In this document: positions 1 to 64,000 of the stretch, piece by piece
Layout: every line of letters starts with the position of its first letter
How positions within the stretch are numbered: the stretch's first letter is position 1
NCBI GenBank assembly: GCA_964477895.1
Contig: CAYZFQ010000011.1
Location: 23,825 to 87,824 of the forward strand
From: an uncultured Bacteriovoracaceae bacterium
GTDB lineage: Bacteria > Bdellovibrionota > UBA2428
Direction of reading: 5' to 3'
DNA: 64,000 nucleotides
Notes under the pieces: model-generated
The model's input: only the letters and a program-made list of their open reading frames with translations
Database searches by the model: none
What the model was told of the DNA's origin: nothing
Position numbers and translations under genes: made by a program

Positions 1-1
1 C

Positions 2-1639
2 ACCACGTCTCTGTGGGCGCGCACTATGGGAAGAGCTCTGACTGCCTTTGATCGTTTCCAAACTCAGCTCGAAAATGGCTATGAGAAAATTTTGATCAAA
101 ACTCTAGCTCATCCCATCAAAACCCTTCTTTTAGGATTGGGAGTCTTTGTCCTCAGTTTAGTGGCCGCAAAATTTGTTCCTAAAACCTTCTTACCGGCCC
201 AAGACACTGGAGAGTTTTCCGTGGGACTCGACATGCCTCCGGGAACCAGTTTGGATTCCATGTCGCAGACCGCGCAAAAAATCGACGAGATCGTGCGCTC
301 TCACAAAGAAGTGCGAACGGCGGTTTTGACAACCGGAAGTCGGGATGGGGAAGCCAACATAGCCGAAATGTTTGTGGAACTCGTACCCGCCCGCGAACGA
401 AATAAAAATACAAGTGAAGTCAAAGATGCCATCCGAGAAGGGTTGAAAGATTTTGCCTATGCCAATCCTAAGGTCAAAGACTTCGACGCCGTGGGAGCCG
501 GCCAACGCCCTTTTAACGTGAACATTATCGGAGACGATTTGGGAGCGCTTGAAAAATACACCGCCCAGGTCTTTGAGAAGATTCGCCACAACCCCGCCCT
601 CAAAGATCCTGACATTTCGTACCGACCGGGTAAACCTGAATTCCAAATCGTTCTGGATAATAAAAAATCTGAGCGCATGGGAGTTTCGGGAAATCTTCTG
701 GGCCTTGAACTGCGCACTCAAATTGAAGGAGCTAAGCCTGCCGTTTTTCGTGAGAACAGTCGTGAGTACGACATCCGAGTGCGTCTCAAAGATGACCAAC
801 GAAATCTAAAAAATGACTTTGCTCAGGTGTATGTTCCCAACATCAACAACACTCTTGTAAAACTTTCCAACGTAGCCCAACCTGTGGAAACCACCGGCCC
901 AGCCAATATCAACCGTCAAGACCGTGGTCGTTATGTGCAGATTTCAGCCGACATTGCACCCGACGGACCCGGGATGGCAGGAGCCACTCAATTGGTAAGA
1001 GATATTATCAGCAAGGAACTACCCTTGCCCCCGGGTATGCGCTACGCCTTTGTAGGACAGGCTGAGAACTTTGCGGAGTTAATGCAAAATATGCTTGTGG
1101 CGGCTGGCCTTGGGGTTTTGTTTATCTATTTAGTGCTCGCCTCCCTCTATGAGTCTTTCGTAACACCCTTTACCATCATGTTGGTTCTTCCTTTGGCAGC
1201 CTGCGGTGCCTTCTACGCCCTACTTATTTCGGGAAAATCTCTCGACCTTTTTTCCATGATTGGCTGTATCATGCTGCTGGGAGTCGCCACAAAAAACTCC
1301 ATTCTTCTTGTGGATTATACCAATCAAATGCTGGCCGAAGGCATGAACCGACGGGACGCCATCATTCGAGCTGGGAAAGTTCGCTTGCGCCCCATTCTCA
1401 TGACAACCTTCGCCCTTATTGCAGGAATGATCCCCATTGCAGTAGGGTTGAATGAAGCGTCAAAACAGCGCACTTCTATGGGTATTGCCATCATCGGGGG
1501 TTTGATCAGCTCCACCTTATTAACTCTTGTCGTGGTGCCCGCGGCCTTTAGTTATGTGGATCGCTTCCGAGTGTGGATTGGGAAATTTTCCGCAAAGATT
1601 GCCGGCACAGCCTCTGCCACTCCTGGGAGTCATTCATGA
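2..1639 (+). CDS. RND (HAE1/AcrB-like) efflux transporter permease, C-terminal half. The 5' end lies outside the window.
   Basis: The ORF is open to the window edge. The 537-aa translation has the second transmembrane bundle and periplasmic loop architecture of AcrB/MexB-type pumps, ending ...LISSTLLTLVVVPAAFSYVDRF. The reading frame has no stop from base 2. Confidence 0.8.
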   Translation, partial: TTSLWARTMGRALTAFDRFQTQLENGYEKILIKTLAHPIKTLLLGLGVFVLSLVAAKFVPKTFLPAQDTGEFSVGLDMPPGTSLDSMSQTAQKIDEIVRSHKEVRTAVLTTGSRDGEANIAEMFVELVPARERNKNTSEVKDAIREGLKDFAYANPKVKDFDAVGAGQRPFNVNIIGDDLGALEKYTAQVFEKIRHNPALKDPDISYRPGKPEFQIVLDNKKSERMGVSGNLLGLELRTQIEGAKPAVFRENSREYDIRVRLKDDQRNLKNDFAQVYVPNINNTLVKLSNVAQPVETTGPANINRQDRGRYVQISADIAPDGPGMAGATQLVRDIISKELPLPPGMRYAFVGQAENFAELMQNMLVAAGLGVLFIYLVLASLYESFVTPFTIMLVLPLAACGAFYALLISGKSLDLFSMIGCIMLLGVATKNSILLVDYTNQMLAEGMNRRDAIIRAGKVRLRPILMTTFALIAGMIPIAVGLNEASKQRTSMGIAIIGGLISSTLLTLVVVPAAFSYVDRFRVWIGKFSAKIAGTASATPGSHS

Positions 1640-4005
1640 GTTCACATGCCGTAACTACGGCAGTTATACTTGCAGCTGGGGCCGGAGAACGCATTCGTGA
1701 TTCTGAAAAGGGTTTGCCTAAACCTCTCGTGGTTCTGGGGGGACTCTATCTGCTCGAGCGTTCCATCTTAAACTTGGATGCTTGCGGAATTAAGCGCTTT
1801 CGAGTGGTCTTAGGCTACCGCGGACAAGAAATTGAGCGAGTGATTCGCAGTTGCAAAAATCTCGTGAGCTTTAAAATTGAATTTCTTTACAATCCCGACT
1901 TCGAAAAAGGAAACGGCTCTTCGCTCGCCAAAGGAGTGGAAGGTCTCCAGGAGCCCTTTCTTTTGACCATGGCCGACCACCTCTTCGGTCCCGACACCCT
2001 TCGACAATTTATTTCCAAAGCTCTTTTAAACGGCGAACGAGCCCAACTTGGGACGGATAAAAACATCAAAGGTGTTTTTGACCTTCCTGATGCCACTAAG
2101 GTTTTAAGTGAAGCCGGCCGAATTGAAAAAATCGGCAAAGAACTTAGTGACTTCAACGAAATCGATACCGGGCTTTTTTATTTCCCTGAGTGGAGTCCGG
2201 AAAAAATTCAAAGCTCTTTTGCTCAAGGAGCAGATTCCGTAAGTGAAATCGTAGCCGAGATTCGCAAAGATCATGGGTTTTTCACGACTTCTTTGGATAA
2301 TGCTTTTTGGCAGGACGTGGACACGCCCGAGATGAAAAAAGAAGCTGAGCGCAGATTGTTTCGCTCTTTGATTAAGCCCACCGACGGTCCCGTGAGCAAA
2401 AAAATTAACCGTAACTTTTCCTTGCCTGTGAGCAAAATTCTTATCCAACTCGGAATAAGTCCCAACGCTGTCACCACCTTTGTTTTTTTATTTACCCTCG
2501 GTGGAGCCGCCCTCGCCACGTCCACCGATTATATGTGGGTGGCTGTGGCGGGCCTCATTTTTCAGATCGCCTCTATTTTAGATGGTTGCGATGGGGAGAT
2601 CGCCCGCCTAACCTACCAAGGCACGGAAGCCGGCGCGTGGTATGACACGCTTACCGACAATGTGCGCTATGGCGTTTTCTTTTGCGCCTTGGGTGTGCAC
2701 GGCTACCGAGTTTCGGGAGAAACCTACTACCTTTGGGCCATGGCCCTCTTTGCACTTTTACTAACCTACATGGTGAGCATGAATGTGAGCTACCTTCGAG
2801 CCACTCGGTCCAAAGGCACGGGACTGGTGGTGACGGCTCAGGTGGAAAAACTCATGGCCGAGCGCCAGAGCTTTTGGGATCGGTACATTTTGGGAGCCCG
2901 CGTCTTGGTGAAGCAGGATGTGAGCGCCCTCATTGTTTTTATCTGTTGCTTGGCGAATCGGCCCACCTGGATTTTCTGGGGCGGCTTTGTTGGCATTGCC
3001 GCCATGACATTTACAGTGGCGCGAGCCCTTAAAGCCGCCTTGCCCGCAAATTCTCAAGGCTCTCCTAAGATTCGAAGTCTATTTTTTCTTCTTATTGGTG
3101 TGATTATTTTTGCCTATCTTTTGAAGAAAATCGACGCCACGGCGGTGGTGGAAGCTATTAGCCATTTGGGCTCCAGCGTTTTTGTAGCCTTCGCAGTGGC
3201 ACCTCTATGGTTTTTTTTCAATTCTCTTAGCCTTCGCACGCTGCTTAAAAACCGGGTTGGTATTTTTGATTTGCTCTACAACCAAGTGGTGGGTGAATCC
3301 TTTAATGTTTTGATTCCCATGGCGGGTTTAGGCGGCGAACCTTACAAAACCAAGCACCTCACGAAATGGGTAGGCCTGGAAGACGCCACCCACGCCATCA
3401 TCAATGACAAACTGCTGCATATTTTGTCGGGCAACGTTTTTACAGCTTTACTTATGTTCTTTGTGTTGGCTGCTGTGCCCATGGAAGGAGCTACTAAAAG
3501 TGCATTGCTTCTCACCACAGTAGCCGTTTCGGGAATTTCACTTTTTATGATCTTGGTGACTCTCTCGCCACTCCCCACTAAATACGCAGGTCGCCTTCTC
3601 AAAAAGTTCAAAATGCTCGACCAGGCCCGAGCAAGCCACGTCCCCCTCGGCACCTATGCCCTCTCATTTTTGTACAAAATGCTCGCTCGAGCTCCTCAGC
3701 TCTTGGAAACCTATATTATCTTTAAACTCCTCGGCGTTGAAACATCTTGGGTGAATATGATCGCGGTAACTGGCCTTATCTCGGCCTCTGCCATGGTCTT
3801 CTTTTTCATTCCCCAGGGAATCGGCGTGAATGAAGGCGGCGTGGTGAAAGCCTTTTCTTTACTCGGTTTAAGCAGTCCTTTGGGTTTGACTTTCGGCATC
3901 ATTCGTCGAGCCCGGGTTGTGTTCTGGGCCGTGGCCGGTATCCTATTGTACGCAACTGTAAGTTTAGTGCAGAAAGGGAGCGCCACATGGAGACCCAGTT
4001 CTTAG
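1636..4005 (+). CDS. Three-domain membrane enzyme: N-terminal nucleotidyltransferase (cytidylyltransferase-like), central CDP-alcohol phosphotransferase, C-terminal flippase-like / LPG-synthase-TM-like domain.
   Basis: ATG at 1636 overlaps the RND stop (ATGA) and follows GGGAG. N-terminus AVILAAGAGERIRD matches the GxGxR NTP-transferase motif. The exact CDP-OH phosphotransferase signature D-G-x2-A-R-x8-G-x3-D-x3-D is present (DGEIARLTYQGTEAGAWYDTLTD). The C-terminal roughly 300 aa is polytopic and resembles the flippase-like domain found fused to lipid-modifying enzymes. Confidence 0.7.
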   Translation: MSSHAVTTAVILAAGAGERIRDSEKGLPKPLVVLGGLYLLERSILNLDACGIKRFRVVLGYRGQEIERVIRSCKNLVSFKIEFLYNPDFEKGNGSSLAKGVEGLQEPFLLTMADHLFGPDTLRQFISKALLNGERAQLGTDKNIKGVFDLPDATKVLSEAGRIEKIGKELSDFNEIDTGLFYFPEWSPEKIQSSFAQGADSVSEIVAEIRKDHGFFTTSLDNAFWQDVDTPEMKKEAERRLFRSLIKPTDGPVSKKINRNFSLPVSKILIQLGISPNAVTTFVFLFTLGGAALATSTDYMWVAVAGLIFQIASILDGCDGEIARLTYQGTEAGAWYDTLTDNVRYGVFFCALGVHGYRVSGETYYLWAMALFALLLTYMVSMNVSYLRATRSKGTGLVVTAQVEKLMAERQSFWDRYILGARVLVKQDVSALIVFICCLANRPTWIFWGGFVGIAAMTFTVARALKAALPANSQGSPKIRSLFFLLIGVIIFAYLLKKIDATAVVEAISHLGSSVFVAFAVAPLWFFFNSLSLRTLLKNRVGIFDLLYNQVVGESFNVLIPMAGLGGEPYKTKHLTKWVGLEDATHAIINDKLLHILSGNVFTALLMFFVLAAVPMEGATKSALLLTTVAVSGISLFMILVTLSPLPTKYAGRLLKKFKMLDQARASHVPLGTYALSFLYKMLARAPQLLETYIIFKLLGVETSWVNMIAVTGLISASAMVFFFIPQGIGVNEGGVVKAFSLLGLSSPLGLTFGIIRRARVVFWAVAGILLYATVSLVQKGSATWRPSS

Positions 4006-4679
4006 CCAAAAGTTTTTTGTTTTTAGCAGGAGTGCAATGCCTGGCCTCGGGCGCGGCCTCAGACTGCAAAACTTTGGAGAATTTTTCTTCCTCTGAAGCA
4101 GGAAAGTTTCCCTTGGGTTGGATTTCTAAATATCCCGAGCACATGCCCGAGATTCTAGAGAAGAAGCTCTACATTGTAGCTCAAGATTCCGGCTTCAAAG
4201 CCGTCCATGCCACCTATGGAAATCATACCGTCACGATTTTGCGCGAACTCAAGGACTCGTGGAATCTGAGTGAGTACCCCATTTTGAAGTGGAAGTGGAA
4301 GGCCGTAAAACTTCCCAAAGATGCCAACGAAGACAAACTTAAGAAGAACGACTCTGCGGCTTCGGTCTATGTGGCCTGGAAATCCAACTCCCTCATGAAA
4401 GCCAAAGCCATTCGATACGCTTGGAGCAGCACTCAGCCTATTGGAGCTCATTTTTCCCGAAGATTTGGCAACGACCAAATCTCCATCAAAGAGAGCGGCA
4501 CATCGAAACTAAACACCTGGGTAGAAGTCGAAACAAATGTTTTAGACGACTACAAAAAATACATGAAGGAACGCAAAGCTCCCGCGAACCCCATTGCCTT
4601 AGTCCTAACCACCGACGCCGACGCGACCCAATCAGAAGCTGAAGCCTTCTATGCTGACTTTAGGATTTGTCGACCTTAA
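3987..4679 (+). CDS. Secreted hypothetical protein, DUF3047-like.
   Basis: Overlaps the upstream gene by 19 nt. Signal-peptide-like N-terminus (FLFLAGVQCLASGAAS). About 220 aa, with lysine- and tryptophan-rich motifs typical of DUF3047. Confidence 0.5.
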   Translation: METQFLAKSFLFLAGVQCLASGAASDCKTLENFSSSEAGKFPLGWISKYPEHMPEILEKKLYIVAQDSGFKAVHATYGNHTVTILRELKDSWNLSEYPILKWKWKAVKLPKDANEDKLKKNDSAASVYVAWKSNSLMKAKAIRYAWSSTQPIGAHFSRRFGNDQISIKESGTSKLNTWVEVETNVLDDYKKYMKERKAPANPIALVLTTDADATQSEAEAFYADFRICRP

Positions 4680-5662
4680 CTTTCGTCTTCAATCTCAAAG
4701 ATCCAGTCGCGGATGGACTGCCTGAAGAGATGTGAATTTTTTGAAAATTCAAAGGCATGTTCGGATTCCATTTCCTGGATTTGCAAATAGGAACCCCGAT
4801 ACTTATCATTGTAAAAATTTCTAATTGCCTCATTATCCACAATCCGGTCGTCGGAGGCTAAAAATATCAACAAGGGGGCCTTGAGCTGCTGGGATTCTTT
4901 TAACAAAGTTTTGCGAAGTTTTCTCGTGATAAAAAGCATGCGGGTGGTGACTTTGCGCAATCCCCAAAGGTCTTGCTGAATCCACTCTAAACCCTCACCC
5001 GAATCGATAAAGGCCCGATCATCTAAGGGGGTAGGAAAATCCTGCTGCTTTAAAGGCAGAAGAACATCCAAGACCGAGGCGAAACCCAATACGGTTTTTT
5101 CCAGAGGCTGGAAATCTCCATTCTTTTTATTCATATGTGTGGAGGGCGAACTTAAAATTACAGAACGAATTATAGATTCGTTTCTGGTTGCAACGGGCAC
5201 AACCAAGCGAGCCCCAAAACAATTGCCAAAAATATGTATAGGAAGATTTTGCCCTTTTAAAAATTCAATTCCCGCCTGCACATCATTAAAGAGATCTCGA
5301 CTGCTTCCTGCGTGGCCACGAACTCCACGACTATGACCCGAACCTCGGCGATCGAGCGCTAATACGGTAATTCCATGCTGAGCCAAATACACTGCCGTTT
5401 TGCGGTGCCACTCTGAGTGACTCTGCATCCCAGCGATCATCAATAACGCGGCTCGGGGTTGGCGGGCTTTTACAAAAAGGGCCGACAAAGAATGCTGGTC
5501 CTTAAAAAGCAAAGGGACTGAAATGCGATGAAGCTGAGCCGAAGCCAGGTAAGGGATTTTGTCTTCCTTATGAACAATTCCTGAAACAAAGCGAAAGGGC
5601 TGTAGAGCCACCGACCACTGACTTAAGAAACATCCTAAGAAAGCAAGGCGGCCTATATTCAT
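4676..5662 (-). CDS. Alpha/beta-fold hydrolase with a Cys in the nucleophile-elbow position (GNCFG).
   Basis: HGITVLALDRRGSGHS, then the nucleophile elbow IHIFGNCFGARL, a downstream Asp (LASDDRIV) and a C-terminal His (SEHAFE). Start codon overlaps the upstream stop (ATGA). Confidence 0.7.
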   Translation of the reverse strand: MNIGRLAFLGCFLSQWSVALQPFRFVSGIVHKEDKIPYLASAQLHRISVPLLFKDQHSLSALFVKARQPRAALLMIAGMQSHSEWHRKTAVYLAQHGITVLALDRRGSGHSRGVRGHAGSSRDLFNDVQAGIEFLKGQNLPIHIFGNCFGARLVVPVATRNESIIRSVILSSPSTHMNKKNGDFQPLEKTVLGFASVLDVLLPLKQQDFPTPLDDRAFIDSGEGLEWIQQDLWGLRKVTTRMLFITRKLRKTLLKESQQLKAPLLIFLASDDRIVDNEAIRNFYNDKYRGSYLQIQEMESEHAFEFSKNSHLFRQSIRDWIFEIEDES

Positions 5663-6777
5663 ATGGTTTTTTCGAGGCCCAGGCCCTGCAAAGGTCCGGG
5701 CCCGAAGGTGTCGGGGTAGTTTAACAATCCGCCGCGACCAAACATCACCACAGGAGACACTGTGTCCTTTTCCAAAAGAAGAGTCCCAAAGGCGCCTTCC
5801 TGAGCCACCAAAGAGGGTCCACTAGCGCGGGCAACAGTCAGAGCAGCCCGCGAGAGCACAGAAGTCTCGCCCACTTGCGCGCCCACGATAATTCCAAAAT
5901 TCTCACGTCGAAGAATTTCAACAAGCTCGAGCGAACGCAGAAGACCACCCACCTTAGAAACTCGCAAATTAGTGATCCAACGCCCCGGCAGGTCTTTATA
6001 AAGATTCACATCGTCGGCTCGGCAAAGACTTTCATCCAATACAATGCCACACCCCAAGGCCACACTCAGTTGACTTAAACCTTCGGCATCCCGAGGAGCC
6101 AAGGCTTCTTCTATTGCAAAAAGCGGCACGGGAACCTGGCGCAGATAGGCCAAAGCCGCTTCGAGACGTCCCGCCCAAACATTGTTCCCATCCAACCGCA
6201 AACGAAGCTTGCCCTGGAGTCCCTTTGTTTCAGACAAAGATTTAAAAAGAAGAAACTTTTCCTCATCGGCCTTAAAATCTTCTGAAATTTTAAATTTAAA
6301 ATCGGTGAATCCCATATCCATGTAGGTAGTCAGAATTCGTGAAAATTTTTCACCCTTCTCATCACTGAGAACGGCCGTATATTGAAATTTTCCGTCTAAG
6401 GGTGGGATGCCCAGAAGTTCCTCTACACTGATCGACTTTTCTCGGGCCAAGAGATCGAGCAAGGCAATTTCCATAGCTGCCCAGGCCGCGGGATTAAGGT
6501 CAATTTCATTTTTAATCTCTGCAGAAAAGGTCTTGAGCTCCGTCAATGACCTGAGGTTTTCCAAGCGCGACGTCAACGTGTTTAACCACTCAATCGCTCC
6601 TGCGGTAGTTTCTCCTGTCACATACGATCGGGGACAGCCTTCTCCCAGCCCGGCAACTCCACCGCGCTTGGCTTCCACCCACACGCTGTCTGAGACTTTT
6701 CGCTCAGCGGAAGCGTGTTTAAAACTGCTTTTCATAGGAATTTGAATTTGTTCAATCGAGAAGAAAATCTGAGTCAT
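5659..6777 (-). CDS. Enolase-superfamily enzyme, MLE subgroup (N-acylamino-acid racemase / dipeptide epimerase / o-succinylbenzoate synthase-like).
   Basis: KxK motif (FKFKISEDF). Metal ligands D (LRLDGNNVW), E (AIEEAL), D (IVLDESL). Second catalytic Lys in NLRVSKVGGLL. Confidence 0.75.
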   Translation of the reverse strand: MTQIFFSIEQIQIPMKSSFKHASAERKVSDSVWVEAKRGGVAGLGEGCPRSYVTGETTAGAIEWLNTLTSRLENLRSLTELKTFSAEIKNEIDLNPAAWAAMEIALLDLLAREKSISVEELLGIPPLDGKFQYTAVLSDEKGEKFSRILTTYMDMGFTDFKFKISEDFKADEEKFLLFKSLSETKGLQGKLRLRLDGNNVWAGRLEAALAYLRQVPVPLFAIEEALAPRDAEGLSQLSVALGCGIVLDESLCRADDVNLYKDLPGRWITNLRVSKVGGLLRSLELVEILRRENFGIIVGAQVGETSVLSRAALTVARASGPSLVAQEGAFGTLLLEKDTVSPVVMFGRGGLLNYPDTFGPGPLQGLGLEKTI

Positions 6778-6783
6778 TTTTTC

Positions 6784-8577
6784 CTATACCGCCATTTGTG
6801 GGCCTTCGTCAGGCACCTTGGCTTCTTCTGCAGCTACTTCAGGAGCTATGAGATCGTCTGTTGCCGTTGCGATATCAACCACCGCATGATTAGCAAAGCT
6901 AAACTTCACATCTTTTTTGTACTGTAGAGCAATAATCTTAAATTGGGATTCACGCTGCCCTTGCTTCAGACAAAACTTTTTAAATTCCTCAAAAGTTCCG
7001 GGCTTCAAAACCAAAAGCTCCAAAGACAAGAGTCGGCCACTCTTGCGCTTGACATCGTATTCCACGTTGATCTCGGTAAGCCCCTTTTCCACCAATTCTA
7101 CGAGTTCACGGCGCTTGGCCGCGGCCTCTTCCAAATCTTCTACCTTAGGCTCATAAATCAAACGGTAAACGGCTCGATCGGGGTCCGCAATCATCATGTA
7201 AAATGACGAAGAGAGCTGCAAAGCATTCTCAGCCTGGCGCAAGCCAAAAATCACCTGAGACTCATAGAGCTTCTCTCCGGTAATATTGGTGACACCCTTG
7301 CCTTTTTGAACGAAACGCAAAAGAGGTGCCTTGTGGAAAAAACCATCCACCTGCACAATATCGTTCATATTGTAACGATAAAGTCCGCTATCCGTGGTTA
7401 CAAAAATATAATACTGAGACTGATCTTTGAGCTGACCCAATCCGATAAAGTTATGTCTCTCGGCTTCCCAGTCATCTTTTTCTACGAACTCAAAAAAGTA
7501 ATCTCGGAAAGTTGGCACGCCGGCATTGGTGTCCGAAGAAATGGGTACGGTGCCCCGAAACTCCGACGACAAATACCCAATGTCGCGAACCAAAGTGGTC
7601 GGAGGAAATTCATTCTTTAGCTGTTCAAAAAAGATGGCGCAGGAGCCGCCCGTCCAACAGCCCACGGCTTGCAAATCTGGGAAAACATCCTGAATGCGCA
7701 GGCGACCCCGTCGCTTATAAACTTCGTTAAGTTCTTCGGCCCAGGCTCTTTTCGCACCCAGCCGACCCACTAAAGAACGACGCTGTTCCACCGAAAGCTC
7801 TTCCATTCGAGAGAAACCACCGTCGCGCAAGTCCTTGAAGAGCTCTTCCCAGTGAGAATTTAAAAGTTTTACCAGTCGAACGATCGTGCTCGGATTGGCG
7901 GTACTGAGGTACGACACATCCCGGTAGCGGAGCGCTAAGCGCAGAATAAGTTGGTATTTCAAATCATAGTCTTCGATGGAAAAAATTGGCGGCGGTACGA
8001 TATATTTTTTCCGCACTAACTTGGGCATTCCTTGATACATATGGCCTGATGTTGAGCCAAAGCTTGCTCCGGAGTCGGGTCGGTAGCCTTCAATCGCTGG
8101 GCTTACAATAGCGAGAATATGCCCCTTCAGCACGTCCGGACGATCTTTCATCAAGCGGTAAACAAACAAATTCGTGATGTGCTTATGAGAGCGCAAGGTG
8201 GTTTTTAGGACCGGAATAAACTTTGGCTTGCCCGTAGTGCCACTCGTCATGGCATAAAAACTAGGCAAATCCGGATTAATGGTGGGTCGCCCGGTGAGGT
8301 CTTGGCTATCCATCCACGAGCGAAGCGACTCATAGTCATGCACGGGAACATACTTACGAAAATCCGAGAGTTTTTCGATGAGGTTAAACTTATGAATTTT
8401 ACCAAAATAAGTTTCTTGGTGGTCTTCAAGAATTTTTTTCAACAGCCTAAACTGCGCCCCATCAACATCTTTAGCGTCTTTCTCAAGGGCCTCATAAAGC
8501 CGAGCCCCCTCAGTCTTGACTCGCAGCTCCATTAAAGTGTTTACAAATTTGCCTTTAACGCGACTCGTAACTTTCAT
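6784..8577 (-). CDS. GH3-family acyl-acid amido synthetase (adenylate-forming, auxin-responsive GH3-like).
   Basis: All three GH3 motifs are present: MTSGTTGKPKFIPV, GYLSSEF and YRYNMNDIVQV. 597 aa. Confidence 0.75.
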   Translation of the reverse strand: MKVTSRVKGKFVNTLMELRVKTEGARLYEALEKDAKDVDGAQFRLLKKILEDHQETYFGKIHKFNLIEKLSDFRKYVPVHDYESLRSWMDSQDLTGRPTINPDLPSFYAMTSGTTGKPKFIPVLKTTLRSHKHITNLFVYRLMKDRPDVLKGHILAIVSPAIEGYRPDSGASFGSTSGHMYQGMPKLVRKKYIVPPPIFSIEDYDLKYQLILRLALRYRDVSYLSTANPSTIVRLVKLLNSHWEELFKDLRDGGFSRMEELSVEQRRSLVGRLGAKRAWAEELNEVYKRRGRLRIQDVFPDLQAVGCWTGGSCAIFFEQLKNEFPPTTLVRDIGYLSSEFRGTVPISSDTNAGVPTFRDYFFEFVEKDDWEAERHNFIGLGQLKDQSQYYIFVTTDSGLYRYNMNDIVQVDGFFHKAPLLRFVQKGKGVTNITGEKLYESQVIFGLRQAENALQLSSSFYMMIADPDRAVYRLIYEPKVEDLEEAAAKRRELVELVEKGLTEINVEYDVKRKSGRLLSLELLVLKPGTFEEFKKFCLKQGQRESQFKIIALQYKKDVKFSFANHAVVDIATATDDLIAPEVAAEEAKVPDEGPQMAV

Positions 8578-8727
8578 TCAGGTCCTTTCAAAAGAGGAAA
8601 GTCTTTGAGAATACAAAGCCTTCGCCGAACAAAATATGCCCCGCATCATCAACCAAGGCAAGAGATTGAACCCTATGGATGGATATTAAATACAGATACT
8701 TAGGTCTCGTAAAGTTTTATTAAGTCC

Positions 8728-9816
8728 CTAGAGCGAGGTTCCAGGCGGGATTTGAGTCTTGTCGTGAGCATCTATATTAAAATCAGGCGGGAAAAGCGCC
8801 AAAGTGTGGGGACCGCGCGCGGGAATATCGGCCGACACGGCCGTGGCACGGAATGTAACTAAATTAAAGTTATTTAGCAGCTGAGCTTCGGTGTACCACG
8901 TGATTTTACCCGGAATCGAATCAGCGACGGCGTACTCGTAGGCACTATCAGGGTTTTCACTGGGTCGACCATAACCTACCACGGTCATCGCGTGTCCCAC
9001 GTTATCAAAGGTCACAGGCCAATTACCATCCAGCGATCGCCGCACCATCAAAGGAAGTTGGCGGCGATCCATTCGATAGCCCCAGTAGCGTGACTCGAGA
9101 TATTTCACCCAACCCACATTGGCGTCGCTCACGGGTTTGACCAAGACAAAATCATTTACGGTAGATTCCTGAGAAAAATCCGAGCCCAATATCTTAGAAG
9201 CCGACTCTTTTATGGCAATCTCTTCACTTAAAAATGTCGTCCGCACTTGGGCCTCACCGTATTTGGCAGTGAGAAAATCTCGAATGAAAATGTCGGCGCT
9301 AGCGAAGTCTGAAAATTCATTGCTGAGGAGGCGCTCTTTAGCCCTCGGAAACGAAAGACTCGCATCTGCTGCTACGCGGGAAATGTTTTCAAATGGCAGG
9401 TGAATGTTGAAGTTCTGAAACAAAGGATAGACAATATCACTCGTGGCGCTTGCTGCCGAACGCGCAAGAGATTTGCCGTGCTTGATCAAAGTTTCAAAGA
9501 ATTCAATCTGCCACCCCCCCTCATAATCGTCGAGAAAGAAGTCTTTTTTAGACTGATGAATATAGTGCATCCGCTCAAAGTCCACCCAAAATTTTACATC
9601 TCGCTCCACCTCAATCATCACGTCTAGATTCTCGCGACTCAGCGCTCGCGATTCCAAAAGGTGGCTCATGGAATAAGCCCAACAGTGAGCCGTAGTCCCT
9701 TGATCGCGCAAAGTCTTAAGTGGCAAACGCACCCCACCCCAAAGCGAGCCGAGAATTCCCAAGGAAAAATACACTCCGACAAAAGCACGAAGCGCAAAAA
9801 AATTAAAATTGATCAT
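8728..9816 (-). CDS. Papain-like (C1 family-like) cysteine peptidase, secreted or membrane-anchored.
   Basis: QGTTAHCWAYSMSH resembles the QGxCGSCWAF catalytic-Cys motif. NVGHAMTVVGYG resembles the catalytic-His HAVxxVGYG motif. Hydrophobic N-terminus. Confidence 0.6.
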   Translation of the reverse strand: MINFNFFALRAFVGVYFSLGILGSLWGGVRLPLKTLRDQGTTAHCWAYSMSHLLESRALSRENLDVMIEVERDVKFWVDFERMHYIHQSKKDFFLDDYEGGWQIEFFETLIKHGKSLARSAASATSDIVYPLFQNFNIHLPFENISRVAADASLSFPRAKERLLSNEFSDFASADIFIRDFLTAKYGEAQVRTTFLSEEIAIKESASKILGSDFSQESTVNDFVLVKPVSDANVGWVKYLESRYWGYRMDRRQLPLMVRRSLDGNWPVTFDNVGHAMTVVGYGRPSENPDSAYEYAVADSIPGKITWYTEAQLLNNFNLVTFRATAVSADIPARGPHTLALFPPDFNIDAHDKTQIPPGTSL

Positions 9817-9992
9817 GAGCCCCTCCGAAAAATCCAGCTTTTATACGTAGCGTTCTTTGAGCCCCCTCTCAAGCCAGTGTAGTTCTGATATGAAAAATTA
9901 AGGGAAACTGAGGACGTCAACTTGTGCGCCTTGCCGAGGGCGATGGAGCTAAAGCTTTGATTTTTACAAGTGCTGCCCCTACAATCCTAAGA

Positions 9993-11102
9993 ATGAATAA
10001 GCGCTCATTCACTTTTATGCTCCTCACCGCACTTCCATTGTTTTCTTCTTGTGGGCTCTTTCAGCCTCGACAATGCCAACCCGAAGCCGCTCAAAAAATT
10101 GGCTTCGAAGACGCCCTGGCGGGGAATGCAGGTCGCGCCGGCCTCGCCCAAGGTGGCGCCTGCAAAGGGGATTATTCCCCTTCTTCCTTTGAGAAAGATT
10201 ACATGTCGGGCTTTATGCGCGGACGAGAAGAAGCTTGCCAAAGTTCCCGAGCCACAGAATTGGCCGTCCTTGATGCTCGAGAGGGGATGGAGATGAAGCG
10301 CCTGAATATATTTGGAGTCTGTACGGAAGGAAAAAACCTCAAAGAATCTCTCGAAAAGGCTTATCGCAAAGCTTTTGCGTCGGAGTTTTGCAATTTGGAA
10401 AGGGCAAAAAAGTCCGCTCGAAATCAAGCGGATGCTCTGCAGGAAGCCGACTTTTCAGCCTTTAAAAAAGTTTGCGATGCTAAAACTCAAAAAGCACTCA
10501 GCCAAAACTTCACCTTGGAATATGAAACACGGTTGCGAGAGCGCTGCTCGCCTCTGGAACTCCAAGCGCAGGGCATGAAAGATGCTAAGGCTAAAATTGA
10601 CATGATGACATCAATGACGGCTCTCAAAGCCTGCCCCCTAGCCCAACAAGCGGAAGGCCTTGCCGCCTATTCTCGAGGCTATTCCGACACCCAAAGCCTG
10701 ATGTTGAAAGAAGAAGAATTGAAATTAAACCGCGACCGCGAAGAGCGCGAACGACAGCTGCGAGAGCGCGAATTGCAGCTCGGCGAGCAACGACAGCAAA
10801 ATTACACGGCTTCCCAAGGAGGGGGTGTGATTCATAGCGTGAACGGGCAGGACTTACTTGTGCAGTGCGATGTGCGAGCGAGTCGGGCCCAGCTTCTTTT
10901 GAAAAATCTCTCGGAACGCACTTTGTATATGAACGGTCCTATCGAAGTGGACGTTTACGACGAACGGGGCCAGTTTCTCACTCGAGAACGAGACACCCTA
11001 TACAAAACAATTGCGCCCCGCGGCATCGACACTTTGTTTGTGAATATTACTGCGCTGGGCAATCCCACTCGGTGCAGCCTTCGCTTCAGAGGTCCAGGTT
11101 AA
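9993..11102 (+). CDS. Lipoprotein with a coiled-coil, Arg/Glu-rich segment; hypothetical.
   Basis: MNKRSFTFMLLTALPLFSSCG has a lipobox (LFSSC). The internal ATG at 9993 is preferred over the ORF-track start at 9924. Contains an RDREERERQLRERELQLGEQRQQ segment. Confidence 0.5.
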   Translation: MNKRSFTFMLLTALPLFSSCGLFQPRQCQPEAAQKIGFEDALAGNAGRAGLAQGGACKGDYSPSSFEKDYMSGFMRGREEACQSSRATELAVLDAREGMEMKRLNIFGVCTEGKNLKESLEKAYRKAFASEFCNLERAKKSARNQADALQEADFSAFKKVCDAKTQKALSQNFTLEYETRLRERCSPLELQAQGMKDAKAKIDMMTSMTALKACPLAQQAEGLAAYSRGYSDTQSLMLKEEELKLNRDREERERQLRERELQLGEQRQQNYTASQGGGVIHSVNGQDLLVQCDVRASRAQLLLKNLSERTLYMNGPIEVDVYDERGQFLTRERDTLYKTIAPRGIDTLFVNITALGNPTRCSLRFRGPG

Positions 11103-11145
11103 GCCGTCCCCTCAAGAAAATGCCCAAAGTCCCCGATAAAGAGGG

Positions 11146-11628
11146 ATGAAAAGTGAAAACATTGAGAGCCAAGATGAAAGCAATCGCCGCCGCGGATTTC
11201 TGATCAATCCGGAATTTCAGTGGTCCTTTATTCGCCACTGCTTAGGACTCGCGGCCATCATACTTTTGGTGGTTTTTGCCGCTAACAGTCTTTTCTTCTG
11301 GTCCCTTCACAATATGGGACAAAGAGCGGGACTCGACCCCACCCACATCTTTTTTAGATTTTTAGCTCAACAACAATCGCGCATGCTCTGGATATTTATT
11401 GGTACCTCCGGAATTGTTGCGTCTACGATTTTAAGTTTTGGCTTGCGTTTGTCCCACCGAATCGCGGGTCCCCTTTTTAAACTCGACCGATTTCTAAAAG
11501 ATCCTTCCAAGGCTCGGCGGGGGCTGCGCTTTCGTACCGGAGACTACTTTCCTGAACTCGCAGAAAGTGCCAACGAGGCTTTGCGTCCGCGGGCTAAGGT
11601 CGAAACAAAGAAGGCTTCTGGTGAATAG
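11146..11628 (+). CDS. Small integral membrane protein, hypothetical.
   Basis: Two or three hydrophobic helices (LGLAAIILLVVFAANSLFFW; MLWIFIGTSGIVASTILSFGL). Confidence 0.45.
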   Translation: MKSENIESQDESNRRRGFLINPEFQWSFIRHCLGLAAIILLVVFAANSLFFWSLHNMGQRAGLDPTHIFFRFLAQQQSRMLWIFIGTSGIVASTILSFGLRLSHRIAGPLFKLDRFLKDPSKARRGLRFRTGDYFPELAESANEALRPRAKVETKKASGE

Positions 11629-12382
11629 TCGGAACTTTCTTTATCTTTTTCTAGGCCTAGTCATTCTGGGTTTTCATCGCTTAAGTCAAAGCGATCGTAA
11701 ACTCGCGCCTTTAACGGAGACCGAGTTGATCGACAACTTGAACGACGAGTCTCCCACCCAAGAATCGCTAAACTTTGCCTTTCACCAAGTCACCGAGAAC
11801 GCCGAGAGAGAGCCCAGTGACGACGAGTCAGTGGCTCCCAATTCTCTCCAGCCCGCACTGGAAATCATCAACATTGAGGATGCGCGCAGACTCCGACTCG
11901 AGAATACTGACGCCTTTGTCGCAAAGGTCCAAGAAGCACTCGACAAAATCCCCGCCAGCGACACGGTGACTCGGGATGCCTACTTGGAGGAACTCGCAAC
12001 TGTTTTACCGCAACAAGGCGAAATTATTTCTCAACTCGCCATCAATGAAATTAAAAACATCCGCTCAAGCGACGAGGACGCCAATTCCTCTCACAACAAT
12101 GCGCGACTGGAGCGACTTTTGGAAATCTACTACCGCTCAGAAGTTGACCCCGCGCGGCTGCTGAACGGGGCCGTGGATATGGCCCTAGGTGTAGGTGATG
12201 AGAAATTAAAAAGGCAACTCACCCAATCTTTGACGCAACGTTATCCGGAAATGACTGAAGCTTTGGCTGAGCGTTTAGCCAATGATGTGCCCGTCACTCT
12301 CTCGGCCCAACCTGAAGTGCAGTCGCCTGCAAGCCGCGAACGCTATCCCTCTTCTTCTCCTGAATTTTCGCCCGACCGCTAA
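11621..12382 (+). CDS. Acidic secreted hypothetical protein.
   Basis: A GTG at 11621 overlapping the upstream stop gives a clean signal peptide (MNSRNFLYLFLGLVILGFHRLSQS). The alternative ATG at 11567 would overlap the upstream gene by 62 nt. The protein is Asp/Glu-rich. Confidence 0.4.
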   Translation: MNSRNFLYLFLGLVILGFHRLSQSDRKLAPLTETELIDNLNDESPTQESLNFAFHQVTENAEREPSDDESVAPNSLQPALEIINIEDARRLRLENTDAFVAKVQEALDKIPASDTVTRDAYLEELATVLPQQGEIISQLAINEIKNIRSSDEDANSSHNNARLERLLEIYYRSEVDPARLLNGAVDMALGVGDEKLKRQLTQSLTQRYPEMTEALAERLANDVPVTLSAQPEVQSPASRERYPSSSPEFSPDR

Positions 12383-12886
12383 CTAGCTTCGGTAATAGTG
12401 GCAGGTGTAGCCACCAGGATTTTTCTGAAGGTAATCCTGGTGGTATTTTTCCGCGGGATAAAACTTTGTAAAAGCTAAGACTTGTGTCACCACAGGCCGA
12501 GCCCATTTAGCAGAGGCCTCCACTTCTTTAATTTTTGCCTCGGCCGTATTTTTCTGAGCATCGTCTCTGTAAAAAATAACTGAGCGATACTGCGAGCCAT
12601 GATCATTTCCCTGGGAATTAAGTGTGGTGGGATCATGCAATCTAAAAAAATGATCAAGCAGTGTGACTAAGCTCACAATGGCGGGGTCGAATTCAATTTG
12701 CAGAGCCTCAGCATGACCACTTTTACCGCCCTTTACAGTTTCGTAAGTCGGCGACTCTACATGACCGCCGGCATAACCCACCTCGGTATCTATGACCCCT
12801 GGAATTTGCCGAAAGAGTTCTTCCATTCCCCAAAAGCAGCCCCCGGCTAGAGTGAGGATTTCGCTTTTCATCTTGGAATTTGTCAT
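12383..12886 (-). CDS. msrA: Peptide methionine sulfoxide reductase MsrA.
   Basis: LAGGCFWGMEELF contains the GCFWG active-site motif. 167 aa. Confidence 0.9.
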   Translation of the reverse strand: MTNSKMKSEILTLAGGCFWGMEELFRQIPGVIDTEVGYAGGHVESPTYETVKGGKSGHAEALQIEFDPAIVSLVTLLDHFFRLHDPTTLNSQGNDHGSQYRSVIFYRDDAQKNTAEAKIKEVEASAKWARPVVTQVLAFTKFYPAEKYHQDYLQKNPGGYTCHYYRS

Positions 12887-13017
12887 GGGTTGAATAAAGC
12901 TCTCCCGTTCTGCCCAATCAAGCCCAAGCCAGAAGTCCTAGGGAGTTGCTCCACTCAGGCAACACATTGTTGCTTAATTTATTGCGCGAGGCAGCAGTTT
13001 TTTGATAGCCCTCTCTT

Positions 13018-13860
13018 ATGAAAGGTTTCACAGGCAAGGGCCTCCCTACCCATCTGATCTTTTTAAAAGAAGGTCTTGAGCGCCGTTGCCAATCTAACCC
13101 TTCTTACTCCTTACGAGCTTATTCCCGAGATTTAGGAATCTCCGTATCTCAGCTTTCGAGAGTTTTGGGTGGCAAGCAAGGACTCTCGGAGTCTTCCGCA
13201 AAAAAGATTTCTTCCAAATTGGGTCTTGGCCGAAATGAAGCAGAAATTTTTTGCACTTCCGTATTGTCCGCGGATGCAAGGTCTAAGCGTAAAAGACAGC
13301 AGGCTGCAGATCGGCTGATCGCCCTCGCCCCCCACGCAAAGGTACGCAGCCTCGAAGTTGAGCACTTTAAGGTCATCTCGGATTGGTACCACTTTGCCCT
13401 ACTTGAACTCATCGGGAGTCGAGGATTTTCCGAGAATCCTGAGTGGATCGCAAAGCGGCTGGGAATTTCTCGCTACGAAGCACAAAGTGCACTGGAGCGC
13501 TTGGAATCATTGGAATATATAAAAAGAAGTCCTCGGGGGCTAAGAAAGAGCCTTGGCAAAATTTTTACGGTTGCTGAAAATCTTCCCTCGGAAGCCATTC
13601 GAAAATTCACCAAACAAATTCTCGAGAGAGCCCAGAGTTCCATTGATGGGCAAAATTACCAGGAAAGAACTTTTGGCACGGTCACACTGAGCCTGGATCC
13701 TGCCGTTCTTCCTGAGATTTTTCATAAAATGTCTGAGCTCAGACGAGAATTCAACACCTTTGTAGAAAGCCTTGCCCTGCGTCCTAAGTATAAAAAAACA
13801 GAGGTTTATTGCTTCGCCATGCAATTTTTTAGACTCAGTCAAAATCAGGAGAAAGTATGA
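13018..13860 (+). CDS. TIGR02147-family protein with an N-terminal HTH (putative regulator).
   Basis: SYSLRAYSRDLGISVSQLSRVLGGKQGLSESSAKKISSKLGLGRNEAEIF matches the characteristic N-terminal signature of that family. Confidence 0.55.
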   Translation: MKGFTGKGLPTHLIFLKEGLERRCQSNPSYSLRAYSRDLGISVSQLSRVLGGKQGLSESSAKKISSKLGLGRNEAEIFCTSVLSADARSKRKRQQAADRLIALAPHAKVRSLEVEHFKVISDWYHFALLELIGSRGFSENPEWIAKRLGISRYEAQSALERLESLEYIKRSPRGLRKSLGKIFTVAENLPSEAIRKFTKQILERAQSSIDGQNYQERTFGTVTLSLDPAVLPEIFHKMSELRREFNTFVESLALRPKYKKTEVYCFAMQFFRLSQNQEKV

Positions 13861-15236
13861 GAACAAAGTATATTTTTTGGCTTCTTAGTTTATTTGAAGT
13901 GGCCTCGTGGGCTCAAGCCGCAGGAGGGGAAACTGGAAATGGGGGTGGCCTGATTGCACGGGATGGGAACATCATCACCATCGGCTCCTCGGGACTTCGG
14001 CTAGGTCTTGAGCCCATGACCGCAGATGAGATTCCGGGAATGCTTAATTTAATTAAAAATATACAAACTTTGAAAATTCATGGTTATCGAAAAACTCGAA
14101 TCCTGGACGCCGTGCTTCCCTCTCACGAGCGAAAGCCTCACGATCGAGAGTCTCGCGAACGAAGGTATTTCAAAATTAAAAAAGAAGATTTGCCTGCTCT
14201 GCGATACCAACAGCTCATTGATGTCTATGCCAAGATGCTGAAAATTGACCCACAAAATCTTCGCCTGGGGGCCCTGACATCAGGCAAAGAAAGTTATTTT
14301 TTGCCTGAGTTTTTTGAGCTGCAGAACGAATCCCAGCAAGGAGCCATAATTTTTCACGAAGCCAGTTGGATCTTGAAACCCACGGCCCCTTACACCGAGG
14401 TGGTGAAAGCAGAAATGGCGATGGAAAAATATCTCTTGCAAAGTAATAAATGTGGCTATGAACCTCGCCTTTTTCAGAGCCTTGAATATCTTCTTGGAAA
14501 CATCCGCTTTGATGCCCTTATTGGAGCTGCCGAGTGTGACCTTGAGCAACACAAAAAATCCTACAGCTATGAAGATGTCTTTGGAGAAAAATTTCTACGC
14601 TTTGCCTTTAGTCAAATCGACCTTTTTTCAGGAAAGCTCTTACTGGGAGAACAAGGCTCAATTCAGGACCGACACTTTCTAAATCCCGAAGGCCCACGCA
14701 ACTACCAAAACAGAACTTTCAACAGTGTCATAGCTCGAGCGGAATGGAAAAAACACCTCCTCGATTCCACCCTGAAATATCCCAAACTTCATGTTTATCG
14801 AGAGCTTCTTAATTTACAACCTCGACTCGCGTTGTCCGTCATTGCCTTTACCAATGCCTACATTAAAGGCCTTCCCAAGCATGAGTGGGAAATGAACCTT
14901 CCCGACATTCGAATTTTTTTAGTTGAGAACTTTGTTTTGGGTAAAAAACTTTTAATGAATCTCTATATCAACAATCCCACAGTTTATGACTTAGAAATTC
15001 TCAATCCCAAAGCCCGAAGTTCTCTAGGCTATCCCGAAAGACGGGTGCGAGCGACTTATGAGACTAAAGATGCCGGGCTCTTTTTGGATTCCAGTCTGGG
15101 CATTCTTCAGAAGACTTCTTTAACCGAAGATAACTCTGCTTTTAGCCTAAGCCGTCGCGCCCCGCTCCTTGAAGAGGATCAAGTGGCCACAGAACTTCGT
15201 TTGGAAATTTTAGAAAAGAATGAGGCATCGAAATGA
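13857..15236 (+). CDS. Secreted hypothetical protein.
   Basis: Signal peptide MRTKYIFWLLSLFEVASWAQA. Start overlaps the upstream stop (ATGA). Confidence 0.45.
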   Translation: MRTKYIFWLLSLFEVASWAQAAGGETGNGGGLIARDGNIITIGSSGLRLGLEPMTADEIPGMLNLIKNIQTLKIHGYRKTRILDAVLPSHERKPHDRESRERRYFKIKKEDLPALRYQQLIDVYAKMLKIDPQNLRLGALTSGKESYFLPEFFELQNESQQGAIIFHEASWILKPTAPYTEVVKAEMAMEKYLLQSNKCGYEPRLFQSLEYLLGNIRFDALIGAAECDLEQHKKSYSYEDVFGEKFLRFAFSQIDLFSGKLLLGEQGSIQDRHFLNPEGPRNYQNRTFNSVIARAEWKKHLLDSTLKYPKLHVYRELLNLQPRLALSVIAFTNAYIKGLPKHEWEMNLPDIRIFLVENFVLGKKLLMNLYINNPTVYDLEILNPKARSSLGYPERRVRATYETKDAGLFLDSSLGILQKTSLTEDNSAFSLSRRAPLLEEDQVATELRLEILEKNEASK

Positions 15237-15652
15237 AAAAATTCAGTATCATTATTATTGGGGTTATTTTAAGCCTCTCTCAACAGAGTCTTGCCATGGG
15301 GGATCGCTCACCTGGCAAAGGATCCCTCGACAAAGTATTTACGAGCCAAAGTACTAGCGCTGGCCAGGCCCTGAGCTCTGCACTAGCTCAGTGCCAAACT
15401 TATAAAGACTCTTTTTACCCCTCCCAGCTAGCGTGTGGTTCACAGCGAGAAGTAGTTGTGGATAACTCTCTGGCTTTTGAACATCGAAGTGACATAAAAA
15501 CTCACTACTATGCTTATTCCTGCGTGAAAGGTGAGACCCGTAAACTTGGGGACCTCTATGAATACCAAACTCGTTTTGAATGCGTCCATTCCAGAAGTTC
15601 TGAGTGGGAAAAAGTCAGCCGTCCACGCCGAGCTTCAGGACCCAATGGATGA
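15233..15652 (+). CDS. Small secreted Cys-containing hypothetical protein.
   Basis: Signal peptide MKKFSIIIIGVILSLSQQSLA. ATGA overlap with the upstream gene. Confidence 0.4.
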   Translation: MKKFSIIIIGVILSLSQQSLAMGDRSPGKGSLDKVFTSQSTSAGQALSSALAQCQTYKDSFYPSQLACGSQREVVVDNSLAFEHRSDIKTHYYAYSCVKGETRKLGDLYEYQTRFECVHSRSSEWEKVSRPRRASGPNG

Positions 15653-15680
15653 AAGGCTCCTGACCGCACCTGTCATAACC

Positions 15681-16829
15681 TTAAGGAAGCCTCCACTTGG
15701 GAATTTTAAGTTTGGTAATTTTTACAAAGTGATCCACAATTTCATTCACATCTTTCGGAGTCACCCAGCTTGGGTCTCGAAAGGCTTGACCTAGGTCACC
15801 CGAATCTCGAAATCGATTATATATCTCTAACCTAAGATACTCCTGAGAAACATAGGGACTTGTTTGATAGGCATAATTATTTTCATGATCTAAGAGAAAC
15901 CAAATTCCTTCTGCCAGCACTTGCCGCCGTCGCTCTTGGATAGCATCAATATATTCCCGCACCCTTTCGTAACGAGCCACTCGCCACTGTAAATACTCCA
16001 AAAACTTTGCGGCAAAGGTCTTATCGGCATCGTGAACCAATCCTGCTCCGGTTTCGCTGCCGATAGCCCGAGCTAAATTCTCACTATGAATGTGGTCATG
16101 CCAAATAAATTTACCATAACTATACTTTTGGGCGTCCACTCCAAGTCGACGACCTATACGTAGACGAGGACGTTCCACCAAGCCCACGGCCACCACCATC
16201 CGATCATTAATCGCTCGAAAGCCCAAATGAGCCCCTCTCGCATTGAGAAGTGGGAGCTCCACAATGGGTAAAAGTGTTTTTTCTGCTTGCGTAAAATCGA
16301 TCTCAGAAAAAACAGCGGACTCATCACAGAAAAATGAGGAAAATGAAATCAGACTAAGCAGATCCCCGTAGGTCACAAAGCCTCTACGAAGCACTTTCGA
16401 ATGAAAAACTGAAAATTTTTCGTAGGCCGCCTCATACTTTTGCTTCTTTTGAGGTTCAGAGGCTTTTCGCCAATCATAGCTTTTCCAAAATCGTTGATAC
16501 TCTTCAATCTTGGACACAAAGGCGTCGTATTCAGCTTGGAAATCAGGCATGGCAAAATTTAGTACTGAGCTTTGATCAGGATTGAGCTCTTCTTGAGTAT
16601 GTAGGAGACGCAGCTCAGTTGCGACTCGGGCTTCTCTAGGCGGAAGGTAACGAGAATGAATGTCTGTTAGAAATTCGCGAGTGAGGCTCAGGTCAATTGC
16701 CGGTGCAGACCGTATCTTGGCGGCATTGAGGGGACGAGCGCATCTATTTTTGGATTTGGAATAGGCCGAAAAACTTGGTGAGAAAGCAGCACTCAGCAGA
16801 AAGACTCGAACAAGGCACTCACGCAGCAT
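15681..16829 (-). CDS. Hypothetical protein, possibly secreted.
   Basis: 382-aa ORF with a hydrophobic N-terminus (VRVFLLSAAFSPSFSA). No recognisable catalytic motif. Confidence 0.4.
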   Translation of the reverse strand: MLRECLVRVFLLSAAFSPSFSAYSKSKNRCARPLNAAKIRSAPAIDLSLTREFLTDIHSRYLPPREARVATELRLLHTQEELNPDQSSVLNFAMPDFQAEYDAFVSKIEEYQRFWKSYDWRKASEPQKKQKYEAAYEKFSVFHSKVLRRGFVTYGDLLSLISFSSFFCDESAVFSEIDFTQAEKTLLPIVELPLLNARGAHLGFRAINDRMVVAVGLVERPRLRIGRRLGVDAQKYSYGKFIWHDHIHSENLARAIGSETGAGLVHDADKTFAAKFLEYLQWRVARYERVREYIDAIQERRRQVLAEGIWFLLDHENNYAYQTSPYVSQEYLRLEIYNRFRDSGDLGQAFRDPSWVTPKDVNEIVDHFVKITKLKIPKWRLP

Positions 16830-17145
16830 GACTATAGTTCGCGAAGTCGCTTATGGATGCGATGAATCTGAGTGAGATTGCGGGGGGATTTGATCATTAG
16901 GCTAGTAAGTCGAATTCGGAACGACGGGTCAAGATTTATTGCGCAAGCTAAATTTCAGCGGTTAAATCGGAGGCGGCCTAGGCCTGCAATAGAAACCCGG
17001 ATTTATGGCGCGGCATAGCTAAAGCTGGTACTTCCGACCTCAAAGACCCCGAGGAAATGAATGCTTTCCAGACTGAAATTCGCCGGATCGCTTCTTTACT
17101 GTGCTCAACACTTCTTTCGCAGAAAAACCAAGGCGATTTTGACAC

Positions 17146-17190
17146 TGGTACATATGTCTATTTTCCGGTACAATATAGACATATGTACCA
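17146..17190. promoter_or_regulatory. Perfect 16-bp inverted repeat (TGGTACATATGTCTAT n13 ATAGACATATGTACCA) overlapping the probable start codon of the AAA+ ATPase gene. A TTGACA sits just upstream (17139-17144) and a TACAAT lies in the loop (17169-17174).
   Basis: Read directly from the sequence. The arms are exact reverse complements. Confidence 0.45.
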
Positions 17191-18349
17191 AAGACTCATC
17201 TCGCCCCCCTCTACTCAAAGTTTTTTTCTCCTGGGGCCTCGGGGGAGCGGAAAATCAACGTGGCTAAAGACCCATTTCAAAAAGGAAGAAAGTCTCTGGA
17301 TTGATTTGCTCGTGCAAAAAACTGAGCTCAGTCTGGCTCAAGACCCAGATTCTCTCTTGGAAATGTGGCATGGAGCCGGCAAGCCAAAATGGGCTGTCAT
17401 CGATGAGATTCAAAAGTTGCCTGCCCTCCTTGATGTCGTACATCGAGGCATTGAAGAGCATAAGATTCGTTTTGCTCTGACGGGTTCGAGCGCCAGAAAA
17501 CTTCGTAAGGGGCATGCCAATCTACTTGGTGGACGAGCCATAGAGATCCATCTGATGCCCTTTTCCTCACTTGAGCTCGGGAAAGATTTTAAACTCGATC
17601 AAGCCTTGAAGTTTGGTCTTTTGCCACGACTGTGGTCAGACCCCAAAATGACGGACGGCGATCGATCCGACCTTCTCTATTCTTATGTGAGCACCTATCT
17701 GCGTGAAGAGGTTGCAGCAGAACAGCTCGTGCGAAATTTGGACCCCTTCCGAAGATTTTTGCTGGCAGCCGCCCAGTGCAATACGGAACCTTTGAACTAT
17801 TCTAAGATTGGTCGCGATGCCGGGGTAGATTCTAAACAGGTCGAGCGCCATTTTGAGATTCTAGGCGATACCTTGATTGGTAACTATTTGGAACCCTTCC
17901 ATCGATCTGTTCGTAAACGACAAACTGCCAAGAGTAAGTTTTATTTTTTTGATACGGGAGTCGTGAGAGCCTTAACAAATTTAGCGGGCGAGTCCTTGCA
18001 TTCCTCAACTTATGAATATGGAAAACTATTCGAGTCATTTTTGATCAACGAATTCTATAAGCTTCGATCGGGACTCAATAAACGCTGGAATTTTTCGTTT
18101 CTCCGAAGCGAAGACAACGCAGAAATTGACCTCATTGTGGAAAAACCACGGGGAAAGCCCATCCTTGTTGAAATCAAGTCGTTCACGAAGATAACCACGG
18201 AGTCCGTGGCTTCCTTCTCTCGCCTGGCCAAGAAAATGGCACACGAGGAAGCTTTTTTGTTGTCCAATGCCACAACGGCCATCGAGCGAGACGGAATTCG
18301 CTGCGTCAACTGGAAAGAGGGATTGAAAGAAATTTTTATGGTGCCCTAA
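17183..18349 (+). CDS. AAA+ superfamily ATPase with C-terminal DUF4143 (COG1373-type).
   Basis: Walker A LLGPRGSGKSTWL, with DUF4143-like C-terminal half. I chose the ATG at 17183 (388 aa, Walker A about 17 aa from the start). The ORF-track start at 17057 would make the palindrome coding sequence. Confidence 0.75.
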   Translation: MYQRLISPPSTQSFFLLGPRGSGKSTWLKTHFKKEESLWIDLLVQKTELSLAQDPDSLLEMWHGAGKPKWAVIDEIQKLPALLDVVHRGIEEHKIRFALTGSSARKLRKGHANLLGGRAIEIHLMPFSSLELGKDFKLDQALKFGLLPRLWSDPKMTDGDRSDLLYSYVSTYLREEVAAEQLVRNLDPFRRFLLAAAQCNTEPLNYSKIGRDAGVDSKQVERHFEILGDTLIGNYLEPFHRSVRKRQTAKSKFYFFDTGVVRALTNLAGESLHSSTYEYGKLFESFLINEFYKLRSGLNKRWNFSFLRSEDNAEIDLIVEKPRGKPILVEIKSFTKITTESVASFSRLAKKMAHEEAFLLSNATTAIERDGIRCVNWKEGLKEIFMVP

Positions 18350-18425
18350 GGGAGAATCGAACTCCCACGACCTTGCGGCCGGTGGATTTTGAGTCCACTG
18401 CGTCTACCAATTCCGCCATCAGGGC
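18339..18425 (-). tRNA. tRNA-Leu (anticodon CAA).
   Basis: The reverse complement reads GCCCTGATGGCGGAATTGGTAGACGCAGTGGACTCAAAATCCACCGGCCGCAAGGTCGTGGGAGTTCGATTCTCCCTTAGGGCACCA. It has a 7-bp acceptor stem with one G-U pair, the anticodon loop CTCAAAA, a long variable arm, the T-loop TTCGATT and an encoded CCA. It overlaps the ATPase stop codon. Confidence 0.8.
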
Positions 18426-18466
18426 ATTTTCCATTCCGGAAATTACGGATTACTATATAAGGCCAG

Positions 18467-18895
18467 ATGGTACGTTCGTCAAAAACCCTTACGGGGACCC
18501 TGAAAAAAATTTTTAAACGCATTTTTGTCCCTCCCTTTCTGGAGCTTTCCCGCAGCGGTAAAATCGTTCAGACTCTTTGGGACGCCTCACAATTGCAGAG
18601 CCAGCAGCGCGACTCCTACCGAAAAATCGGGGAAATTGCGGCTCAGCTTGTCAAAGAGGGGAAACTAGAGAATATAAAAATTGCGAGGATAATAGCCAAA
18701 ATAGACCAAGCCGAGCGCATCTTGCAGAGGCAGGAGCTCATGTTACGAAGTTATCAAGCCCGAGGGGACTTAAGAGAAATCTTAGGAACAGGAGCCGAAA
18801 GCTCGGCTCTAGGGGCCTCTGAAGTGGAAGATGAAGTGAACGATGAAAAAATCACGCAAGAGTCCCTTAAGCGTGATCGCCTTGAACCTGTATAA
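18467..18895 (+). CDS. Hypothetical charged/coiled-coil protein. It is not NuoA-like.
   Basis: 142-aa ORF directly upstream of the nuoBD fusion. No transmembrane helices. Confidence 0.35.
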   Translation: MVRSSKTLTGTLKKIFKRIFVPPFLELSRSGKIVQTLWDASQLQSQQRDSYRKIGEIAAQLVKEGKLENIKIARIIAKIDQAERILQRQELMLRSYQARGDLREILGTGAESSALGASEVEDEVNDEKITQESLKRDRLEPV

Positions 18896-18920
18896 GCGCT
18901 ATAACTAGCAACAGAAGAAT

Positions 18921-20627
18921 ATGGGATTAGAATCAAAACTTAGCGAATCTATTTTTACGACAAAGTTGGACTCCCTTATCAGCTGGGGGAGATCGAATTC
19001 ACTTTGGCCCATGCCGATGGGAATTTCTTGCTGCGCCATCGAGATGATGGCTGCCGTGGGACCCAAGTACGACATGGCTCGCTTTGGCTCCGAGGTGATG
19101 CGTTTTTCGCCCCGGCAGGCTGATTTGATGCTGGTGGCTGGCACACTCACTTACAAAATGGCACCCGTTGTGCGCCGCATCTACGACCAAATGATGGAAC
19201 CCAAGTGGGTTGTGGCCATGGGAACCTGCTTGTGTACGGGCGGGATGTTTGATTCCTATCCGGTGGTTCAGGGACTGGATCATGTGCTCCCGGTAGACGT
19301 TTATATTCCGGGCTGCCCCCCTCGACCTGAGGCCGTGATCCAAGCGCTGCTTAAAATCCAAGAAAAAGTGCGCTCCGGTCGGGGCACCCGACCCCTTTCT
19401 CGCTCCGATGAACCTATGCGAATTAGCGTGCCGGAAATCACAACACCGATTCACCGTAAAAAAACCGATACCCTTGTGCTCAACATGGGCCCCCAGCATC
19501 CTTCCACACACGGGGTCCTTCGTTTGATTTTAGAAGTGGATGGGGAAACCGTTATTCAATGTGTTCCCGAAATTGGCTTTCTTCACCGGGGCTTTGAAAA
19601 AATTGCTGAGAACAAACGCTTTCATCAATTTATTCCCTACACAGATCGCCTCGACTACCTAGCTCCGCTCTCCAACAACGTGAGCTACGCTATGGCGGTA
19701 GAAAAACTTTTGCAAATTGAAATTCCTAAGCGCGGCCAATATATCCGGGTTGTAGCCTGTGAATTGGCCCGTATCAGCGCCCACCTGCTCTCGCTCGGCA
19801 CCTATGCCCTCGATGTGGGCGCGGGCACAGTTTTCTTCCACACTTTTGATGAGCGCGAAAAAATTTATGACCTTATTGAAAAACTTTGCGGTCATCGATT
19901 TACCACTAGCTACACTCGGATTGGGGGCGTGTCTCGGGATGCCTCCGATGAATTTATTCGAGAAACAGTGGCCTTCCTAAAGCAGCTTCCCCAAACCTTA
20001 GACGAAATGGATTCGCTTCTAAGCAACAATCGGATTTGGATTGATCGCACTCGTGGTGTGGGAAAAATCTCCCCGCAGTTGGCCATCAGCTACGGTCTTA
20101 CGGGCCCCAACCTTCGGGCTACGGGTGTGAAGTGGGATTTACGCAAAGACATGCCTTACCTTTCTTACCCAGACTTTGATTTTAACGTGGTGGTGGGTAC
20201 CGATGGGGATTCCTACGATCGTTACCGTGTTCGCCTGCAGGAGATGCGGGAAAGTATCAAGATCCTCACCCAAGCCTTGGGTCATATGCCCACAGGTCCC
20301 ATCAATGCGGATGTGCCGGAAGTGGTGATTCCCACTAAAGAAGAAGTTTACACTCAGATGGAAGCCCTTATTTGGCACTTCAAAATCATCTCCGAAGGCT
20401 TCAAGGCTCCCGCGGGGCAAATATATTCCGCCATTGAAAATCCCAAAGGAGAATTTGGTTTCTTCTTAAAGAGCGAGGGTGGCAACAAGCCCGCTCGACT
20501 GCGCATTCACAGTCCCTCCCTGCGAGGGATTCAAATTCTGCCGGAACTCGTCCGAGGCAAACTTATTGCCGACGTCGTTACCACGGTGGCAAGCCTCGAC
20601 CCTGTTTTGGGCGAGATCGACCGATAA
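18921..20627 (+). CDS. NADH-quinone oxidoreductase NuoB-NuoD fusion protein with no NuoC domain.
   Basis: N-terminus carries the NuoB N2-cluster ligands ([27 protein letters not shown]). From about aa 185 the sequence is NuoD ([16 protein letters not shown] ... DPVLGEIDR). There is no room for the roughly 200-aa NuoC domain. Confidence 0.85.
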
Positions 20628-20646
20628 AATCTTTTAAGGAGTAGAG

Positions 20647-22443
20647 TTGGGAATGGAAGCCAAGCCGGGAGTGAAATTAAGTGTAGATGGGGTGGAAGTG
20701 AGCGTGGCTGCAGGCAGCACCGTGATTAAAGCTGCGGAGCTAGCCGGTAAGCTTATTCCCCACTTCTGCTATCACCCAGGACTTAGCGTGGTGGGCCAGT
20801 GCCGAATGTGTTTTGTAGAGATTGAGGGCGCACCAAAACTTGCCACGGCCTGCTCCACACCCGTGGCTGAGGGAATGAAAATTCTTACAGCCACCGACAA
20901 AGTTAAATCCGGGCAAAATGCCACCCTCGAGTTCACCCTTTTGAACCATCCCTTGGATTGCCCCATTTGCGACCGAGGCGGTGAATGCAAACTCCAAGAT
21001 TACACTTATGAGTTTGGCCCACCCCTTTCTCGCATGGTGGACGAGAAAAAAGAAAACGATAAGCATCGTGCGATTTCATCTGACATTGTATTGGACCAAG
21101 AACGCTGCATTCTTTGCACCCGCTGTGTACGCTTTTCATCTGAGGTCGATGGCAAAGCCGAAATTGTGGTTCAAAACCGCGGCTACTTAAACGTGGTGGA
21201 TGTTTTTGAAGGCCGCCCTTTTAGCTCAAATTTTCAAGGCAACGTGGTGGACATATGCCCCGTGGGCGCCCTTACCGCCAAAGACTACCGCTTTGCTGCT
21301 CGTCCCTGGGAATTAAAAACTCATGACGCCCTTTGCACAGGTTGTGCGGTGGGCTGCAACATCGAAGTGCATACTAAAAACCGCCATGGCGGTATCACAA
21401 GACCCGACGGTCTGCCTCCTTTGCCGCAAATCAAGCGCCTTGTTCCTCGCGACAACATGGAAGTCAACACGTGGTGGCTTTGTGACAAGGGTCGGTGGGG
21501 TTACCACTTTAACAACGAAGAAGAAAAGCGCTTAGAGCATCCGCTCGTGCGCCGAAGTCCCTCAGGAGCTCTGGAAAAACTTAGCCTCAAAGAGGCCCAG
21601 CTTTATATTGAAAAGGCCTCGACCGAGAATTTGGGCGAATGGGAATTTTGGGTGGACGACAACGTCCCACACGAAGAGATTTCTTGGGCCAAAGAAATGC
21701 TTAGCAGCTGGCAAAGCCGAGGCCGCAAAGTCCAAAGCCGAATCAATCCATCGGTTTTTGGAGAATCCTTCTTAAAATACTGGGCTAGTCGCGCCACTTC
21801 ACCTTGGTTTGCCGCTCCGGTGAGCTGGCACGATGTGAAAGTTGTGGCCTCCCCTTACGACTACCGCGAACTCGAAAACATTGCGCCCATTTTGGCGCTG
21901 CGCTTGGGCCAAGCCTTTCGCAAGGGTCAGATCAGAATTGAAAAGCTTTCCGAAAGTGAAATGTCCAATTTCAAGGCCGATGCCTATTTGGTGAACTTGC
22001 CAAAAGATGAGAAGGCTCTAGGATTTTTAAATTCTTTGGCAAGCGACGCCAAAGTCATTCCACTCTTCACGCAAGCCAATTCGCGTGGCCTGGTGAATGA
22101 AGGCATTGCTCCCATTGAGGCCCTCAGTTCTGAACTGAAAAACAAAAAGGCTCAGGGCCCAGTCTTTTTGTTTTCTCAGCGCACCCAAAACGCCCCAAGC
22201 CCCGAGCTTGTGGCCTATTTAAAGAGCGCCCCCTTTGTGATTGTGGCTGACTCCTTTCAAAGCCCGCTCACTCAACTGGCTTCACTCGTGCTACCCCTCA
22301 CACCCCTTTATGAGACCCCCGCCACTCTCACAAATTTAGAAAACCGTCGGCAAAAATCCCCCGGAATCCAGGTCAGTCACCCCAACCACTCTACAGTGCA
22401 ACGCGGCGGCCCCTTGGTTCATCCGAGCCTGCGTCTTTTGTAG
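20647..22443 (+). CDS. NuoG-like Fe-S subunit (75-kDa-subunit N-terminal module) with a short, degenerate C-terminal domain.
   Basis: 2Fe-2S region CYHPGLSVVGQCRMCFVEIEG. His-ligated 4Fe-4S HPLDCPICDRGGEC. Additional cluster motifs CILCTRCVRF...CPVGALT. N7-like CTGCAVGC. Then WWLCDKGRWGYHF...EHPLVRR. Only 598 aa, so the molybdopterin-like domain is truncated. Confidence 0.75.
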   Translation: MGMEAKPGVKLSVDGVEVSVAAGSTVIKAAELAGKLIPHFCYHPGLSVVGQCRMCFVEIEGAPKLATACSTPVAEGMKILTATDKVKSGQNATLEFTLLNHPLDCPICDRGGECKLQDYTYEFGPPLSRMVDEKKENDKHRAISSDIVLDQERCILCTRCVRFSSEVDGKAEIVVQNRGYLNVVDVFEGRPFSSNFQGNVVDICPVGALTAKDYRFAARPWELKTHDALCTGCAVGCNIEVHTKNRHGGITRPDGLPPLPQIKRLVPRDNMEVNTWWLCDKGRWGYHFNNEEEKRLEHPLVRRSPSGALEKLSLKEAQLYIEKASTENLGEWEFWVDDNVPHEEISWAKEMLSSWQSRGRKVQSRINPSVFGESFLKYWASRATSPWFAAPVSWHDVKVVASPYDYRELENIAPILALRLGQAFRKGQIRIEKLSESEMSNFKADAYLVNLPKDEKALGFLNSLASDAKVIPLFTQANSRGLVNEGIAPIEALSSELKNKKAQGPVFLFSQRTQNAPSPELVAYLKSAPFVIVADSFQSPLTQLASLVLPLTPLYETPATLTNLENRRQKSPGIQVSHPNHSTVQRGGPLVHPSLRLL

Positions 22444-22500
22444 ACTTCGCTCTTTGCTCCGGTAGATTCTTGCCTGCCTGCAAAAAATTGAATAGGTCTT

Positions 22501-23496
22501 TTGCCTATGTCATCAGCAAAAAAGTCCGGACCCGTTTCGCAGTTTATTGATCATCATTACCGTCATTTCAACGCTGCCGCCTTAAAGGACGCCGCCCAAG
22601 GTTACGTCACGCACTTGGATAAAAACGGCAAAATGTTTGTAACCTTGGCGGGTGCCATGAGCACCGCAGAGCTCGGCCTTTCGCTTGCGGAAATGATTCG
22701 CCAAGATAAGGTTCATGGGATTTGTTGCACAGGAGCCAACTTAGAGGAAGACGTTTTTAACCTCGTGGCTCATGAGCATTACGCACGAATACCCAATTAC
22801 CGCGACCTCACTCCCCAGGATGAGCAAAAGCTTTTAGAAAAGCACATGAACCGAGTGACCGACACGTGCATCCCCGAGCATGAAGCTATGCGCCGAATCG
22901 AAAATGAAATTCTAGAAGAATGGGTGACGGCCGATAAAGCTGGCAAGGCTTTTTTCCCCCATGAGTTTTTCTATAAAATTTTGCTCTCAGGAAAACTAAA
23001 AAAATCCTACCAAATTGATCCCAAAAATAGCTGGCTCTTAGCTGCTGCCGAAAAAAATCTGCCCATGTTTGTGCCAGGCTGGGAAGACTCCACCTTAGGA
23101 AATATGTACACGGGCCACGTGATGACCGGAGATGTAAAAAACGTTCACACGGTGCGCACAGGAATTGAATACATGGCAAGGCTTGCGGAGTGGTACACCG
23201 AACTGACAGCTAAAAACTCTTTGGGCTTTTTCCAGATTGGCGGGGGCATTGCCGGGGATTTTCCAATTTGTGTAGTGCCCATGCTTCACCAAGACCTCCA
23301 GCGCACGAGTGTTCCTTTGTGGGGATATTTTTGCCAGATATCTGATTCCACCACTTCTTATGGTTCTTATTCAGGAGCCGTGCCTAATGAAAAGATCACC
23401 TGGGGCAAACTAGGAGTCGACACTCCAAAATTTATCGTGGAGTCGGACGCCACTATCGTGGCTCCGCTAATTTTTGCCTATATCTTAGGTTGGTAA
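22501..23496 (+). CDS. Deoxyhypusine synthase family protein (DHS-like / homospermidine-synthase-like).
   Basis: FVTLAGAMSTAELGLSLAEMIRQDKVHGICCTGANLEEDVFNL and the overall length match the DHS family. Confidence 0.8.
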   Translation: MPMSSAKKSGPVSQFIDHHYRHFNAAALKDAAQGYVTHLDKNGKMFVTLAGAMSTAELGLSLAEMIRQDKVHGICCTGANLEEDVFNLVAHEHYARIPNYRDLTPQDEQKLLEKHMNRVTDTCIPEHEAMRRIENEILEEWVTADKAGKAFFPHEFFYKILLSGKLKKSYQIDPKNSWLLAAAEKNLPMFVPGWEDSTLGNMYTGHVMTGDVKNVHTVRTGIEYMARLAEWYTELTAKNSLGFFQIGGGIAGDFPICVVPMLHQDLQRTSVPLWGYFCQISDSTTSYGSYSGAVPNEKITWGKLGVDTPKFIVESDATIVAPLIFAYILGW

Positions 23497-23497
23497 A

Positions 23498-23531
23498 AAA
23501 AAAGCCCGGTAGCCTTATCGGCCCCGGGCTT
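23498..23531. terminator. Putative bidirectional Rho-independent terminator between two convergent genes.
   Basis: An A-run, then the 8-bp stem AAGCCCGG/CCGGGCTT around a 14-nt loop, then T-rich sequence. Confidence 0.4.
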
Positions 23532-23557
23532 CCTAAATTTATTTTAGAGTCTAAAAT

Positions 23558-23800
23558 TTATTTCGCTTGGTCACTTCCTGCGGAAGGAGCGTCGGAAGCT
23601 GCACCCGTATCTGCGGGAGCCGTAGCACCAGCATCTGCGGGAGGAACGGCGCCATCAGCAGGAACACCTTCTGCGGTGGTACCAGTGGTAGGAGCTACTT
23701 GAGTCTCATCGGTTTGGGGTTGATCTTTTTTCCAGCAAGCGCTGAGACCAAGAGCCATAACAACTAGGGCCAAAGGGGCAATGCGGAAACTTCTCTTCAT
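23558..23800 (-). CDS. Small Ala/Pro/Thr-rich lipoprotein.
   Basis: MKRSFRIAPLALVVMALGLSAC has a lipobox (LSAC). The rest is low-complexity APADxGA repeats. I prefer the internal ATG to the longer ORF. Confidence 0.4.
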   Translation of the reverse strand: MKRSFRIAPLALVVMALGLSACWKKDQPQTDETQVAPTTGTTAEGVPADGAVPPADAGATAPADTGAASDAPSAGSDQAK

Positions 23801-23918
23801 CTGTAACATAGGGTTTAAAACCCTCCTTTCATATTTAAGCCTTCTAAAAATACACCATGCCATAGGCCTTGCAATAAAGGTCTAGGAAATATTTATCTCT
23901 CCATGCTAAGCCCCTTTC

Positions 23919-24893
23919 ATGGGCGACAGCACGGCGAATGAAATCAAAATCCAAACCCTCAGTTATCTCGACTTAAAATCTACAGACGCTCAAAAGCGTG
24001 GGGATTTTATTTGGAATCTAAAAAAGGCATTTGAGGAGATTGGCTTTGTTGTGATCAAGGACCACCCCGTGAGTGCCGACCTGCAAAAACGAGCTTACGC
24101 CTCCATCTCCACCTTTTTTGACCAGCCGCTCGAGGAAAAGAAAAAGTATGAGATTCCCGGTATTGGCGGGGCCCGAGGCTACACTCCTTTTGGTCGCGAG
24201 CATGCCAAAAATACCAATGTGGGAGATCTCAAAGAATTTTTTCATGTGGGCGTAGAAGTGCCCGTCGCCCACCCTCTTGAACACTCCTATCCAAAAAATG
24301 TTTCGGTCCCCTCGGTGCCGGATTTTGACCGAGATCTGCGCGAGCTTTACTCTTCGCTTTTGAGTTTAGGAATGGACCTGCTCAAAGCCATCGCGATTAT
24401 TTTGGAACTTCGGGAAGATTATTTTGACGAAAAGGTTCGCTATGGAAATTCCATCCTTCGCCCTATTCACTACCCTCCCCTCAAAGGTGGGGAAGAGGCC
24501 AATGCACTTCGCTCCTCAGCTCATGAAGACATCAACCTCATCACACTTCTCATCGGCGCCTCTTCTCCTGGACTTCAGGTTCTCAGCCGCAACGGCCAGT
24601 GGCTTCCCATCCAGACTGAGGCCTCTGAAATTGTGGTGAATGTGGGTGACATGCTGCAGCGACTCACCAACTACCGACTCATCAGCACCACCCACCAAGT
24701 GGTGAATCCTCCGCCGACTCCGGGAGTTCCTAGCCCCACCCGCTACTCCATACCGTTTTTTCTACATCCTGTGTCTGAAATGTCGCTGGAAGCTTTGCCG
24801 AGTTGCGTGAAAGCGGGCGAAAAACCCCGCGACCCCCTCACCACCGCGGGTGAGTATTTGTCGGAGCGCTTGCGCGAGATTGGTCTGACTTAG
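23919..24893 (+). CDS. 2-oxoglutarate/Fe(II)-dependent oxygenase (isopenicillin-N-synthase-like family).
   Basis: HEDINLITLL ... NVGDMLQRLTNYRLISTTHQVV matches the double-stranded beta-helix HxD...H region of that family. Confidence 0.75.
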   Translation: MGDSTANEIKIQTLSYLDLKSTDAQKRGDFIWNLKKAFEEIGFVVIKDHPVSADLQKRAYASISTFFDQPLEEKKKYEIPGIGGARGYTPFGREHAKNTNVGDLKEFFHVGVEVPVAHPLEHSYPKNVSVPSVPDFDRDLRELYSSLLSLGMDLLKAIAIILELREDYFDEKVRYGNSILRPIHYPPLKGGEEANALRSSAHEDINLITLLIGASSPGLQVLSRNGQWLPIQTEASEIVVNVGDMLQRLTNYRLISTTHQVVNPPPTPGVPSPTRYSIPFFLHPVSEMSLEALPSCVKAGEKPRDPLTTAGEYLSERLREIGLT

Positions 24894-24915
24894 TTTCAGC
24901 GCCGGAAGTGCGCTG

Positions 24916-27141
24916 CTATTCGTAAAAGACAGCGTCGGCCAATTCCATAAGATTTGTCACCAAATTGAATGAGGCAAGATTTCCTAGGGAAGCCGTGTTC
25001 ACTAAACTGAATCCACCGCCGAAATAAATTGTGTCACCGGCTACGGCCACGGTGTTTGCTGCGGCGTTGAGTCCGGTGGGATAAAAGGCTGTGAGGCTTC
25101 CGTCGCTCAAATTGACTCCACCTACCCGGCTGCGGGGGGATCCTCCCAAAGTAGTGAACTGCCCTGCCGCGTAAAGGACACCGTCTTTAATGGCTATTGA
25201 ATCCACTCTTGCTCCTGCAGTTGGGTTGAACGAAGTCACAGATCCATCACCAATATTTATTCCAGCCAAGCGCGTTCGACCCTGTCCAGCGACAGTGGTG
25301 AAGTTTCCGCCCAGGTAGAGCACCGTATCTAAAAGAACCGAGCATTGCACAGCATTATTTACAGCTGGACTGAAAGTGAGAGTCGAGGTTCCGTCGCTAA
25401 GATTAATTTCCGCAAGCCGAGTTCTAGCCTGGCCGCCAATATTGGTAAAAGAACCGCCCGCAAAAATGGTGTTTGTTCCAAGAGTCAATGTCGAAACAGT
25501 TCCGTTAGCATTTGGATCGAAGCTTATAATAGCCGTACCATCGCTGGCATTGAGAGCAGCCAGTCGATTTCGGCTTTGTCCCCCAATTGTCGTGAATGAC
25601 CCCCCTGCATAAACTGTGTTTCCCGAAGCCGTGAGAGCAAAGACCGTAGCACTTGGATTCGGATCAAAAGCCGTTACAGAACCCGTCACGGTACTCACGG
25701 CTGCCAACAAATTCCGAGCCTGCCCGCCCAGTGTAGTGAAGTTGCCTGCCAAATAAAGAGTGTCATTAGCCAGTGCCAATTGGGACACCGAACTATTAGC
25801 ATTCGGATTAAAACTCGTTACAGAGCCATCTTCTGTGTTGAGGGCCGCAATACGGTTTCGGGTTACAGCTCCGACAGATGAGAATATTCCACCCGCATAT
25901 AAAACTCCATCCGCAGAGGTCAAGACGTACACATCACCGTTGGGATGAGGATCAAAACTTGTGAGGCTTTCATCTATGGTACTAAAAGCCGCGAGATATT
26001 TTCTGGTTTGCGAAGCGATAGTTGTAAAGTTTCCACCTACAAACAGGCGGTTGCCTGAAATATTTAAAGAGAGTACCGGGAAATCAGCACTAGGATTGAA
26101 ACTCGTCGCCGTTCCATCGCTAATATTTAAACCCGCCAAATACTGCCGGCCTTGGCCACCTACGGTGCTAAAACTGCCACCCACGTAAATTATCCCGTTC
26201 TGTACAGCAAAAGCATTTACTGGGTTGTCGGGTGCTGGATTAAATGTCGCCACCACCGAACTATCGCTGGCGTTCACGGCTCCCAAGTAGGTCCGTGCCT
26301 GACCGCCAATAGTACTGAAACCTCCGCCCAGATACAGAACGCCTGAGTGTAAATAAATTTCACTTACATAGCCGTTAGGGTTGGGGTTGAAGGCTGCGGC
26401 CGAGCCATCGCTTGTGTTTAAAGCTGCAATATAGGGTCGACCCTGGCCCGCGATCGTTGCAAATTGTCCACTCACATAAAGTAGACCACTTGAAAGTATG
26501 AGAGATGAGACAGAGTTATTGGGATTAGGATTAAAAGCTGTGGCCGTGCCGTCACTCACATCAATCGCTGCAAGGAAGTTTCGTGCTTGTCCTCCGATGG
26601 ATGAGAAGTCTCCACCCACATAAAGCGTGTCTCCATCTAAAGCTAAAGCATTGACGGCATTGTTGGCGTTGGGATTAAAATTTAGATCTAAGCTTCCATC
26701 ACTCAATATGTGAGCTAAGTGTCCCCGAGAGCTATTTCCCACAGCAAGAAAAGATCCACCCACGTAAAAACCACCTTCGCCGTCACTTACTACCGCGTAA
26801 ACTGAACCGTGAATTTTTGCCATGCGTGCTAAAGAGAGCCCCGCCTTAAAAGTACTCGTCCCAGTAGCACTTGAAGTCGGATCCAACATAATACCGGCTC
26901 CCGAATAGGGCCCCACATCCGTAAAGGAACCACCCATATACATCAGGTTATTTGCGGGATCCGGTAGAAGGGCTCGCACTGTACCATTGGCCACATAGGG
27001 CACGCCCGCCACGCTTACAGTAGAGCTCTGGGTGCTATCTCCTGCCGGCGCTGGAGCTTTGTTGGGTTCTAAAAACATCCCCGAACACGCACTAAGCGAT
27101 AAGAGAGCCATGGCTGTAAAACCAACGTTAAAGGCCTTCAT
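24916..27141 (-). CDS. Large lipoprotein made of about 12 tandem ~55-60-aa repeats (delta-60 repeat-like).
   Basis: Lipobox MKAFNVGFTAMALLSLSACSG. Repeating unit is approximately LYxGGxFTTIGGQARxxLAAxNxSDGSxTxFNPNxN. Confidence 0.7.
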   Translation of the reverse strand: MKAFNVGFTAMALLSLSACSGMFLEPNKAPAPAGDSTQSSTVSVAGVPYVANGTVRALLPDPANNLMYMGGSFTDVGPYSGAGIMLDPTSSATGTSTFKAGLSLARMAKIHGSVYAVVSDGEGGFYVGGSFLAVGNSSRGHLAHILSDGSLDLNFNPNANNAVNALALDGDTLYVGGDFSSIGGQARNFLAAIDVSDGTATAFNPNPNNSVSSLILSSGLLYVSGQFATIAGQGRPYIAALNTSDGSAAAFNPNPNGYVSEIYLHSGVLYLGGGFSTIGGQARTYLGAVNASDSSVVATFNPAPDNPVNAFAVQNGIIYVGGSFSTVGGQGRQYLAGLNISDGTATSFNPSADFPVLSLNISGNRLFVGGNFTTIASQTRKYLAAFSTIDESLTSFDPHPNGDVYVLTSADGVLYAGGIFSSVGAVTRNRIAALNTEDGSVTSFNPNANSSVSQLALANDTLYLAGNFTTLGGQARNLLAAVSTVTGSVTAFDPNPSATVFALTASGNTVYAGGSFTTIGGQSRNRLAALNASDGTAIISFDPNANGTVSTLTLGTNTIFAGGSFTNIGGQARTRLAEINLSDGTSTLTFSPAVNNAVQCSVLLDTVLYLGGNFTTVAGQGRTRLAGINIGDGSVTSFNPTAGARVDSIAIKDGVLYAAGQFTTLGGSPRSRVGGVNLSDGSLTAFYPTGLNAAANTVAVAGDTIYFGGGFSLVNTASLGNLASFNLVTNLMELADAVFYE

Positions 27142-27270
27142 AGATCTTTATGATATCTCAAATATTTTGGAATTTTTGTTAAGTTTTGATGAAGGAAGGG
27201 GCGGGGAAAGAGCAAAAACACCGTCAATTTATTGCCTCAACTTCCCCCTCTAAAATGACGAAAAAATTAC

Positions 27271-28215
27271 ATGAAACGTGGACTGCAAGTCGCCCTAGGA
27301 CTTTCGCTGTTTTTGCATGCCTTATTGGCCGGATATTTATTTCAAAGCCCCACAACAGGGTCTGCGCCTAGGCAGCCTCTTTCCAATAAAAAACTTTCCG
27401 TGCGCACCCTCACCCAAAATGATTTCGAAAAAGAACTTCGCACGGCTCTCGACTCCAAAGAGGCTCAAATCGTTCAAAGTGACCCCCGTTTAAAATCCGA
27501 GCTCGCTCCCCTAATGAAAGACAAAATTCGCCTTAGCGCCACCCACCAAAAGGTCGACCAAGAAACCCGCAGCGCTCGCTTTGGTAAATTTAAAAATGTC
27601 TTGAACGAGGGCCAAGACACAAAAAATACCGAGATTTCAAAACTGTTTGAACTAGCTGACGACCCCGAACGCGATGCCAAAGTGGCGGCACTGAACAAAA
27701 AATCAAATACCGGCCGCCTGCACACCTTTAAAAATCGCGCACCCGCCTCGGCCCCATCAACTGCTGGCGAAGGCCTCTCTGCCACCGACGACTACCTCCC
27801 CGATGTGGCCATCGGAGTGAATACTCTTCTTAATGCCAAGGAGTATAAATTCTACTCATTCTATGCTCGAGTACGCCAGCAACTTACTGAAGTCTGGCAG
27901 CTCAAACTTCGACATGAATTTCAACGCATCTCAAACAAAGGCCAGAATATCGTGGGGGATCACCTTACCCAGGTCCAAGTTAAGCTCAACGCGAATGGCT
28001 CGCTTAAAACCGTTAAAATCATAGGCAGCTCTGGAGTACGCGAGTTTGACCTTGCGGCAGCTGAGGCCTTCCATCAGGCCGCTCCCTTCCCCAATCCGCC
28101 TCAAGGAATGATATCCAAAGATGACAATTTGGTCTCTCTTCGCTGGGATTTTATTGTTGTTGCCTCGGAGGATTCGGGACTTCGAGTTAAGATGGGCCAA
28201 GGGGGATCTCTGTAA
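27271..28215 (+). CDS. TonB-family protein: N-terminal membrane anchor, C-terminal TonB-like domain.
   Basis: N-terminal helix LQVALGLSLFLHALLAGYLF. C-terminus (...SLKTVKIIGSSGVREFDLAAAEAFHQAAPFPNPPQG...) resembles the TonB C-terminal fold. Confidence 0.5.
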   Translation: MKRGLQVALGLSLFLHALLAGYLFQSPTTGSAPRQPLSNKKLSVRTLTQNDFEKELRTALDSKEAQIVQSDPRLKSELAPLMKDKIRLSATHQKVDQETRSARFGKFKNVLNEGQDTKNTEISKLFELADDPERDAKVAALNKKSNTGRLHTFKNRAPASAPSTAGEGLSATDDYLPDVAIGVNTLLNAKEYKFYSFYARVRQQLTEVWQLKLRHEFQRISNKGQNIVGDHLTQVQVKLNANGSLKTVKIIGSSGVREFDLAAAEAFHQAAPFPNPPQGMISKDDNLVSLRWDFIVVASEDSGLRVKMGQGGSL

Positions 28216-29279
28216 TGCCTAAACTTGAAGTCCTTGAGAGAAAGGTCATGAATTTAAGCCTTCCTCACTATAGCTTTAGCTACCCCTCCTTTGCCTTTTT
28301 GCCTGAAGGTCAGGTGAGTGAGATTTCTGATTTAAAAATTGCCGTGCAGCCACCTCATCCAGAGGGTGTGGTGATCGCAAGAGATTTGGCCCGCTCGCTT
28401 GAAAAACTTTTTGATGAACTCCAGATCACAAAATCTGATGTGATTGCCGTTCAAATCCCCTCCCCTCGTGAATTTATGGAAATCGCGTCTCGGCGCGCAA
28501 CCGTACGTAAAATTTCTCGCGACCCCCAAGATTTAGCGGAAACAGATTTTTCAGCCTTTCGTTTGGTTTTTTTATCTCATCCTAGCGGGGCCGATGGATT
28601 TTATTATCCCAAAGATATCTACGATCGAATTTTGCAACGAGCCCTTTTTAATCCCCGCACGGTTGTTTACTCCGACGAACGCAACATGCTTTTTTCCTTT
28701 AACTCGGTGGTCCCGGGAACGGCAGCTTCCTTTTTGCCCACAGGCCGAGTTTACATTGGGGGTGGAGTGTACCCAGTCATGTGTCCGCAAGGACCCTTTA
28801 CAGCTTGGTATTTCTCCCACAATAAGCCCGCTGCAAATGATGATTTAATTGAGGCCACAGAAATTCAACTCGCTTGCCAAGCCGTTTTATCTTTTCGGAG
28901 TCGGCAGGGTCGGGCACTTCAGGAATTTCAACGAAAACTTTTGGTTTTACAAATGTCGATGCGAGTGATGGCGGATTTATTAAAACCCGCGGTTCTTGCC
29001 AAAAGAGCCCACGTGCCATTTTGGCCCGAAACCGGATTTTACCTTTTGGTGGATATTTCAACTCACTTGCTTTTGAGCGGCCAAACAATGCCCGAACTCT
29101 TGGCCAAGATGGAAAATAATCACGGCCTACTTATAAAAAGCGGTGAGGAATTTGGCTTAAAAGACTCCCTATGGCTTTGCTTTGCTGCTCCGCCACACCG
29201 CCTTAAGGAGCTTTTTGGCCCCTTGCTTGGAGAAATTTCCGGGCAAAATAAGGTGGAAGAGAAGGACTTTAGGCTTTAA
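28215..29279 (+). CDS. Hypothetical protein with a class I/II aminotransferase-like fold lacking the PLP lysine.
   Basis: Start overlaps the upstream stop. Blocks resemble aminotransferase (LVFLSHPSGADG; VVYSDERNM; LLIKSGEEFGLKDSLWLCFAAPPHRLKELF). SFLPTG sits where SxSK would be. Confidence 0.35.
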   Translation: MPKLEVLERKVMNLSLPHYSFSYPSFAFLPEGQVSEISDLKIAVQPPHPEGVVIARDLARSLEKLFDELQITKSDVIAVQIPSPREFMEIASRRATVRKISRDPQDLAETDFSAFRLVFLSHPSGADGFYYPKDIYDRILQRALFNPRTVVYSDERNMLFSFNSVVPGTAASFLPTGRVYIGGGVYPVMCPQGPFTAWYFSHNKPAANDDLIEATEIQLACQAVLSFRSRQGRALQEFQRKLLVLQMSMRVMADLLKPAVLAKRAHVPFWPETGFYLLVDISTHLLLSGQTMPELLAKMENNHGLLIKSGEEFGLKDSLWLCFAAPPHRLKELFGPLLGEISGQNKVEEKDFRL

Positions 29280-29288
29280 AAGGGCTTC

Positions 29289-29963
29289 GTGAATTGCGCC
29301 TTCGACAGCCTTCTGGATTTAACTTTTCCAACAGATTTAAACTACGATTTTTGGCCGGCACTCGAAACGGACTCGCGCAAACTGCTTATCGTATTGCACG
29401 GCCGAGGAGATAGTGCCGAAGGCTACCATTGGCTTCCCGAGGCCCTAGGCATTGATGAATTTAATTTTCTCTTTTTGAATGCCCCCGATCCCTATCAGTT
29501 AGGGTTTTCCTGGTATCCCGTGGCTCCCAACCAAGGCCCTGGAATTTTGCGCTCACGGCAATTGCTTTTTGACCTCCTGGATAAAATTCAAAATAAGTGC
29601 GGACTGCGGTCGACTGAAATATTTCTCTTTGGCTTCTCCCAGGGCTGCCTGATGAGCCTAGACACAGTCCTACGCTATCCCAAGGTCCTCGGAGGGGCTG
29701 TTGGCGCTAGCGGATTTGTCTTTTTTTTGGAAGAGTACCCCAAAGCCCTGAGTCCCGTTGCCAGCCTTCAACATATTATGGTGAACCATGGCCCCGCTGA
29801 CCCGATGCTTCCTTTTGAAAAAACCAAAGCCCAAATCATAAGACTCCAGAATATGGGGCTTTCTATCGACTGGCGGGAATACGACAAAGAACACAGCATC
29901 GACCACAACCTCGAAATACACGATATAAAAGCCTTTTTCAGAAGGCTTCTTGACGCCTCATAA
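29289..29963 (+). CDS. Phospholipase/carboxylesterase-family alpha/beta hydrolase.
   Basis: LIVLHGRGDS, a GxSxG nucleophile elbow (FGFSQGC), and a C-terminal HG...D...H arrangement. GTG start. Confidence 0.7.
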   Translation: MNCAFDSLLDLTFPTDLNYDFWPALETDSRKLLIVLHGRGDSAEGYHWLPEALGIDEFNFLFLNAPDPYQLGFSWYPVAPNQGPGILRSRQLLFDLLDKIQNKCGLRSTEIFLFGFSQGCLMSLDTVLRYPKVLGGAVGASGFVFFLEEYPKALSPVASLQHIMVNHGPADPMLPFEKTKAQIIRLQNMGLSIDWREYDKEHSIDHNLEIHDIKAFFRRLLDAS

Positions 29964-29990
29964 AGGCCTTTTTATGAGTATAATACTCAC

Positions 29991-30440
29991 ATGTTTGATT
30001 ATAGCGACAAATCCAAGCAATTAGCCCTGGAAATTCACGAAGGCATCGGCCAGAAACCTCCGCGCAAAATCAAATTGCCCAAAACGCTCGCCGTCATCAA
30101 CCAATCTGGTTGCACCGGCTGCGAAGCTTGTATTCAGTTTTGTCCGGTGGACTGCATCGAAGTTGTCCCGGGTCCAAAATTCTTAGACTTAGGAAAACTT
30201 GTGGAAGTCGACTTGGACCGCTGCATTGGGTGCAAGCTCTGTGCAAAGCATTGTCCATGGGACACCATTGAGATGATCCCCTCAGCAGACTCTTACGAAC
30301 AAGCCAACGAATGGACCCTGCGTTCAGTGGTGGAGATGAACGAGGGCGCGGCGGCAATTTGGCCACGGCCAGCCCCTGAACCCGAGGCTGCAACCGTTGA
30401 AGTTGCCGCCGCCGGGGGTTCAGAAAAACCTGAAGCCTAG
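29991..30440 (+). CDS. 2x[4Fe-4S] ferredoxin-domain protein.
   Basis: CTGCEACIQFCPVDCI and CIGCKLCAKHCPWDTI, two CxxCxxCxxxCP motifs. Confidence 0.65.
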   Translation: MFDYSDKSKQLALEIHEGIGQKPPRKIKLPKTLAVINQSGCTGCEACIQFCPVDCIEVVPGPKFLDLGKLVEVDLDRCIGCKLCAKHCPWDTIEMIPSADSYEQANEWTLRSVVEMNEGAAAIWPRPAPEPEAATVEVAAAGGSEKPEA

Positions 30441-30451
30441 ATTTTATCCCA

Positions 30452-32482
30452 GTGGAAAAAATTCTTCTTTTTCCACTCCGCGCTCGCTTTGAGGATTCAT
30501 TTTTAACTTCACTCTCTGCAGGCTCTCAAAGCTGGAGCTTTTTTAATCTATCCGAATGGATTCGCATCGCCATGGATTTGCCCAGGCCTCCACCCGAAGC
30601 CAAAGTCGCGGCCCTTTTGTTTTTGCAAAAAGAAAATCCTGAACTTTCCGTGAATGATTTGAATGAAGAGCTGGATATTTTTGCCGAGCTCCATAGCTTA
30701 GCCGTGCCCTTCACGACCTGGTCTCAAATTTTGACCGACTTTGAAAGTGGGGATGCCGAGCTTCACTTGTGGACCGCGAGGATCTTACGATACCTAAGCC
30801 TAGAGGCCCGCTTTCAAAGCAGAGCTGAGATTTTTTTCCCGGGGCATATTCTAGAAAGATTTTTGCAAAGCGAAGAGACCGAGAATCTTGGTCAGGGCAT
30901 TTTGCACCTTTCAACCCTCATGTCCCTTAGCCCCCTCGAAAGAAGGGTTGTGGAAAAAATCAGAAAGTCACGGCCGGTGGAAGAATTAGCGATTTGCCCC
31001 GACGAAGAGAGTTTCCCGGAAGACCTTTTCATATGGAATTCGGAAGCCAAGTTACCAGGCCTTCTCGAGCAGCGCCTGCGTTTTTCTGGGAGCAAAAAGC
31101 TACTTTTAAATCAGAAGCCTCAAATTAGAATTCCAGAAAAATGGCGGAACTTTAAAAGCTTTTTAGAAGCACAAGAAGATTTCCCCTTTACAAAGAGCTT
31201 TGAATTTTCGGGAGAGATCAAAGACTGGGTGAAAATATTTGTGGAGTTGAAAGTAAGAGAGGCTCAAAACCTGGAAGGCGCCACGGCCCTCCTCCTCCAA
31301 CCCATAGAGGCTGCCATGTTTCCATGGAGAAAGGCCCAGATCCTGCCTAGCCCCCTGCCTTTAAAAAATCGAGGGCAGATAGGCCCAAGACTTCCTGGCG
31401 GTATCCGTGGCCTTTTAGAATCCAACGGTCATCAACTCCCCCATCTGAGTCGGGAAGAAAAAAACCTTGAAGCCGCCCTTGATGATATTTCCAAAAGAGA
31501 ACTGAGTCTTTTCACCTCGCCCTCCAATACATCGGGCAGTATTGCGCGCTTAGACCTAGCCCCTCGCTTTAAGACTCAAGTCCTATTGCCCGAACAAATC
31601 TCTCCTTCGGGCCTGGAAGCCCTGAGTCGTTGCTCGGCGGCCTACCTTTTCTCCAATATAGAACGCCTAGATTTTTCTCAAGCCAACGAAGAACGCCTCG
31701 ATCCGCGTCTACTAGGATCCCTTGTGCACAAAGTCTTAGAGAAATTTCTGGGGACGCCAGATTTTAAATCTGTAAAAAGCCAAGTGGAAAAAATTTTTTC
31801 CGATGAAAAATCGAATTTTTTTAAGGATCTTTCTGCAATGGAGTCGGCATTCCTAGAGAGTCGAACTGAGATCTTGTGTGAAGAACTCTCTTTCCATATC
31901 GAAACCTTTGAAAAAGATCTCTTTGAGCTTTTTCCTGCACGAAAAATCGAGACCGAAAAAGTCCTGGCCGCACCTTTAAACAACATGCGTATCCGTGGCC
32001 GGGTGGACCGCCTCGATGAAATTCCTTCGGACGCTGCGCCGCCCTGGTACCTTCTCTTTGATTATAAAACCGGCAAGAACACAGGCAAGGCTTTGACTCA
32101 GGTAAAAAATGCCAAGTTTCAGTTCTTTATTTACCGCGAAATGCTAATTCAGCTGAAATCTCGAGTGGGTGCGGGCGGCTACCTCAATCCCCTAGATCCC
32201 GAGAAATCATCCCTTTTTATATTGGAAGATTTTCCTCAGTTAGAAAAACTTAAAGGGCTCTACTCTAGGCATGGACATAGCTGTGAGATACTCAGTGCTA
32301 GTCTACTTGAAGAAATCAAAGAAAAGCTCAGCTACTTTTTGGCTTCGGCTCAAGAAGTCTTTAACACCAAAACTTTCATAGCCGAACCTTTGACTAAATC
32401 TCAGTGCGGACTTTGCGACTATCGCTTTGTTTGCGGTCGTCCCCATTTTTTAAAAGAAGGCAGCACTGATGGCACGACGTGA
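30452..32482 (+). CDS. AddB/RexB-like subunit: divergent N-terminus, C-terminal PD-(D/E)XK nuclease with Fe-S cysteines.
   Basis: GRVDRLDEIP...LLFDYKTGK...QFFIY (D/DxK/QxxxY nuclease motifs). CGLCDYRFVCG (CxxCx5C) after an upstream Cys. No Walker A is visible. Confidence 0.5.
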   Translation: MEKILLFPLRARFEDSFLTSLSAGSQSWSFFNLSEWIRIAMDLPRPPPEAKVAALLFLQKENPELSVNDLNEELDIFAELHSLAVPFTTWSQILTDFESGDAELHLWTARILRYLSLEARFQSRAEIFFPGHILERFLQSEETENLGQGILHLSTLMSLSPLERRVVEKIRKSRPVEELAICPDEESFPEDLFIWNSEAKLPGLLEQRLRFSGSKKLLLNQKPQIRIPEKWRNFKSFLEAQEDFPFTKSFEFSGEIKDWVKIFVELKVREAQNLEGATALLLQPIEAAMFPWRKAQILPSPLPLKNRGQIGPRLPGGIRGLLESNGHQLPHLSREEKNLEAALDDISKRELSLFTSPSNTSGSIARLDLAPRFKTQVLLPEQISPSGLEALSRCSAAYLFSNIERLDFSQANEERLDPRLLGSLVHKVLEKFLGTPDFKSVKSQVEKIFSDEKSNFFKDLSAMESAFLESRTEILCEELSFHIETFEKDLFELFPARKIETEKVLAAPLNNMRIRGRVDRLDEIPSDAAPPWYLLFDYKTGKNTGKALTQVKNAKFQFFIYREMLIQLKSRVGAGGYLNPLDPEKSSLFILEDFPQLEKLKGLYSRHGHSCEILSASLLEEIKEKLSYFLASAQEVFNTKTFIAEPLTKSQCGLCDYRFVCGRPHFLKEGSTDGTT

Positions 32483-34775
32483 ATTAGTAGAGGCCGGTGC
32501 GGGCTGCGGAAAAACTGAATCCCTTGTTCGGCGCTATGCTTCGGCCTTGGGCTGGGATTTAGCTAGCGGAAATTCGCTTTATAAATCACAGCAATCCCTT
32601 CGACCCCGGCAAATTATAGCTCTGACCTTTACCGAGGAAGCGGCTCGCCAAATGCAAGAGCGCTTGACCCAGCGCTTAAAAGGCATCGGTCAAGAAAACC
32701 TGGCCAAGGACGTCGAAGAAGAAGGACAAATTTCCACCTTCCACGGACTTTGCCTGCGCCTGATTCGACCCCACTTGGTAAAACTTGGCTATAAGTCCCA
32801 CCAAGTTCTTCTTCCAAGTTTAGCTCGACTCCTTCGCCGCGAGCACATTATCAAAGCACTCTCTGAGCATCCCGAGAGAAAAGAGATCATCAAAGCCTTT
32901 AGCCCCGCCCAAATTGCCGACATGGGGGCGGACTTTTGGTTTGACCTCAAAGAGCTGGATGCCACTACCGTTAAAAGCTTTTACCTCCTGCAAAATCAGT
33001 CTTTCGCTCATTTCAGAAAAACGTGGCAAGAGTTTTTTGACCATCACCTCTCAGAGGATATTTTTCGGGAACTCAAAGAAGGAACTTGGGTGCAGGCCTT
33101 TCAGCATTTTTTAGAAGATCCTCGAGCCACAGGCCTTGAGTCCTGGAATTTTCGTGGGGCTAAAAAAGTTTCCGATTCTTACCCCCAACTTCAAAGGGCT
33201 GCAAAAAACTACCGAGACTTTCTACTCTCAGGCTATGCCCAGGCTCTCAGCGATGGCTCAGTGGAAGCCGAAATTCATTTATCTCAGGCGCTTATTCACT
33301 TTCTTAAGGACGCAGTAGCTTCTGGCCCCAAAATTCTCGATTTCACTGCCCTTGAAAAAGAACTTTCCGCCCTCATTGACCGTGGGGACTTTGAGCAAAA
33401 ACCTTGTGCCTTACTTATTGTGGATGAGTTCCAAGACACCAACCGAGCTCAGTTTAAAATTCTTCGCGCCCTCTCGGGCGAGCAAACAGATTGGTATTTT
33501 GTGGGCGATCCGAAGCAAAGTATCTACGGATTTCGTGGCGCCGATGTTTCACTCTTTTTAGAGCTGAGAGAGCAACTTGACCGAGTGGAACTCGATACCA
33601 ACTATCGATCTGAAGCCCCGGTCCTTAGTTTCACCAATGAAGCTCAAGAACTACTATTTCAAAGCCGCTTGGCAACGAGTTCACATGAAAAACACTACGA
33701 CCCACCTGCGCAGACGCTCAAAGTGGGACGCAAAGCTACAGGGGCAGAATCTGGGGTCAATGTTCAGACCTTTGCAAAAGACAATGACGGCGAAGCCGAG
33801 CTCGCCCTCTTGCACGATTTAGGCGAAAGCTTTAACGACGAAACGGCTTCCAGCCGCGCCCTGCTTTTTCTCAGCTGGCGCGAACTTTACCGCTACACTG
33901 AAATCCTGGATCAACATGAAGTCCGCTATGAAATCGCGGGCTCCCAGAATTTTCTACAGAGCCCCTTAACTGAAATTTTCGCTCATTTTTTAACAGATTT
34001 AGGAAATGAGAATAAAAACCAAGGGCTTTTTGAAATTTCGCGTTGGCGAAATATTCAAGGAGAAACCTCAGCCTTCCAGCTAAAAAAGGACTTTCAAAGC
34101 TTTGGCTTTAACCCCGAAAGCTTTGCTCATGATTCCCCCTTAGACCTTTTAGATAAATTCTCCACTCTAGTTAAAGCGGCAGACATGAAGGGCGGACCCG
34201 AGTGGACGGCCTCCATGGAGCGACTCCTCCTGGAACTCAGTGACCTAGACTTTGATCTCCATTTTAGCCCCGCGCGACTGGCTATTTTTCTTCAGCGAAA
34301 TATTCGAAAGCTTGAGGCCTCAGTCCCGTCCTTTAAAAATTCTGAGTCAGCAGGTACTCTTAGACTTTTAACTATCCATGGCTCCAAGGGCTTGGAATTT
34401 GACCATGTTTTTTTGCCGGAACTTTATGAGAGCCGCAGTCGCGCAAGTAGCGGCAGCCTGAGTGGGGAAGAGGGACTCAGCATCAAAGTCCCCGAGCCCT
34501 CACTTTTTTTTGAGGCCAAACGCCATGAAGAAAAAATTAAAAAAGAAGCAGAAATGCGAAGACTTTTTTATGTGGCCCTGACCCGGGCTAAGGCCAAAAT
34601 TTTTATTTACACAACTGAGATCTCTGACTCTAAGCGCAGTGAGAAAGCAAATCCTTTTGAGGTTCTGGGATGGCCCGAGCCTAGGATTACGCTTTGGAAT
34701 GAGCTTTTAGGTTGTTTAGGAAAGGCCGAAATCGAAATAGATCGGAATGGCGCCGAGGCCTCCAGTCCTGCTTAA
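32469..34775 (+). CDS. UvrD/AddA-like superfamily-1 helicase without a C-terminal nuclease domain.
   Basis: AGAGCGKT (Walker A), TFTEEAARQMQERL, LLIVDEFQDTN, TNYRSEAPVL, TIHGSKGLEFDHVFL, FYVALTRAKAKIF. 768 aa ending right after motif VI. 14-nt overlap with the upstream gene. Confidence 0.8.
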   Translation: MARRELVEAGAGCGKTESLVRRYASALGWDLASGNSLYKSQQSLRPRQIIALTFTEEAARQMQERLTQRLKGIGQENLAKDVEEEGQISTFHGLCLRLIRPHLVKLGYKSHQVLLPSLARLLRREHIIKALSEHPERKEIIKAFSPAQIADMGADFWFDLKELDATTVKSFYLLQNQSFAHFRKTWQEFFDHHLSEDIFRELKEGTWVQAFQHFLEDPRATGLESWNFRGAKKVSDSYPQLQRAAKNYRDFLLSGYAQALSDGSVEAEIHLSQALIHFLKDAVASGPKILDFTALEKELSALIDRGDFEQKPCALLIVDEFQDTNRAQFKILRALSGEQTDWYFVGDPKQSIYGFRGADVSLFLELREQLDRVELDTNYRSEAPVLSFTNEAQELLFQSRLATSSHEKHYDPPAQTLKVGRKATGAESGVNVQTFAKDNDGEAELALLHDLGESFNDETASSRALLFLSWRELYRYTEILDQHEVRYEIAGSQNFLQSPLTEIFAHFLTDLGNENKNQGLFEISRWRNIQGETSAFQLKKDFQSFGFNPESFAHDSPLDLLDKFSTLVKAADMKGGPEWTASMERLLLELSDLDFDLHFSPARLAIFLQRNIRKLEASVPSFKNSESAGTLRLLTIHGSKGLEFDHVFLPELYESRSRASSGSLSGEEGLSIKVPEPSLFFEAKRHEEKIKKEAEMRRLFYVALTRAKAKIFIYTTEISDSKRSEKANPFEVLGWPEPRITLWNELLGCLGKAEIEIDRNGAEASSPA

Positions 34776-34822
34776 GCCATATTTATTGACTCCTCCCAGC
34801 CCAAACCCTAGCTTTCCCTCGC

Positions 34823-36616
34823 TTGAAACTACATTTATTGGCTTTAGTATTTTCCCTTTTCACCTACTCCGGCCGAGCTCTAGCAATAACGATCCGAAAC
34901 ATTGCCGTGGTCACCCCCGTGTACCGCGAGCTAGAAAATCAAAATCTAGGCTACTTTCTTTTAGCCTACGCTGGGGAGACCAAACGCGCTCCAAACATTA
35001 ACCTTCACCTAGTCTTTGTGGTGAACGACCTTATAGGTACCGATCCGAGCATTCAGGCTGAAAACACAGCAACTCTTAACTTTTTAAAAGCTCTGTGTTT
35101 GAGAAAAACACCAAGTTTAGCGAAGGCTTCTGAGTTTTGGATGGAAGTGGCTACGGCTATTAAAGAATCGTCCATTCAGATTCATCTTTTAGACCAAAGA
35201 GGCCTCGACCTCGAGAAAGCCAACATTGGGCAGGTTCGAAAAGATGGCGGGGACCTTGCCCTTAGAATTTTTGAAGAATCTGAACTTCCCCATACATTAA
35301 TTGATTTAATGGATGCGGACTCCCTACCCGGAATAAACTCACTGAATATTTTAGCCCATGAGTTTAAAGACCCCAGCCTCGACTATAGCCTGGCACGACT
35401 CGAAAGCGTGCTTGACGCTTCCTCTCCTAGTCCTGTGAGCCGGCGCTTTATGGCTTATAAAGCGGGACTCCTCGCTATCGAATGGAATGCCTTTTTTAAA
35501 CACGAACTCCCCATAAGCGGAACTCCGCGGATCACAGTACGCGCGGATAAATACAAAGTCGTAGGAGGGGTGCCCCCCATCGTATATGCCGAAGACATGG
35601 CCCTTCTTAAAAATTTAGGAAGCGTCCATCTGCGTGGAAAGCACCTACCCCACCTTATCAATAAATCTCAACATCGGGGTCGACTTGATGGCTATGATGC
35701 CGCCTCAATTTTAAAGTCACAACATGAACCCGTTGAGCTATCGGATAATGCCCAGAAGAAACTACGAGAAATAAAAATATTTAAAGATGTTCTGACTCAT
35801 TATTCTGTTCAGTTGTCGGAAAAGTTTAAAAGCAATATTAGACTTTTCTCAGCCGAACACCTTTTAGATGTCGGCATGAGGCGGCGCCTGATTCTTGAAA
35901 GAATGAAAGATCCTGAGCTATCTGCTCATTGGAGTCATGATGCCTTTTTAAGAAATGCATGGCTTCCTAACTACCTCAGCGCTTGGCTCGATCAAGCCAA
36001 CCACGATGGGGACGAGGCCCTTCAAAACCTCAGCAGGCATCTGCCCGACCTCTTATCCCTAAAGCTCACCGAGATATCCCAAGCCACGATATCCTTTCAA
36101 GCAGCGATCGAAACGTGGAACAAAAATAACTTTGATATTGAAGACCTCGCACCTTTTGCAAATGCCCAAGCACTTGAAGAGGCCTTGGTCCAAGATGTCT
36201 TTGAAAGTTTTTTCGAAGCAGAAATACTTCAGATTTCTTCAAGAAAAGATAAATGGAATCGCCTTGATGATTTGGCAACTCGTATTCGAGTTTTAGAGTG
36301 GATCGGTCAGCGCTATGAGCTTGAGAGGGTAAATAAGATTTTTTGGGCTATCACTTTGTTTTATTCTGCCCCTCAGGCAAAGGGGTCAAGTTCTCGGATG
36401 AAAGAGCTCAATAACAAGTACCAAAGGGCCTACGATTTTCTCCTAGACTCGATAAGAAAACATGAGAAACGAGAGGCCGAGTCCCTTATACCCTCCTCAT
36501 TTTCATCAACAGCCTTCCGAGCGAAGCTGAAAACACGGCGGGAGGACCGATTGGCGTATTTTAAACACTATGAAGTGATTCACAGAATCTCTAAGTGTGC
36601 ACGGGAGTTGCCTTAG
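34823..36616 (+). CDS. Secreted hypothetical protein (597 aa).
   Basis: Signal peptide MKLHLLALVFSLFTYSGRALA. No recognisable motifs. Confidence 0.45.
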   Translation: MKLHLLALVFSLFTYSGRALAITIRNIAVVTPVYRELENQNLGYFLLAYAGETKRAPNINLHLVFVVNDLIGTDPSIQAENTATLNFLKALCLRKTPSLAKASEFWMEVATAIKESSIQIHLLDQRGLDLEKANIGQVRKDGGDLALRIFEESELPHTLIDLMDADSLPGINSLNILAHEFKDPSLDYSLARLESVLDASSPSPVSRRFMAYKAGLLAIEWNAFFKHELPISGTPRITVRADKYKVVGGVPPIVYAEDMALLKNLGSVHLRGKHLPHLINKSQHRGRLDGYDAASILKSQHEPVELSDNAQKKLREIKIFKDVLTHYSVQLSEKFKSNIRLFSAEHLLDVGMRRRLILERMKDPELSAHWSHDAFLRNAWLPNYLSAWLDQANHDGDEALQNLSRHLPDLLSLKLTEISQATISFQAAIETWNKNNFDIEDLAPFANAQALEEALVQDVFESFFEAEILQISSRKDKWNRLDDLATRIRVLEWIGQRYELERVNKIFWAITLFYSAPQAKGSSSRMKELNNKYQRAYDFLLDSIRKHEKREAESLIPSSFSSTAFRAKLKTRREDRLAYFKHYEVIHRISKCARELP

Positions 36617-36699
36617 GAGATTCTTCTGTCCCGTATCAAAAAAATCCAAAGTCAATTTCATGACTCCCTCTCGCCAACGGCCCATCATATAATATACCC

Positions 36700-37071
36700 A
36701 TGAGATATTTTTTAGTGATAGCCTTTAGCCTCTTAGCATTTTCCATTGATGCCAAAGACAAATCGCCCAAAGCCACTAGGGCGCCTGCAGCCATCTCTAA
36801 CGAACAAAAAGTACAAATGCTTGGGGAACTTTTACTCCCCACGCTTGAAGGCCAATATATTTGTTATGCCGACTGTTTACTGAATGGGGCCTATCAACAG
36901 CTAAGGATCGTTGGTAAATCCAAAAAATCTCTTTATGAGAGCATGAAAAAAATGTGCCCCAATGGCTTAGAGCATGACGTCGGTCCAGGCATGTTTAAGG
37001 TTCAATCCGCAGACGAGGTTTGCAAAGATGCTCAGTGGTACCTCAATACATTTGTACTTGATAAAAGGTAA
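36700..37071 (+). CDS. Small secreted cysteine-containing hypothetical protein.
   Basis: Signal peptide MRYFLVIAFSLLAFSIDA. Confidence 0.4.
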   Translation: MRYFLVIAFSLLAFSIDAKDKSPKATRAPAAISNEQKVQMLGELLLPTLEGQYICYADCLLNGAYQQLRIVGKSKKSLYESMKKMCPNGLEHDVGPGMFKVQSADEVCKDAQWYLNTFVLDKR

Positions 37072-37077
37072 GCTTGG

Positions 37078-37482
37078 TCACTTCGCAGTGGAAGGTAGCC
37101 CAATTCTAGCCAACTGAGGAATTTGATCAAAGTCCGAATCCCGGTCAAAGAGAACGAGGTTATGTTGTAAAACCAGTGCCGCAATCCAAAGGTCATTGGT
37201 GGGAATGGGCTTTCCTTTTTTGCGCAAATAAGAATAAAGATCTGCATAAAAAAAAGTTGTTTGATCATCGGGAGACAATACAAAGACTCCTTCATTGTTA
37301 AGGAACTTTGTAAGAGTTCTTTCGTTTTTTTCCCGATTGGCCCCGTGAGCAAAGCCAGCTCTTTGCTCAGCGACAACAATCAGGGGAATAAAAATTTCCA
37401 TCGCATTCTCTACGACTTCTACGACTGAAGATAGGCCTCTGCAAAAGTCCGTGTAACTGTTGGAATCGATGGCAAGTCTCAT
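37078..37482 (-). CDS. vapC: PIN-domain toxin (VapC-like).
   Basis: MRLAIDSNSY... shows the PIN acidic-residue pattern. The ATG overlaps the antitoxin stop (ATGA). Confidence 0.7.
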   Translation of the reverse strand: MRLAIDSNSYTDFCRGLSSVVEVVENAMEIFIPLIVVAEQRAGFAHGANREKNERTLTKFLNNEGVFVLSPDDQTTFFYADLYSYLRKKGKPIPTNDLWIAALVLQHNLVLFDRDSDFDQIPQLARIGLPSTAK

Positions 37483-37739
37483 GACTTCCAAAGATCTTCA
37501 TCGATCTGGCGTTGAAGGGTAATTTCTTCCTCGATACGAAGAGCCTCTTTTTCGGTTAACGAACCCACGACTTCGCTAAAATCTCTTTTAGGCCGAAGAG
37601 TCTCACCCGCCCCAGCGCTTAAGGCTTCCAAGGCAACTTGATTAAAGCTTTTACCAGCCAATTTGGCCCTTCTTTTCAAAGCTCGATCCACGGGGTCGGG
37701 GATATTGCGAATGGTGTATTGTCTTGCAGGCTTTGACAT
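37479..37739 (-). CDS. vapB: VapB/FitA-like antitoxin (ribbon-helix-helix family).
   Basis: MSKPARQYTIRNIPDPVDRALKRRAKLAGKSFNQVALEAL. I prefer the ATG at 37739 over the upstream TTG-initiated extension. Confidence 0.65.
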   Translation of the reverse strand: MSKPARQYTIRNIPDPVDRALKRRAKLAGKSFNQVALEALSAGAGETLRPKRDFSEVVGSLTEKEALRIEEEITLQRQIDEDLWKS

Positions 37740-37775
37740 GTATACATTGTATACGAAGTATGTATACAAAGTCAA
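37739..37775. promoter_or_regulatory. vapBC promoter/operator with three GTATAC palindromes.
   Basis: The minus strand reads TTGACT-n16-TATACA-n8-ATG. (T)GTATAC(A) occurs at 37739-37746, 37748-37755 and 37761-37768. Confidence 0.45.
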
Positions 37776-37854
37776 GGGACTGGATTATCGGGTTTTTCAA
37801 GGGAAACGAACGCAACTTTTGACGCGCCGTAAGCGTCGGACTACTCCAGATGTC

Positions 37855-38355
37855 ATGTCCATTTTGAACCGGATTTCGTCAGTTTTTCAAAAGAATGAGA
37901 CCGTCTTAAAGTCTCCCCTAAAAGGCACAGTCGTGCCGCTTGCCCAAGTTCCCGATGAGACTTTCGCGAGCAAGATACTCGGCGACGGCGTCGCAATCGA
38001 TCCCCTTGAGGGCATCCTGCTGTCGCCCGTGGACGGCGAAGTCGTGCAGGTGTTCCGCACGAACCACGCTGTGGGCCTTTTGAGCGCCTCGGGACTGGAA
38101 ATCTTGCTTCACGTGGGCATCGACACCGTGAAAATGAACGGCGAGGGCTTTCGAGCGCTCGTCAAGCCGGGTCAAAAAGTCAAAGCCGGCGATCGACTGC
38201 TGGAGTTCGACTTGGGCCTTGTGAAAGCCAAAGCAAAATCGGCCATCACGCCTATGGTTGTCACAAACATGGAGGTCGTGAAAAATCTCGAAAATCGCGC
38301 CACGGGCGCCATCGAAGCTGGCCAAGAACTCCTTCGCGTCGAAACGAAGGCCTAA
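37855..38355 (+). CDS. crr: PTS glucose-family EIIA component.
   Basis: VVPLAQVPDETFASKILGDGVAIDP...GLEILLHVGIDTVKMNGEGF is the classic EIIA-Glc sequence. I prefer the internal ATG at 37855 (166 aa). Confidence 0.85.
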   Translation: MSILNRISSVFQKNETVLKSPLKGTVVPLAQVPDETFASKILGDGVAIDPLEGILLSPVDGEVVQVFRTNHAVGLLSASGLEILLHVGIDTVKMNGEGFRALVKPGQKVKAGDRLLEFDLGLVKAKAKSAITPMVVTNMEVVKNLENRATGAIEAGQELLRVETKA

Positions 38356-38383
38356 ACCGGAAACTTAAGGAACGAGAGCAAAC

Positions 38384-38644
38384 ATGGAAAAGACTGTTCG
38401 AATCCTGAATGAAGAGGGCTTTCATGCCCGACCGGCCGGGGTCTTCGTGAAAAAAGCCACGGCTTTCGCCTCGGCCATTGAGGTCCGGCATAACGGCGCC
38501 TCGAAAAACGGCAAGTCGATCATGGCCCTCATGAGCCTCGGCCTCGCTAAGGATTCCGAAATCACCATCGCAGCCCAAGGCCCCGACGCCGACGCCGCCG
38601 TCACAGCCCTCGTCGACCTCGTGAATCGCAAGTTTCAAAACTGA
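38384..38644 (+). CDS. ptsH: Phosphocarrier protein HPr.
   Basis: GFHARPAG (His-15 region). 86 aa. Confidence 0.9.
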   Translation: MEKTVRILNEEGFHARPAGVFVKKATAFASAIEVRHNGASKNGKSIMALMSLGLAKDSEITIAAQGPDADAAVTALVDLVNRKFQN

Positions 38645-40383
38645 TGATTCTCGTCGGCAAAAGCGCTTCGAGCGGCATCGTCGTGGGTCGGGCCCTGCTC
38701 CTAAAGCAGGAAGCCCTTGTCGTCGAGGAAACCCGCGTCGACAACACGGACGTCGAAATCGCCAGATTCCGTCGCTCCATCGAGAAGTCCAAAACGGATC
38801 TCGGGACTGTGCGTGAGAACGCGCTTGCCACGATGGGGGCCGACAAAGCCGCTATTTTTGACGCTCACTTGCTCGTACTCGAGGATCCCGAGCTCATCGA
38901 CGAGACGGAGCGGATCATCCGCGACGACAAACTCAACGCCTCAGCAGCGTTTCGAAAAGTCTCCCAGAACTTCATCGTGATCTTTGACGCCATGGAAAAC
39001 GAATATATGCGCGAGCGGGCCGCGGACATCCGCGACATCTCGGACCGTGTGCTGCGGAACCTGGCCGGGCACAACGTCATGGACCTTTCAACTCTGACCG
39101 ACGAGCATATTGTCGTGTGCCACGATCTGACACCTTCCGAGACGGCCACGCTCAATCCCCAAAAGGTTCTGGGAATCTTGGCGGACATCGGAGGCAAAAC
39201 TGGGCACACCGCCATTATGGCCCGGACGCTCGAGATTCCGGCCGTCCTCGGCCTTCGCAAGATCACGCAGCTTGTGCGGAACGGCGACTGGATCGCCTTC
39301 AACGGCGAAACGGGCGAAGTTGTGATCAACCCCGACGAGAAAACGCGGGAAATGCACCTGCAGGCCCGCGCTCGAGAGCTTCAGGACAAAATCGAGCTAC
39401 AAAAGCTGATCGGGCTTCCAAATCAAACGCTCGACGGCCACACCGTGGGCCTCCTTGGGAACATCGGCAGCATTCAGGACCTCGGTGTCTTAAAAAAATA
39501 CGACGCTCGAGGCGTAGGCCTGTATCGCACCGAGTTCTTGTTCATGGATCACGCCCAGATGCCCACCGAACAGGAACAGTTCGTGGCTTATAAAGCCGTA
39601 CTCGAAGCCTTGCCGAGTCTTCCTGTGACGATTCGCACGCTCGACATCGGCGGAGACAAAGCCGTGCCGTATCTCGACATGGGCAAGGAAGAAAACCCGT
39701 TTCTGGGCTACCGCGCGATCCGCTACTGCCTGGAGCACCCAGAGGTGTTTCGTCCCCAGCTTCGCGCCCTGCTGCGAGCGAGCGTCTACGGCAACCTTCG
39801 CATCATGTTCCCGATGATCTCATCGCTCGACGAACTTCTGGCCGCCAAAGAGGCCGTGGCCTCGGTCCGCGCCGAGCTCGTGACGGAGGGCGTGTCCGTG
39901 GCCAACGATCTGCCACTAGGCGTGATGATCGAGATCCCTTCGGCGGCGATCATCTCAGACGTCCTTGCCCAGCATTGCGAGTTCATGAGCATCGGCACGA
40001 ACGACCTCATTCAATATGTTGTCGCCGTCGATCGCCAAAACGAACGCGTGCAGAACCTTTATGATCCTTTCCATCCGGGCGTGCTACGCCTGATCGCCAC
40101 GGTCATCGAAAACGGCCATAAATACGGCCGAAAAGTCAGCATGTGCGGCGAGATGGGCGGCAGCGAGCTGCACTTGCCGCTCTTGCTTGGACTCGGTCTA
40201 GACGAATTCAGCATGGCGCCGACCTACGTTCTTCGGGCCCGTCGGCAGTTGCGCCAATGGACAATCATCGAGGCCCGAAAACTCTCTCAAGACGTCCTGA
40301 AACGATCCCGCTCCGCCGAGATCGAAGCCCTCCTCACAGAAGCCCGCAATCAAAACGCTAAAGCAAAGAGGTCCTCACTATGA
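38644..40383 (+). CDS. ptsI: PTS Enzyme I (phosphoenolpyruvate-protein phosphotransferase).
   Basis: MILVGKSASSGIVVGRALLL. GGKTGHTAIMARTLEIPAV (active-site His). PEP-utilising domain. Confidence 0.9.
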   Translation: MILVGKSASSGIVVGRALLLKQEALVVEETRVDNTDVEIARFRRSIEKSKTDLGTVRENALATMGADKAAIFDAHLLVLEDPELIDETERIIRDDKLNASAAFRKVSQNFIVIFDAMENEYMRERAADIRDISDRVLRNLAGHNVMDLSTLTDEHIVVCHDLTPSETATLNPQKVLGILADIGGKTGHTAIMARTLEIPAVLGLRKITQLVRNGDWIAFNGETGEVVINPDEKTREMHLQARARELQDKIELQKLIGLPNQTLDGHTVGLLGNIGSIQDLGVLKKYDARGVGLYRTEFLFMDHAQMPTEQEQFVAYKAVLEALPSLPVTIRTLDIGGDKAVPYLDMGKEENPFLGYRAIRYCLEHPEVFRPQLRALLRASVYGNLRIMFPMISSLDELLAAKEAVASVRAELVTEGVSVANDLPLGVMIEIPSAAIISDVLAQHCEFMSIGTNDLIQYVVAVDRQNERVQNLYDPFHPGVLRLIATVIENGHKYGRKVSMCGEMGGSELHLPLLLGLGLDEFSMAPTYVLRARRQLRQWTIIEARKLSQDVLKRSRSAEIEALLTEARNQNAKAKRSSL

Positions 40384-41915
40384 AAATATTCTCCACACTT
40401 CAGAAGCTAGGCAAATCCCTTATGCTCCCGGTCTCAGTCTTGCCCGTGGCCGGTATTCTCCTGGGCGTCGGCGGGGGCTTCCTTGCGAGCGCCGACAAAA
40501 CGGGTCTCACGCTAAGCCCCACTGTTCGCACCGTGCTCGAGATCATGCAGAATTCGGGTGGCTCGATTTTCGGCGCCCTCGCGCTGTTGTTTGCGATCGG
40601 CGTAGCGCTTGGTTTCACTGACGACGACGGCGTCGCAGGCTTGGCGGGTGTCGTGGGCTTCGTTGTGCTTCAAGGCACGCTCGGCACGCTCGCAAAAGCT
40701 TTCAACGTGACGACCACCAAGGTCCTAGGCATCGACTCCATCAACACCGGCGTCGCGGGCGGCATCATCGCCGGCCTCATTGCGGCTTACATGTTCAACC
40801 GTTTTTACCGAATCAAACTTCCCTCTTATCTAGGCTTTTTCGCGGGCAAGCGCTTCGTGCCGATCGCCACGGCGTTTGCCTCGATCCTGGCTGGCGCAGT
40901 GCTCATCGTTATTTGGCCTCCCATCGGCCGGGGCATCGACGCCTTCTCTCAATGGGCCTCGAAGGAAAATCTGCTTTTGGCCACGGGCCTGTACGGGATC
41001 GTCGAGCGCTCTCTCATTCCACTCGGCCTGCATCATATCTGGAACGTGCCCTTCTTCTTTGAAATGGGTCAGTACTATCAACCTCTGCAGCCCGGCGTGG
41101 ACTGCGCCGTAGAAGCCGCTCGCACGAACGCCGAGATGTGCAAGCTCGTCACGGGCGAGATCCCGCGCTTCTTCGCGGCCGACCCGACGGCCGGCAATCT
41201 GGCCGGGGGCTTCCTTTTCAAGATGTTCGGCCTTCCGGCTGCGGCCATCGCCATGTGGCATTGCGCGCGTCCCGAAAAGCGCGCCGTCATCGGGAGTCTC
41301 ATGATCTCGGCCGCTTTCACGAGCTTTTTGACCGGCATCACGGAGCCCATTGAGTTCTCGTTCCTCTTCGTGGCCCCAATTCTTTATGTCTTCCACGCGC
41401 TCTTAGCCGGAGGCGCGTTCGTCCTCACGAACCTCGTCGACGCCAAGCTGGGCTTTGCTTTTTCGCATGGCGCGATCGACTACGTCTTACATCACTTCGT
41501 GAGCGGCCTCGGCCGCAACCAGCTCTTGATCATTCCCCTGGGCCTTGCTTACGCAGCCGTGTATTACACGGTCTTCCGTGTAGCCATCACCAAATTGAAT
41601 CTCATGACCCCTGGACGCGAGGCCGATGATGTCTCGAAACCCGCGGCCTCAAAGTTGATGGCAGGACAAGGCGAATTGGCTGCCGAGCTTATCGCGGCCT
41701 TCGGAGGCAGTGCGAACATCGCGAGCCTTGATGCCTGCATCACACGCTTGCGCATTGAGGTGAAAGAGATCGAGCGCGTGGACCAGGCCCGAATCAAGGC
41801 CCTCGGCGCGGCAGGCGTATTCGTGAGCGGCAACGGGATTCAAGCTGTCTTCGGAACTCGCTCGGACAACCTCCGCTCCGACATGGCCGAACTCATAAAA
41901 AAATCAGCGCTATGA
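40380..41915 (+). CDS. PTS glucose/GlcNAc-family EIICB permease.
   Basis: Polytopic EIIC followed by an EIIB domain with LDACITRLRIEV (phospho-Cys). ATGA overlap with ptsI. Confidence 0.85.
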   Translation: MKIFSTLQKLGKSLMLPVSVLPVAGILLGVGGGFLASADKTGLTLSPTVRTVLEIMQNSGGSIFGALALLFAIGVALGFTDDDGVAGLAGVVGFVVLQGTLGTLAKAFNVTTTKVLGIDSINTGVAGGIIAGLIAAYMFNRFYRIKLPSYLGFFAGKRFVPIATAFASILAGAVLIVIWPPIGRGIDAFSQWASKENLLLATGLYGIVERSLIPLGLHHIWNVPFFFEMGQYYQPLQPGVDCAVEAARTNAEMCKLVTGEIPRFFAADPTAGNLAGGFLFKMFGLPAAAIAMWHCARPEKRAVIGSLMISAAFTSFLTGITEPIEFSFLFVAPILYVFHALLAGGAFVLTNLVDAKLGFAFSHGAIDYVLHHFVSGLGRNQLLIIPLGLAYAAVYYTVFRVAITKLNLMTPGREADDVSKPAASKLMAGQGELAAELIAAFGGSANIASLDACITRLRIEVKEIERVDQARIKALGAAGVFVSGNGIQAVFGTRSDNLRSDMAELIKKSAL

Positions 41916-43312
41916 ACCACGTCTTTCCACCTGGCTTCGTCTGGGGATCTGCTACGGCCGCCATCCAAGTCGAGGGCGCCGCTCGAGAAGACGGTAAAGG
42001 ACCCTCGAATTGGGACGTCTTTTGCCGCGAGCATCCGGAACGGATTTACGATCGCGGAAGTCCCGAGGTGGCTTGCGATCATTACCACCGCTTCCGCGAA
42101 GACGTCGGTCTGATGAAAGAAATGGGACACACGGGCTATCGCATGTCGATCGCCTGGACCCGCATTTTTCCCACGGGCGAGGGCCCTCTCAATACCGAAG
42201 GCGTCCGCTTTTACCGCGAGCTTTTCGCCGAGTTGCTCGCGCAGGGCATCGAGCCGAACGTCACGCTTTATCATTGGGATTTACCCCAGGCTCTAGCCGA
42301 GCGCGGCGGTTGGGAGAACAAAAGCACCATCCAGGCCTTCGAAAAATACGCCCGCACCTGCTTTGAACTTTTTGGCGACCAAGTCCGCCTCTGGTCCACA
42401 CTGAATGAGCCTGGGTGGACGACTCTCCAAAGCTACGTGACCGGCCTCCACCCCCCCTGCAAAACGGATCAGCGCGCAGCCATACAAGTTGCGCATAATT
42501 TTTTGGTGGCTCATGCTCGGTCCGTTGCGGCCTTTCGCGAGTCCGGGTGCCCTGGGCTGATCGGGCTCGTGCTCAACATGTCCACCGTTTATCCCGCCAG
42601 CCAAGATTCAGCCGACGCAGATGCCGCACGCATCGCCGACGGCATTCTGAATCGCTGGTTTATCGATCCGGCGCTGAAAGGCTGTTATCCCGACGACATA
42701 TGGCAACTCTATAAATCCTGCGGGCTCTTGCCCGAGCATACACCCGAGGAGCTTGAGCTCTTCGGGCGCCACACGATCGACTTCATTGGCGTCAACTATT
42801 ACTACCCCCACTTCGCGAGCGCCGACGCCCAAGAATCCGCGTATCATCTGAACACCTCGGGGGATAAAAACGAGGACTGCAAATTCTCGATCCGCGGCCT
42901 TTTTCGCTTCGTGAAGAATCCAAACGGACGCTTCACGGATTGGGGCTGGGAGATTTATCCCGACGGCCTCTATGATTTACTGATGCGGGCCCACGAGTAC
43001 CGACCCGGCATTCCTGTTTACATCACCGAGAACGGAATCGGACAGCATGAGTCGCTCGACCAGAACGGCGAGCTCAACGACGATGGACGCATCGAGTTCG
43101 TTCGCGAACATCTCAAGGTGGCCCACCGTGCGTGGCGCGACGGCGTGAATCTGAAGGGCTATTACATGTGGGCGCTCATGGATAATTTTTCGTGGGTCAA
43201 CGGTTTCAAAAAGCGTTACGGATTTTTGTTTGTGGACCGCGTGACACTCGATCGAACAATCAAGGCAAGTGGCCGCTGGTATCGCCAGGTCTCCGAGGCG
43301 AACGGGTTTTAG
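41912..43312 (+). CDS. Glycoside hydrolase family 1 (beta-glucosidase / 6-phospho-beta-glucosidase).
   Basis: FVWGSATAAIQVEGA, TLNEPG and ITENGIG (the two catalytic Glu regions). ATGA overlap with the EIICB gene. Confidence 0.85.
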   Translation: MNHVFPPGFVWGSATAAIQVEGAAREDGKGPSNWDVFCREHPERIYDRGSPEVACDHYHRFREDVGLMKEMGHTGYRMSIAWTRIFPTGEGPLNTEGVRFYRELFAELLAQGIEPNVTLYHWDLPQALAERGGWENKSTIQAFEKYARTCFELFGDQVRLWSTLNEPGWTTLQSYVTGLHPPCKTDQRAAIQVAHNFLVAHARSVAAFRESGCPGLIGLVLNMSTVYPASQDSADADAARIADGILNRWFIDPALKGCYPDDIWQLYKSCGLLPEHTPEELELFGRHTIDFIGVNYYYPHFASADAQESAYHLNTSGDKNEDCKFSIRGLFRFVKNPNGRFTDWGWEIYPDGLYDLLMRAHEYRPGIPVYITENGIGQHESLDQNGELNDDGRIEFVREHLKVAHRAWRDGVNLKGYYMWALMDNFSWVNGFKKRYGFLFVDRVTLDRTIKASGRWYRQVSEANGF

Positions 43313-43755
43313 AGTTAAGTCACGATGTTGCGAATGGCGGAGAATGGGCCCCGAAAGCTAGTAAACACATCAGAGATCTAATCTTTTAATCTTTAAACTT
43401 GCATCCCTAATCGCGAAGTTTTCCGCGCAGGCCGACGCCTACCCAACAAACACGGAAAGCCAATATGTATTTATTTATATATTGGGCATCTAGGAGCTCA
43501 TATGAGAGGCCAGTTTTTTTGGCGGCGGAAATATTTGAAAAAGTCGACCTCTCTAATGAGCGTATAACCCCGCGATATATAAAAATTTGCATATTGGGTT
43601 TTTCGCGAATTTCGCGACCTATAAAAAGGGCTACACAAGTCTCTACATCGGAAGATTTCTTTAATTTCTTGGGTCAGTAAATTGACGGCGACGGGTGGGC
43701 ACCTTTGCTCCGTTTCCGGGAACTTTACGGATCAGAGCTCAGCCCAAATTTAAGA

Positions 43756-44115
43756 CTATCGAAATGCACGGCTAGATATTTGGATAGAGTTTTTCTCAGG
43801 ATCCTTAGCATTTGAGAAAGCGTAACCATCAGACTGATGGATCGAGCCAAAACGAAGTCCAGACTTGAGGCTCTTGGCGCAAAACTTTTCGACGTCTTTT
43901 ACGCTGAAAACTAGCTTAACAGATACTTGTCCAGGTTTTACGGCTTTTCCAGCTGGATGAATTAATAGGCTAAAACCACTCGATCTTTGGATGAGCTCAA
44001 CAATTCCATCGATTTGATTAGTATCTTCCGCGAAACCGAAGTGAGTTTTGTAAAACTCGGCCATCCGATTGACGTTCTTTGCATACATAACGATTCTGTT
44101 AAGTACTGCATCCAT
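43756..44115 (-). CDS. VOC/glyoxalase-family protein.
   Basis: MDAVLNRIVMYAKNVNRMAEFYKTHFGF... is about 120 aa taken from the internal ATG. The longer ORF extends to 44250. Confidence 0.6.
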   Translation of the reverse strand: MDAVLNRIVMYAKNVNRMAEFYKTHFGFAEDTNQIDGIVELIQRSSGFSLLIHPAGKAVKPGQVSVKLVFSVKDVEKFCAKSLKSGLRFGSIHQSDGYAFSNAKDPEKNSIQISSRAFR

Positions 44116-44227
44116 ATAAATATTTGTAACACGCCCAAAGCTGCGCTTCAAAATACAAATGCCTAAATCGTAGCCCCTGCATCGATTAATCCGAGCTTTA
44201 CCGTGCAGCATAGTACCCACACCGCCC

Positions 44228-44950
44228 TCAAAACAATCGCGAACCCTCAAAGTTCCACCGCAGCTTCATCACACCTATCAAAGCTTCCTTAACAATAGAC
44301 CCACTCATCTTAGAAGCCCCCGCCCGACGCTCTTGAAAAATAATCGGCGTCTCCACCAATTTCTTCCCAAGCACCAAAGCCCGGTACTTCATTTCAATCT
44401 GAAAAGCATAGCCCTTGGACTGAATGCTTTCTAAGTGCAATCCGCGAAGTAAATCCGCACGCCATCCGTTAAAGCCACCTGTCCAGTCGTGCAGCGGGTA
44501 CCTCAGCCACAACCTCGAATAAATCGAACCCATTCGCGACAAAAGGAGCCTTCCTTGCGACCAGTTAGACACTCCCCCGCCCTCTATATACCGACTGCCG
44601 CAAACCGCATCGGCACCTTTGCGAAACTCAGCAAAAAAAGCTGGCAGGTGAGCGGCGTCATGCGAAAAATCCGCGTCCATTTCAAAAATAATATCGTAGT
44701 TTTTATCTAGGCCCCACTTAAAGGCATGCAGATAAGCCGTAGCTAATCCTAACTTCCCCGAGCGGTGCTGCACAAAAACCCGGGGGTTTTTGGCAGCTAA
44801 GTCATCTAAAATTTTACCGGTTCCATCGGGACTGCCGTCATCGACAAAAAGAATATCGGTGCCGGCTTCCACAAAAGAAAAAATCCGCTCCGCCAAAGGC
44901 AATACGTTGTCTTTCTCGTTATAGGTAGGAATGCAAAGAAGTGCGCGCAA
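44228..44950 (-). CDS. Family 2 glycosyltransferase, polyprenol-phosphate mannosyl/glucosyltransferase-like (Dpm1-like).
   Basis: LCIPTYNEKDNV...FVDDGSPDGT...EMDADFSHD (DxD region). Confidence 0.8.
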   Translation of the reverse strand: MRALLCIPTYNEKDNVLPLAERIFSFVEAGTDILFVDDGSPDGTGKILDDLAAKNPRVFVQHRSGKLGLATAYLHAFKWGLDKNYDIIFEMDADFSHDAAHLPAFFAEFRKGADAVCGSRYIEGGGVSNWSQGRLLLSRMGSIYSRLWLRYPLHDWTGGFNGWRADLLRGLHLESIQSKGYAFQIEMKYRALVLGKKLVETPIIFQERRAGASKMSGSIVKEALIGVMKLRWNFEGSRLF

Positions 44951-44976
44951 GATGAGTCTACTTTAGCTGATAATTT

Positions 44977-46086
44977 TTAGCCGAGCACTTCTTTGAGGGG
45001 AGTATAGGGAAGATTTAAATCCGAGGCCACTTGTTCGTAGACACAGTGCCCATCCCAACAATTTACTCCTAGCGCCATCGCAGGATCCTTGCGCAGAGAA
45101 CCCACAGGGTCGGCTGCAAGTTTTAGAGCATAAGGCAGGGTGTGGTTTGTGAGTGCCAATGTTGAGGTGCGGGCCACAGCGCCTGGCATATTCGTTACGC
45201 AATAGTGAATCACGTTTTCTTCTATATACGTCGGCTTCTCGTGGGAGGTGGGCTTTGATGTTTCAAAGCAGCCACCCTGATCGATGGCAATGTCTACCAC
45301 TACCGAACCTGGGTTCATGCGTTTAATCATTTCCCGAGTCACAAGCTTCGGGGCTTTGGCTCCAGGAATAAGCACACTTCCAATGACGAGGTCGGACCTC
45401 GCCACACATTCTTCGATGTTCACCTGGTTGCTCATGAGTGTAGAGGCACTGGTACCAAAAATATCGTCCAAATATTCTAAGCGACGCTGATCTCGCTCCA
45501 GAATAATCACTTCGGCTCCAAGCCCCACGGCAATTTTTGCCGCATTGGTCCCGGAAACTCCGCCTCCCACAATGGTAACAACACCTTTGGCCACTCCGGG
45601 CACTCCACCTAAGAGGACACCTCGGCCCCCATTACGTTTTTCCAAAAGGTTTGCACCTATCTGCGGGGCCATGCGGCCTGCCACTTCCGACATGGGTCGA
45701 AGCAAAGGCAAAGTGCGGTCGGGGAGCTGAACGGTTTCATAAGCCACCGCGCGGACTTTTCTTTCCATAAGGGCCTTGGCCAATTTGGGTTCGCTGGCCA
45801 AGTGAAGGTAGGTGAATAAAAAGAGACCCGGGCGCATATGATTATATTCGCTCTCAATCGGCTCTTTTACCTTAATGACCAAATCAGCAGCCCAGGCGTC
45901 TTGGGCCTTGGAAACAATCTGGGCCCCACAGCTTTTGTATTGGTCATCGGTGATCCCAGAGCCTAAGCCGGCGCCTGTTTCAACCAAAACCTTATGGCCT
46001 GCGCCCACTAAGGCCTTGACGCCAGCCATAACGATGGCCACTCTGTTCTCAAGATTTTTTATTTCTTTTGGAATTCCGACTATCAT
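44977..46086 (-). CDS. ald: Alanine dehydrogenase.
   Basis: [18 protein letters not shown]. Rossmann [28 protein letters not shown]. 369 aa from the internal ATG. Confidence 0.85.
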
Positions 46087-46110
46087 AAGTGCAGAGGAGC
46101 CTAGCACGAC

Positions 46111-46536
46111 ATGGAAAATGTCCACAACAGTACGAAACCCCAAACTCCACTTCTTACGGTGGATGTTTTAATTGATATGGGCGCAGGTCTTTTGGTCTTG
46201 GTGGAACGCAAGAACGAGCCCATGGGCTGGGCCATTCCCGGAGGTTTTGTAGATATAGGCGAAACAGTTGAGGAAGCCGCCCTGAGAGAAGTTAAGGAAG
46301 AAACCGGCCTTGATGTGGAACTTGTGAGACAGTTTCATGTCTATTCGGACCCCAAACGTGACGCGCGTGGCCACTCGGCCTCGGTGGTCTTTGTAGCTCG
46401 AGGCTGGGGCGAGCCCCGAGCCGCCAGCGATGCCAAAAATGTCGGGCTTTTCCATGAAGGAAATTTGCCCCCTGAAATTTGCTTTGATCACCGGCAAATC
46501 CTTAGAGACTACTTCACGGAACGCTACCCCCTCTGA
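46111..46536 (+). CDS. Nudix hydrolase.
   Basis: Nudix box [24 protein letters not shown]. Confidence 0.8.
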
Positions 46537-47660
46537 TGTCGGAGAAAATCCTTCCTCGCATCCTCATTGTGGATGACGAAAAAGACAACCTCGAAACCTT
46601 AAAGCGTTTGCTGCGTAAAGATTTTTTAGTTGAGACTTTCACTTCGGGTGAGGCGGCCTTAGAAAAATTCCGCGCCGATCCACACTTTGATGTGCTTTTG
46701 TCGGACCAACGCATGCCTGGAATCTCGGGATCGGAATTCTTTGCCAAAGCGCTCAATGTTAATCCTCTGCCCACCCGCATTCTTTTAACCGGTTACGCCG
46801 ACCTAGAGGCTGTGACCGAAGCCATCAACTTAGGTCATATTTGGAATTACCTCGCCAAACCCTGGGAGCCCACCGAACTGTTACGAATTCTAAAGCTTGG
46901 AGCGGAGCGGGCCCAGATGCAGGCCTCTCTTGAGAGTTCCCGGCGAGAACTACAGAAAGCCGTGCGCGAACTCCGAGCTCGAGATTGGGCGAGGCGACGC
47001 AGTTTCCAGGTTCTTCTTCATGAATTTCGAACGGTCCCCCAAATCCTCCAAGGTATTCGCGACTTAGGCAGTGACGAGGACACGTCGGTGGTCCGGGAGC
47101 AGTTTTTTGAGTCTCTTTTGGGGCGTTTTCGCACCTTAGAAAGTGAAATTGTAGAAGTCTTAGACGAAGAAAAATCTTGGGCCGCTCTATCGCGGCAAAA
47201 TTTCTCGCTAGCGAATTGGCTTCCTCTTTTGTGTGGGAATATTTCTCTACCCCCACCCACAATTTCTCAGGACCTAGAACTCTATTCCAATGTGGAACTT
47301 TTAACCGAGGACATCTCCCAGATTGCTGAACTCCTGCGAAAAAACACAGCCCAAGCCCCACTGGAAATTAACATCGAAAATAACCTCCTTGTTTTTTCCC
47401 TCTCGGCCCCCACGGCTCCCTATCCGGAAGCCTTGGCTCGTGAGGACCTCGATCTTGAAATCGCTTGGCCCGCCCTTATCGAGCCCTTTGTGGGTGCCGA
47501 GGACTTCACTCGGCATTCTCAGGGACTGCGCTTTGACCTTTCACGGCGAATCCGTCGCTTGGCCGCCCTAGGGGTGCGCGTAGAGTTTCAGATTCAAAAA
47601 GAACCCCACAATTTCAAGGTAGAAGCCCTGCTCACTTTGCCCACTGAAATCTTGGCATAA
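46536..47660 (+). CDS. Response regulator: CheY-like receiver with an uncharacterised ~250-aa C-terminal domain.
   Basis: ILIVDDEKDN...VLLSDQRMPGISG...LLTGYAD...LAKP are the receiver residues. Start overlaps the Nudix stop. Confidence 0.7.
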   Translation: MSEKILPRILIVDDEKDNLETLKRLLRKDFLVETFTSGEAALEKFRADPHFDVLLSDQRMPGISGSEFFAKALNVNPLPTRILLTGYADLEAVTEAINLGHIWNYLAKPWEPTELLRILKLGAERAQMQASLESSRRELQKAVRELRARDWARRRSFQVLLHEFRTVPQILQGIRDLGSDEDTSVVREQFFESLLGRFRTLESEIVEVLDEEKSWAALSRQNFSLANWLPLLCGNISLPPPTISQDLELYSNVELLTEDISQIAELLRKNTAQAPLEINIENNLLVFSLSAPTAPYPEALAREDLDLEIAWPALIEPFVGAEDFTRHSQGLRFDLSRRIRRLAALGVRVEFQIQKEPHNFKVEALLTLPTEILA

Positions 47661-47679
47661 GATTTGTAAGGGCATTCCC

Positions 47680-48900
47680 ATGCCCGGGATTATTTTTTCA
47701 GGTTTTTTAGTTTTGGCTTTGGGTGAAAGTTACACTTTTCCCCGTGCTTCCAACACTATTTGGGTTTCGAGCCCCACCTTTGCCGAGACCCAAGTCAAAG
47801 ACGGATCCTTAATTGTGAAAGCAAAGACTGAGGGTGCCTTTTACATCTCCGGTCTGCGTGGTTTTCTCGATCCTCAAAAGATTGTTGTTATAGATGCGCA
47901 AAATTTTTTAGCGTTAAAAAAGTGCCCCGAAGCGCCGCTAAAATTCTCGGAGTCGACTCGTCTGGAACTGGGGCACTACTCTCTGGAGAATCTCAAAAGT
48001 CTGCGTGACTGCGGCTTTCAAAAGATTCGCCTAGGAAAAGACGATCAAAGGCTCAGTGAGTCGCTCTTTTTGACTCGAGAAGCTGCGGCCCGTGAGAAAG
48101 GTTTAAACTTTTCCCACAGCTTTTTTGAGAAGGGTTTGCGAGTTTTAACATTTTCCCAGCCCCAACCCTCGCTTTCTCAAGCTCAAATTTCATTGGATGA
48201 TCTTTATCCCTTCTACGAATTGCGGGGGCGCGAGGGCCCCCGCCCCGGCCGTACTCTCATTTTTCATCTCACCCTTTTTGAGTTTTCCCGCGCCAAGGCC
48301 CAGGCTTTGGGTGTCACCCTCCCCACCCAAATGCAGCTGAATAACCTGCAGGGGCCTAAGGCTCTGGGGATTGGGGTGGATTTTGGAGAGGCTCTCGGGA
48401 TCGGAAAAATTTTAGCCCAGCCGCAGATTCGCACAAAGCCAGGGGAGAAAGCCACCTTTCAAAGCGGAGGAGAGATTCCGATTCCTCAGCGCAGTCTCAG
48501 CAGTGCCCAGACTCTGTGGAAAAATTATGGACTCCTTATAGAACTCGAACCCGATGCCCAACTTCGTAGCGGCGATCCCGAAATCTCTCTACGATTCAAG
48601 GCGGAATTTTCAGAACCCGACCAGGGACTCTCTATTGGGGGGGTGCCAGGCATGCTCACTCGCCGACTCGAAAGTAACTTTGATCTGCGCTGCGATGAAG
48701 AAACGGTGCTGAGCACACTTCTACAGAGTCGGCGCGGCCAGAACCGCCGAGGTCTAGCTGCTCTCACTCAAATTCCACTTTTAGGCCGACTTTTCTCAAA
48801 CGAGCAAAACAACGAACAATCCTCCGAGCTCTGGTTTGCCCTGCGCCCAAGCTGGGAGGAAATAAAGGTTTCCTCTGAATGGACAAAAAAAACTCTTTAA
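47680..48900 (+). CDS. Secretin (type II/IV-pilus/Tad-type outer-membrane channel, CpaC/RcpA-like).
   Basis: Signal peptide. The C-terminal secretin domain reads ...ILAQPQIRTKPGEKATFQSGGEIPI...YGLLIELEPD...GGVPGMLTRRLESNFDLRCDEETVLS...IPLLGRLFS. Confidence 0.7.
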   Translation: MPGIIFSGFLVLALGESYTFPRASNTIWVSSPTFAETQVKDGSLIVKAKTEGAFYISGLRGFLDPQKIVVIDAQNFLALKKCPEAPLKFSESTRLELGHYSLENLKSLRDCGFQKIRLGKDDQRLSESLFLTREAAAREKGLNFSHSFFEKGLRVLTFSQPQPSLSQAQISLDDLYPFYELRGREGPRPGRTLIFHLTLFEFSRAKAQALGVTLPTQMQLNNLQGPKALGIGVDFGEALGIGKILAQPQIRTKPGEKATFQSGGEIPIPQRSLSSAQTLWKNYGLLIELEPDAQLRSGDPEISLRFKAEFSEPDQGLSIGGVPGMLTRRLESNFDLRCDEETVLSTLLQSRRGQNRRGLAALTQIPLLGRLFSNEQNNEQSSELWFALRPSWEEIKVSSEWTKKTL

Positions 48901-49763
48901 CTGTGATCCACGAACTTGTTTCTGATCCCAGGGTTGAGGATTTGCTCCTGAATCCGGAAGGGGTCTTCGCCTATCGCGAAGGCCGTTGGTCTGATGCCTT
49001 AAGTCCTCTCAGCGCGGCTCAGCTTAATGAATGGTCGAGAAAAATCGCCGAACATAGTGGGCAAAATTTAGGACTGACCCAGCCCACCGTGGATGCCTTT
49101 TTGCCCTTTGAAGGAAAATATTTTTTTAGGGCTCATGTGGCTATTTCACCTCTGGTCTTAGCGGGTCCGGTCATCACTTTGCGTCGCCTGCCTCAACTCG
49201 AGGCTTTCTCATTTCGTGATTTTAAAATTCCCCCTCTCTTAGCTGCGCAACTCAGTCGCGGCATCACGGACGGACTTTCTTTTTTAATTTGCGGAAGCAC
49301 GGGATCCGGCAAAAGCAGCTTTCTCACGGCTCTACTACGTCAGGTCGACTCGCATGAACGAGTTCTTATTTTAGAAGACAGTCCAGAACTTCCCCTCCCC
49401 AATGCTCTCTCTACCAAACTCCTTTGCCGTAACGATCGCTTCGGATTTCGAAACGGGGCGACTTGGGACTTGAGTCACCTCCTCTTTGAAAGTCTGCGCA
49501 TGCGTCCCGACCGTTTGGTATTGGGAGAGTGTCGGGGCACTGAGGCCTATGCCGTAGCCCAAGCTCTTCACACGGGACACCGTGGAATCTTCACAACCCT
49601 TCATGCTGGAAGTTGCCTCCAAGGACGCAGGCGCTTTGAGGAACTTTGCCGGGCACACCCCGATTACTCCACACTTCACTTTGAAGAACTTTGGGACTTT
49701 GTCATTTTGCTATCGGAGAATTCCCAAGGGCAGCGCGAAGTCAAAGAATTCTGGAAAAAATAA
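48879..49763 (+). CDS. VirB11/CpaF/TadA-family secretion ATPase (compact, 294 aa).
   Basis: Walker A FLICGSTGSGKSSFL. ILILEDSPEL. DRLVLGECRGTEA. His box GHRGIFTTLHAGS. 22-nt overlap with the secretin gene. Confidence 0.75.
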   Translation: MDKKNSLTVIHELVSDPRVEDLLLNPEGVFAYREGRWSDALSPLSAAQLNEWSRKIAEHSGQNLGLTQPTVDAFLPFEGKYFFRAHVAISPLVLAGPVITLRRLPQLEAFSFRDFKIPPLLAAQLSRGITDGLSFLICGSTGSGKSSFLTALLRQVDSHERVLILEDSPELPLPNALSTKLLCRNDRFGFRNGATWDLSHLLFESLRMRPDRLVLGECRGTEAYAVAQALHTGHRGIFTTLHAGSCLQGRRRFEELCRAHPDYSTLHFEELWDFVILLSENSQGQREVKEFWKK

Positions 49764-49764
49764 A

Positions 49765-50667
49765 ATGCCTGCCTCTAAGAAAATCTCTCAGCTAGCCCTC
49801 AGCTTGGAAATCGTGCTTTTGCGTATTCAAAGCGGCCAGTGCCTCAGCCAAGCTCTCAGACAATTGCCGTCTTTTTCGATGCCCCGTGGACTTTGCGAAA
49901 ATTGGCTTAACCTTCGTCAGCAAATGGAGGAGGGTCGAATCTCCTGCGAACTCGGCCTTAAGTCTTACATTGATCAACTGCGCCTGGAAGAAGAGTTGCT
50001 GGCAAAACTCCACGAGAAAACCCTCCTTCCAAAACTCCAGCTTTACCTTATCATCGCAGGTGCCCTGGCTTTTGGATCAAGCACTCAGTTTTTTTATCCT
50101 CCCCATCTCCAACCCCAACCTAGCCAGTGTGCTTGGTCTTTGGTCTTGCTCGCAACCGCGGCGTTGTGGATGCATTGGGAACTTCGACGCTTTGCGAGCC
50201 AGCTCTGGTATTGTGAATGGATATTCTTCCTCTCTCGACTTCGGGCCCAGCTGGTCTGGGGCCAAACGCTGAGCTCTTCATTTGCAAAAAGTTACTCCAA
50301 AAAGGAGCTGGGCCGCCTACCCAGCTCCCTCAAGGACAGCCTGATTCAATTTGCCACTCACCTTCACCAGGGGCAAATTGATCGCTTTGCTACCGAAAGT
50401 GGAAGAAAAAACTTTCAGGCTTTTTCTGAAGAATGGAAAGTTCAAGAAGAGCTTTGTGCCATGGCCGACCTTGAAGCCCAAGGCCAAGGCCTGGCTGTCT
50501 ATATCGAAAAAACAATCAGTCTTTCGCACTCCACCTTTGAGCGTAAACTTTCTCTGCAAACACAGATTCTCAGTTTGCGGCTCTTAGCCCCACTTTTTTT
50601 ATTCTGTGTCCCCTCTTTTTTATTGATCATCTTTGCCCCGCTGCTGAATGCGCTGAAAGCACTCTAA
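49765..50667 (+). CDS. TadB/TadC/GspF-like inner-membrane platform protein (putative).
   Basis: ATG immediately after the ATPase stop. GspF-like segment LSLEIVLLRIQSGQCLSQAL. C-terminal transmembrane helix LLAPLFLFCVPSFLLIIFAPLL. About 300 aa. Confidence 0.45.
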   Translation: MPASKKISQLALSLEIVLLRIQSGQCLSQALRQLPSFSMPRGLCENWLNLRQQMEEGRISCELGLKSYIDQLRLEEELLAKLHEKTLLPKLQLYLIIAGALAFGSSTQFFYPPHLQPQPSQCAWSLVLLATAALWMHWELRRFASQLWYCEWIFFLSRLRAQLVWGQTLSSSFAKSYSKKELGRLPSSLKDSLIQFATHLHQGQIDRFATESGRKNFQAFSEEWKVQEELCAMADLEAQGQGLAVYIEKTISLSHSTFERKLSLQTQILSLRLLAPLFLFCVPSFLLIIFAPLLNALKAL

Positions 50668-50701
50668 ATTCTGACTTCGGTTTTGGTCGAAGCCCACCTA
50701 G

Positions 50702-50727
50702 TGTAGGACTTAGTCATTTTTTACCAC
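50702..50727. repeat. Left copy of a perfect 26-bp inverted repeat (TGTAGGACTTAGTCATTTTTTACCAC) flanking the XRE-family gene.
   Basis: Exact reverse complement of 51271-51296. Read directly from the sequence. Confidence 0.8.
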
Positions 50728-50774
50728 TTGGCTTCGGCATCTACGCCAGGCCCAGGTTTTGCAAAGGCAAAGCC

Positions 50775-51257
50775 ATGTCTAATCATGAGCACTTTAGTAA
50801 ATTCTCTAAGCAATACTTTCGAAACTTTTTCAAAAGGTGGCATCGGGAATGGGGGCGGTCTCGGCCCTTTATTTTTATACATCTTAATTCTCAAAATTTT
50901 GAACTGACTTTTGTGGACGAACTAGCGACTGGAGATTTATCCACGATTCTCGAGAATCCTCGCAGCCTCCACCTTAAAATGAGAGCTTTTCGAGTTCAGG
51001 CTGGATTGTCGCAGCAAGAATGGGCAAAGAAACTGGGAGTATCTGCTTCCAATGTCACAAAAATCGAACGGGGAAGCCGAGAACCTGGCCTGAAGATTAT
51101 TCGAAAATTTTGCGAATACGTGGCGACATGCTCTGCGCCTCCAACGATAGATAGCACCAGCACTACGGATTCACAGACTCCAAAGAAGCGAAGTCTTCCC
51201 GGAGTAGACGACGATACGGCCATATTAAAATGGCTTAGCTCCCTGCGGCGCCGGTGA
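50775..51257 (+). CDS. XRE-family helix-turn-helix protein.
   Basis: LKMRAFRVQAGLSQQEWAKKLGVSASNVTKIERGSREP (HTH_XRE). Lies between two 26-bp inverted repeats. Confidence 0.6.
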   Translation: MSNHEHFSKFSKQYFRNFFKRWHREWGRSRPFIFIHLNSQNFELTFVDELATGDLSTILENPRSLHLKMRAFRVQAGLSQQEWAKKLGVSASNVTKIERGSREPGLKIIRKFCEYVATCSAPPTIDSTSTTDSQTPKKRSLPGVDDDTAILKWLSSLRRR

Positions 51258-51270
51258 ATCGAAGCCTTGG

Positions 51271-51296
51271 GTGGTAAAAAATGACTAAGTCCTACA
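51271..51296. repeat. Right copy of the 26-bp inverted repeat (GTGGTAAAAAATGACTAAGTCCTACA).
   Basis: Exact reverse complement of 50702-50727. Confidence 0.8.
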
Positions 51297-51339
51297 TGAG
51301 ACGAGGACGCATAATCTATAAGCCGCAAAGCTACCGGCA

Positions 51340-52290
51340 CTAGATCTCCAAAATATTTTTCTTTGCGGGACCCTCTAACAATTCTTTAGGCAAAGATTCC
51401 AAAATGCATTTTTCCAGGGCACCCAAAATATCCGTCTTCCACTGCTCTCGTCGATAGACCAGAGAAATCTCCCGTACCGGTTGCGCACCGGCAAAACTTC
51501 GAAGCTGCGATTTCTTCTCAGCCGAAGTGAGGTGCTCTACAAAAAGCTGGGGCAGCAAAGTGTATCCCCGGCCTCGAAGTATTAAGTAGCGTAGGGTTTC
51601 TAAATTGGCCCCCTCAAAGTGAATATTTTTATAAAGACTTCGAGTGCCACGGGGTGTGCACAGGTGAATGACCTGATTTCTCAAGCAGTGTCCGTCCTTA
51701 AGAAGCCACAAGTCTTCACCCTTAAGATCCTGCGGTCGAATTTCCTGGAGCCTTCCAAGTGAAGAGTTTTTGTGAAAGTACAAATAGAACCTTTCGTAAA
51801 ATAGCTTTCTCTCGAACAAGACTTTCTCATGAAGTGGGGTGGCTAAAATCGCGGCGTCGAGCTGGTCTTTGACCAAGGCCTCTACACAGTCTTCGGTCTT
51901 CATTTCATCCACTAGTAAGTCCACCTGAGGAAAGTCCTTTGAAAATTGTCCTGCAAAAAGAGGCAACAAATAGGGAGCCAGGGTTGGAATCATAGCCAGA
52001 CGAAAGTCTCCACTTAGGATTTTTTCGTCGGCACGACTCATATGCAAAAGCTTATTGTGTTCTCGAAGAACAGCCTGAGCCTGATCAATAAATCTTCGAC
52101 CTTTGTCGGTGGCCAAAATGGGTTTTTTCATCCGATCGAATATCAGAAAACCGATCTCCGCTTCCACCTTCTGAATTTGCATGCTCAAACTGGGTTGGGA
52201 GATGTGACAATGCCTTGAAGCCTGGGCGAAATGCCGAAATTTATCAACGGCCACAATATATTCTAACTGGCTTAGGGTGGGCATAAGCAC
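51340..52290 (-). CDS. oxyR: LysR-family regulator, OxyR-like.
   Basis: N-terminal HTH MPTLSQLEYIVAVDKFRHFAQASRHCHISQPSLSMQIQKVE. GHCLRNQVIHLC gives the Cys-x8-Cys redox pair spacing of OxyR. Divergent from ahpC. Confidence 0.8.
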   Translation of the reverse strand: MLMPTLSQLEYIVAVDKFRHFAQASRHCHISQPSLSMQIQKVEAEIGFLIFDRMKKPILATDKGRRFIDQAQAVLREHNKLLHMSRADEKILSGDFRLAMIPTLAPYLLPLFAGQFSKDFPQVDLLVDEMKTEDCVEALVKDQLDAAILATPLHEKVLFERKLFYERFYLYFHKNSSLGRLQEIRPQDLKGEDLWLLKDGHCLRNQVIHLCTPRGTRSLYKNIHFEGANLETLRYLILRGRGYTLLPQLFVEHLTSAEKKSQLRSFAGAQPVREISLVYRREQWKTDILGALEKCILESLPKELLEGPAKKNILEI

Positions 52291-52301
52291 TCCTTCATTT
52301 T

Positions 52302-52337
52302 ATAGCTTTAAACTATCATTATATAGAAACAATCGAT
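52302..52337. promoter_or_regulatory. Putative OxyR binding site in the oxyR-ahpC divergent region.
   Basis: The sequence ATAG-n7-CTAT-n6-ATAG-n7-CGAT is close to the ATAG-n7-CTAT-n7-ATAG-n7-CTAT consensus. Confidence 0.45.
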
Positions 52338-52405
52338 TTTATATATCTTAAAATTTGGGCCATAGTCAGATCTTCAACCCACTAAAAATTTTAGGAGAAA
52401 ACAAA

Positions 52406-52939
52406 ATGTTAGGAATAGGAAAAAAGTTCCCAGATTTTAAGGTCAAAGCCACAGTGTCCACCGACCCCAAAACCGCCTTTGCGGATATCACTCGCCATGA
52501 TTTCAAAGGGAAGTGGCTTGTGCTCTTTTTTTACCCTAAGGACTTCACCTTCGTGTGCCCCACCGAGATCAAGGCCTTCGGCGACTTAAACGGTCAATTT
52601 AAAGACCGTGACGCTCAACTTCTTACAGCCAGCGTGGACTCAGAATTTGTTCACTTGGCTTGGCGGCAAAATCATGCCGATTTAAAGGACTTGCCCATCC
52701 CCATGTTGGCCGACGTCAAACGAGACCTCTCCACCCAATTGGGCATTTTAGACGAAAACGAAGGTGTCTCTCAAAGAGCCACCTACATCGTGGACCCCGA
52801 TGGCATCATTCGTTTTGTTTATGTGACAGATCTTAATGTAGGTCGAAATCCCAAAGAAGTCTTACGAGTACTCGACGCTTTGCAAACGGATGAACTCTGT
52901 CCCTGCAACTGGGAAAAGGGTCAAAAAACTTTAGGATAA
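52406..52939 (+). CDS. ahpC: 2-Cys peroxiredoxin AhpC.
   Basis: FTFVCPTEI peroxidatic-Cys motif. AGGAG n8 ATG at 52406. Resolving Cys near the C-terminus (ELCPCNWEKG). Confidence 0.9.
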   Translation: MLGIGKKFPDFKVKATVSTDPKTAFADITRHDFKGKWLVLFFYPKDFTFVCPTEIKAFGDLNGQFKDRDAQLLTASVDSEFVHLAWRQNHADLKDLPIPMLADVKRDLSTQLGILDENEGVSQRATYIVDPDGIIRFVYVTDLNVGRNPKEVLRVLDALQTDELCPCNWEKGQKTLG

Positions 52940-52951
52940 TAGGAGGACCCT

Positions 52952-53473
52952 GTGAATCAGATTAGAGAAAAACTAAAAGACTACGCCAAGGATCAAAAAC
53001 TTAACTTAGAGGCGGTGCTGAGCGAGGAAGGCGCTCCGGGCCTCAGCATAGTCCAGCTCTGGGGGGTGGCTCTGGCCTCGGCCTACTTTACAAAAAATCC
53101 GGAGCTCGTGAGTGCCATCGCTAGCGAATCAGCACCGCATCTAAATGCGCAGACCTTAGAGGCCGCCAAAGCCGCTGCCACTGTCATGGCCATGAACAAC
53201 ATTTACTACCGCTTTCTGCACCTGAGTGAAGACAAAGAATATGGCAAAATGCCTGCGAAGTTGCGGATGAATATTTTAGCTCGTCCCGTTATTCCTAAAG
53301 TGGATTTTGAACTGATGGCCTTGGCCGTGTCGGCTCTATCGGGTTGCGGCCTTTGCATCAACTCGCACGTGGCCGAAGTTAAAAAGGCAGGAGTGACTAA
53401 CGAGGGAGTGCAGTCGACGGTGCGTATCGCAGCTGTATTAAATGCCACAGCTCAAGCTCTCAGCATTAACTAA
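52952..53473 (+). CDS. ahpD: Alkylhydroperoxidase AhpD-family (carboxymuconolactone decarboxylase family) protein.
   Basis: LSGCGLCINSHV carries the AhpD CxxxH motif (CINSH). Confidence 0.8.
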   Translation: MNQIREKLKDYAKDQKLNLEAVLSEEGAPGLSIVQLWGVALASAYFTKNPELVSAIASESAPHLNAQTLEAAKAAATVMAMNNIYYRFLHLSEDKEYGKMPAKLRMNILARPVIPKVDFELMALAVSALSGCGLCINSHVAEVKKAGVTNEGVQSTVRIAAVLNATAQALSIN

Positions 53474-53476
53474 CTA

Positions 53477-54070
53477 TTAAGGGAGAGGTGCAAAAATCAG
53501 TGTCACGGCCTGAGGGGCTTCTGCCCAAACCACCGTAAGTTCTGTTTTTTTATCAGGCGAAGTCCAGAAGCTTCGATCAGGCCGAGGCTTGCCCGTAGGA
53601 CTTCGTCTGGTAAATCCCAGCTTTTGAGCGCTGCGGATCCAAAAATCTCGCTGCTTCACGCCTTTGCCATCCAGAGTGATTCGGCGCAAACTTCGCTTGG
53701 TCCCACCCACCAAGTCTTCGTTCAAGGTGAGCACCACCGCCTCAAAACCTTCCTCGCGAAGCACACAAGCAAAGGCGGCAATAGTGCTATTAGCTGCGCT
53801 TTTTCGCCTCAGTTCACAGTCGGCACCCGGATTATCGGAAGTCACCGCCTCACCCCACTGTATGTTTTTAACCACGAGGCCTTTCTCAACCCCTCTCAAG
53901 TCAAAAAAATTAATCACTCCGTTATTTTCGAGAGCAGCATTGAGGATTTCATCTTCTTTTTTAGATTCCGATGAAAGTGAATCTTGGGGGGCGGACTTCT
54001 TAGACGAACACGCCACCATTCCCCACATCACCATGGCACCTAAAAAAACCGGTAAAAATTTATTCGTCAT
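53477..54070 (-). CDS. Lipoprotein, hypothetical.
   Basis: MTNKFLPVFLGAMVMWGMVACSS has a lipobox (VAC). Confidence 0.45.
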   Translation of the reverse strand: MTNKFLPVFLGAMVMWGMVACSSKKSAPQDSLSSESKKEDEILNAALENNGVINFFDLRGVEKGLVVKNIQWGEAVTSDNPGADCELRRKSAANSTIAAFACVLREEGFEAVVLTLNEDLVGGTKRSLRRITLDGKGVKQRDFWIRSAQKLGFTRRSPTGKPRPDRSFWTSPDKKTELTVVWAEAPQAVTLIFAPLP

Positions 54071-54094
54071 TATAAAAATACTCCCTGAAAAATA

Positions 54095-55240
54095 TTAAAA
54101 GCGATATTCCGCTCCGCCGCAAATCCAGGCATAAAAACTAGAAGAAATTAAGGTCCTCAGTCCCGCGTAAGCCAAGATTTGGGGACTAAAAGAGTAGGTC
54201 CCCCGCACTCCTAAATTGAGCCGAAGTCCACTTGTTCCACTTCCCAGTCCCTCGGCATCCATGACCTCTTTGGTGAATCCATTGTTGTTAATTTGCGAAC
54301 GCACATAGGTGAATCCGGCCTCCGGAGCCACACCCCAAGGACCCGGGCTCGGCAGAAAAAAATACCGACCCAAAAAAGAATAAGTGTAATATTTAACGGC
54401 TAGAGTCCGCGTGCCCGAAGACAATTTTTCTCCCATAAAATAGCCAAAGAGAAAGGCGGCCTCAATTCGATCGCTCGGGCGCCCGGCTAAGCCCTTTGGA
54501 TATAAATTCATCGAGTAACCCAAGGCCAAACCGGCATTGTAACCTTGGTTGGCGTAAAGCACTTCAGTCGCCACCGAGTGCATGGAGCCCCGGGGAATCC
54601 GATCTTTTTTATCTAATTTGACATAGGCTGAGGGGAACCACCCCTCTTCGCCGGTTATTTTTAGACGCAGCTTCGACCATTTTTTATTCGAGCTTTTTTG
54701 CACGATCACAACTTCGTCACCTTTTTCAATGAGTCCATAACGCTCAGCCATGGCGAAGGGAGACTGAAAAAATTGGCCACCTCGAGCGGCAATGTAGCGA
54801 TCGTCTTTGGGATCACCCTCGTCGATGAGCTCGTCGTCCAGCTCATTGTCGAGTTCCGCGGCCCTTGGGTCCTCGTCGGACTCGTCTTGAAAGGGAGCGG
54901 GCTTGGGAAAATTTTCATCGTTCTCTGGAGCGGGCGGGAGAGGCTCGGCCCCCGGAGCTGTGGCAATAGAGCCCCCTAGAGAAATATCACTTCGGCGGAC
55001 CCATCCCATTTGAGACCCTACTTTGACCTTTATCCAGGCCCCTGGAGCCTTGCCGATGGCCTCCATACCCTGCCCAGCGCTGAGCTGGCGCAAGGTGACA
55101 GCGCCCGCCTGAGGGGAGCTTTTAAGGGGAACCTGACCGAGGGTGCTTACTGGCAAGGCGCTAGCCGCGAGACCGTAAATGAGGCCAATAGCGACGCCTA
55201 GCCCGCGAAAAGATTGATAAATCACATCCCCACCCTTCAT
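54095..55240 (-). CDS. Outer-membrane beta-barrel protein with two N-terminal SH3-like domains (hypothetical).
   Basis: Signal-like N-terminus. Two SH3b-like segments (GAWIKVKVGSQMGWVRRSDISL; GWFPSAYVKL) separated by an acidic linker. Alternating beta-strand pattern, and the protein ends ...AEYRF with a terminal Phe. Confidence 0.5.
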   Translation of the reverse strand: MKGGDVIYQSFRGLGVAIGLIYGLAASALPVSTLGQVPLKSSPQAGAVTLRQLSAGQGMEAIGKAPGAWIKVKVGSQMGWVRRSDISLGGSIATAPGAEPLPPAPENDENFPKPAPFQDESDEDPRAAELDNELDDELIDEGDPKDDRYIAARGGQFFQSPFAMAERYGLIEKGDEVVIVQKSSNKKWSKLRLKITGEEGWFPSAYVKLDKKDRIPRGSMHSVATEVLYANQGYNAGLALGYSMNLYPKGLAGRPSDRIEAAFLFGYFMGEKLSSGTRTLAVKYYTYSFLGRYFFLPSPGPWGVAPEAGFTYVRSQINNNGFTKEVMDAEGLGSGTSGLRLNLGVRGTYSFSPQILAYAGLRTLISSSFYAWICGGAEYRF

Positions 55241-55294
55241 TTAAATTTAACACACAAAGGACCTAGGACTAGGTTAGGATAGAACTTGTAATGC

Positions 55295-55888
55295 ATGGCG
55301 TTATTTAAGGGGACGCCTCAAAATATGAATATTAATGCAGATTCCTCTGTGCCTTCCGTTGGTTCAGTTCTAATTTTGGAGGACGAGATTCTCATGAGCG
55401 CTCTCCTTGAGAGATACATCCAGAATCTTTCATCAACGGGCCGATATGGAGTTTTAGAACCCGTGGTTTTCCACTCGGGCTTAGACCTCCTCAATCAAGA
55501 CCTAAGTCACTACCGAGTCGCGGTTGTGGATATCCTCCTTCCCCAAATTACGGGCCTCGATTTAATCAGAGACTTTAAAGGCCGCTTTCCTCAAATGGGT
55601 CTTGTTCCCATTTCAGGCATGGCCACCATAACAATGCAGCGTACGCTCAAAGAAATACTTCCCGCGGGAACTGAACTTCTCGCCAAGCCCCTCCACAAAG
55701 AAGCCTTTAACCAAGCCTTTGATAAGGCATGGCTAAATTCCTTTAATCAGCAGCTCCAGCCACGCCCGTCTCACCCCTTGAAGGAGGGGGAAGAGGAACT
55801 GTGGACGGCTGGGAAGTCCCTCAACACGCTTGAGATACCCACCTTGCACCGGAAGCTGCTCCGTAAAAAGACCGGAACCGACAGCTAA
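55295..55888 (+). CDS. Single-domain response regulator (CheY-like receiver).
   Basis: VLILEDEILM...VAVVDILLP...VPISG...LAKP are the receiver residues. Possible later start at 55325. Confidence 0.6.
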   Translation: MALFKGTPQNMNINADSSVPSVGSVLILEDEILMSALLERYIQNLSSTGRYGVLEPVVFHSGLDLLNQDLSHYRVAVVDILLPQITGLDLIRDFKGRFPQMGLVPISGMATITMQRTLKEILPAGTELLAKPLHKEAFNQAFDKAWLNSFNQQLQPRPSHPLKEGEEELWTAGKSLNTLEIPTLHRKLLRKKTGTDS

Positions 55889-55998
55889 GTCGGACCTGGG
55901 TTAGCTACAAAGGAGAGAAAGAATGGCACGTTTAAAACGAAACTTTCATATTTTGGAAATTCTATTCAGACATGCGGGTGGCCCACCCAAATAAATTC

Positions 55999-56042
55999 CC
56001 GGAATTCAGGTATACCGGTTAACCAGTATACCTGAATTCCGG
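55999..56042. repeat. 44-bp near-perfect palindrome (17-bp arms CCGGAATTCAGGTATAC / GTATACCTGAATTCCGG around C-GGTTAACC-A) between the response-regulator gene and rpsA. It may act as a terminator or a protein-binding site.
   Basis: Read directly from the sequence. Followed by TTTGCATTTTGCC. Confidence 0.55.
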
Positions 56043-56156
56043 TTTGCATTTTGCCCGGTTTAAAGCCTTTGACTCCTGTAAAATTCTCTCCTAGCTTCCG
56101 CCTCTGGTTAAAATGCCACTAAGGGATTTTACCAAGGAGGATCAAAAAAACTTTTC

Positions 56157-57974
56157 ATGCCCACTTCAACAACTCAAACAACTTCAACCCCCAAAACAAA
56201 AATTCCAAACGAGAAAGCCAAAGCCTTCACGAAACTCTTTCGTGATGACGATGACGAAGCGCCTTACCAAGAGAACGGACAAACATTCGCCGAACTTTTT
56301 GAAGACAGCTTAGGCGCCAATCCCATTGCTGAAGGCGAGGTTGTCCTCGGACGCGTCGTTTCCATCGGCACCGATAGCGTACTCGTGGATGTGGGTTATA
56401 AATCCGAAGGCGAAGTGGCCCTTTCCGAGTTCAAAAGCCCCCAAGGCGAAGTCGACGTTCAAGTCGGCGACGAAATTTATGTCCTCTTGGAACGAGTAGA
56501 AAACGACAACGGCCTCTTAACTCTCTCTAAAGAAAAAGCCGATGTGCTAAGGGCCTGGGACGAAATCGCAGAAGCTTGTGAAGCTGGCGAAATCCTCGAA
56601 GGTTCCGTTATCGGCGTGGTCAAAGGTGGCCTGGCTGTAGATATTGGCGTGAAAGCCTTTTTGCCCGGCAGCCAAATTGACGTGCGCCCGGTTAAAAACT
56701 TAGATCAGTTTGTAGGCAAGACTTTCAAATTCAAAGTTATTAAATTTAACAAAAAACGCGGCAACATTGTTCTCTCACGCCGAGCCGTTTTGGAATTAGA
56801 GCGCGACAATCTTAAGAGTTCGACCCTTAAACAAATCAAAGTGGGCGCCATCGTGCGCGGTATGGTTAAAAACATTACCGACTACGGCGCATTTGTGGAT
56901 TTGGGCGGGATCGATGGTCTTTTGCACATCACCGACATGAGCTGGGGCCGCATCAAGCACCCCAACGAAGTTGTGGCTGTGGGCTCAGAAATAAACGTAC
57001 GAGTTCTGAAGTACGATACGGAAAAAGAACGAGTTTCCTTGGGTCTTAAGCAAACTCAGCCCGATCCTTGGCAAGAGGTGCAGAGCAAATACGTCATCGG
57101 CCAGCGCATTACTGGAAAAGTTGTGAGCTTGACCGATTACGGCGCCTTCATCGAAATCGAAGCCGGCGTGGAAGGACTCATTCACGTTTCGGAGATGAGC
57201 TGGACCCAACGCGTGAAAGACCCGCGCAAAATGCTCAATGTCGACCAGGACGTGGATGCCATCATTTTGGACATCGACTTTGAAGCTCGCCGCATGAGCT
57301 TAGGAATCAAACAAATTTCACCCAATCCTTGGGACACCCTTGAACTTAAGTACCCCCAAGGTTCGAGAGTGAAGGGCACGATCAAAAACATCACAGACTT
57401 CGGGATCTTTATTGAAATCGAAGAAGGCATTGACGGCCTCGTGCACGTTTCAGACTTGAGCTGGGACCAAAAAGTTTCTCACCCCAGCCAAATGTTTGAG
57501 AAGGGCCATGAAGTAGAAGCCGTTGTTCTTTCGATTGATAAAGAAAACGAGCGCATTTCTCTTTCCATCAAGCTTCTCTCGGGTGATCCGTGGGCGGACA
57601 TGGCCGCGAAGTACACCGTGGGCACGGCTCACGAAGGTACGGTGACTAAACTCACCAACTTCGGCGCCTTTGTGGAAATTGAGAAGGGTTTAGAGGGCAT
57701 GGTTCACGTTTCGGAACTTTCTGAAGAACGCATCATGCACCCAGAAGCCGTTGTTAAAGTGGGCGATCAGGTGAAATTTATGATCACTAACGTCGACCCC
57801 AAAGAACGCAAACTCAGCCTTTCGGTCAAAGCTTTGAAGCGCTCTGAAGAGCGCGAGAACTTAGCCGACTTTAAGAAAAGCCAAGGATCGGCACGATCTT
57901 CACTGGCCGACACTTTGAATCCGGAAATCGCAGCTAAGCTGGGACTTATCGGTAAAAAAGAAGGCGAAGAGTAA
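56157..57974 (+). CDS. rpsA: 30S ribosomal protein S1.
   Basis: Six S1 domains (repeated GxV..I..fGaFV...gxeGL.HxSE... blocks). Conserved FAELFEDSL near the N-terminus, preceded by a ~38-aa Thr-rich extension. Confidence 0.9.
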   Translation: MPTSTTQTTSTPKTKIPNEKAKAFTKLFRDDDDEAPYQENGQTFAELFEDSLGANPIAEGEVVLGRVVSIGTDSVLVDVGYKSEGEVALSEFKSPQGEVDVQVGDEIYVLLERVENDNGLLTLSKEKADVLRAWDEIAEACEAGEILEGSVIGVVKGGLAVDIGVKAFLPGSQIDVRPVKNLDQFVGKTFKFKVIKFNKKRGNIVLSRRAVLELERDNLKSSTLKQIKVGAIVRGMVKNITDYGAFVDLGGIDGLLHITDMSWGRIKHPNEVVAVGSEINVRVLKYDTEKERVSLGLKQTQPDPWQEVQSKYVIGQRITGKVVSLTDYGAFIEIEAGVEGLIHVSEMSWTQRVKDPRKMLNVDQDVDAIILDIDFEARRMSLGIKQISPNPWDTLELKYPQGSRVKGTIKNITDFGIFIEIEEGIDGLVHVSDLSWDQKVSHPSQMFEKGHEVEAVVLSIDKENERISLSIKLLSGDPWADMAAKYTVGTAHEGTVTKLTNFGAFVEIEKGLEGMVHVSELSEERIMHPEAVVKVGDQVKFMITNVDPKERKLSLSVKALKRSEERENLADFKKSQGSARSSLADTLNPEIAAKLGLIGKKEGEE

Positions 57975-57983
57975 AATCTCGCC

Positions 57984-58967
57984 ATGCCTCTAAAAGCAAT
58001 GCGAGGAAGGACCCTTTTTCTGTGGTCCTTCCTCGTGGTTCTTGGTCTCAGTGCCGCCTTCGGATTCTCTATATTTTACAATGTTGAAAAAGTGGTTCGG
58101 CGCCTTGGCGTGGGGTCTACCGAGGAATCTTTTTCCTCGTCCGGAAACCTCGCGGTCTTAGAAATAAAAGGTGTCATCGACGATCCTGAAAGTGCTCTTC
58201 GAGACATCGAGGAACTTGAAGACAAGGCCTCCATCAAAGCCGTCGTGGTGCGCGTGAGCTCGCCAGGCGGAGCGGTGGGTCCGACTCAAGAAATCTACAA
58301 CGCTCTTTTGCGTTTGCGGGCGAAGAAAAAACTTCTTTGTTCTTTTGGAGATATTGCCGCAAGCGGGGGCTATTACCTCGCCGCGGCCTGCGAAAAAATT
58401 TATGCCAACCCCGGCACACTCACAGGATCTATTGGGGTGATCATGCATTTTATGAACCTCAAAGACCTCTACCAATGGGCCAAAGTTCAGCCCGTCACCT
58501 TGAAGGCCGGAAAATTTAAAGACATTGGTAACGAATCCCGCCTGATGACCGACGAAGAAAAAACTCTCATGCAGGAGATGCTCACTGATGTGCACAATCA
58601 GTTCAAAGAGGCCATTCGGAAGAGCCGCAAAATGCCAGCGGATGTGGTGGAAACCTATGCCGATGGCAGAGTTTTTAGTGGAGCTCAGGCGAAGGCCTTA
58701 GGTTTTGTAGATGAACTGGGAGGCGAGTTTGAAGCCATTCGAGCCGCAGCTAAACTGGCCGGGATTACCGGCAAACCAGAAGTGATTCGAGCGAATGAGG
58801 GCCGAGGCCGTCCAAAAATTTCTGATTTTTTTGAGGGGAAATTTGCCAACGCCATTCTCAATCGCTTGCTGCATCAAGTGAAGGCCCCAGGTGCTGTGAC
58901 TTCCTTTAGCCTCAAAGAGGGCGTGCCCTATTTCTTACCCGCAAACTATGCAGGCTCCGCGCCGTGA
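57984..58967 (+). CDS. sppA: Signal peptide peptidase SppA (36-kDa type).
   Basis: N-terminal transmembrane helix. SSPGGAVGPTQEIYNAL. SGGYYLAAACEKIYANPGTLTGSIGV (serine-protease ClpP-fold motifs). Confidence 0.85.
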   Translation: MPLKAMRGRTLFLWSFLVVLGLSAAFGFSIFYNVEKVVRRLGVGSTEESFSSSGNLAVLEIKGVIDDPESALRDIEELEDKASIKAVVVRVSSPGGAVGPTQEIYNALLRLRAKKKLLCSFGDIAASGGYYLAAACEKIYANPGTLTGSIGVIMHFMNLKDLYQWAKVQPVTLKAGKFKDIGNESRLMTDEEKTLMQEMLTDVHNQFKEAIRKSRKMPADVVETYADGRVFSGAQAKALGFVDELGGEFEAIRAAAKLAGITGKPEVIRANEGRGRPKISDFFEGKFANAILNRLLHQVKAPGAVTSFSLKEGVPYFLPANYAGSAP

Positions 58968-59479
58968 GTGTGGATCACCTATGGGCCCCCTGGCGCCTTC
59001 AGTACATCAAAGACCAAAAAGAGATCAATAGCGGACTGAAGGGCTGTCCCTTTTGCCTGATTGGCGCAGCTGAACCCTCTGAAGAAAACCTTTGCCTCTA
59101 CCGGGATTCTGAAATCATGGTTGTGATGAATAAGTTTCCCTACAACCCCGGCCACCTTATGGTGCTGCCCGTAGGTCATGGTGGAAAACCCGAAGAAGTT
59201 GATGCAAAGGTATGGAATCGCTTAAATGCGGCCCTCAAGGCCTCTCTTGAAGTGCTTAAGAAAGTCTATAATCCGCAGGGATTTAACCTAGGCATGAATG
59301 TAGGGTCCGGTGGTGGGGCTGGAATTCCCGAGCATTTGCATTGGCACGTGGTGCCACGTTGGACGGGCGACACCAATTTTATGCCCATTCTCGCTGAGAC
59401 TAAGGCCATTCCTATTCATAATTTGAGCGTCTATCAGGAGCTGGCTCCTGAGTTTAAAAACTTCGACAAGCGGCTGTAG
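58964..59479 (+). CDS. HIT-family hydrolase.
   Basis: HIT motif EHLHWHVVPRW. ATGA overlap with sppA. Confidence 0.85.
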   Translation: MSVDHLWAPWRLQYIKDQKEINSGLKGCPFCLIGAAEPSEENLCLYRDSEIMVVMNKFPYNPGHLMVLPVGHGGKPEEVDAKVWNRLNAALKASLEVLKKVYNPQGFNLGMNVGSGGGAGIPEHLHWHVVPRWTGDTNFMPILAETKAIPIHNLSVYQELAPEFKNFDKRL

Positions 59480-59571
59480 CTCATGTCGCATTCCATCAAA
59501 TTCTTCCGATTCTGGGCCGCCCCCCTCAAGTTCATTGTGAAATCCTCCGAGAAATCCTAAAGGTATTAATC

Positions 59572-59943
59572 ATGAAAACTTTAAAGCTAGGCTTTTGGGC
59601 CCTCTTTACCGTTCTCTTCCTGGTATTTGCGGTGGCGCTCATCGGGCAGAACGGTGAACCCATCACAGTGACTCTTTTTAACTACACCAGCTCCAGCTAT
59701 CCTAAGTGGTTGGTGCTTCTCAGCTGTATCTTGGTAGGTGCCTTGCTTGCGACTCTGTTTTTCATTGTGGAACTTATCGTTCTGGAAACCCGCAACGTTC
59801 GCATTCGTCGCCTGAACCAAAAATTAGAACGAGCTTTGAGCTCCCAGGCGCAGCTCAGCGCCAATGGCAATGGTCCCACCCTCAACGGCACTTCGGTTAC
59901 GACCAGCGTATCTTCCCTGCCCACCCTTGAAGACGACGTTTGA
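59572..59943 (+). CDS. LapA-domain (DUF1049) small membrane protein.
   Basis: Two transmembrane helices followed by RNVRIRRLNQKLERAL and a Ser/Thr-rich tail. Confidence 0.55.
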   Translation: MKTLKLGFWALFTVLFLVFAVALIGQNGEPITVTLFNYTSSSYPKWLVLLSCILVGALLATLFFIVELIVLETRNVRIRRLNQKLERALSSQAQLSANGNGPTLNGTSVTTSVSSLPTLEDDV

Positions 59944-61064
59944 AGAATAATTTTCTCCAAGCACTGCCTCTTATGCCCGCACATCGGGCACGGGGGCAAC
60001 ACCAACCCAATTTTGAAGCTCTCGTTCATGATTTGCGTTTAAATGAGACTTTGCCCAAGTCGAGTTTTGACTTGGCCTCCATGGCCTACCGCTATCGATT
60101 TTTATTTTTACGTGAGAAGGCCAAGTTTTTAGGTTCTAAAAACTTGCGCCCAGCCCTGGTCGAAGACCTCTGGAACCTAGCCTTTGCCGCCCTTATGAGC
60201 CGAGACCAGCAAGCCCCTGCGGTACTAGTCTCTGAGGCCGTTGAAGCGGTCAAAATAAGCTTAGGAGCCACCCCGGTATCGCTCAGCAATGCTTTTTTAC
60301 GGGGCATTTCCCGCCAGTTAAAAACATTGCGAGAGGAAGTGCAGAATCAACCTGAGTTGCTGGTGCCTCCTGAGCTTCGAAAGCGCTGGCAAGACCTCCC
60401 CAATATTATCATCCAGATGGGACAAGACTTGTCTCGACGCCCTCAGGGTGACGACCTGTCCGCTCCCTTTCCGTGGGTCACTCACCTCATGGAATCCCTT
60501 CGTTTCAAAACTAAAAATCCTAGAATTTTACATCAGTCCGCCACTCAAGGTCGAAGTCTTTTGCATTTTTCCGAATTGCTACACCGCCAAGGCTTGGCTC
60601 CTAAATTTGTTGTCACGGAGTCTAAATATAAGCGGTGGATAAAAACAGAAGAGACCTTAAAAAAATCCCTTCCTGAAATTCAACTCGAGTCTCACCTGTG
60701 GGCCTGGGGCGAACAAAAAAATCTCAGCATCCCTACGGAGCAGATGCCCTTCTCACTTGATTTTGACTTAGCCTTTATCGAACTACCCAGCACGAACTGC
60801 ATTTATCTCAGTGCTTACCCCGACTTGATCGTAGGTGATTTTTCCAAAAAGCTTAGTGAGCTCTTGCGCTTGCAAAGGGCTATTTTGGGAGATTTGAACC
60901 ATCGACTAAAGCCGGGAACTCCCTTAGCCCTAAGCCTTGCCTCCTTTGATCCCGAGGAAGTGGGTCAGGTCAGCGCTATTATCGGCTCGCCCCCTTTAAA
61001 AATTGACCTTCCGAAGGGTTCTTCCCTGCTCCCCAGCGTCTGGTTTTGTAAAAGCGGATTCTAG
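59940..61064 (+). CDS. Hypothetical protein with a NusB/RsmB-N-terminal-like segment but no visible SAM-binding motifs.
   Basis: AVLVSEAVEAVKISLGATPVSLSNAFLRGISR resembles the NusB-like domain of Sun/RsmB. No DxCAAPGGKT or PCSG motifs. ATGA overlap with the upstream gene. Confidence 0.4.
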   Translation: MKNNFLQALPLMPAHRARGQHQPNFEALVHDLRLNETLPKSSFDLASMAYRYRFLFLREKAKFLGSKNLRPALVEDLWNLAFAALMSRDQQAPAVLVSEAVEAVKISLGATPVSLSNAFLRGISRQLKTLREEVQNQPELLVPPELRKRWQDLPNIIIQMGQDLSRRPQGDDLSAPFPWVTHLMESLRFKTKNPRILHQSATQGRSLLHFSELLHRQGLAPKFVVTESKYKRWIKTEETLKKSLPEIQLESHLWAWGEQKNLSIPTEQMPFSLDFDLAFIELPSTNCIYLSAYPDLIVGDFSKKLSELLRLQRAILGDLNHRLKPGTPLALSLASFDPEEVGQVSAIIGSPPLKIDLPKGSSLLPSVWFCKSGF

Positions 61065-61081
61065 CGCTATTCTGAAAGTCT

Positions 61082-61933
61082 ATGGATTCAGAGGATCTCA
61101 AAGTCCTAAAATCACGATTGCTCAGCCTCGAGGATAATTTAAAAAAACTCCTGCAAACAACTCAGGAGGATTTGATTCTAGCCCAGGATTTGCAAAAGCT
61201 CCTAAGCCCCAATCGCCTGCCCGAAGTTCCCGGACTCAAGGTTCAGGCTCGCTACCTACCGGCTTTGCAGATTAGCGCAGAAAGTTTCGACATCCTCCCT
61301 ACCAAAGATCACAAACAAATTTATTTTGTTTCCAGCTGGACGGAAAGTTACGGACTCAGCTCACTTCTTTTGCAATCGCTTATTCATTTGCAGTCTCGAG
61401 CCCTACTCGAGGCCAAACCTAAGGCCAGTTTAGAAGAAATTTTTAATGATATTTCTACTCAGCTCACGGCCAGCAAAAAAAATTCCCGTTACCGCTTCAC
61501 ACTTTTACGCTTAGATGTGGCGTCTCTCCAAGTGACGGGTTTGATGATCGGCGGCGCCCCACTTTTACTAAAGAAAAAGCACGAATGGAAAATTGTGGGC
61601 GAAAGTGAGTTGCAAAAGGACTTTTCTTACTGCCAGCCCGCCCAGAGCGCGGCACCCACTCTCGCAGAGAAGGCTTTCCCTGTGCACTTTACTTTTGAAC
61701 CTGGGTCTCGGCTTTTTATTATGGGAGCTTCGTGGAATGCCACGGCCCCAAGTCTCGAGGATTTTTTGCGACCTTTGGAACTGCCACAAATTTCACGCGA
61801 GTCCGCTGACCTGCTCAGTGACTTCAATCATATACTTGTAAAATCCCAAGGCTTTTTAAAAGCTCGGGGCGAAGAGAATGACTTAAGTTTACTAGCCTTA
61901 GAAGTGGATCAAAAAAAGCTGCATTTGGCCTGA
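61082..61933 (+). CDS. Hypothetical protein, possibly a degenerate PP2C/SpoIIE-like domain.
   Basis: SFDIL...YFVSSWTESYGLSS and LLRLDVASLQVTGLMIGGAPLLL echo PP2C blocks, but the catalytic Asp/Gly/His positions are substituted. Confidence 0.35.
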   Translation: MDSEDLKVLKSRLLSLEDNLKKLLQTTQEDLILAQDLQKLLSPNRLPEVPGLKVQARYLPALQISAESFDILPTKDHKQIYFVSSWTESYGLSSLLLQSLIHLQSRALLEAKPKASLEEIFNDISTQLTASKKNSRYRFTLLRLDVASLQVTGLMIGGAPLLLKKKHEWKIVGESELQKDFSYCQPAQSAAPTLAEKAFPVHFTFEPGSRLFIMGASWNATAPSLEDFLRPLELPQISRESADLLSDFNHILVKSQGFLKARGEENDLSLLALEVDQKKLHLA

Positions 61934-62005
61934 GAAGGCGTCAGTGAACTTTTTCCATTCGTCCCCTACCGGGTGGGTGATGCCTGGAAAAAGTGCTCTG
62001 ACGCC

Positions 62006-63043
62006 TTAATCGATCGTAACACCCTTAAGAAGATCCAAGTTCTCCAAAGCCAACCCTGCCCCTAAGGCCACAGCGGACAAAGGGTCTTCGCTTAAGAAAA
62101 CAGGCAGCCCCGTTTCTTCGCGCAAAAGTATATCTAAGTTGCGCAGGAGCGATCCTCCACCGGTCATGACGATGCCTTTGTCTACGATATCGGCAGCCAA
62201 TTCGGGAGGTGTTCGTTCAAGTGTAATTTTTACAGCTTCCACGATGCTATTGACGGTTTCCGACAGAGCTTCTCGAATTTCATCCGATCCCACCTCGATA
62301 GTTTTAGGCACGCCGGCCAAGAGGTCGCGGCCCTTTACTTCCATTGTGGTTTCTTTGCCCGAAGGGTAAGCGTTGCCGATCGTGATTTTAATAAGCTCCG
62401 CCGTGCGCTCGCCTACCGCTAAATTATACTTACGGCGAATGTAGTTCAAAATGGATTCGTTCATTTTGTCGCCGCCTACGCGCACGGACTTCGAGAACAC
62501 GATCCCGCCCAGCGAAATCACGGCCACATCCGTGGTGCCCCCACCGATATCGATGATCATGTTGCCGCTGGATTCCGTAATGGGCAGCCCCGCACCGATG
62601 GCGGCCGCCATGGGCTCTTCAATCAAATAAACTTCGCGGGCGGAGGCCGAAAGTGCCGCTTCTTTAACGGCGCGCTTTTCTACTTCGGTAATTCCGTAAG
62701 GGATACAAATCATAATACGCGGTCGAAAAATAGTTTTCTTCTGCTGCGCTTTATTTATCAGCTGGCGAATCATCACCTGAGTCACTTCAAAGTCGGCGAT
62801 GACCCCGTCTTTCAGAGGACGGATAGCCTGAATATTTCCCGGAGTTTTCCCGAGCATTTCCTTAGCTGCTGTGCCCACCTCGATCACTTTTTTCTGACCG
62901 CGCGAATCTCGCAAAATCGCCACCACACTGGGTTCGTTCACTACGATGCCAAGACCCTTAACGTAAACTAAGGTGTTCGCCGTGCCCAAATCAATTGCGA
63001 TGTCGTTACTTAAAAAACTTCTAACTCCGTTCCAAAATCCCAT
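62006..63043 (-). CDS. mreB: Rod shape-determining protein MreB.
   Basis: [30 protein letters not shown]. Actin-fold phosphate motifs ([11 protein letters not shown]). 345 aa. Confidence 0.9.
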
Positions 63044-63174
63044 TGCTCACCACGATACTTGAGTTTCACTCTTAGGCGCAAGCCTTCTGGCTGCTTGTTT
63101 TTTTCCATGCTTAACGCGTTTTGTCGTGAGGGGCTAAATTTTGATTTTGTCTCTTTTGCGCTTATGCTGAAATT

Positions 63175-63948
63175 GTGGTGACCCCAAAAAAAATTTTACA
63201 CCCTTTTCTTGGGATTTTCTTAGCTTGGAGCGCCGGGGCCAACGCCCCCGACAAAGCCCACCCCCCAGCGCATCCTGAACCTACTCAGACCAGCTCCGGG
63301 GCTAAAAAACTCATGGGCAAATTTGACTGTGAAAGTCTTCCCCAAAAAAGCACCCAAGAGCTCTGGAAAATGTCGGATTGCTACTTCAAACTCGGAAACC
63401 GCAGCAAAGTGATTGAAATACTCAAAGCCATTACCACTCAGAACCCTAAGGATGTAAGCGCCTATGTGTCGAGCGCTTGGTTACTTTGGGAAGAGGGACA
63501 CACCCGGGGAGGAGAGGAAGAAAAGCGCAAAACCGAAGCCGCCTTGGCTGAATTCACCCGAGCCCGAGTTGCCAACCCTACTCACTGGGAACTCGACACC
63601 GAGCTGGGTGACTTTTATCTGCTGCGCCTCAAAAGCCCGGAAAAAGCCTACCCCGAATTTTTAAAAGCCCGCGCCCACTTTAATGGGGATTTCTCCCACG
63701 GAGTGCCTCCTGCTGAGAAGGGTCGCAAGGCCGCCATCGAAGACCGCATTGCCCGGATCGCCGAATCCTTGGGAAATAAGGGCGAGGCGGTTGAAGCCAG
63801 CTGCCGGGCCCTCTACTTTGACCCCGACGATAAATCCGCTGAAAAACGCTTGGAAAGCTTGGGGGGATCCTGCCTGCGTAAAAAGGTGAAGGACCCTAAC
63901 CTCGAAGACGCTGCGACCAACTCTCCAGAAAAGTCCAAGCCGCTTTAG
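63175..63948 (+). CDS. Secreted TPR-like hypothetical protein.
   Basis: Signal peptide (HPFLGIFLAWSAGANA). Helical-repeat character in ...AWLLWEEGH..., ...GDFYLLRLKSPEKAYPEFLKA.... Confidence 0.45.
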   Translation: MVTPKKILHPFLGIFLAWSAGANAPDKAHPPAHPEPTQTSSGAKKLMGKFDCESLPQKSTQELWKMSDCYFKLGNRSKVIEILKAITTQNPKDVSAYVSSAWLLWEEGHTRGGEEEKRKTEAALAEFTRARVANPTHWELDTELGDFYLLRLKSPEKAYPEFLKARAHFNGDFSHGVPPAEKGRKAAIEDRIARIAESLGNKGEAVEASCRALYFDPDDKSAEKRLESLGGSCLRKKVKDPNLEDAATNSPEKSKPL

Positions 63949-64000
63949 GACTGAGGGCCTCTAAGTCCATTTTTTTCATGGTCCGCAAAAGCTCTTCTTC

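What the first reader, a model, noticed from the sequence alone, without database searches (positions are those of the whole stretch)
2..4679. RND exporter gene translationally coupled to a cytidylyltransferase / CDP-alcohol phosphotransferase / flippase-like fusion and a DUF3047 protein
The pump's stop overlaps the next start (ATGA at 1636-1639), and the third gene overlaps the second by 19 nt, so the three genes are co-translated. The middle protein has an N-terminal GxGxR nucleotidyltransferase, an exact CDP-OH phosphotransferase motif (D-G-x2-A-R-x8-G-x3-D-x3-D, seen in the sequence) and a polytopic flippase-like tail. This cytidylyltransferase plus CDP-alcohol phosphotransferase pairing is the IPCT/DIPPS architecture, which makes a phosphodiester such as di-inositol phosphate. 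Here the enzyme is also fused to a flippase-like domain and wired to an RND exporter. Inference: the operon makes and exports an unusual phospho-headgroup lipid or polyol-phosphodiester. A phosphonolipid (CMP-aminoethylphosphonate) route is one speculative possibility for a Bdellovibrio-like organism.
Basis: partly seen in the sequence, partly recalled or inferred. Interest (0 to 1): 0.6.

Follow-up and report, generated by a model that had tools for sequence, protein, structure and literature searches.

The report
Fused inositol-lipid synthase with built-in flippase
A Bdellovibrio-like bacterium encodes one 789-residue protein that most likely activates inositol phosphate with CTP, attaches it to a membrane lipid and flips the product outward. 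Relatives in many phyla sit beside dedicated lipid exporters, so this points to an undescribed envelope-lipid pathway rather than the heat-protective solute pathway it resembles.

Summary
The middle gene is a true homologue of the archaeal IPCT/DIPPS enzyme (PDB 4MND, profile E 7e-69; AF2 model pLDDT 93, top Foldseek hit 4MND).

It belongs, however, to a separate clade, which I call clade B (39 of 91 loci compared). Clade B lacks the neighbours of the solute pathway (MIPS, IMPase, HD). It is instead fused or adjacent to an LPG_synthase_TM flippase-like domain. It is also enriched for HpnN-like MMPL transporters, MlaC/HpnM-like proteins, TolC-like OEPs and DUF3047.

The cytidylyltransferase pocket is conserved: 49 of 56 clade-A positions are kept. 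The DIPPS acceptor signature (LDRYAD, RD.R) is replaced. The three domains match, in the same order, the three genes of the MIPS-headed 'alternative' inositol-lipid cluster of Bacteroides.

Best reading: Kennedy-type synthesis and flipping of an inositol-phospholipid, with DUF3047 as a periplasmic partner.

The AcrB-type RND gene upstream is physically coupled, but it is not the conserved partner. Neither its closest homologues nor the fusion's closest relatives keep this adjacency. The phosphonolipid idea is not supported. Verdict: a new variant of a known kind, of moderate to high interest.

The parts
2..1639 (+). C-terminal half (545 aa) of an AcrB/HAE1-type RND permease, cut by the window start. 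It is physically coupled to the next gene but is not the conserved partner of the family.
   Evidence: ACR_tran 397 bits, profile positions 500-1020 of 1021. The closest homologues are 58-64% identical HAE1 pumps of Bdellovibrionota/Bacteriovorax. It scores only 19 bits against the MMPL profile of the clade-B exporters and 15.9 bits against HpnN.
1625..1639 (+). Junction between genes 1 and 2: SD-like GGGAG (1625-1629), ATG 1636, and the RND stop TGA 1637-1639 (ATGA overlap).
   Evidence: Sequence read.
1636..4005 (+). 789-aa three-domain fusion: cytidylyltransferase, CDP-alcohol phosphotransferase and flippase-like domain.
   Evidence: Pfam and NCBIfam. More than 100 full-length homologues at 35-49% identity. 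AF2 model pLDDT 93.3, pTM 0.82.
1636..2370 (+). Cytoplasmic IPCT-like nucleotidyltransferase domain (res 1-245), including LAAGxGxR (res 12-19, nt 1669-1692).
   Evidence: Foldseek hits 4JD0 and 2XME (inositol-1-phosphate cytidylyltransferases) at 28-33% identity and TMt 0.81-0.87. 49 of 56 positions conserved in MIPS-linked IPCT/DIPPS are kept.
2389..3039 (+). Six-helix CDP-alcohol phosphotransferase membrane domain (res 252-468). The catalytic motif Dx2DGx2ARx8Gx3Dx3D lies at res 316-341 (nt 2581-2658).
   Evidence: CDP-OH_P_transf 45.5 bits. Helices taken from the model. Clade-B signature DTxTDNxRY and KQDVSA replaces the DIPPS LDRYAD and RD.R. Clade-B inserts at res 381-392 and 414-422.
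3070..3990 (+). Polytopic LPG_synthase_TM (MprF-flippase/HpnL-like) domain (res 479-785).
   Evidence: PF03706 92 bits. HpnL subfamily 79 bits, below its cut-off. Homologous to the LPG_synthase_TM gene of the Bacteroides finegoldii inositol-lipid cluster at E 3.5e-29.
3974..4005 (+). Junction between genes 2 and 3: SD-like AAGGGAG (3974-3980), ATG 3987, and a 19-nt overlap with the end of the fusion gene.
   Evidence: Sequence read.
3987..4679 (+). DUF3047 protein (230 aa). It has a signal-peptide-like N-terminus (res 1-23, nt 3987-4055) followed by a beta-sandwich. It is predicted to be periplasmic and is a conserved partner of clade-B enzymes.
   Evidence: PF11249 95 bits. Model pLDDT 86.6, with res 1-23 below 50. 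Foldseek gives only generic CBM/lectin-like beta-sandwich matches, with TM-scores of about 0.25-0.6. Cys228 is invariant and an N-terminal Cys is conserved in 8 of 10 aligned homologues. DUF3047 occurs in 8 of 39 clade-B loci and 0 of 52 clade-A loci.

Best explanation
The 789-aa protein is a single-polypeptide 'activate, attach, flip' machine for a Kennedy-type polyol-phospholipid, most likely an inositol-phospholipid.

1. The cytoplasmic N-domain makes CDP-inositol from CTP and L-myo-inositol-1-phosphate. This is inferred from homology.
2. The adjoining six-helix CDP-alcohol phosphotransferase passes the phospho-inositol to the free hydroxyl of a membrane lipid (diacyl- or dialkyl-glycerol, or ceramide). 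It does not pass it to a second inositol phosphate. This is inferred from the remodelled acceptor site and from gene context.
3. The C-terminal MprF/HpnL-like domain moves the finished lipid to the periplasmic leaflet. This is inferred from family membership.
4. The co-translated, signal-peptide-bearing DUF3047 beta-sandwich acts on or binds the exposed head group in the periplasm. This step is speculative.

In other phyla the same enzyme clade is followed by an HpnN-like RND protein, an MlaC-like shuttle and a TolC-like channel that would carry the lipid to the outer membrane. This window lacks those genes. The upstream AcrB-type pump is a lineage-specific neighbour whose role, if any, is unproven.
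For: **Shown here**
- Domain membership and catalytic motifs.
- Homology to IPCT/DIPPS across both N-terminal domains.
- High-confidence model: cytoplasmic domain, six helices, then a polytopic tail.
- An NJ tree of 91 loci splits MIPS/IMPase/HD-linked classical enzymes (clade A) from clade B, which contains the window.
- Context enrichment, clade B versus clade A: flippase-like 27/39 vs 0/52; MlaC-like 15 vs 0; OEP 15 vs 0; MMPL 13 vs 1; DUF3047 8 vs 0; MIPS 1 vs 18; IMPase 0 vs 12.
- The partner transporters score best against HpnN/BstA, HpnM and HpnL, which are lipid-export families.
- Clade-A-conserved positions are kept in 43/56 of the NT domain (49/56 in the window protein). Only 26/48 are kept in the CDP-OH domain. 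Fisher p = 0.02.
- Two Arg and one Asp that are invariant next to the catalytic Asp in DIPPS are absent from all of clade B.
- CDP-OH plus flippase fusions without the NT domain also exist.

**Support for inositol as the head group**
- The only clade-B locus with a visible precursor gene (L044) has a MIPS immediately upstream.
- The B. finegoldii operon MIPS, NDP-sugar synthase, (hypothetical), CDP-alcohol PT, LPG_synthase_TM, HAD has each module homologous to the window's domains, in the same order: E 5e-15, 2.5e-20 and 3.5e-29.
- Species carrying that cluster make inositol-phosphoryl-dihydroceramide (PMC9246714).

**Chemical precedent**
- Rhodothermus marinus IPCT+BEPIS uses CDP-inositol as head-group donor to dialkylether glycerol (Jorge et al. 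2015, as described in PMC4587543).
Against: - No MIPS or inositol monophosphatase lies in the 64-kb window, nor within 10 kb of 38 of the 39 clade-B loci. Inositol is therefore inferred, not shown.
- No biochemical data exist for any clade-B member in the literature searched.
- The lipid acceptor is unknown.
- Flippase activity of LPG_synthase_TM domains outside MprF is itself a prediction (PMC5898192). The HpnL function is called unclear in PMC12324291.
- The C-terminal domain has no PDB match by sequence.
- The loci compared are not phylogenetically independent; seven, for example, are Latescibacterota. The Fisher p-values therefore overstate the support.
- DUF3047 has no informative structural match.
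Confidence: 0.55

Rival explanations
1. Same architecture and mechanism, but a different head group. The N-domain would activate another phospho-alcohol (glycerol phosphate, another cyclitol or sugar-alcohol phosphate, phosphoethanolamine or phosphocholine, or 2-aminoethylphosphonate). The lipid made would then be a non-inositol phospho- or phosphono-lipid.
For: - No MIPS in the window or in 38 of 39 clade-B neighbourhoods.
- Three clade-A-conserved NT positions (N86, W89, F188) are variable in clade B; the window protein has F89 and P188.
- From my own knowledge: Bacteriovorax stolpii makes sphingophosphonolipids.
Against: - 49 of 56 IPCT-conserved positions are kept in the window protein.
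- The solved inositol-1-phosphate cytidylyltransferases are the best structural matches (28-33% identity). PntC (17-18%) and LicC-type enzymes rank far lower.
- L044 and the Bacteroides cluster place MIPS next to homologous genes.
- No PEP mutase was seen in the annotated neighbourhoods.
Confidence: 0.2
2. The flipped lipid is not an end product. It would be a periplasmic donor whose phospho-head group is transferred onto LPS, glycans or proteins, in the way PE serves EptA or PG serves OpgB. DUF3047 or other partners would do the transfer.
For: - Several clade-B loci carry alkaline-phosphatase-superfamily genes (Phosphodiest/Sulfatase), Wzx-like Polysacc_synt flippases, methyltransferases and radical-SAM enzymes.
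- DUF3047 has invariant acidic, polar and aromatic residues (E115, N121, D122, D210, several Trp) on a carbohydrate-binding-like fold.
Against: - None of those accessory genes is in the window.
- The recurrent HpnN-like, MlaC-like and OEP partners point to transport of an intact lipid.
- DUF3047 has no match to any transferase or hydrolase fold.
Confidence: 0.15
3. In this lineage the upstream AcrB-type RND pump would have replaced the HpnN-like exporter and would extrude the product of the fusion enzyme.
For: - The ATGA overlap and the absence of an intergenic terminator or promoter signal.
- At family level, clade-B enzymes do associate with RND-superfamily transporters (13 of 39 loci).
- The window lacks any MMPL, MlaC or OEP gene that could otherwise do the job.
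Against: - The pump is a typical HAE1 member with many 58-64% identical homologues in Bdellovibrionota.
- In L114 and L115 its homologues are followed by unrelated convergent genes.
- The fusion's nearest relatives (L113, L003, L110) have no RND upstream.
- It is not related to the clade-B MMPL transporters (19 bits).
Confidence: 0.12
4. It is a genuine IPCT/DIPPS that makes the compatible solute di-myo-inositol phosphate, with an unrelated membrane domain appended.
For: The best NCBIfam and PDB hits are IPCT/DIPPS. JGI pipelines annotate many homologues as CDP-L-myo-inositol myo-inositolphosphotransferase.
Against: - 222 bits against the 580-bit equivalog cut-off.
- It falls in a separate clade without MIPS, IMPase or HD neighbours.
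- The DIPPS-invariant R342, D345, Y343, Y394 and R430 are lost.
- It is fused or linked to a lipid flippase and lipid exporters.
- The source appears to be a Bdellovibrionota genome of about 49% GC, and I found no marker of thermophily. DIP is a solute of hyperthermophiles.
Confidence: 0.04

Closest known systems
Bifunctional IPCT/DIPPS of Archaeoglobus fulgidus (AF0263, PDB 4MND) and its MIPS-linked homologues (di-myo-inositol-phosphate pathway)
   Same: The same two-domain N-terminal architecture, the same catalytic motifs, and 57 shared conserved positions. It is the best sequence and fold match. CDP-alcohol presumably passes directly from the cytoplasmic domain to the membrane domain.
   Different: - It forms a separate clade.
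- The acceptor-side residues LDRYAD and RD.R are replaced, and there is an insert of about 20 residues between TM4 and TM5.
- It carries an extra 310-aa flippase-like domain.
- It has no MIPS, IMPase or HD neighbours; lipid exporters take their place.
- The product is predicted to be a lipid, not a solute.
IPCT + BEPIS pathway of Rhodothermus marinus (Jorge, Borges & Santos 2015; described in PMC4587543)
   Same: This is the only experimentally shown route in which CDP-inositol donates the head group to a lipid alcohol, which is the chemistry proposed here.
   Different: - There the enzymes are separate genes in an operon with MIPS.
- No flippase domain, DUF3047 or exporter link has been reported.
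- I could not obtain the BEPIS sequence, so orthology of the CDP-OH domain is untested.
'Alternative' inositol-lipid cluster of Bacteroides/Prevotella (Heaver et al. 2022, PMC9246714), seen here in B. finegoldii (L116)
   Same: NTP transferase, CDP-alcohol phosphatidyltransferase and LPG_synthase_TM protein occur in the same order. Each is homologous to the corresponding window domain. The proposed chemistry is likewise Kennedy-type.
   Different: - They are separate genes, with an extra hypothetical gene, a HAD hydrolase and a MIPS in the operon.
- Similarity is distant (the FLIP part is about 29% identical).
- Their function is still unconfirmed in that paper.
- There is no DUF3047.
MprF flippase domain / AglD C-domain / HpnL (Pfam PF03706, COG0392)
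   Same: The C-terminal domain passes the Pfam threshold. As in MprF, a synthase and a flippase-like domain are fused in one protein.
   Different: The partner enzyme is a CDP-alcohol phosphotransferase rather than an aminoacyl-PG synthase or a glycosyltransferase. The domain scores below the HpnL cut-off and has no PDB match by sequence.
HpnL-HpnM-HpnN hopanoid set and BstA sterol transporter
   Same: In other clade-B loci the partners are the same three protein families (flippase-like, MlaC-like, MMPL RND) plus a TolC-like OEP. PMC12324291 proposes an inner-to-outer-membrane shuttle for HpnM and HpnN.
   Different: - All score below the Hpn equivalog cut-offs.
- Only one locus (L044) has a squalene-hopene cyclase nearby.
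- None of these partner genes is in the window.

Membership tests
CTP:inositol-1-phosphate cytidylyltransferase (IPCT) | Sequence and fold similarity to solved IPCTs (2XME, 4JD0, and the N-domain of 4MND) | tested here: met
   Family profile against 2XME E 2e-37 and 4JD0 E 6e-26. Foldseek TMt 0.81-0.87 at 28-33% identity.
CTP:inositol-1-phosphate cytidylyltransferase (IPCT) | Retention of positions conserved in MIPS-linked IPCT domains | tested here: met
   49 of 56 are kept in the window protein and 43 of 56 across clade B. Exceptions in the window protein include W89F and F188P.
CTP:inositol-1-phosphate cytidylyltransferase (IPCT) | A source of inositol-1-phosphate (MIPS) in the neighbourhood or the genome | tested here: not met
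   A custom MIPS HMM finds nothing in the 64-kb window. The rest of the genome could not be reached.
CTP:inositol-1-phosphate cytidylyltransferase (IPCT) | Formation of CDP-inositol in vitro | not testable with these tools
   Needs an enzyme assay.
DIPP synthase (CDP-inositol:inositol-1-phosphate transferase) | NCBIfam equivalog NF041135 score at or above 580 | tested here: not met
   222.5 bits.
DIPP synthase (CDP-inositol:inositol-1-phosphate transferase) | Residues invariant in MIPS-linked enzymes next to the catalytic Asp (LDRYAD; RD.R.F) | tested here: not met
   The window has TDNVRY and KQDVSA. R342, Y343, D345, Y394 and R430 occur in 0% of clade B.
DIPP synthase (CDP-inositol:inositol-1-phosphate transferase) | Synteny with MIPS, IMPase and the HD/DUF4202 phosphohydrolase | tested here: not met
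   Clade B versus clade A: MIPS 1/39 vs 18/52, IMPase 0/39 vs 12/52, HD 0/39 vs 23/52. None is in the window.
CDP-alcohol phosphatidyltransferase superfamily (PF01066) | HMM threshold and the motif Dx2DGx2ARx8Gx3Dx3D | tested here: met
   45.5 bits against a cut-off of 22. The motif is complete at res 316-341.
LPG_synthase_TM / MprF-flippase-like (PF03706) | Pfam gathering threshold | tested here: met
   92 bits against 33.4, covering profile positions 5-295 of 302.
LPG_synthase_TM / MprF-flippase-like (PF03706) | Lipid translocation activity, or structural match to the MprF flippase domain | not tested
   The PDB sequence search found nothing. Foldseek output for the whole model was saturated by nucleotidyltransferase hits. 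Activity needs an experiment.
HpnL (TIGR03476) | Subfamily cut-off of 195.65 bits and a hopanoid gene context | tested here: not met
   79 bits. No squalene-hopene cyclase was found among the window genes scanned up to 22 kb.
DUF3047 (PF11249) | Pfam gathering threshold | tested here: met
   95.4 bits against 27.
RND permease, HAE1/AcrB type (PF00873) | Pfam threshold | tested here: met
   397 bits for the half-gene present in the window. Full-length NCBIfam cut-offs cannot be applied to a truncated gene.
HpnN-like MMPL lipid exporters (the conserved clade-B partner) | Similarity of the window's RND gene to the clade-B-linked MMPL proteins or to HpnN | tested here: not met
   19 bits against the clade-B MMPL profile and 15.9 bits against HpnN.
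Bacteroides 'alternative' inositol-lipid cluster | Homologous NTP transferase, CDP-alcohol PT and LPG_synthase_TM modules in the same order | tested here: met
   E 5e-15, 2.5e-20 and 3.5e-29 against B. finegoldii L116.
Bacteroides 'alternative' inositol-lipid cluster | MIPS and a HAD hydrolase in the same operon | tested here: not met
   Neither is next to the window genes.
IPCT + BEPIS pathway | Orthology of the CDP-OH domain to R. marinus BEPIS | not tested
Phosphonate cytidylyltransferase route (PntC / CMP-AEP) | Closest similarity to PntC and a PEP mutase nearby | tested here: not met
   PntC (6PD2) is 17-18% identical and ranks below all IPCT structures. No PEP_mutase appears in the Pfam lists.

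The most novel reading that the evidence does not exclude
Clade B would define a previously unrecognised envelope-lipid system spanning many phyla. These include Bdellovibrionota, Bacteroidota/Saprospiraceae, Myxococcota, Latescibacterota, Gemmatimonadota and Methylomirabilota. A CDP-inositol-dependent lipid synthase is hard-wired, by fusion or by operon, to an HpnL-like flippase. The product is handed to an HpnN-like RND protein, an HpnM/MlaC-like shuttle, a TolC-like channel and the DUF3047 protein, which place an inositol-phospholipid in the outer membrane. The window protein would be the fully fused core of that system. DUF3047 would gain its first functional assignment.
Probability: 0.35. 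Interest if true: 0.75.

Novelty: new variant of a known kind. Interest (0 to 1): 0.55.

Why it matters
- **Rare lipids, unconfirmed route.** Inositol lipids are considered rare in bacteria. The Kennedy-type (CDP-inositol) route has one biochemical precedent (R. marinus) and one unconfirmed genomic proposal (Bacteroides/Prevotella).
- **A simple test object.** A single polypeptide that carries activation, transfer and a flippase-like domain is an unusually clean construct for testing that route by heterologous expression.
- **Annotation errors.** The clade split shows that many database entries named 'CDP-L-myo-inositol myo-inositolphosphotransferase' in mesophiles are probably lipid synthases, not solute synthases.
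- **Links to open questions.** The recurrent link to HpnN-, HpnM- and HpnL-like proteins and to DUF3047 gives testable roles to several families of unknown function. It also ties into the open question of how non-LPS lipids reach the outer membrane.

Tried and rejected
- **Upstream DNA.** I tried to fetch the DNA before the window start to see the pump's partners. Exact-protein look-ups of the fusion and of DUF3047 found no contig on record. Cluster look-up gave singletons without names.
- **Genome scan.** These were still useful as the clade-A comparison set.
- **Metagenome scan.** A scan with the C-terminal domain confirmed only 23 loci, few of them long.
- **Acceptor-site residues.** The 4MND paper is not held, so the roles of the acceptor-site residues are inferred from conservation only.
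- **Promoters and terminators.** The scan matched chance expectation.
- **Rest of the window.** Genes at 9.9-22 kb are unrelated: MsrA, DUF4423, AAA/DUF4143 and NADH dehydrogenase.
- **Plasmid search.** The tblastn gave only three weak hits, but one was the informative B. finegoldii cluster.
- **Readings rejected.** I rejected the DIP solute synthase, the phosphonolipid route and a conserved AcrB partnership; the reasons are given under the rival explanations.


Full report
**1. What is in the sequence**

Three co-directional genes occupy 2-4679.

- The first ORF runs off the window start and ends at 1639. It is the C-terminal half of an AcrB/HAE1-type RND permease: ACR_tran 397 bits, profile positions 500-1020 of 1021.
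- Its TGA (1637-1639) overlaps ATG 1636 of the second gene. A GGGAG lies 6 nt upstream.
- The second gene (1636-4005, 789 aa) carries three Pfam domains: NTP_transf_3 (res 9-133), CDP-OH_P_transf (res 275-386) and LPG_synthase_TM (res 485-762).
- The motifs LAAGxGxR and Dx2DGx2ARx8Gx3Dx3D (res 316-341) are intact.
- The third gene (3987-4679, 230 aa, DUF3047 at 95 bits) starts 19 nt inside the second. AAGGGAG lies 6 nt upstream.

Overlaps of this kind permit translational coupling but do not prove it. A promoter/terminator scan found nothing above chance.

**2. The fusion is real and recurrent**

- A homologue search returned more than 100 clusters at 90% identity with the same three-domain architecture. 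They are about 800 aa long and 35-49% identical to the window protein. Where a source names them, they come from Bacteroidota (including Saprospiraceae), Deltaproteobacteria and Myxococcales MAGs.
- An exhaustive search of 1.84 billion cluster representatives found 357 relatives at E <= 1e-30. About 15-20 of these are full-length three-domain representatives at the 50% identity level.
- That search also found CDP-OH plus flippase fusions that lack the cytidylyltransferase.
- The closest relative of all (59% identity, L113) has the flippase part as a separate gene overlapping by 4 nt. Fusion and operon arrangements therefore interconvert.

**3. Homology of the N-terminal two domains**

- NCBIfam's best hit is the bifunctional IPCT/DIPPS equivalog over res 8-390. 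The score is 222 bits against a cut-off of 580.
- A profile of the family hits the A. fulgidus IPCT/DIPPS structure 4MND at E 7e-69. It also hits the stand-alone IPCT structures 2XME and 4JD0.
- An AlphaFold2 model (pLDDT 93.3, pTM 0.82) shows three parts: a cytoplasmic Rossmann-like domain (1-245), six long helices (252-468) and a polytopic helical tail (479-785).
- Its best Foldseek hits are 4MND (E 6e-21, TMt 0.78) and then the IPCTs (28-33% identity). The phosphonate-specific PntC is only 17-18% identical.

**4. It is not the solute enzyme: two clades**

I collected 116 loci. I called ORFs, clustered them and annotated the recurrent clusters with Pfam. An NJ tree of the NT plus CDP-OH region of 91 loci splits cleanly.

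- **Clade A** (52 loci, median 447 aa) carries the di-myo-inositol-phosphate context: MIPS in 18 loci, inositol monophosphatase in 12, and an HD/DUF4202 phosphohydrolase in 23.
- **Clade B** (39 loci, including the window) carries a flippase-like domain or gene in 27, MlaC-like genes in 15, TolC-like OEP in 15, MMPL in 13 and DUF3047 in 8. MIPS appears in only one clade-B locus.
- The reciprocal counts in clade A are 0, 0, 0, 1 and 0. The loci are not independent, so the p-values are indicative only.

Typical clade-B arrangements:

| Locus | Gene order |
|---|---|
| L006 | fusion, DUF3047, MMPL, OEP, MlaC |
| L088 | fusion, OEP, MlaC, MMPL |
| Latescibacterota L016-L022 | FLIP, OEP, NT-CDPOH, MlaC, MMPL |

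The MMPL proteins score best against HpnN and BstA. The MlaC-likes score best against HpnM, and the separate flippase-likes against HpnL. All are below the equivalog cut-offs. These are lipid-export families. A 2025 preprint proposes HpnM and HpnN as an inner-to-outer-membrane hopanoid shuttle and calls the HpnL function unclear (PMC12324291).

**5. Donor side conserved, acceptor side remodelled**

- Of the positions at least 80% conserved in clade A, 43 of 56 in the cytidylyltransferase domain are kept in clade B, and 49 of 56 in the window protein.
- Only 26 of 48 in the membrane domain are kept. Fisher p = 0.02.
- The catalytic motif itself is shared. The residues that follow it differ. Clade A reads G.W.D..LDRYAD and, in a later helix, RD.R.F. 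Clade B reads G.W.DT..DN..Y and K[QR]D[VF].A.
- Two arginines and an aspartate that are 94-100% conserved in clade A occur in 0% of clade B.
- Clade B also has inserts between TM4 and TM5, at res 381-392 and 414-422.

I infer that the acceptor is no longer the anionic inositol-1-phosphate. I could not confirm the structural roles of these residues, because the 4MND paper is not held.

**6. Which head group?**

Three observations favour inositol.

- The NT pocket is conserved.
- In the one clade-B locus with a precursor gene, a long-form MIPS (NAD_binding_5, 330 bits) lies immediately upstream of the enzyme. This is L044, from Methylomirabilota. It lies next to a squalene-hopene cyclase and an OEP-MlaC-MMPL set.
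- A Bacteroides finegoldii record (L116) carries the operon MIPS, NDP-sugar synthase, hypothetical, CDP-alcohol PT, LPG_synthase_TM, HAD. This is the 'alternative' inositol-lipid cluster of Heaver et al. 2022 (PMC9246714). Its three relevant proteins are homologous to the window's three domains in the same order, at E 5e-15, 2.5e-20 and 3.5e-29.

Heaver et al. propose CDP-inositol plus a lipid alcohol giving an inositol lipid. They report inositol-phosphoryl-dihydroceramide in species that have only this cluster. They also state that the functions are unconfirmed.

The chemistry has one biochemical precedent, R. marinus IPCT+BEPIS (Jorge et al. 2015, as summarised in PMC4587543).

Against inositol: no MIPS or IMPase lies in the 64-kb window, nor near 38 of the 39 clade-B genes.

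**7. DUF3047**

- It has a signal-peptide-like N-terminus: res 1-23 have pLDDT below 50.
- It has an N-terminal Cys, conserved in 8 of 10 aligned homologues, and an invariant C-terminal Cys228. These fit a periplasmic disulfide.
- It has many invariant Trp, Asp, Glu and Asn residues.
- The model (pLDDT 86.6) is a beta-sandwich. Its only PDB matches are generic: CBM11/28/30, CIA30, a beta-domain of glucuronyl C5-epimerase and CFAP20, with TM-scores of about 0.25-0.6.
- Its linkage to clade B in at least four separate arrangements makes it a real component (window, L003/L110, L006, and L027/L038/L043/L061). Its role is open; head-group binding or handling is my guess.

**8. The RND pump**

- It is a standard HAE1 pump with many 58-64% identical homologues in Bdellovibrionota, Bacteriovorax and Bdellovibrionaceae MAGs.
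- Downstream of its homologues in L114 and L115 lie convergent Lon and HIT genes.
- Upstream of the fusion's nearest relatives lie unrelated genes: a short divergent ORF in L113, and a glycolysis block in L003 and L110.
- It scores 19 bits against the clade-B MMPL profile.

The coupling is therefore specific to this lineage. A functional hand-off remains possible, at about 0.1, but nothing beyond adjacency supports it.

**9. Verdict**

- Observation: confirmed.
- Interpretation: partly supported. The architecture and the 'lipid made and sent outward' idea hold. The DIP-type product, the phosphonolipid route and a conserved RND partnership do not.
- Best mechanism (confidence 0.55): CDP-inositol-dependent synthesis of a phospholipid by the first two domains, flipping by the third, and DUF3047 as a periplasmic partner.
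- Novelty: a new variant of a known kind. This is Kennedy-type inositol-lipid synthesis, here fully fused and, at family level, tied to HpnLMN-like export genes.
- Interest: 0.55.

Noticed in passing
window 4676-8577, minus strand: Three overlapping or adjacent genes converge on DUF3047: an alpha/beta hydrolase (Hydrolase_4, 114 bits), an enolase-superfamily racemase/epimerase-like protein, and a GH3-family ligase. The GH3 protein's only NCBIfam hit is the planctomycete lyso-ornithine-lipid synthetase OlsH, at 90 bits against a cut-off of 620. This may be an amino-lipid cluster. OlsH is described in PMC12493201.
   Followed up: partly
window 5659-6777 (-); L027 5065-6078, L038 5569-6582, L043 3450-4463: Homologues of the window's enolase-superfamily protein (25-26% identity, E 1e-10 to 1e-13) lie about 4 kb upstream of the clade-B enzyme in three unrelated MAG loci. 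It is unclear whether this is chance or a further conserved component.
   Followed up: no
L008, L009, L010, L089 and proteins P0037, P0043, P0049, P0084 (Saprospiraceae subclade): In full-length three-domain homologues the last two catalytic Asp of the CDP-OH motif are replaced (for example WYEQFASN, WYRRFSAD). In L010 even the DGCDGE block has decayed to EGSEQD. These may be catalytically dead phosphotransferase domains kept within an intact fusion.
   Followed up: partly
L044 (Methylomirabilota MAG) 1-12567: The gene order is OEP, MlaC, an HpnN-like MMPL (574 bits, close to the HpnN cut-off), MlaC, then squalene-hopene cyclase, a long-form MIPS, the clade-B NT-CDPOH enzyme and a radical-SAM gene. 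This raises the possibility of an inositol-phosphate-modified hopanoid or a hopanoid-associated inositol lipid.
   Followed up: partly
L027, L038, L043, L061: These clade-B loci carry extra genes. They include a second, divergent CDP-OH_P_transf paralogue (428-471 aa, motif DGVDGKxAR), a Wzx-like Polysacc_synt flippase, a SAM methyltransferase, radical-SAM/SPASM proteins and an alkaline-phosphatase-superfamily phosphodiesterase. Together they suggest elaboration or onward transfer of the head group.
   Followed up: partly
L016-L022 (Latescibacterota): The R of the DGxxAR motif is Lys in these loci (DGEIAK). It is Val in L027 and L038, and Gln in L061. The conserved cluster also includes a TPR-PPIase, a sulfatase-family gene and a GMC oxidoreductase.
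   Followed up: no
Representatives P0254, P0258, P0262, P0264, P0283, P0284, P0289: These proteins align only to res ~230-788 of the query. They are CDP-alcohol phosphotransferase plus flippase-like fusions without the cytidylyltransferase domain.
   Followed up: no
window 18921-20627 (+): A single 568-aa ORF combines the NADH dehydrogenase 20-kDa (NuoB-like, res 37-145) and 49-kDa (NuoD-like, res 298-568) domains. This implies a fused NuoB-(C)-D subunit.
   Followed up: no
window 8728-12382 and 13857-16829: Several sizeable ORFs (362, 392, 160, 271, 459 and 382 aa) have no Pfam match at the thresholds used.
   Followed up: no

Follow-up and report, generated by a model that had tools for sequence, protein, structure and literature searches.

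The GH3-like enzyme OlsH forms N-acyl-ornithine from a free fatty acid with ATP, and the alpha/beta hydrolase OlsI then O-acylates it; in the operon of Singulisphaera acidiphila the gene for a head-group modifier, the methyltransferase OlsG, lies between those for OlsH and OlsI (PMC12493201, 2025). Plant GH3 enzymes (JAR1, GH3.12/PBS3, GH3.15) use a two-step chemistry, namely adenylation followed by formation of an amide with an amino acid. Enolase-superfamily racemases are found in pathways of a different kind: the Geobacillus system combines an N-succinyltransferase, the racemase NSAR and a desuccinylase (Sakai et al. 2006, as cited in PMC12006748), and DgcN is paired with DgcA, an N-acetyl-D-Glu racemase according to its NCBIfam model. 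The logic of conjugating, racemising and deacylating is itself not new, given these two precedents.

The window, a 64,000-nucleotide stretch of DNA from an uncultured Bacteriovoracaceae bacterium, carries three tightly packed minus-strand genes for a GH3 protein, an enolase-superfamily enzyme and an alpha/beta hydrolase with a cysteine nucleophile, as identified from the ORF list and by reading the sequence:

6784..8577, minus strand: GH3-family acyl acid amido synthetase, 597 aa (Pfam and motifs)
5659..6777, minus strand: enolase-superfamily enzyme of the MLE subgroup, 372 aa (Pfam, catalytic residues and AF2 model)
4676..5662, minus strand: alpha/beta hydrolase with a Cys148-Asp272-His302 triad, 328 aa (Pfam and conserved triad)
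8578..8727, minus strand: intergenic region of 150 nt 5' of the GH3 start, presumed promoter region

Read from the sequence, GH3 and enolase are separated by a 6-nt gap (TAG gaaaaa ATG), and enolase and hydrolase share an ATGA stop/start overlap (ATATGA). The region 8578..8727 contains an AAAGGA ribosome-binding site about 7 nt ahead of the GH3 ATG. A promoter is presumed to lie there as well; scanning the GH3 upstream region for promoter and terminator consensus sequences returned nothing above the shuffled expectation. The gene packing and the family and motif calls made in the first-pass annotation all agreed with the sequence, Pfam and alignments.

Pfam recognised the GH3 N, M and C domains (PF03321, PF23571 and PF23572) in the first protein at 188.8, 66.5 and 57.5 bits, respectively, against a cutoff of 23.6 for each. 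The family motifs sought (SSGTTxGxxK-like, GS(S/T)xG-like and YRxGD-like) correspond to TSGTTGKPK (111-119), GSTSGHMY (174-181) and YRYNMND (400-406), and the key residues of these three nucleotide-binding motifs, together with a C-terminal QFK lysine, are invariant among 13 clade members. The best PDB matches were plant GH3.15, GH3.12 and JAR1 (60-89 bits); these share the three-domain fold and the nucleotide-binding motifs but differ in their hormone substrates and have no operon partners. Against the NCBIfam equivalog model for OlsH (NF052613, cutoff 620) the protein scored 89.9 bits over two partial stretches, and a GH3 paralogue in locus L084 scored 93.5 bits. By sequence, then, it is not OlsH but a member of a distinct bacterial GH3 clade, whose other members are 40-49% identical to it and in most cases are either fused to an OlsE-like hydroxylase or encoded beside one. 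It is predicted to be an ATP-dependent ligase that joins a (fatty) acid to an amino acid.

The second protein matched Pfam MR_MLE_C (61 bits) and MR_MLE_N (30 bits) and has the hallmarks of the MLE subgroup: a (beta/alpha)7beta barrel with a capping domain, the KxK motif closing strand 2, Asp/Glu/Asp metal ligands and the Lys closing strand 6. The complete KxK/D/E/D/K set noted at first pass was confirmed, with K161-x-K163, D196, E223 and D248 invariant in 145 sequences and K275 invariant in all 111 GH3-linked members, so that both catalytic lysines (K163 and K275) are kept. A sister enolase clade has Arg in place of K275 with a compensating R272K swap (NLRVSK to NLKVSR). The catalytic residues of the MLE subgroup cannot tell epimerases from dehydratases or cycloisomerases. 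The AF2 model (pLDDT 89.8) aligned with MLE-subgroup structures at TM 0.8-0.88, and the top Foldseek matches were the dipeptide epimerases 3jva, 1jpm and 3ik4, the N-succinyl-Arg/Lys racemase 2p88 and NAAAR 2zc8 (TM 0.80). In profile searches the top entries were likewise epimerases and racemases (142, 140 and 128 bits, with 2p88 at 140), compared with 57-61 bits for N-acylamino acid racemases and 47-56 bits for PDB entries named OSBS/NSAR.

With the dipeptide and L-Ala-D/L-Glu epimerases (YkfB 1jpm, 3jva, 3ik4, 3q45) and 2p88, the enzyme shares the MLE fold and the KxK/D/E/D/K set, and these relatives act at the alpha-carbon of an amino acid with an acylated amine. However, it is only 20-24% identical to them, and the DxD motif that follows strand 8, with which dipeptide epimerases bind the N-terminal ammonium of the dipeptide, is replaced by Q326-E327-G328, the first Asp of 3jva aligning with Q326 and E327 being invariant in the 145 sequences. 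Its partners (GH3, OlsE-like, Cys-hydrolase) are also unlike the peptidoglycan-recycling or succinyl-transferase contexts of those enzymes. All NCBIfam equivalog cutoffs were missed, with weak matches spread across MLE-subgroup activities (OSBS, dehydratase, cycloisomerase): menC_lowGC_arch gave the best single match (73.1 bits, cutoff 200.65), and the lower ones included DgcA (64.6, cutoff 400), a second OSBS (MenC) model (51.2, cutoff 130.55) and two dipeptide epimerase models (44.9 and 42.6, cutoffs 343 and 500). Fold and residues are compatible with an N-acyl/N-succinyl amino acid racemase (NSAR/NAAAR, DgcA). Its predicted reaction begins with removal of the alpha-proton from an N-acyl amino acid, and epimerase is its most likely activity. 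Assignment as an o-succinylbenzoate synthase (MenC) was rejected on the sub-cutoff scores, the OSBS/NSAR profile scores below those of epimerases and the lack of a men gene context, no men or chorismate genes being among the conserved neighbours of 160 loci. The protein did not cluster with OSBS, the outcome that the first-pass annotation had named as counting against its model; its closest kin are epimerases and racemases that act on N-acylated amino acids.

An enolase gene lies immediately 3' of GH3 in 69 of 70 assessable metagenome loci of this GH3 clade, an order far beyond chance, and GH3 lies immediately upstream in 48 of the 80 genome loci found with the enolase. Genome loci with the pair come from Acidobacteriota, Beta- and Gammaproteobacteria, Nitrospinaceae, Verrucomicrobiales, Gemmatimonadales, Poribacteria, Methylomirabilia and Bdellovibrionota, and in one locus (L064) GH3 and enolase form a single ORF. 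Because of this near-obligatory synteny across more than ten phyla and the single-ORF locus, the comparison supports GH3 and enolase acting as one functional unit. The first-pass statement that the combination had not been described was upheld by a literature search, in which we found no paper describing a GH3-enolase(-hydrolase) unit; on genomic grounds the pair is an undescribed module of hundreds of bacterial species.

The third gene, in contrast to the pair, varies by lineage, and the hydrolase follows GH3 and enolase only in some Bdellovibrionota. It is absent from 66 of 70 GH3 metagenome loci, and a PF04116 hydroxylase is fused or adjacent to GH3 in 62 of 70. In NCBIfam this hydroxylase has a single meaningful match, full-length at 201-205 bits, to the ornithine-lipid hydroxylase OlsE. 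Outside Bdellovibrionota the usual third partner is this OlsE-like membrane enzyme, often GH3-fused, which points to lipids. No OlsE-like gene was found in the window locus or in other Bdellovibrionota loci, so that for the window locus the lipid context is taken over from relatives with 40-49% identity. The closest relatives of this locus (65-72% GH3 identity) lack the same hydrolase and have as third gene an EamA exporter (following the enolase in L164, 67% identical), nothing, or a decayed Ser-type hydrolase upstream. Of the co-occurrence proposed at first pass, the GH3-enolase pair therefore stood, but the hydrolase as a stable third gene did not. Two Bdellovibrionota loci have a squalene/phytoene-synthase-like third gene, a hint that the acid may be something other than a plain fatty acid, and in Latescibacteria an LCAT-like lipase/acyltransferase with a signal peptide adjoins the enolase. 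The sister enolase clade carries a hydrolase of the window's Cys family as a C-terminal fusion (23/80 loci), with partners that contain PilZ and cNMP domains. An N-acyltransferase of PF13444, a family common to aminolipid and N-acyl amino acid synthases (PMC11631085), adjoins the enolase in 5 of the 23 fusion loci and in the enolase-only loci L007 and L025. All of these lack GH3, and PF13444 looks like an analogous replacement of the amide-forming enzyme.

The window hydrolase matches the monoacylglycerol-lipase-like domain Hydrolase_4 (PF12146, 114.3 bits, cutoff 27). The usual nucleophile of alpha/beta hydrolases is serine, and here the nucleophile elbow GNCFG holds Cys148. All 29 relatives compared, stand-alone as well as enolase-fused, keep this Cys and Asp272; His302 is kept by 28 of them, and the remaining one has a gap at that position. 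The dienelactone hydrolase family PF01738 reached 25.2 bits for the whole protein (cutoff 21) with no single stretch passing, the likeness being confined to the Cys nucleophile; among PDB structures the closest were monoglyceride lipases, ABHD6 and PHB depolymerase. The OlsI model (NF052614, cutoff 385) did not match the window hydrolase at E<=0.01 and gave only short local stretches in relatives (16.6 and 22.8 bits). Canonical Sec signal peptides can be read in the orthologues of L004, L010, L013, L084, L086 and L087 and in the ABH of L088; the window N-terminus is hydrophobic and signal-peptide-like, although less canonical. We predict that it works outside the cytoplasm on the lipid product, as an acyl-enzyme (thioester) hydrolase or acyltransferase.

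Our preferred reading, to which we give slightly less than an even chance, is that the operon makes and tailors an N-acyl amino acid of the lipoamino acid or lyso-aminolipid kind. It would represent a variant of the GH3-dependent aminolipid pathway, with chemistry suggested by sequence and analogy. Like the OlsH/OlsI operon, it encodes a GH3-like and an alpha/beta-fold enzyme with a presumed modifier gene in between, and its relatives add the fusion or adjacency of GH3 to an OlsE-like hydroxylase. It differs in that GH3 is from another clade, the hydrolase has no OlsI match, uses Cys and is predicted to be exported, and the middle gene encodes an enolase-superfamily enzyme instead of OlsG. This parallel suggests an N-acyl amino acid product and not free amino-acid salvage. 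All of the structures and sequences nearest to the enolase belong to enzymes that epimerise an N-acylated amino acid at its alpha-carbon. On the lipid side are the lipase-like relatives and signal peptides of the hydrolase, the LCAT-like neighbour and the EamA exporter of L164; on the other are the GH3 score of 90 bits against the OlsH threshold of 620 and the hydrolase's lack of an OlsI match. The first-pass option of maturing an acyl-amino-acid signal comes close to this reading, in which an N-acyl amino acid is made and tailored.

As the chemistry of its family and the example of OlsH suggest, GH3 would work in the cytoplasm, adenylating a free carboxylic acid (a fatty acid being the likeliest) and coupling it through an amide to the alpha-amino group of an amino acid. 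Judged by its synteny, its fold and its catalytic residues, the enolase would then bind the free alpha-carboxylate of this product on Mg2+, and K163 and K275 would remove and return the alpha-proton, converting an L to a D head group. In a third step, lineage-specific and the least certain, the product would leave the cytoplasm and the exported Cys-His-Asp hydrolase would act on it via an acyl-thioester intermediate, perhaps adding a second acyl chain (functionally OlsI-like) or removing one. GH3 and enolase are the conserved core, an OlsE-like membrane hydroxylase taking the hydrolase's place in other phyla.

Proton abstraction on the same class of substrate could instead lead to beta-elimination or cyclisation, for example turning an N-acyl-Ser/Thr or a hydroxylated head group into an enamide, which we consider unlikely. 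The MLE subgroup does include dehydratases (OSBS, cis-3-hydroxy-L-proline dehydratase) and cycloisomerases with the same catalytic set, to all of which the enolase has weak NCBIfam matches; the usual hydroxylase partner could install a leaving group, and the Arg at K275 with R272K in the sister clade is unexpected for a strict two-base racemase. Yet both lysines are kept in every GH3-linked enolase, epimerases and racemases lead the structural and profile matches ahead of MLE and OSBS, Bdellovibrionota loci have no hydroxylase, and OlsE, by the title of a reference in PMC12971839, hydroxylates ornithine at C4 and not at a beta position.

Quite improbable, in our view, is amino-acid stereo-inversion or salvage, in which GH3 would acylate an amino acid in its D (or L) form, the enolase racemise it and the hydrolase stereoselectively deacylate it to the opposite enantiomer, for example to salvage D-amino acids of the prey's peptidoglycan. 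As predators, Bdellovibrionota encounter D-amino acids, the closest kin of the enolase are N-acyl amino acid racemases and epimerases, and the loci combining the GNAT-type PF13444 with the enolase-hydrolase fusion mirror an acylating, racemising and deacylating trio. The NSAR and DgcN/DgcA pathways follow this logic with unrelated enzymes, likewise pairing an N-acylating enzyme with an enolase-superfamily racemase (and a deacylase in the NSAR case). They draw, however, on succinyl- or acetyl-CoA via a GNAT where ATP via GH3 is used here, and they have no lipid-type partners; the NSAR deacylase is a cytoplasmic metallo-amidohydrolase, as opposed to an apparently exported Cys alpha/beta hydrolase. 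A cytoplasmic conjugate-epimerise-hydrolyse cycle is disfavoured because the stand-alone hydrolase copies carry signal peptides and the ATP-needing ligase is cytoplasmic. The release of a D-amino acid by hydrolysis, as put forward at first pass, is further weakened by hydrolase relatives that are lipases (monoglyceride lipases nearest) and not aminoacylases, by the closest relatives of the locus and most GH3-enolase loci lacking the hydrolase, where a membrane OlsE-like hydroxylase is usual, and by an ATP-dependent ligase with a membrane-anchored partner being an odd choice for a transient handle.

There is a slim chance that the enolase acts before GH3, readying either the acid or the amine for conjugation, for example through racemisation of an alpha-substituted carboxylic acid. 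Synteny alone does not give the order of steps, and enolase-superfamily racemases of free acids, such as mandelate racemase, exist; but this enolase is of the MLE and not the MR subgroup, nearest to enzymes of N-acylated amino acids, and its partners in loci without GH3 are of the N-acyltransferase or lipase type. A route that resembles MenH/MenC/MenE and starts from a chorismate-derived acid, with a MenH-like hydrolase, a MenC/OSBS-like dehydratase and GH3 as MenE-like ligase, is very improbable: the three fold classes (alpha/beta hydrolase, MLE-subgroup enzyme, adenylate-forming ligase) match, menC_lowGC_arch is the best single enolase match and GH3.12/PBS3, acting on isochorismate, is among the best GH3 matches, but 73 bits is far below 200.65, OSBS/NSAR profiles (47-56 bits) trail epimerases (128-142), men context is lacking, GH3 is not an ANL/CoA-forming ligase, the Cys hydrolase is predicted to be exported and the OlsE-like partner does not fit.

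Returning to the N-acyl amino acid reading, we suggest, as a tentative and on balance doubtful extension, that the GH3-enolase pair is a widespread unrecognised branch of bacterial aminolipid metabolism, in which the enolase would epimerise the lipid head group to give N-acyl-D-amino acid lipids or surfactants. This branch would number several hundred species or more, spread over upwards of ten phyla and usually with an OlsE-like hydroxylase; in Bdellovibrionota the product may be exported and then handled by a dedicated periplasmic Cys-hydrolase/acyltransferase, and the sister-clade fusion may be under second-messenger control because of its PilZ- and cNMP-domain partners. To our knowledge, no D-configured aminolipid head groups have been reported. 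If true, this would be the first enolase-superfamily enzyme to act on a membrane lipid and the first D-configured class of aminolipids.

The operon under study consists of three genes on the minus strand:
6784..8577, minus strand: GH3 gene, 597 aa, with the Pfam GH3 N, M and C domains
5659..6777, minus strand: enolase-superfamily gene, 372 aa, with Pfam MR_MLE_N and MR_MLE_C
4676..5662, minus strand: hydrolase gene, 328 aa, with Pfam Hydrolase_4 and Abhydrolase_1

The GH3 and enolase genes are separated by a 6-nt gap (TAG gaaaaa ATG) and the enolase and hydrolase genes share an ATGA stop/start overlap (ATATGA), both read directly from the sequence. ORF coordinates and both junctions thus agree with the first-pass annotation, which had described three tightly packed genes. 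The three GH3 motifs it had reported were all found (TSGTTGKPK, GSTSGHMY and YRYNMND), and these nucleotide-binding motifs do not vary among members of the clade. Its KxK/D/E/D/K catalytic set of the enolase was equally confirmed (K161-x-K163, D196, E223, D248 and K275), as was the Cys nucleophile of the hydrolase, Cys148 in the nucleophile elbow GNCFG, together with Asp272 and His302. The GH3 gene is preceded by 150 nt of intergenic sequence carrying an AAAGGA ribosome-binding site, and the 3' end of the operon adjoins a convergent DUF3047 gene. Scanning 4300-9100 for consensus promoters and terminators gave nothing exceeding shuffled expectation, and the operon limits are therefore set by gene spacing alone.

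The flanking genes (encoding an upstream 362-aa protein, DUF3047 and a CDP-alcohol-transferase/LPG-synthase fusion) were rejected as members of the unit, with no homologues beside the module in around 160 related loci. The 362-aa protein, encoded on the same strand 150 nt 5' of GH3 (8728-9816, minus strand) and absent from the related loci, has a hydrophobic N-terminus and no family found at the Pfam, NCBIfam or PDB level. Papain-like motifs recognised by eye (TAHCWAYS ... GHAMTVVGYG) suggest that it may be a divergent secreted cysteine peptidase. The 810-aa fusion (1573-4005) combines a nucleotidyltransferase, a CDP-alcohol phosphatidyltransferase and an LPG_synthase_TM/HpnL-like membrane domain. 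Its top NCBIfam match is the archaeal-type inositol-1-phosphate cytidylyltransferase / di-inositol-phosphate-phosphate synthase (222 bits), and the protein is a predicted inositol-phosphate or lipid head-group enzyme of unusual type. Its gene overlaps the DUF3047 gene (3987-4679), is convergent to the operon and is not kept beside it elsewhere. Further along, the window contains a sugar PTS block (37663-43312):
37663-38355: sugar PTS EIIA
38644-40383: sugar PTS Enzyme I
40380-41915: sugar PTS EIICB
41912-43312: GH1 (phospho-)beta-glucosidase

The GC content of this segment is 58-59%, compared to ~48% in the remaining window, and suggests a beta-glucoside uptake island gained by horizontal transfer, unexpected for a Bdellovibrionota-like genome. 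An AddAB-like pair, comprising a PD-(D/E)XK nuclease (30452-32482) and a UvrD-type helicase (32469-34775), and a single tRNA gene (18342-18425, minus strand) were also observed.

Gene neighbourhoods were analysed by two scans in opposite directions. One searched one genome per GTDB species with an enolase-clade alignment and matched at least 555 species; 80 loci were retrieved and classified by ORF calling and phmmer. The other searched metagenome contigs with a GH3-clade alignment, giving at least 480 matches; of the 80 loci again retrieved, 70 extended 600 bp or more beyond the 3' end of GH3 and were assessable. Starting from the enolase, 38/80 loci encode GH3 and the enolase together with FAH, a PF04116 hydroxylase resembling the ornithine-lipid hydroxylase OlsE, FAH and GH3 being either separate or fused. 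GH3 and the enolase occur without FAH in 10/80, nearly all from Bdellovibrionota, and the hydrolase comes next in three of these ten. The enolase has a C-terminal alpha/beta hydrolase fused to it in one ORF, with no GH3 within 10 kb, in 23/80, and has none of these partners (GH3, FAH or fused hydrolase) in 9/80. Starting from GH3, the enolase is directly downstream in 69 of the 70 assessable metagenome loci, with FAH in 62/70 and the hydrolase in 4/70. In the Acidobacteriota locus L064, GH3 and the enolase are within one ORF. Together the two scans establish GH3 and the enolase as a near-obligate pair in more than ten phyla. The L064 ORF (7481-11071 in a MAG; 1196 aa) encodes the full sets of GH3 (N/M/C) and enolase (MR_MLE_N/C) domains; its FAH part seems to lie partly in another frame, and an assembly error deleting a stop codon is possible.

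To judge from its best matches, the window comes from a member of Bdellovibrionota, and the trio seen in it is a patchy elaboration in this phylum. GH3, enolase and hydrolase occur together in the window and in the related loci L004, L010, L013 (Bacteriovorax stolpii), L084, L086 and L087, while in L088 the hydrolase directly succeeds GH3 and the enolase is missing. The third gene encodes an EamA exporter in L164 (GH3 identity 67%) and a squalene/phytoene-synthase-like protein in two further Bdellovibrionota loci; L166 (65%) has no third gene, and L165 (72%) merely a decayed Ser-type hydrolase remnant upstream. The three-gene unit proposed in the first-pass annotation is therefore real in the window genome and its GH3-enolase pair is conserved, but the hydrolase as third gene varies by lineage. 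The pair, mostly with an OlsE-like hydroxylase, is the more general and more important entity. Several loci show further variation. In L001 (2743-6510) and L005 (8241-11888), both from Bdellovibrionota, an SQS_PSY gene overlaps the enolase 3' end in place of the hydrolase, its product scoring 101 bits with the squalene synthase model, under the cutoff. In L164 (8984-11905) genes for an agmatine deiminase-like protein (PAD_porph) and a CN_hydrolase come after the exporter gene and together resemble a putrescine pathway. Tandem GH3 paralogues in L084 (4034-5854 and 5992-7848, within 4034-9985) precede the enolase and an exported Cys-hydrolase, hinting at two acid or amino-acid specificities feeding into one pathway.

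Across 145 relatives of the enolase, K161, K163, D196, E223 and D248 are without change; K275 is the one exception, and is kept in every GH3-linked member. The closest solved relative by profile is the dipeptide epimerase 3jva (142 bits), followed by the N-succinyl-Arg/Lys racemase 2p88 (140 bits) and YkfB 1jpm (128 bits). Most muconate cycloisomerases scored about 70-82 bits (some down to ~57) and N-acylamino acid racemases 57-61 bits. OSBS/NSAR entries reached 47-56 bits against 128-142 for the epimerases, a result that speaks against an OSBS-like enzyme. Foldseek analysis of the AF2 model (pLDDT 89.8) gave the same ranking as sequence, with TM 0.8-0.88 and 20-24% identity. The enolase widely missed every threshold of the NCBIfam equivalogs, including MenC, DgcA, AE epimerase and MLE; it may work like the AE-epimerase and NSAR enzymes, yet it is a member of neither family. 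In dipeptide epimerases a DxD motif binds the free ammonium of the substrate. Q326-E327-G328 aligns to this motif in the window enolase, from which we infer that the acyl part of its substrate is probably not an aminoacyl group; the replacement would suit an acyl group that lacks charge, a fatty one for example. The GH3-less sister clade carries a correlated swap at the second catalytic lysine, from NLRVSK to NLKVSR (21/23 fusions and 6/9 enolase-only loci) and may therefore have a slightly different activity.

The partners of the enolase bear on the substrate class. The sole meaningful NCBIfam match of the FAH beside or fused to this GH3 clade is OlsE, over the full length at 201-205 bits, compared to an equivalog cutoff of 475. 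In several GH3-less loci the enolase adjoins a protein with PF13444 GNAT and cyclic-nucleotide-binding domains. Gene maps place it beside the enolase in 5/23 fusion loci and in the enolase-only loci L007 and L025, a further fusion locus, L057, is also represented in this protein cluster, and 7/8 cluster members match PF13444. This domain is common to aminolipid N-acyltransferases and N-acyl amino acid synthases (PMC11631085), and our reading is that one amide-forming enzyme has been substituted for another. In Latescibacteria the enolase comes after an LCAT-like lipase/acyltransferase with a signal peptide. The partners all speak for an amino acid that is N-acylated and lipid-like. In the Latescibacteria loci L002 (6404-9131) and L003 (173-2957), the enolase is of the K275 type and directly 3' of the LCAT-like Ser enzyme, with no GH3 and with transposase fragments upstream.

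The nearest described system is the ornithine-lipid pathway of Singulisphaera, where the GH3-like OlsH forms N-acyl-ornithine from a free fatty acid with ATP and Mg2+, the alpha/beta hydrolase OlsI carries out O-acylation, and the head-group modifier OlsG is encoded between the two (PMC12493201). OlsH provided the first function for any bacterial GH3 enzyme in 2025, and its authors considered that thousands of bacterial GH3 homologues probably yield other N-acyl amino acids by unknown routes (PMC12493201). The window operon is arranged in the same way, an enolase-superfamily gene taking the central place of OlsG, and would work alike, but its GH3 and hydrolase failed the curated thresholds for OlsH and OlsI, the hydrolase giving no match to the OlsI model.

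Relatives of the hydrolase were drawn from the retrieved loci; a word-based homologue search gave 3 proteins, the family evolving too fast for such a search. Cys148 and Asp272 are unchanged in 29/29 relatives; His302 is retained in 28, the remaining one having a gap there. The hydrolase and the domain fused to the sister enolases (23-26% identity) are of one Cys-Asp-His family, and stand-alone and fused forms have the HGxxSHxxW, DRRG and Cys elbow motifs in common. The closest solved structures are monoglyceride lipases, ABHD6 and a PHB depolymerase. With Cys as the nucleophile, catalysis should pass through an acyl-thioester intermediate, which suits acyl transfer and hydrolysis alike. Canonical Sec signal peptides with AxA-type sites were found in the other 7 stand-alone hydrolases inspected, all beside GH3, whether or not the enolase is present; in the window copy the hydrophobic N-terminus is less canonical. 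Signal peptides are absent from the ligase, which requires ATP, and from the enolase, so both should be cytoplasmic. Given this and the signal peptides of the hydrolase copies, the third step would most likely take place outside the cytoplasm, on an exported product. The EamA exporter of L164 is consistent with the product leaving the cytoplasm.

The sister fusion clade (23 loci, L020-L074; e.g. L039:9995-12055) encodes enolase-Cys-hydrolase proteins, usually translationally coupled to a protein designated U415 (356-731 aa) or beside the PF13444-GNAT and cNMP-binding protein. Searches of U415 against Pfam, NCBIfam and the PDB gave no matches, and its candidacy as a cryptic PF13444/GNAT was rejected (hhalign probability 0.6%); a PilZ domain is present in both long forms scanned (L074 and L027). 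Genes for histidine kinases and GGDEF-EAL proteins often lie in the vicinity, and the setting suggests second-messenger control of this clade.

From gene content, motifs, synteny and fusion statistics, and family placements, we infer each chemical step of a pathway that we favour tentatively, at a little under an even chance as a whole. GH3 would join an acyl group, probably fatty, to an amino acid; the enolase would invert, or otherwise activate, the alpha-carbon of the resulting N-acyl amino acid; and, in the window lineage, the product would be processed by a Cys-hydrolase or acyltransferase that is exported. Both lysines for two-base 1,1-proton transfer are unchanged throughout the GH3-linked clade, and we consider it unlikely that the enolase carries out beta-elimination or cyclisation in place of epimerisation. 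Acylate-racemise-deacylate logic reportedly has a precedent in Sakai et al. 2006 (listed among the references of PMC12006748), and DgcA (an NCBIfam model) is another. D/L amino-acid salvage, the main model of the first-pass annotation, in which the hydrolase could release the amino acid, is weakened by the 66/70 GH3 loci without a hydrolase, the predicted export of the hydrolase and the OlsE-like partner, and is judged unlikely. An enolase step preceding the GH3 step is improbable, at roughly one chance in ten. A MenH/MenC/MenE-like route retains hardly any probability; this reading, like an OSBS assignment, was rejected on scores and gene context.

Subscription-only papers aside, no description of a GH3 and enolase unit, with or without a hydroxylase or hydrolase, was found in the literature, in line with the earlier claim that the combination is undescribed; a 2026 aminolipid review and a 2024 ISME J review are both silent on enolases and racemases. 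The preferred pathway, N-acylation by GH3 followed by alpha-carbon chemistry, makes a concrete testable prediction of a new lipoamino acid family, with head groups possibly D-configured or otherwise Calpha-modified. All three enzymes are soluble or readily truncated. Making N-acyl amino acids independently of CoA/ACP, with stereo-inversion, would be of use in biosurfactant production. The window locus is part of a large GH3 clade, nearly always enolase-coupled and mostly with an OlsE-like hydroxylase, whose carriers are dominant in soil and deep-ocean environments (Acidobacteriota, Nitrospinaceae, Gemmatimonadota, Beta/Gammaproteobacteria) or live as bacterial predators. If true, the pathway would provide a function for a large orphan clade within the well-studied enolase superfamily and reveal a Cys-nucleophile lipase-like family.

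Follow-up and report, generated by a model that had tools for sequence, protein, structure and literature searches.

A NuoB-NuoD fusion without a NuoC domain as part of a probable split complex I in Bdellovibrionota and other bacteria

Introduction

NuoC (the 30-kDa subunit, NDUFS3) is counted among the eleven subunits of the minimal complex I core, and we know of no characterized member of the complex I/group-4 hydrogenase superfamily, be it a membrane-bound hydrogenase or the mitochondrial enzyme, that lacks a NuoC homologue. A NuoC-less enzyme is therefore a priori unlikely. In solved complex I structures (PDB 4HEA), the His/Tyr quinone site is completed only by NuoH.

The nuo genes of Bdellovibrio have been called "split" (PMC4758237), and a 2026 paper reports a cluster that encodes the membrane arm only, nuoAHJKLMN, in all Bdellovibrionota, along with a complete 14-gene nuo set in predatory members of the phylum (PMC13147790). 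A fusion of B and D without C is reported in neither paper, nor is a module in which such a fusion is accompanied by NuoG and NuoI (BD-G-I), and no account of the fusion was found in the literature searched. In an Asgard preprint, the term "NuoBD" denotes the NuoB/D/H interface. In complex I of the Campylobacter/Helicobacter type, NuoG has been termed a "NuoG-like 12th subunit" (PMC3144371) and the electron donor is a flavodoxin (10.1101/2025.03.13.643058).

Here we analyze a 64-kb stretch of DNA (the window) from an uncultured Bacteriovoracaceae bacterium, in which a gene encoding fused NuoB and NuoD (nuoBD, its product BD) is followed by a nuoG-like gene.

Results

The fused gene encodes complex I NuoB and NuoD

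Features of the locus are listed in Table 1. An earlier sequence-only reading of the window had described a NuoB-NuoD fusion with a full set of NuoB N2-cluster ligands and a full NuoD, and profile searches bear this out. The NCBIfam models for NuoB (TIGR01957, residues 11-152, 228.6 bits) and NuoD (TIGR01962, residues 184-568, 538.8 bits) both scored above their cutoffs (142.7 and 459.35, respectively), and all four cysteines are present. Pfam identified Oxidored_q6 (PF01058; residues 37-145, 97.1 bits, cutoff 27) and Complex1_49kDa (residues 298-568), while the Thermus subunits Nqo6 and Nqo4 aligned with residues 9-152 and 179-568, respectively. PDB matches in phmmer searches included the complex I 49-kDa subunit (2.5e-121) and NuoB chains (about 1e-61). 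The BD protein has a 100% match, P0001.

Table 1. Coordinates of the nuoBD-nuoG locus and of further features in the window.
Feature	Coordinates	Strand	Description
Conserved ORF	18467..18895	+	142 aa; ends 25 nt upstream of nuoBD; no Pfam or NCBIfam family
nuoBD	18921..20627	+	Single ORF, 568 aa; NuoB-NuoD fusion with Pfam and NCBIfam domains
NuoB domain	18921..19379	+	Residues 1-153; N2 ligands C37, C38, C103, C132
B-D linker	19380..19472	+	Residues 154-184; located where BCD fusions have NuoC
NuoD domain	19473..20627	+	Residues 185-568; quinone-site H197 (HPSTHGV) and Y246 (DRLDY); C-terminus DPVLGEIDR, no NiFe cysteines
AAGGAG	20636..20641		Precedes nuoG, 9 nt past the nuoBD stop codon
nuoG-like	20647..22443	+	598 aa from TTG at 20647, or 596 aa from ATG at 20653 (the NCBI version, P0121)
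2x[4Fe-4S] ferredoxin	29991..30440		149 aa

In an alignment of 74 family members sharing 55-89% identity, the four N2 cysteines, the first two of which form a tandem CC, are invariant, as are the quinone-site histidine and tyrosine. The motifs that hold these two residues align with those of the mitochondrial 49-kDa subunit. We take the quinone-headgroup ligands of Thermus Nqo4, H38 and Y87, to be their counterparts. The AlphaFold2 model of BD is of good quality (pLDDT 83.5, pTM 0.85), and its D domain superimposes on complex I 49-kDa chains with a TMt of 0.96 and an rmsd of 1.7 A (Foldseek). The fusion of NuoB and NuoD in one open reading frame is thus real.

Because the NuoD fold is shared with [NiFe]-hydrogenases by common ancestry, which weak NCBIfam matches to FrhG (E 9e-6) and FrhA (3e-4) reflect, we considered whether the D part might be the large subunit of a group-4 [NiFe]-hydrogenase, and hence of a hydrogen-evolving or Ehr-type enzyme. 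The sequence refutes this identity. The NiFe-ligand positions, which the sequence-only reading had singled out for inspection, carry no cysteine at either the N-terminal or the C-terminal (DPVLGEIDR) site of the D part, so that both CxxC pairs are missing, while complex I 49-kDa subunits rank first among the matches (1e-121), the HPSTHGV and DRLDY motifs are conserved and the NuoD model scores above its cutoff. We regard this alternative as having next to no chance of being correct.

The NuoC domain is absent from the fusion

No Pfam match to the NuoC domain (Complex1_30kDa, PF00329) was found in BD, in which only about 30 residues separate NuoB from NuoD. The linker is of near constant length across the family, with a few semi-conserved positions, and in the AlphaFold2 model it is extended and devoid of secondary structure (pLDDT block means 71-84); the model contains no extra domain between NuoB and NuoD. 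The earlier statement that the protein has no space for NuoC is confirmed by these results, and a cryptic NuoC domain, the presence of which would have changed that picture, was detected neither by Pfam nor in the model. The best-scoring NCBIfam model for BD is nevertheless that of the NuoBCD fusion, PRK13292, which matches in two stretches, one over the B part and one over the D part, with 698.7 bits against a cutoff of 1156.

The fusion might in principle be an artefact of assembly or of a frameshift, or a pseudogene decaying after the loss of nuoC, and one locus, L028 from an Eisenbacteria metagenome-assembled genome (MAG), does have a stop codon in the linker that leaves B and D as separate reading frames (B|D-G-I, without C). 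More than 100 independent database clusters, however, drawn from assemblies of NCBI, ENA, JGI and Logan, share the single-ORF architecture of BD. Mean column identity is 66%, no catalytic residue varies, and the structural model is confident. Conservation therefore refutes an artefact or pseudogene, an origin to which we assign a negligible probability. For the same reason, the "orphan" fusion of the sequence-only reading is not an oddity of one genome.

The downstream gene encodes a NuoG with all cluster motifs

The nuoG-like gene begins 19 nt after nuoBD and is preceded by a strong ribosome-binding site (Table 1). Its product contains the Pfam domains Fer2_4, NADH-G_4Fe-4S_3, Fer4_Nqo3 and Molybdop_Fe4S4. 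Numbering residues from the TTG start, we identified four cluster motifs (C41/C52/C55/C69; H101-C105-C108-C114; C154-C157-C160...C204; C230-C233-C237...C279), all residues of which are invariant in a family alignment of 55 sequences. The earlier claim that all N-terminal cluster motifs of NuoG are present is hence well founded, and the protein is predicted to carry clusters N1b, N4 and N5 and an N7-type cluster.

The same reading had called the C-terminus truncated, which is an overstatement. The NuoG family model TIGR01973 does score below its cutoff (412.8 bits versus 470.05), covering model positions 2-419 of 606; the AlphaFold2 model (pLDDT 90.6), in turn, aligns over its full length with NuoG/75-kDa chains (TMq 0.73-0.78). 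The protein is only modestly short. In phmmer searches of the PDB it matches NuoG of M. smegmatis (6.5e-77), and NCBI labels its relatives "(2Fe-2S)-binding protein".

No other nuo genes are found in the window

In tblastn searches of the 64 kb with the full set of 13 Nuo proteins from E. coli, matches were confined to B, D and G, apart from a weak one to a ferredoxin at 30111-30437, and Pfam scans of the open reading frames between 1 and 53 kb revealed no further nuo gene. Both results agree with the initial observation that nuoA, C, E, F and H-N are lacking on either side of the locus. The 149-aa ferredoxin in the region of the weak match was evaluated as the missing NuoI and rejected: its TIGR01971 score of 39.3 bits falls short of the 113.05 cutoff, and alignment shows that it lacks the N-terminal region specific to NuoI (YPEE..P..RG).

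The 142-aa reading frame upstream of nuoBD occupies the same position in 15 Bacteriovoracaceae loci (35-69% identity, tblastn) and was not found upstream of BD at the loci inspected in other phyla. It is possibly a member of an operon with nuoBD and nuoG.

The fusion belongs to a conserved module in several phyla

BD proteins form one tight family with at least 55% identity that spans Bacteriovoracaceae (78-89% identity to the protein from the window), other Bdellovibrionota, Krumholzibacteria and further MAGs. Gene orders in 25 BD loci are nuoBD-nuoG-nuoI, BD-G, BD-I or BD alone. The three-gene order is seen in Krumholzibacteria (L001-3, L006) and in L009, L091, L093 and L094, BD-G in 15 Bacteriovoracaceae loci, BD-I in L092 and BD alone in L008. 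The flanks fetched for these 25 loci and for L028 (up to 10 kb) contain no A, C, E, F, H or J-N gene, and in ten further contexts across lineages and 80 genome loci a membrane arm never adjoins BD. The NuoI proteins of BD-G-I modules score 127-128 bits, above the NuoI cutoff of 113, and keep the NuoI-specific N-terminal region. Several phyla thus conserve the unit in physical isolation, and nuoBD-nuoG-nuoI is its ancestral form.

A NuoI profile search located a true nuoI in a Bacteriovoracaceae-like MAG, where it is an orphan after smpB, without nuo neighbors. It has its longest contig (1,536,195 bp) and its accession series in common with a BD showing 79% identity to the one in the window. 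In Krumholzibacteria, an Rnf operon directly follows the BD-G-I module on the same strand, an arrangement compatible with a link to ferredoxin.

When metagenomes were scanned with a BD profile, the best 80 loci were all canonical B-C-D and none was BD, which suggests that BD makes up a small minority of nuoB genes. Beyond the BD family, the next-best relatives in a library of 1.8 billion proteins are BCD fusions of 771-829 aa. In a neighbor-joining tree of D domains, built without support values, most BD D-domains adjoin unfused NuoD of Acidobacteria. BD could stem from a BCD fusion that lost its C part, as the preference of the NCBIfam models would have it, or from a fusion event after C had been lost.

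Discussion

A probable split complex I

The two genes probably constitute an operon that encodes most of the peripheral (electron-transfer) arm of a quinone reductase of the complex I type, and the remaining subunits would be encoded elsewhere in the genome. BD is best understood as the quinone-reducing part of complex I rather than as a hydrogenase or soluble module, because its N2 cysteines and quinone-site His/Tyr are invariant and NiFe ligands are absent. Since the nuoAHJKLMN cluster is the exact complement of BD, G and I, we presume it to be their partner; this cluster is reported for the phylum (PMC13147790) and was not seen in the parts of BD-carrying genomes covered here. In such an enzyme, BD, G and a separately encoded NuoI would dock onto the membrane arm made from nuoAHJKLMN, electrons would pass from G (N1b, N4, N5) through I (N6a, N6b) to N2 in B and on to quinone at the B/D/H interface, and quinone reduction there would drive proton pumping.

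The peripheral arm in question may operate without the supposedly universal NuoC. With no cognate NuoC, the covalent B-D tether might take over its clamping function. With no cognate NuoE or NuoF, NuoG might receive electrons from a NuoEF pair borrowed from a second nuo cluster or, alternatively, from a donor of the ferredoxin or flavodoxin type, as in Campylobacter. In predatory Bdellovibrionota, C, E and F may all be supplied in trans by the complete 14-gene set.

The sequence-only reading had left the choice between a stand-alone redox module and part of a split or modified complex. We favor the latter, to which the invariant quinone site and N2 ligands, the scattering of nuo genes and the report of nuoAHJKLMN all point. 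A soluble or peripherally bound Fe-S module, reducing a soluble acceptor or quinone with neither a membrane arm nor pumping, would fit the fact that at the loci inspected BD is always encoded apart from membrane subunits, and soluble NuoG-like or NuoEFG-like modules do exist in hydrogenases and formate dehydrogenases, which are among the PDB matches of NuoG. Against it stand the invariance of the quinone His/Tyr site and of the NuoB N-terminal region across the family, the NuoI-specific N-terminal region kept by the I proteins of the module, and the complementary membrane-only cluster in the literature (PMC13147790). Because the quinone site of NuoB and NuoD needs NuoH, we do not favor a stand-alone module and deem it very improbable.

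Somewhat less remote, but still unlikely, is the idea that BD and G are paralogous isoforms that swap into a canonical complex I, with a complete nuoA-N operon elsewhere supplying C, E, F, I and the membrane arm. The sequence-only reading had held that such an operon would make these genes mere paralogues, and predatory Bdellovibrionota probably do have one, given their second, complete 14-gene set (PMC13147790). Moreover, an extra stand-alone NuoB is found near BD-G-I in L009 and L091, so paralogy of the Q-module does occur there. A complete second operon nevertheless does not explain BD-G away, because the universal nuoAHJKLMN cluster comes without B, D, G and I, the very parts that BD-G-I provides (PMC13147790). 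Furthermore, BD-G-I is kept together even in distant phyla such as Krumholzibacteria, and an isoform with B and D fused would need to fit a NuoC of another lineage, whether free-standing or fused to D.

Extending the split complex I beyond this locus, we tentatively suggest a widespread complex I lineage, present in Bdellovibrionota, Krumholzibacteria and allied MAGs, in which NuoC might have been replaced by a short B-D tether. Such an enzyme would have no cognate NuoEF; its NuoG could serve as an entry platform for a donor other than NADH (ferredoxin or flavodoxin), possibly coupled to Rnf, and ten of the eleven "minimal" core functions plus G would be encoded at no fewer than three unlinked loci.

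If a multi-phylum enzyme without NuoC does exist, the role of NuoC would be that of a clamp, replaceable by a 30-residue tether, and studies of structure and assembly would gain a naturally minimal Q-module in the BD family. The electron donor of respiration in predatory Bdellovibrionota would also come into question. Because databases annotate BD only as "subunit D" and G as a "(2Fe-2S)-binding protein", pipelines that judge completeness from co-localized or named nuo genes could score carriers as having a partial complex I.

Comparison with known systems

The closest known relative in architecture is the NuoBCD triple fusion (PRK13292) of Thermodesulfobacteriota and other bacteria, which likewise joins NuoB and NuoD in one polypeptide. 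It contains a NuoC of about 200 residues (PF00329) between the two, which BD lacks, and it lies inside full nuo operons, whereas BD is isolated at every locus inspected. NuoCD of the E. coli type (clade E) is similarly a Q-module fusion with NuoD, and its D part is 41% identical to that of BD; the fusion partner, however, is C in E. coli, while in BD it is B, with no C. Complex I of the Campylobacter/Helicobacter type resembles BD-G in having a NuoG-like subunit with the Q-module and no nuoE or nuoF beside it, but the epsilonproteobacterial enzymes keep NuoC and are encoded in one contiguous operon, whereas the BD module has no C and its genes are scattered. The 11-subunit (NuoEFG-less) complex I-like enzymes and photosynthetic NDH-1 have a core without NuoEF that accepts ferredoxin-type donors, as may hold for BD-G; they retain NuoC/NdhJ and lack NuoG, the reverse of BD-G, in which G is present and C absent. 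Finally, the "split" nuo genes of Bdellovibrio and the nuoAHJKLMN cluster of Bdellovibrionota belong to the same phylum as the window, and there, too, nuo genes are dispersed over several loci.

Domain composition and conservation of the NuoB-NuoD fusion

The sequence-only reading described a NuoB-NuoD fusion without NuoC (here termed BD), and this is supported by the domain calls. Residues 1-153 form a NuoB domain (PF01058; TIGR01957, 228.6 bits vs cutoff 142.7) and residues 185-568 a full NuoD (PF00346; TIGR01962, 538.8 bits vs cutoff 459.35), joined by a linker of approximately 30 residues; no signal for NuoC (PF00329) was found in the protein. In alignments, residues 9-152 match Thermus Nqo6 and residues 179-568 match Nqo4. 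An AlphaFold2 model built with 74 homologues (pLDDT 83.5, pTM 0.85) shows residues 153-184 as an extended linker with no extra domain, and its D domain superimposes on complex I 49-kDa chains (TMt 0.96, 1.7 Å). Searches of the 64-kb window by tblastn with all 13 E. coli MG1655 Nuo proteins and by Pfam on ORFs between 1 and 53 kb revealed no further nuo genes, as the same reading had stated. With the domain calls holding and 64 kb free of any other nuo gene, the original observation is confirmed.

All of the best 120 matches in a search of 5.8 billion proteins have the BD architecture (PF01058+PF00346, ~570 aa). Bacteriovoracaceae and Bacteriovorax MAGs account for the relatives at 78-89% identity, which reveals the lineage of the window; those at 55-65% belong to other Bdellovibrionota, to Krumholzibacteria and to MAGs with Nitrospirae or Pseudomonadota labels. 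Clustering at 50% leaves a single representative, after which NuoBCD fusions (771-829 aa) score best. Judged by its sequences, BD is a family and not a local accident. An alignment of 74 members shows the N2 ligands (C37, C38, C103, C132) and quinone-site residues H197 and Y246 to be invariant and the linker to be constant in length, on which grounds we reject artefact and pseudogene readings. The NiFe-ligand positions, singled out for checking in the earlier reading, carry no cysteine in the window NuoD, and a hydrogenase reading was rejected for that reason. The NuoD of this family is thus predicted to be quinone-reducing and under purifying selection.

Protein library representatives P0385, P0478 and P0489 are distant C-less fusions from other families (32-39% identity), comprising two B-D proteins (553 and 507 aa) and one triple fusion, NuoI-NuoB-NuoD (668 aa); all three lack a complete NiFe cysteine set. 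Since such distant fusions exist (B-D at 32% identity, I-B-D), the C-less theme may be broader than the BD family.

The NuoG-like protein

All four cluster motifs claimed for the NuoG-like protein can be read in its sequence: 2Fe-2S, His-ligated 4Fe-4S, a second 4Fe-4S and an N7-type CxxCxxxC...C. The suggestion that it is truncated holds only mildly: its model (pLDDT 90.6) matches bacterial and mitochondrial NuoG/75-kDa subunits over the entire length (TMq 0.73-0.78). Compared with the Paracoccus and mitochondrial proteins it is short by ~70-90 residues, and NC10 and Acidobacteria-type MAGs commonly have NuoGs that are smaller still (~545 aa). It scores 412.8 bits against the NCBIfam NuoG model, below the cutoff of 470.05, and its relatives are labelled by NCBI merely as "(2Fe-2S)-binding protein".

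Gene neighborhoods

Contexts of 25 BD loci were derived from precomputed gene calls and tblastn with E. coli proteins. The fetched flanks of these loci, which extend up to 10 kb, contain no A, C, E, F, H or J-N gene, and the I proteins of BD modules pass the NuoI cutoff.

Features of the window and of related loci (L numbers denote loci from other genomes)
Feature	Location	Strand	Remarks
nuoBD	18921-20627	+	568 aa; Pfam and NCBIfam domains
nuoG-like	20647/20653-22443	+	598 aa (or 596 aa); AAGGAG 9 nt after nuoBD stop codon
Ferredoxin, 2x[4Fe-4S]	29991-30440	+	149 aa; weak NuoI match
tRNA-Leu(CAA)	18339-18425	-	between AAA/DUF4143 ATPase gene and conserved 142-aa ORF preceding nuoBD
PF01916 gene	22501-23496	+	deoxyhypusine/homospermidine-synthase-like
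PF01916 gene	L014:13627-14598; L020:18177-19148
PF01916 gene	L009:7075-8049; L091:6217-7344	-
PIN-domain gene	37078-37491	-	just upstream of PTS block
PTS block	37663-43312	+	EIIA, Enzyme I, EIIBC, GH1 6-phospho-beta-glucosidase-type gene
nuoBD-nuoG-nuoI	L001-3, L006		Krumholzibacteria; Rnf operon next, same strand
nuoBD-nuoG-nuoI	L009, L091, L093, L094
nuoBD-nuoI	L092
nuoBD alone	L008
nuoBD-nuoG	15 Bacteriovoracaceae loci		window-like
Unfused B, D, then G-I, without C	L028:2-1690		Eisenbacteria MAG
rnf operon (RnfA/B/C/D/G/E)	L001:14550-19660; L002; L003; L006:14206-18508		directly after BD-G-I
Stand-alone nuoB	L009:17268-17768; L091:16745-17245		166 aa; ~3 kb downstream of BD-G-I
Orphan nuoI	L095-L097:10001-10483		between smpB and M28 peptidase gene

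In the Eisenbacteria MAG, B and D are adjacent ORFs, the linker region being interrupted by a stop codon; the locus represents the C-less module in unfused form, or else the stop is a sequencing error. Three of the four Krumholzibacteria loci have a small SnoaL-like gene overlapping the end of nuoI. The stand-alone NuoB of L009 and L091, two related lineages, scores above cutoff (PRK14818, 279.6 bits), so those genomes have two NuoB copies. Acidobacteriota MAGs (L024-L027, L029-L037) carry nuo operons ordered A-C-D-E-F-G-H-J-K-L-M-N, with no nuoB between A and C, no nuoI between H and J, and no match in tblastn with NuoB and NuoI; genes for these two subunits must lie at other sites. The NuoD of these MAGs groups as sister to most BD fusions in a simple NJ tree.

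The PF01916 gene recurs close to nuoBD, a few kb away (~6.5 kb at most, L020), where BD is only ~60% identical, and its products in those lineages share 69-76% identity. The PTS block has a GC content of 58-59% vs 44-51% across most of the remaining window and resembles a sugar-uptake island gained by horizontal transfer, unusual in a Bdellovibrionota-type genome.

The 149-aa ferredoxin was rejected as NuoI (39 bits vs cutoff 113, N-terminal region absent); among sub-threshold similarities, that to the Fe-S domain from RnfB ranks best. Seven Bacteriovoracaceae loci have this ferredoxin in synteny, 7-9 kb downstream of nuoBD-nuoG (70-75% identity), accompanied by genes of the 2OG-Fe(II) oxygenase and TonB-like types. 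When the module's NuoI served as the profile for a search, the Bacteriovoracaceae-type nuoI emerged as an orphan after smpB, with no other nuo genes within 10 kb. This orphan and a BD 79% identical to that of the window share the same longest contig (1,536,195 bp) and NCBI accession series; it follows that in this lineage the genes for the BD-containing enzyme really are dispersed.

A probable split complex I

A NuoB/NuoD pair with intact N2 and His/Tyr sites is sensible only atop the NuoH quinone tunnel, as in complex I structures (e.g. PDB 4HEA). The domain identities, conservation and gene order of the nuoBD-nuoG module are direct observations; its membrane partner we infer. Recent comparative genomics reports that all Bdellovibrionota, whether predators or not, have a nuoAHJKLMN cluster at a conserved position in the chromosome, and that a further set, complete with 14 genes, is restricted to the predatory ones (2026; PMC13147790); an earlier survey entered Bdellovibrio nuo as "split" (PMC4758237). 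Because A-H-J-K-L-M-N is the exact complement of B, D, G and I, we read nuoBD-nuoG, with nuoI elsewhere, as its peripheral arm, and BD, G and I would assemble with this membrane arm. Electrons would pass from G (N1b, N4, N5) through I (N6a, N6b) and B (N2) to quinone.

NuoC, NuoE and NuoF are absent from the BD-G-I module and from the reported AHJKLMN cluster alike. Their genes may lie at other sites, or the second nuo set may lend these subunits; that the enzyme truly lacks NuoC is a possibility to which we give slightly less than even weight. NuoC stabilises the Q-module via contacts with NuoD, NuoI and NuoG (PMC3144371), and the covalent B-D tether could plausibly stand in for it. If the Eisenbacteria module is truly unfused, being C-less as well, the C-less arrangement would not strictly depend on fusion. 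If NuoEF is missing, another reductant would have to serve NuoG. Rnf adjacency in Krumholzibacteria and the syntenic ferredoxin in Bacteriovoracaceae hint weakly at ferredoxin as the donor, the 149-aa protein being a possible carrier for the BD-G enzyme. For such an alternative donor, the closest known case is the enzyme of Campylobacter/Helicobacter, where a NuoG-like subunit is retained (PMC3144371) and flavodoxin is used (10.1101/2025.03.13.643058).

Comparison with known systems

In a corpus of 8 million papers, literature searches on NuoBD, nuoC absence, nuoAHJKLMN and Bdellovibrio nuo turned up neither a C-less B-D fusion nor a BD-G-I module. BD falls outside the NuoBCD fusion family (698.7 bits vs cutoff 1156), lacking the C domain, and is set apart from NuoCD fusions by the partner that is fused. 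Unlike the epsilonproteobacterial 12-subunit type and the 11-subunit enzymes, the BD module is without C. While its parts are ordinary complex I parts, their arrangement, with B and D fused, no C and G without E/F (absences that apply to the module and fetched flanks) in a conserved isolated operon, is non-standard.
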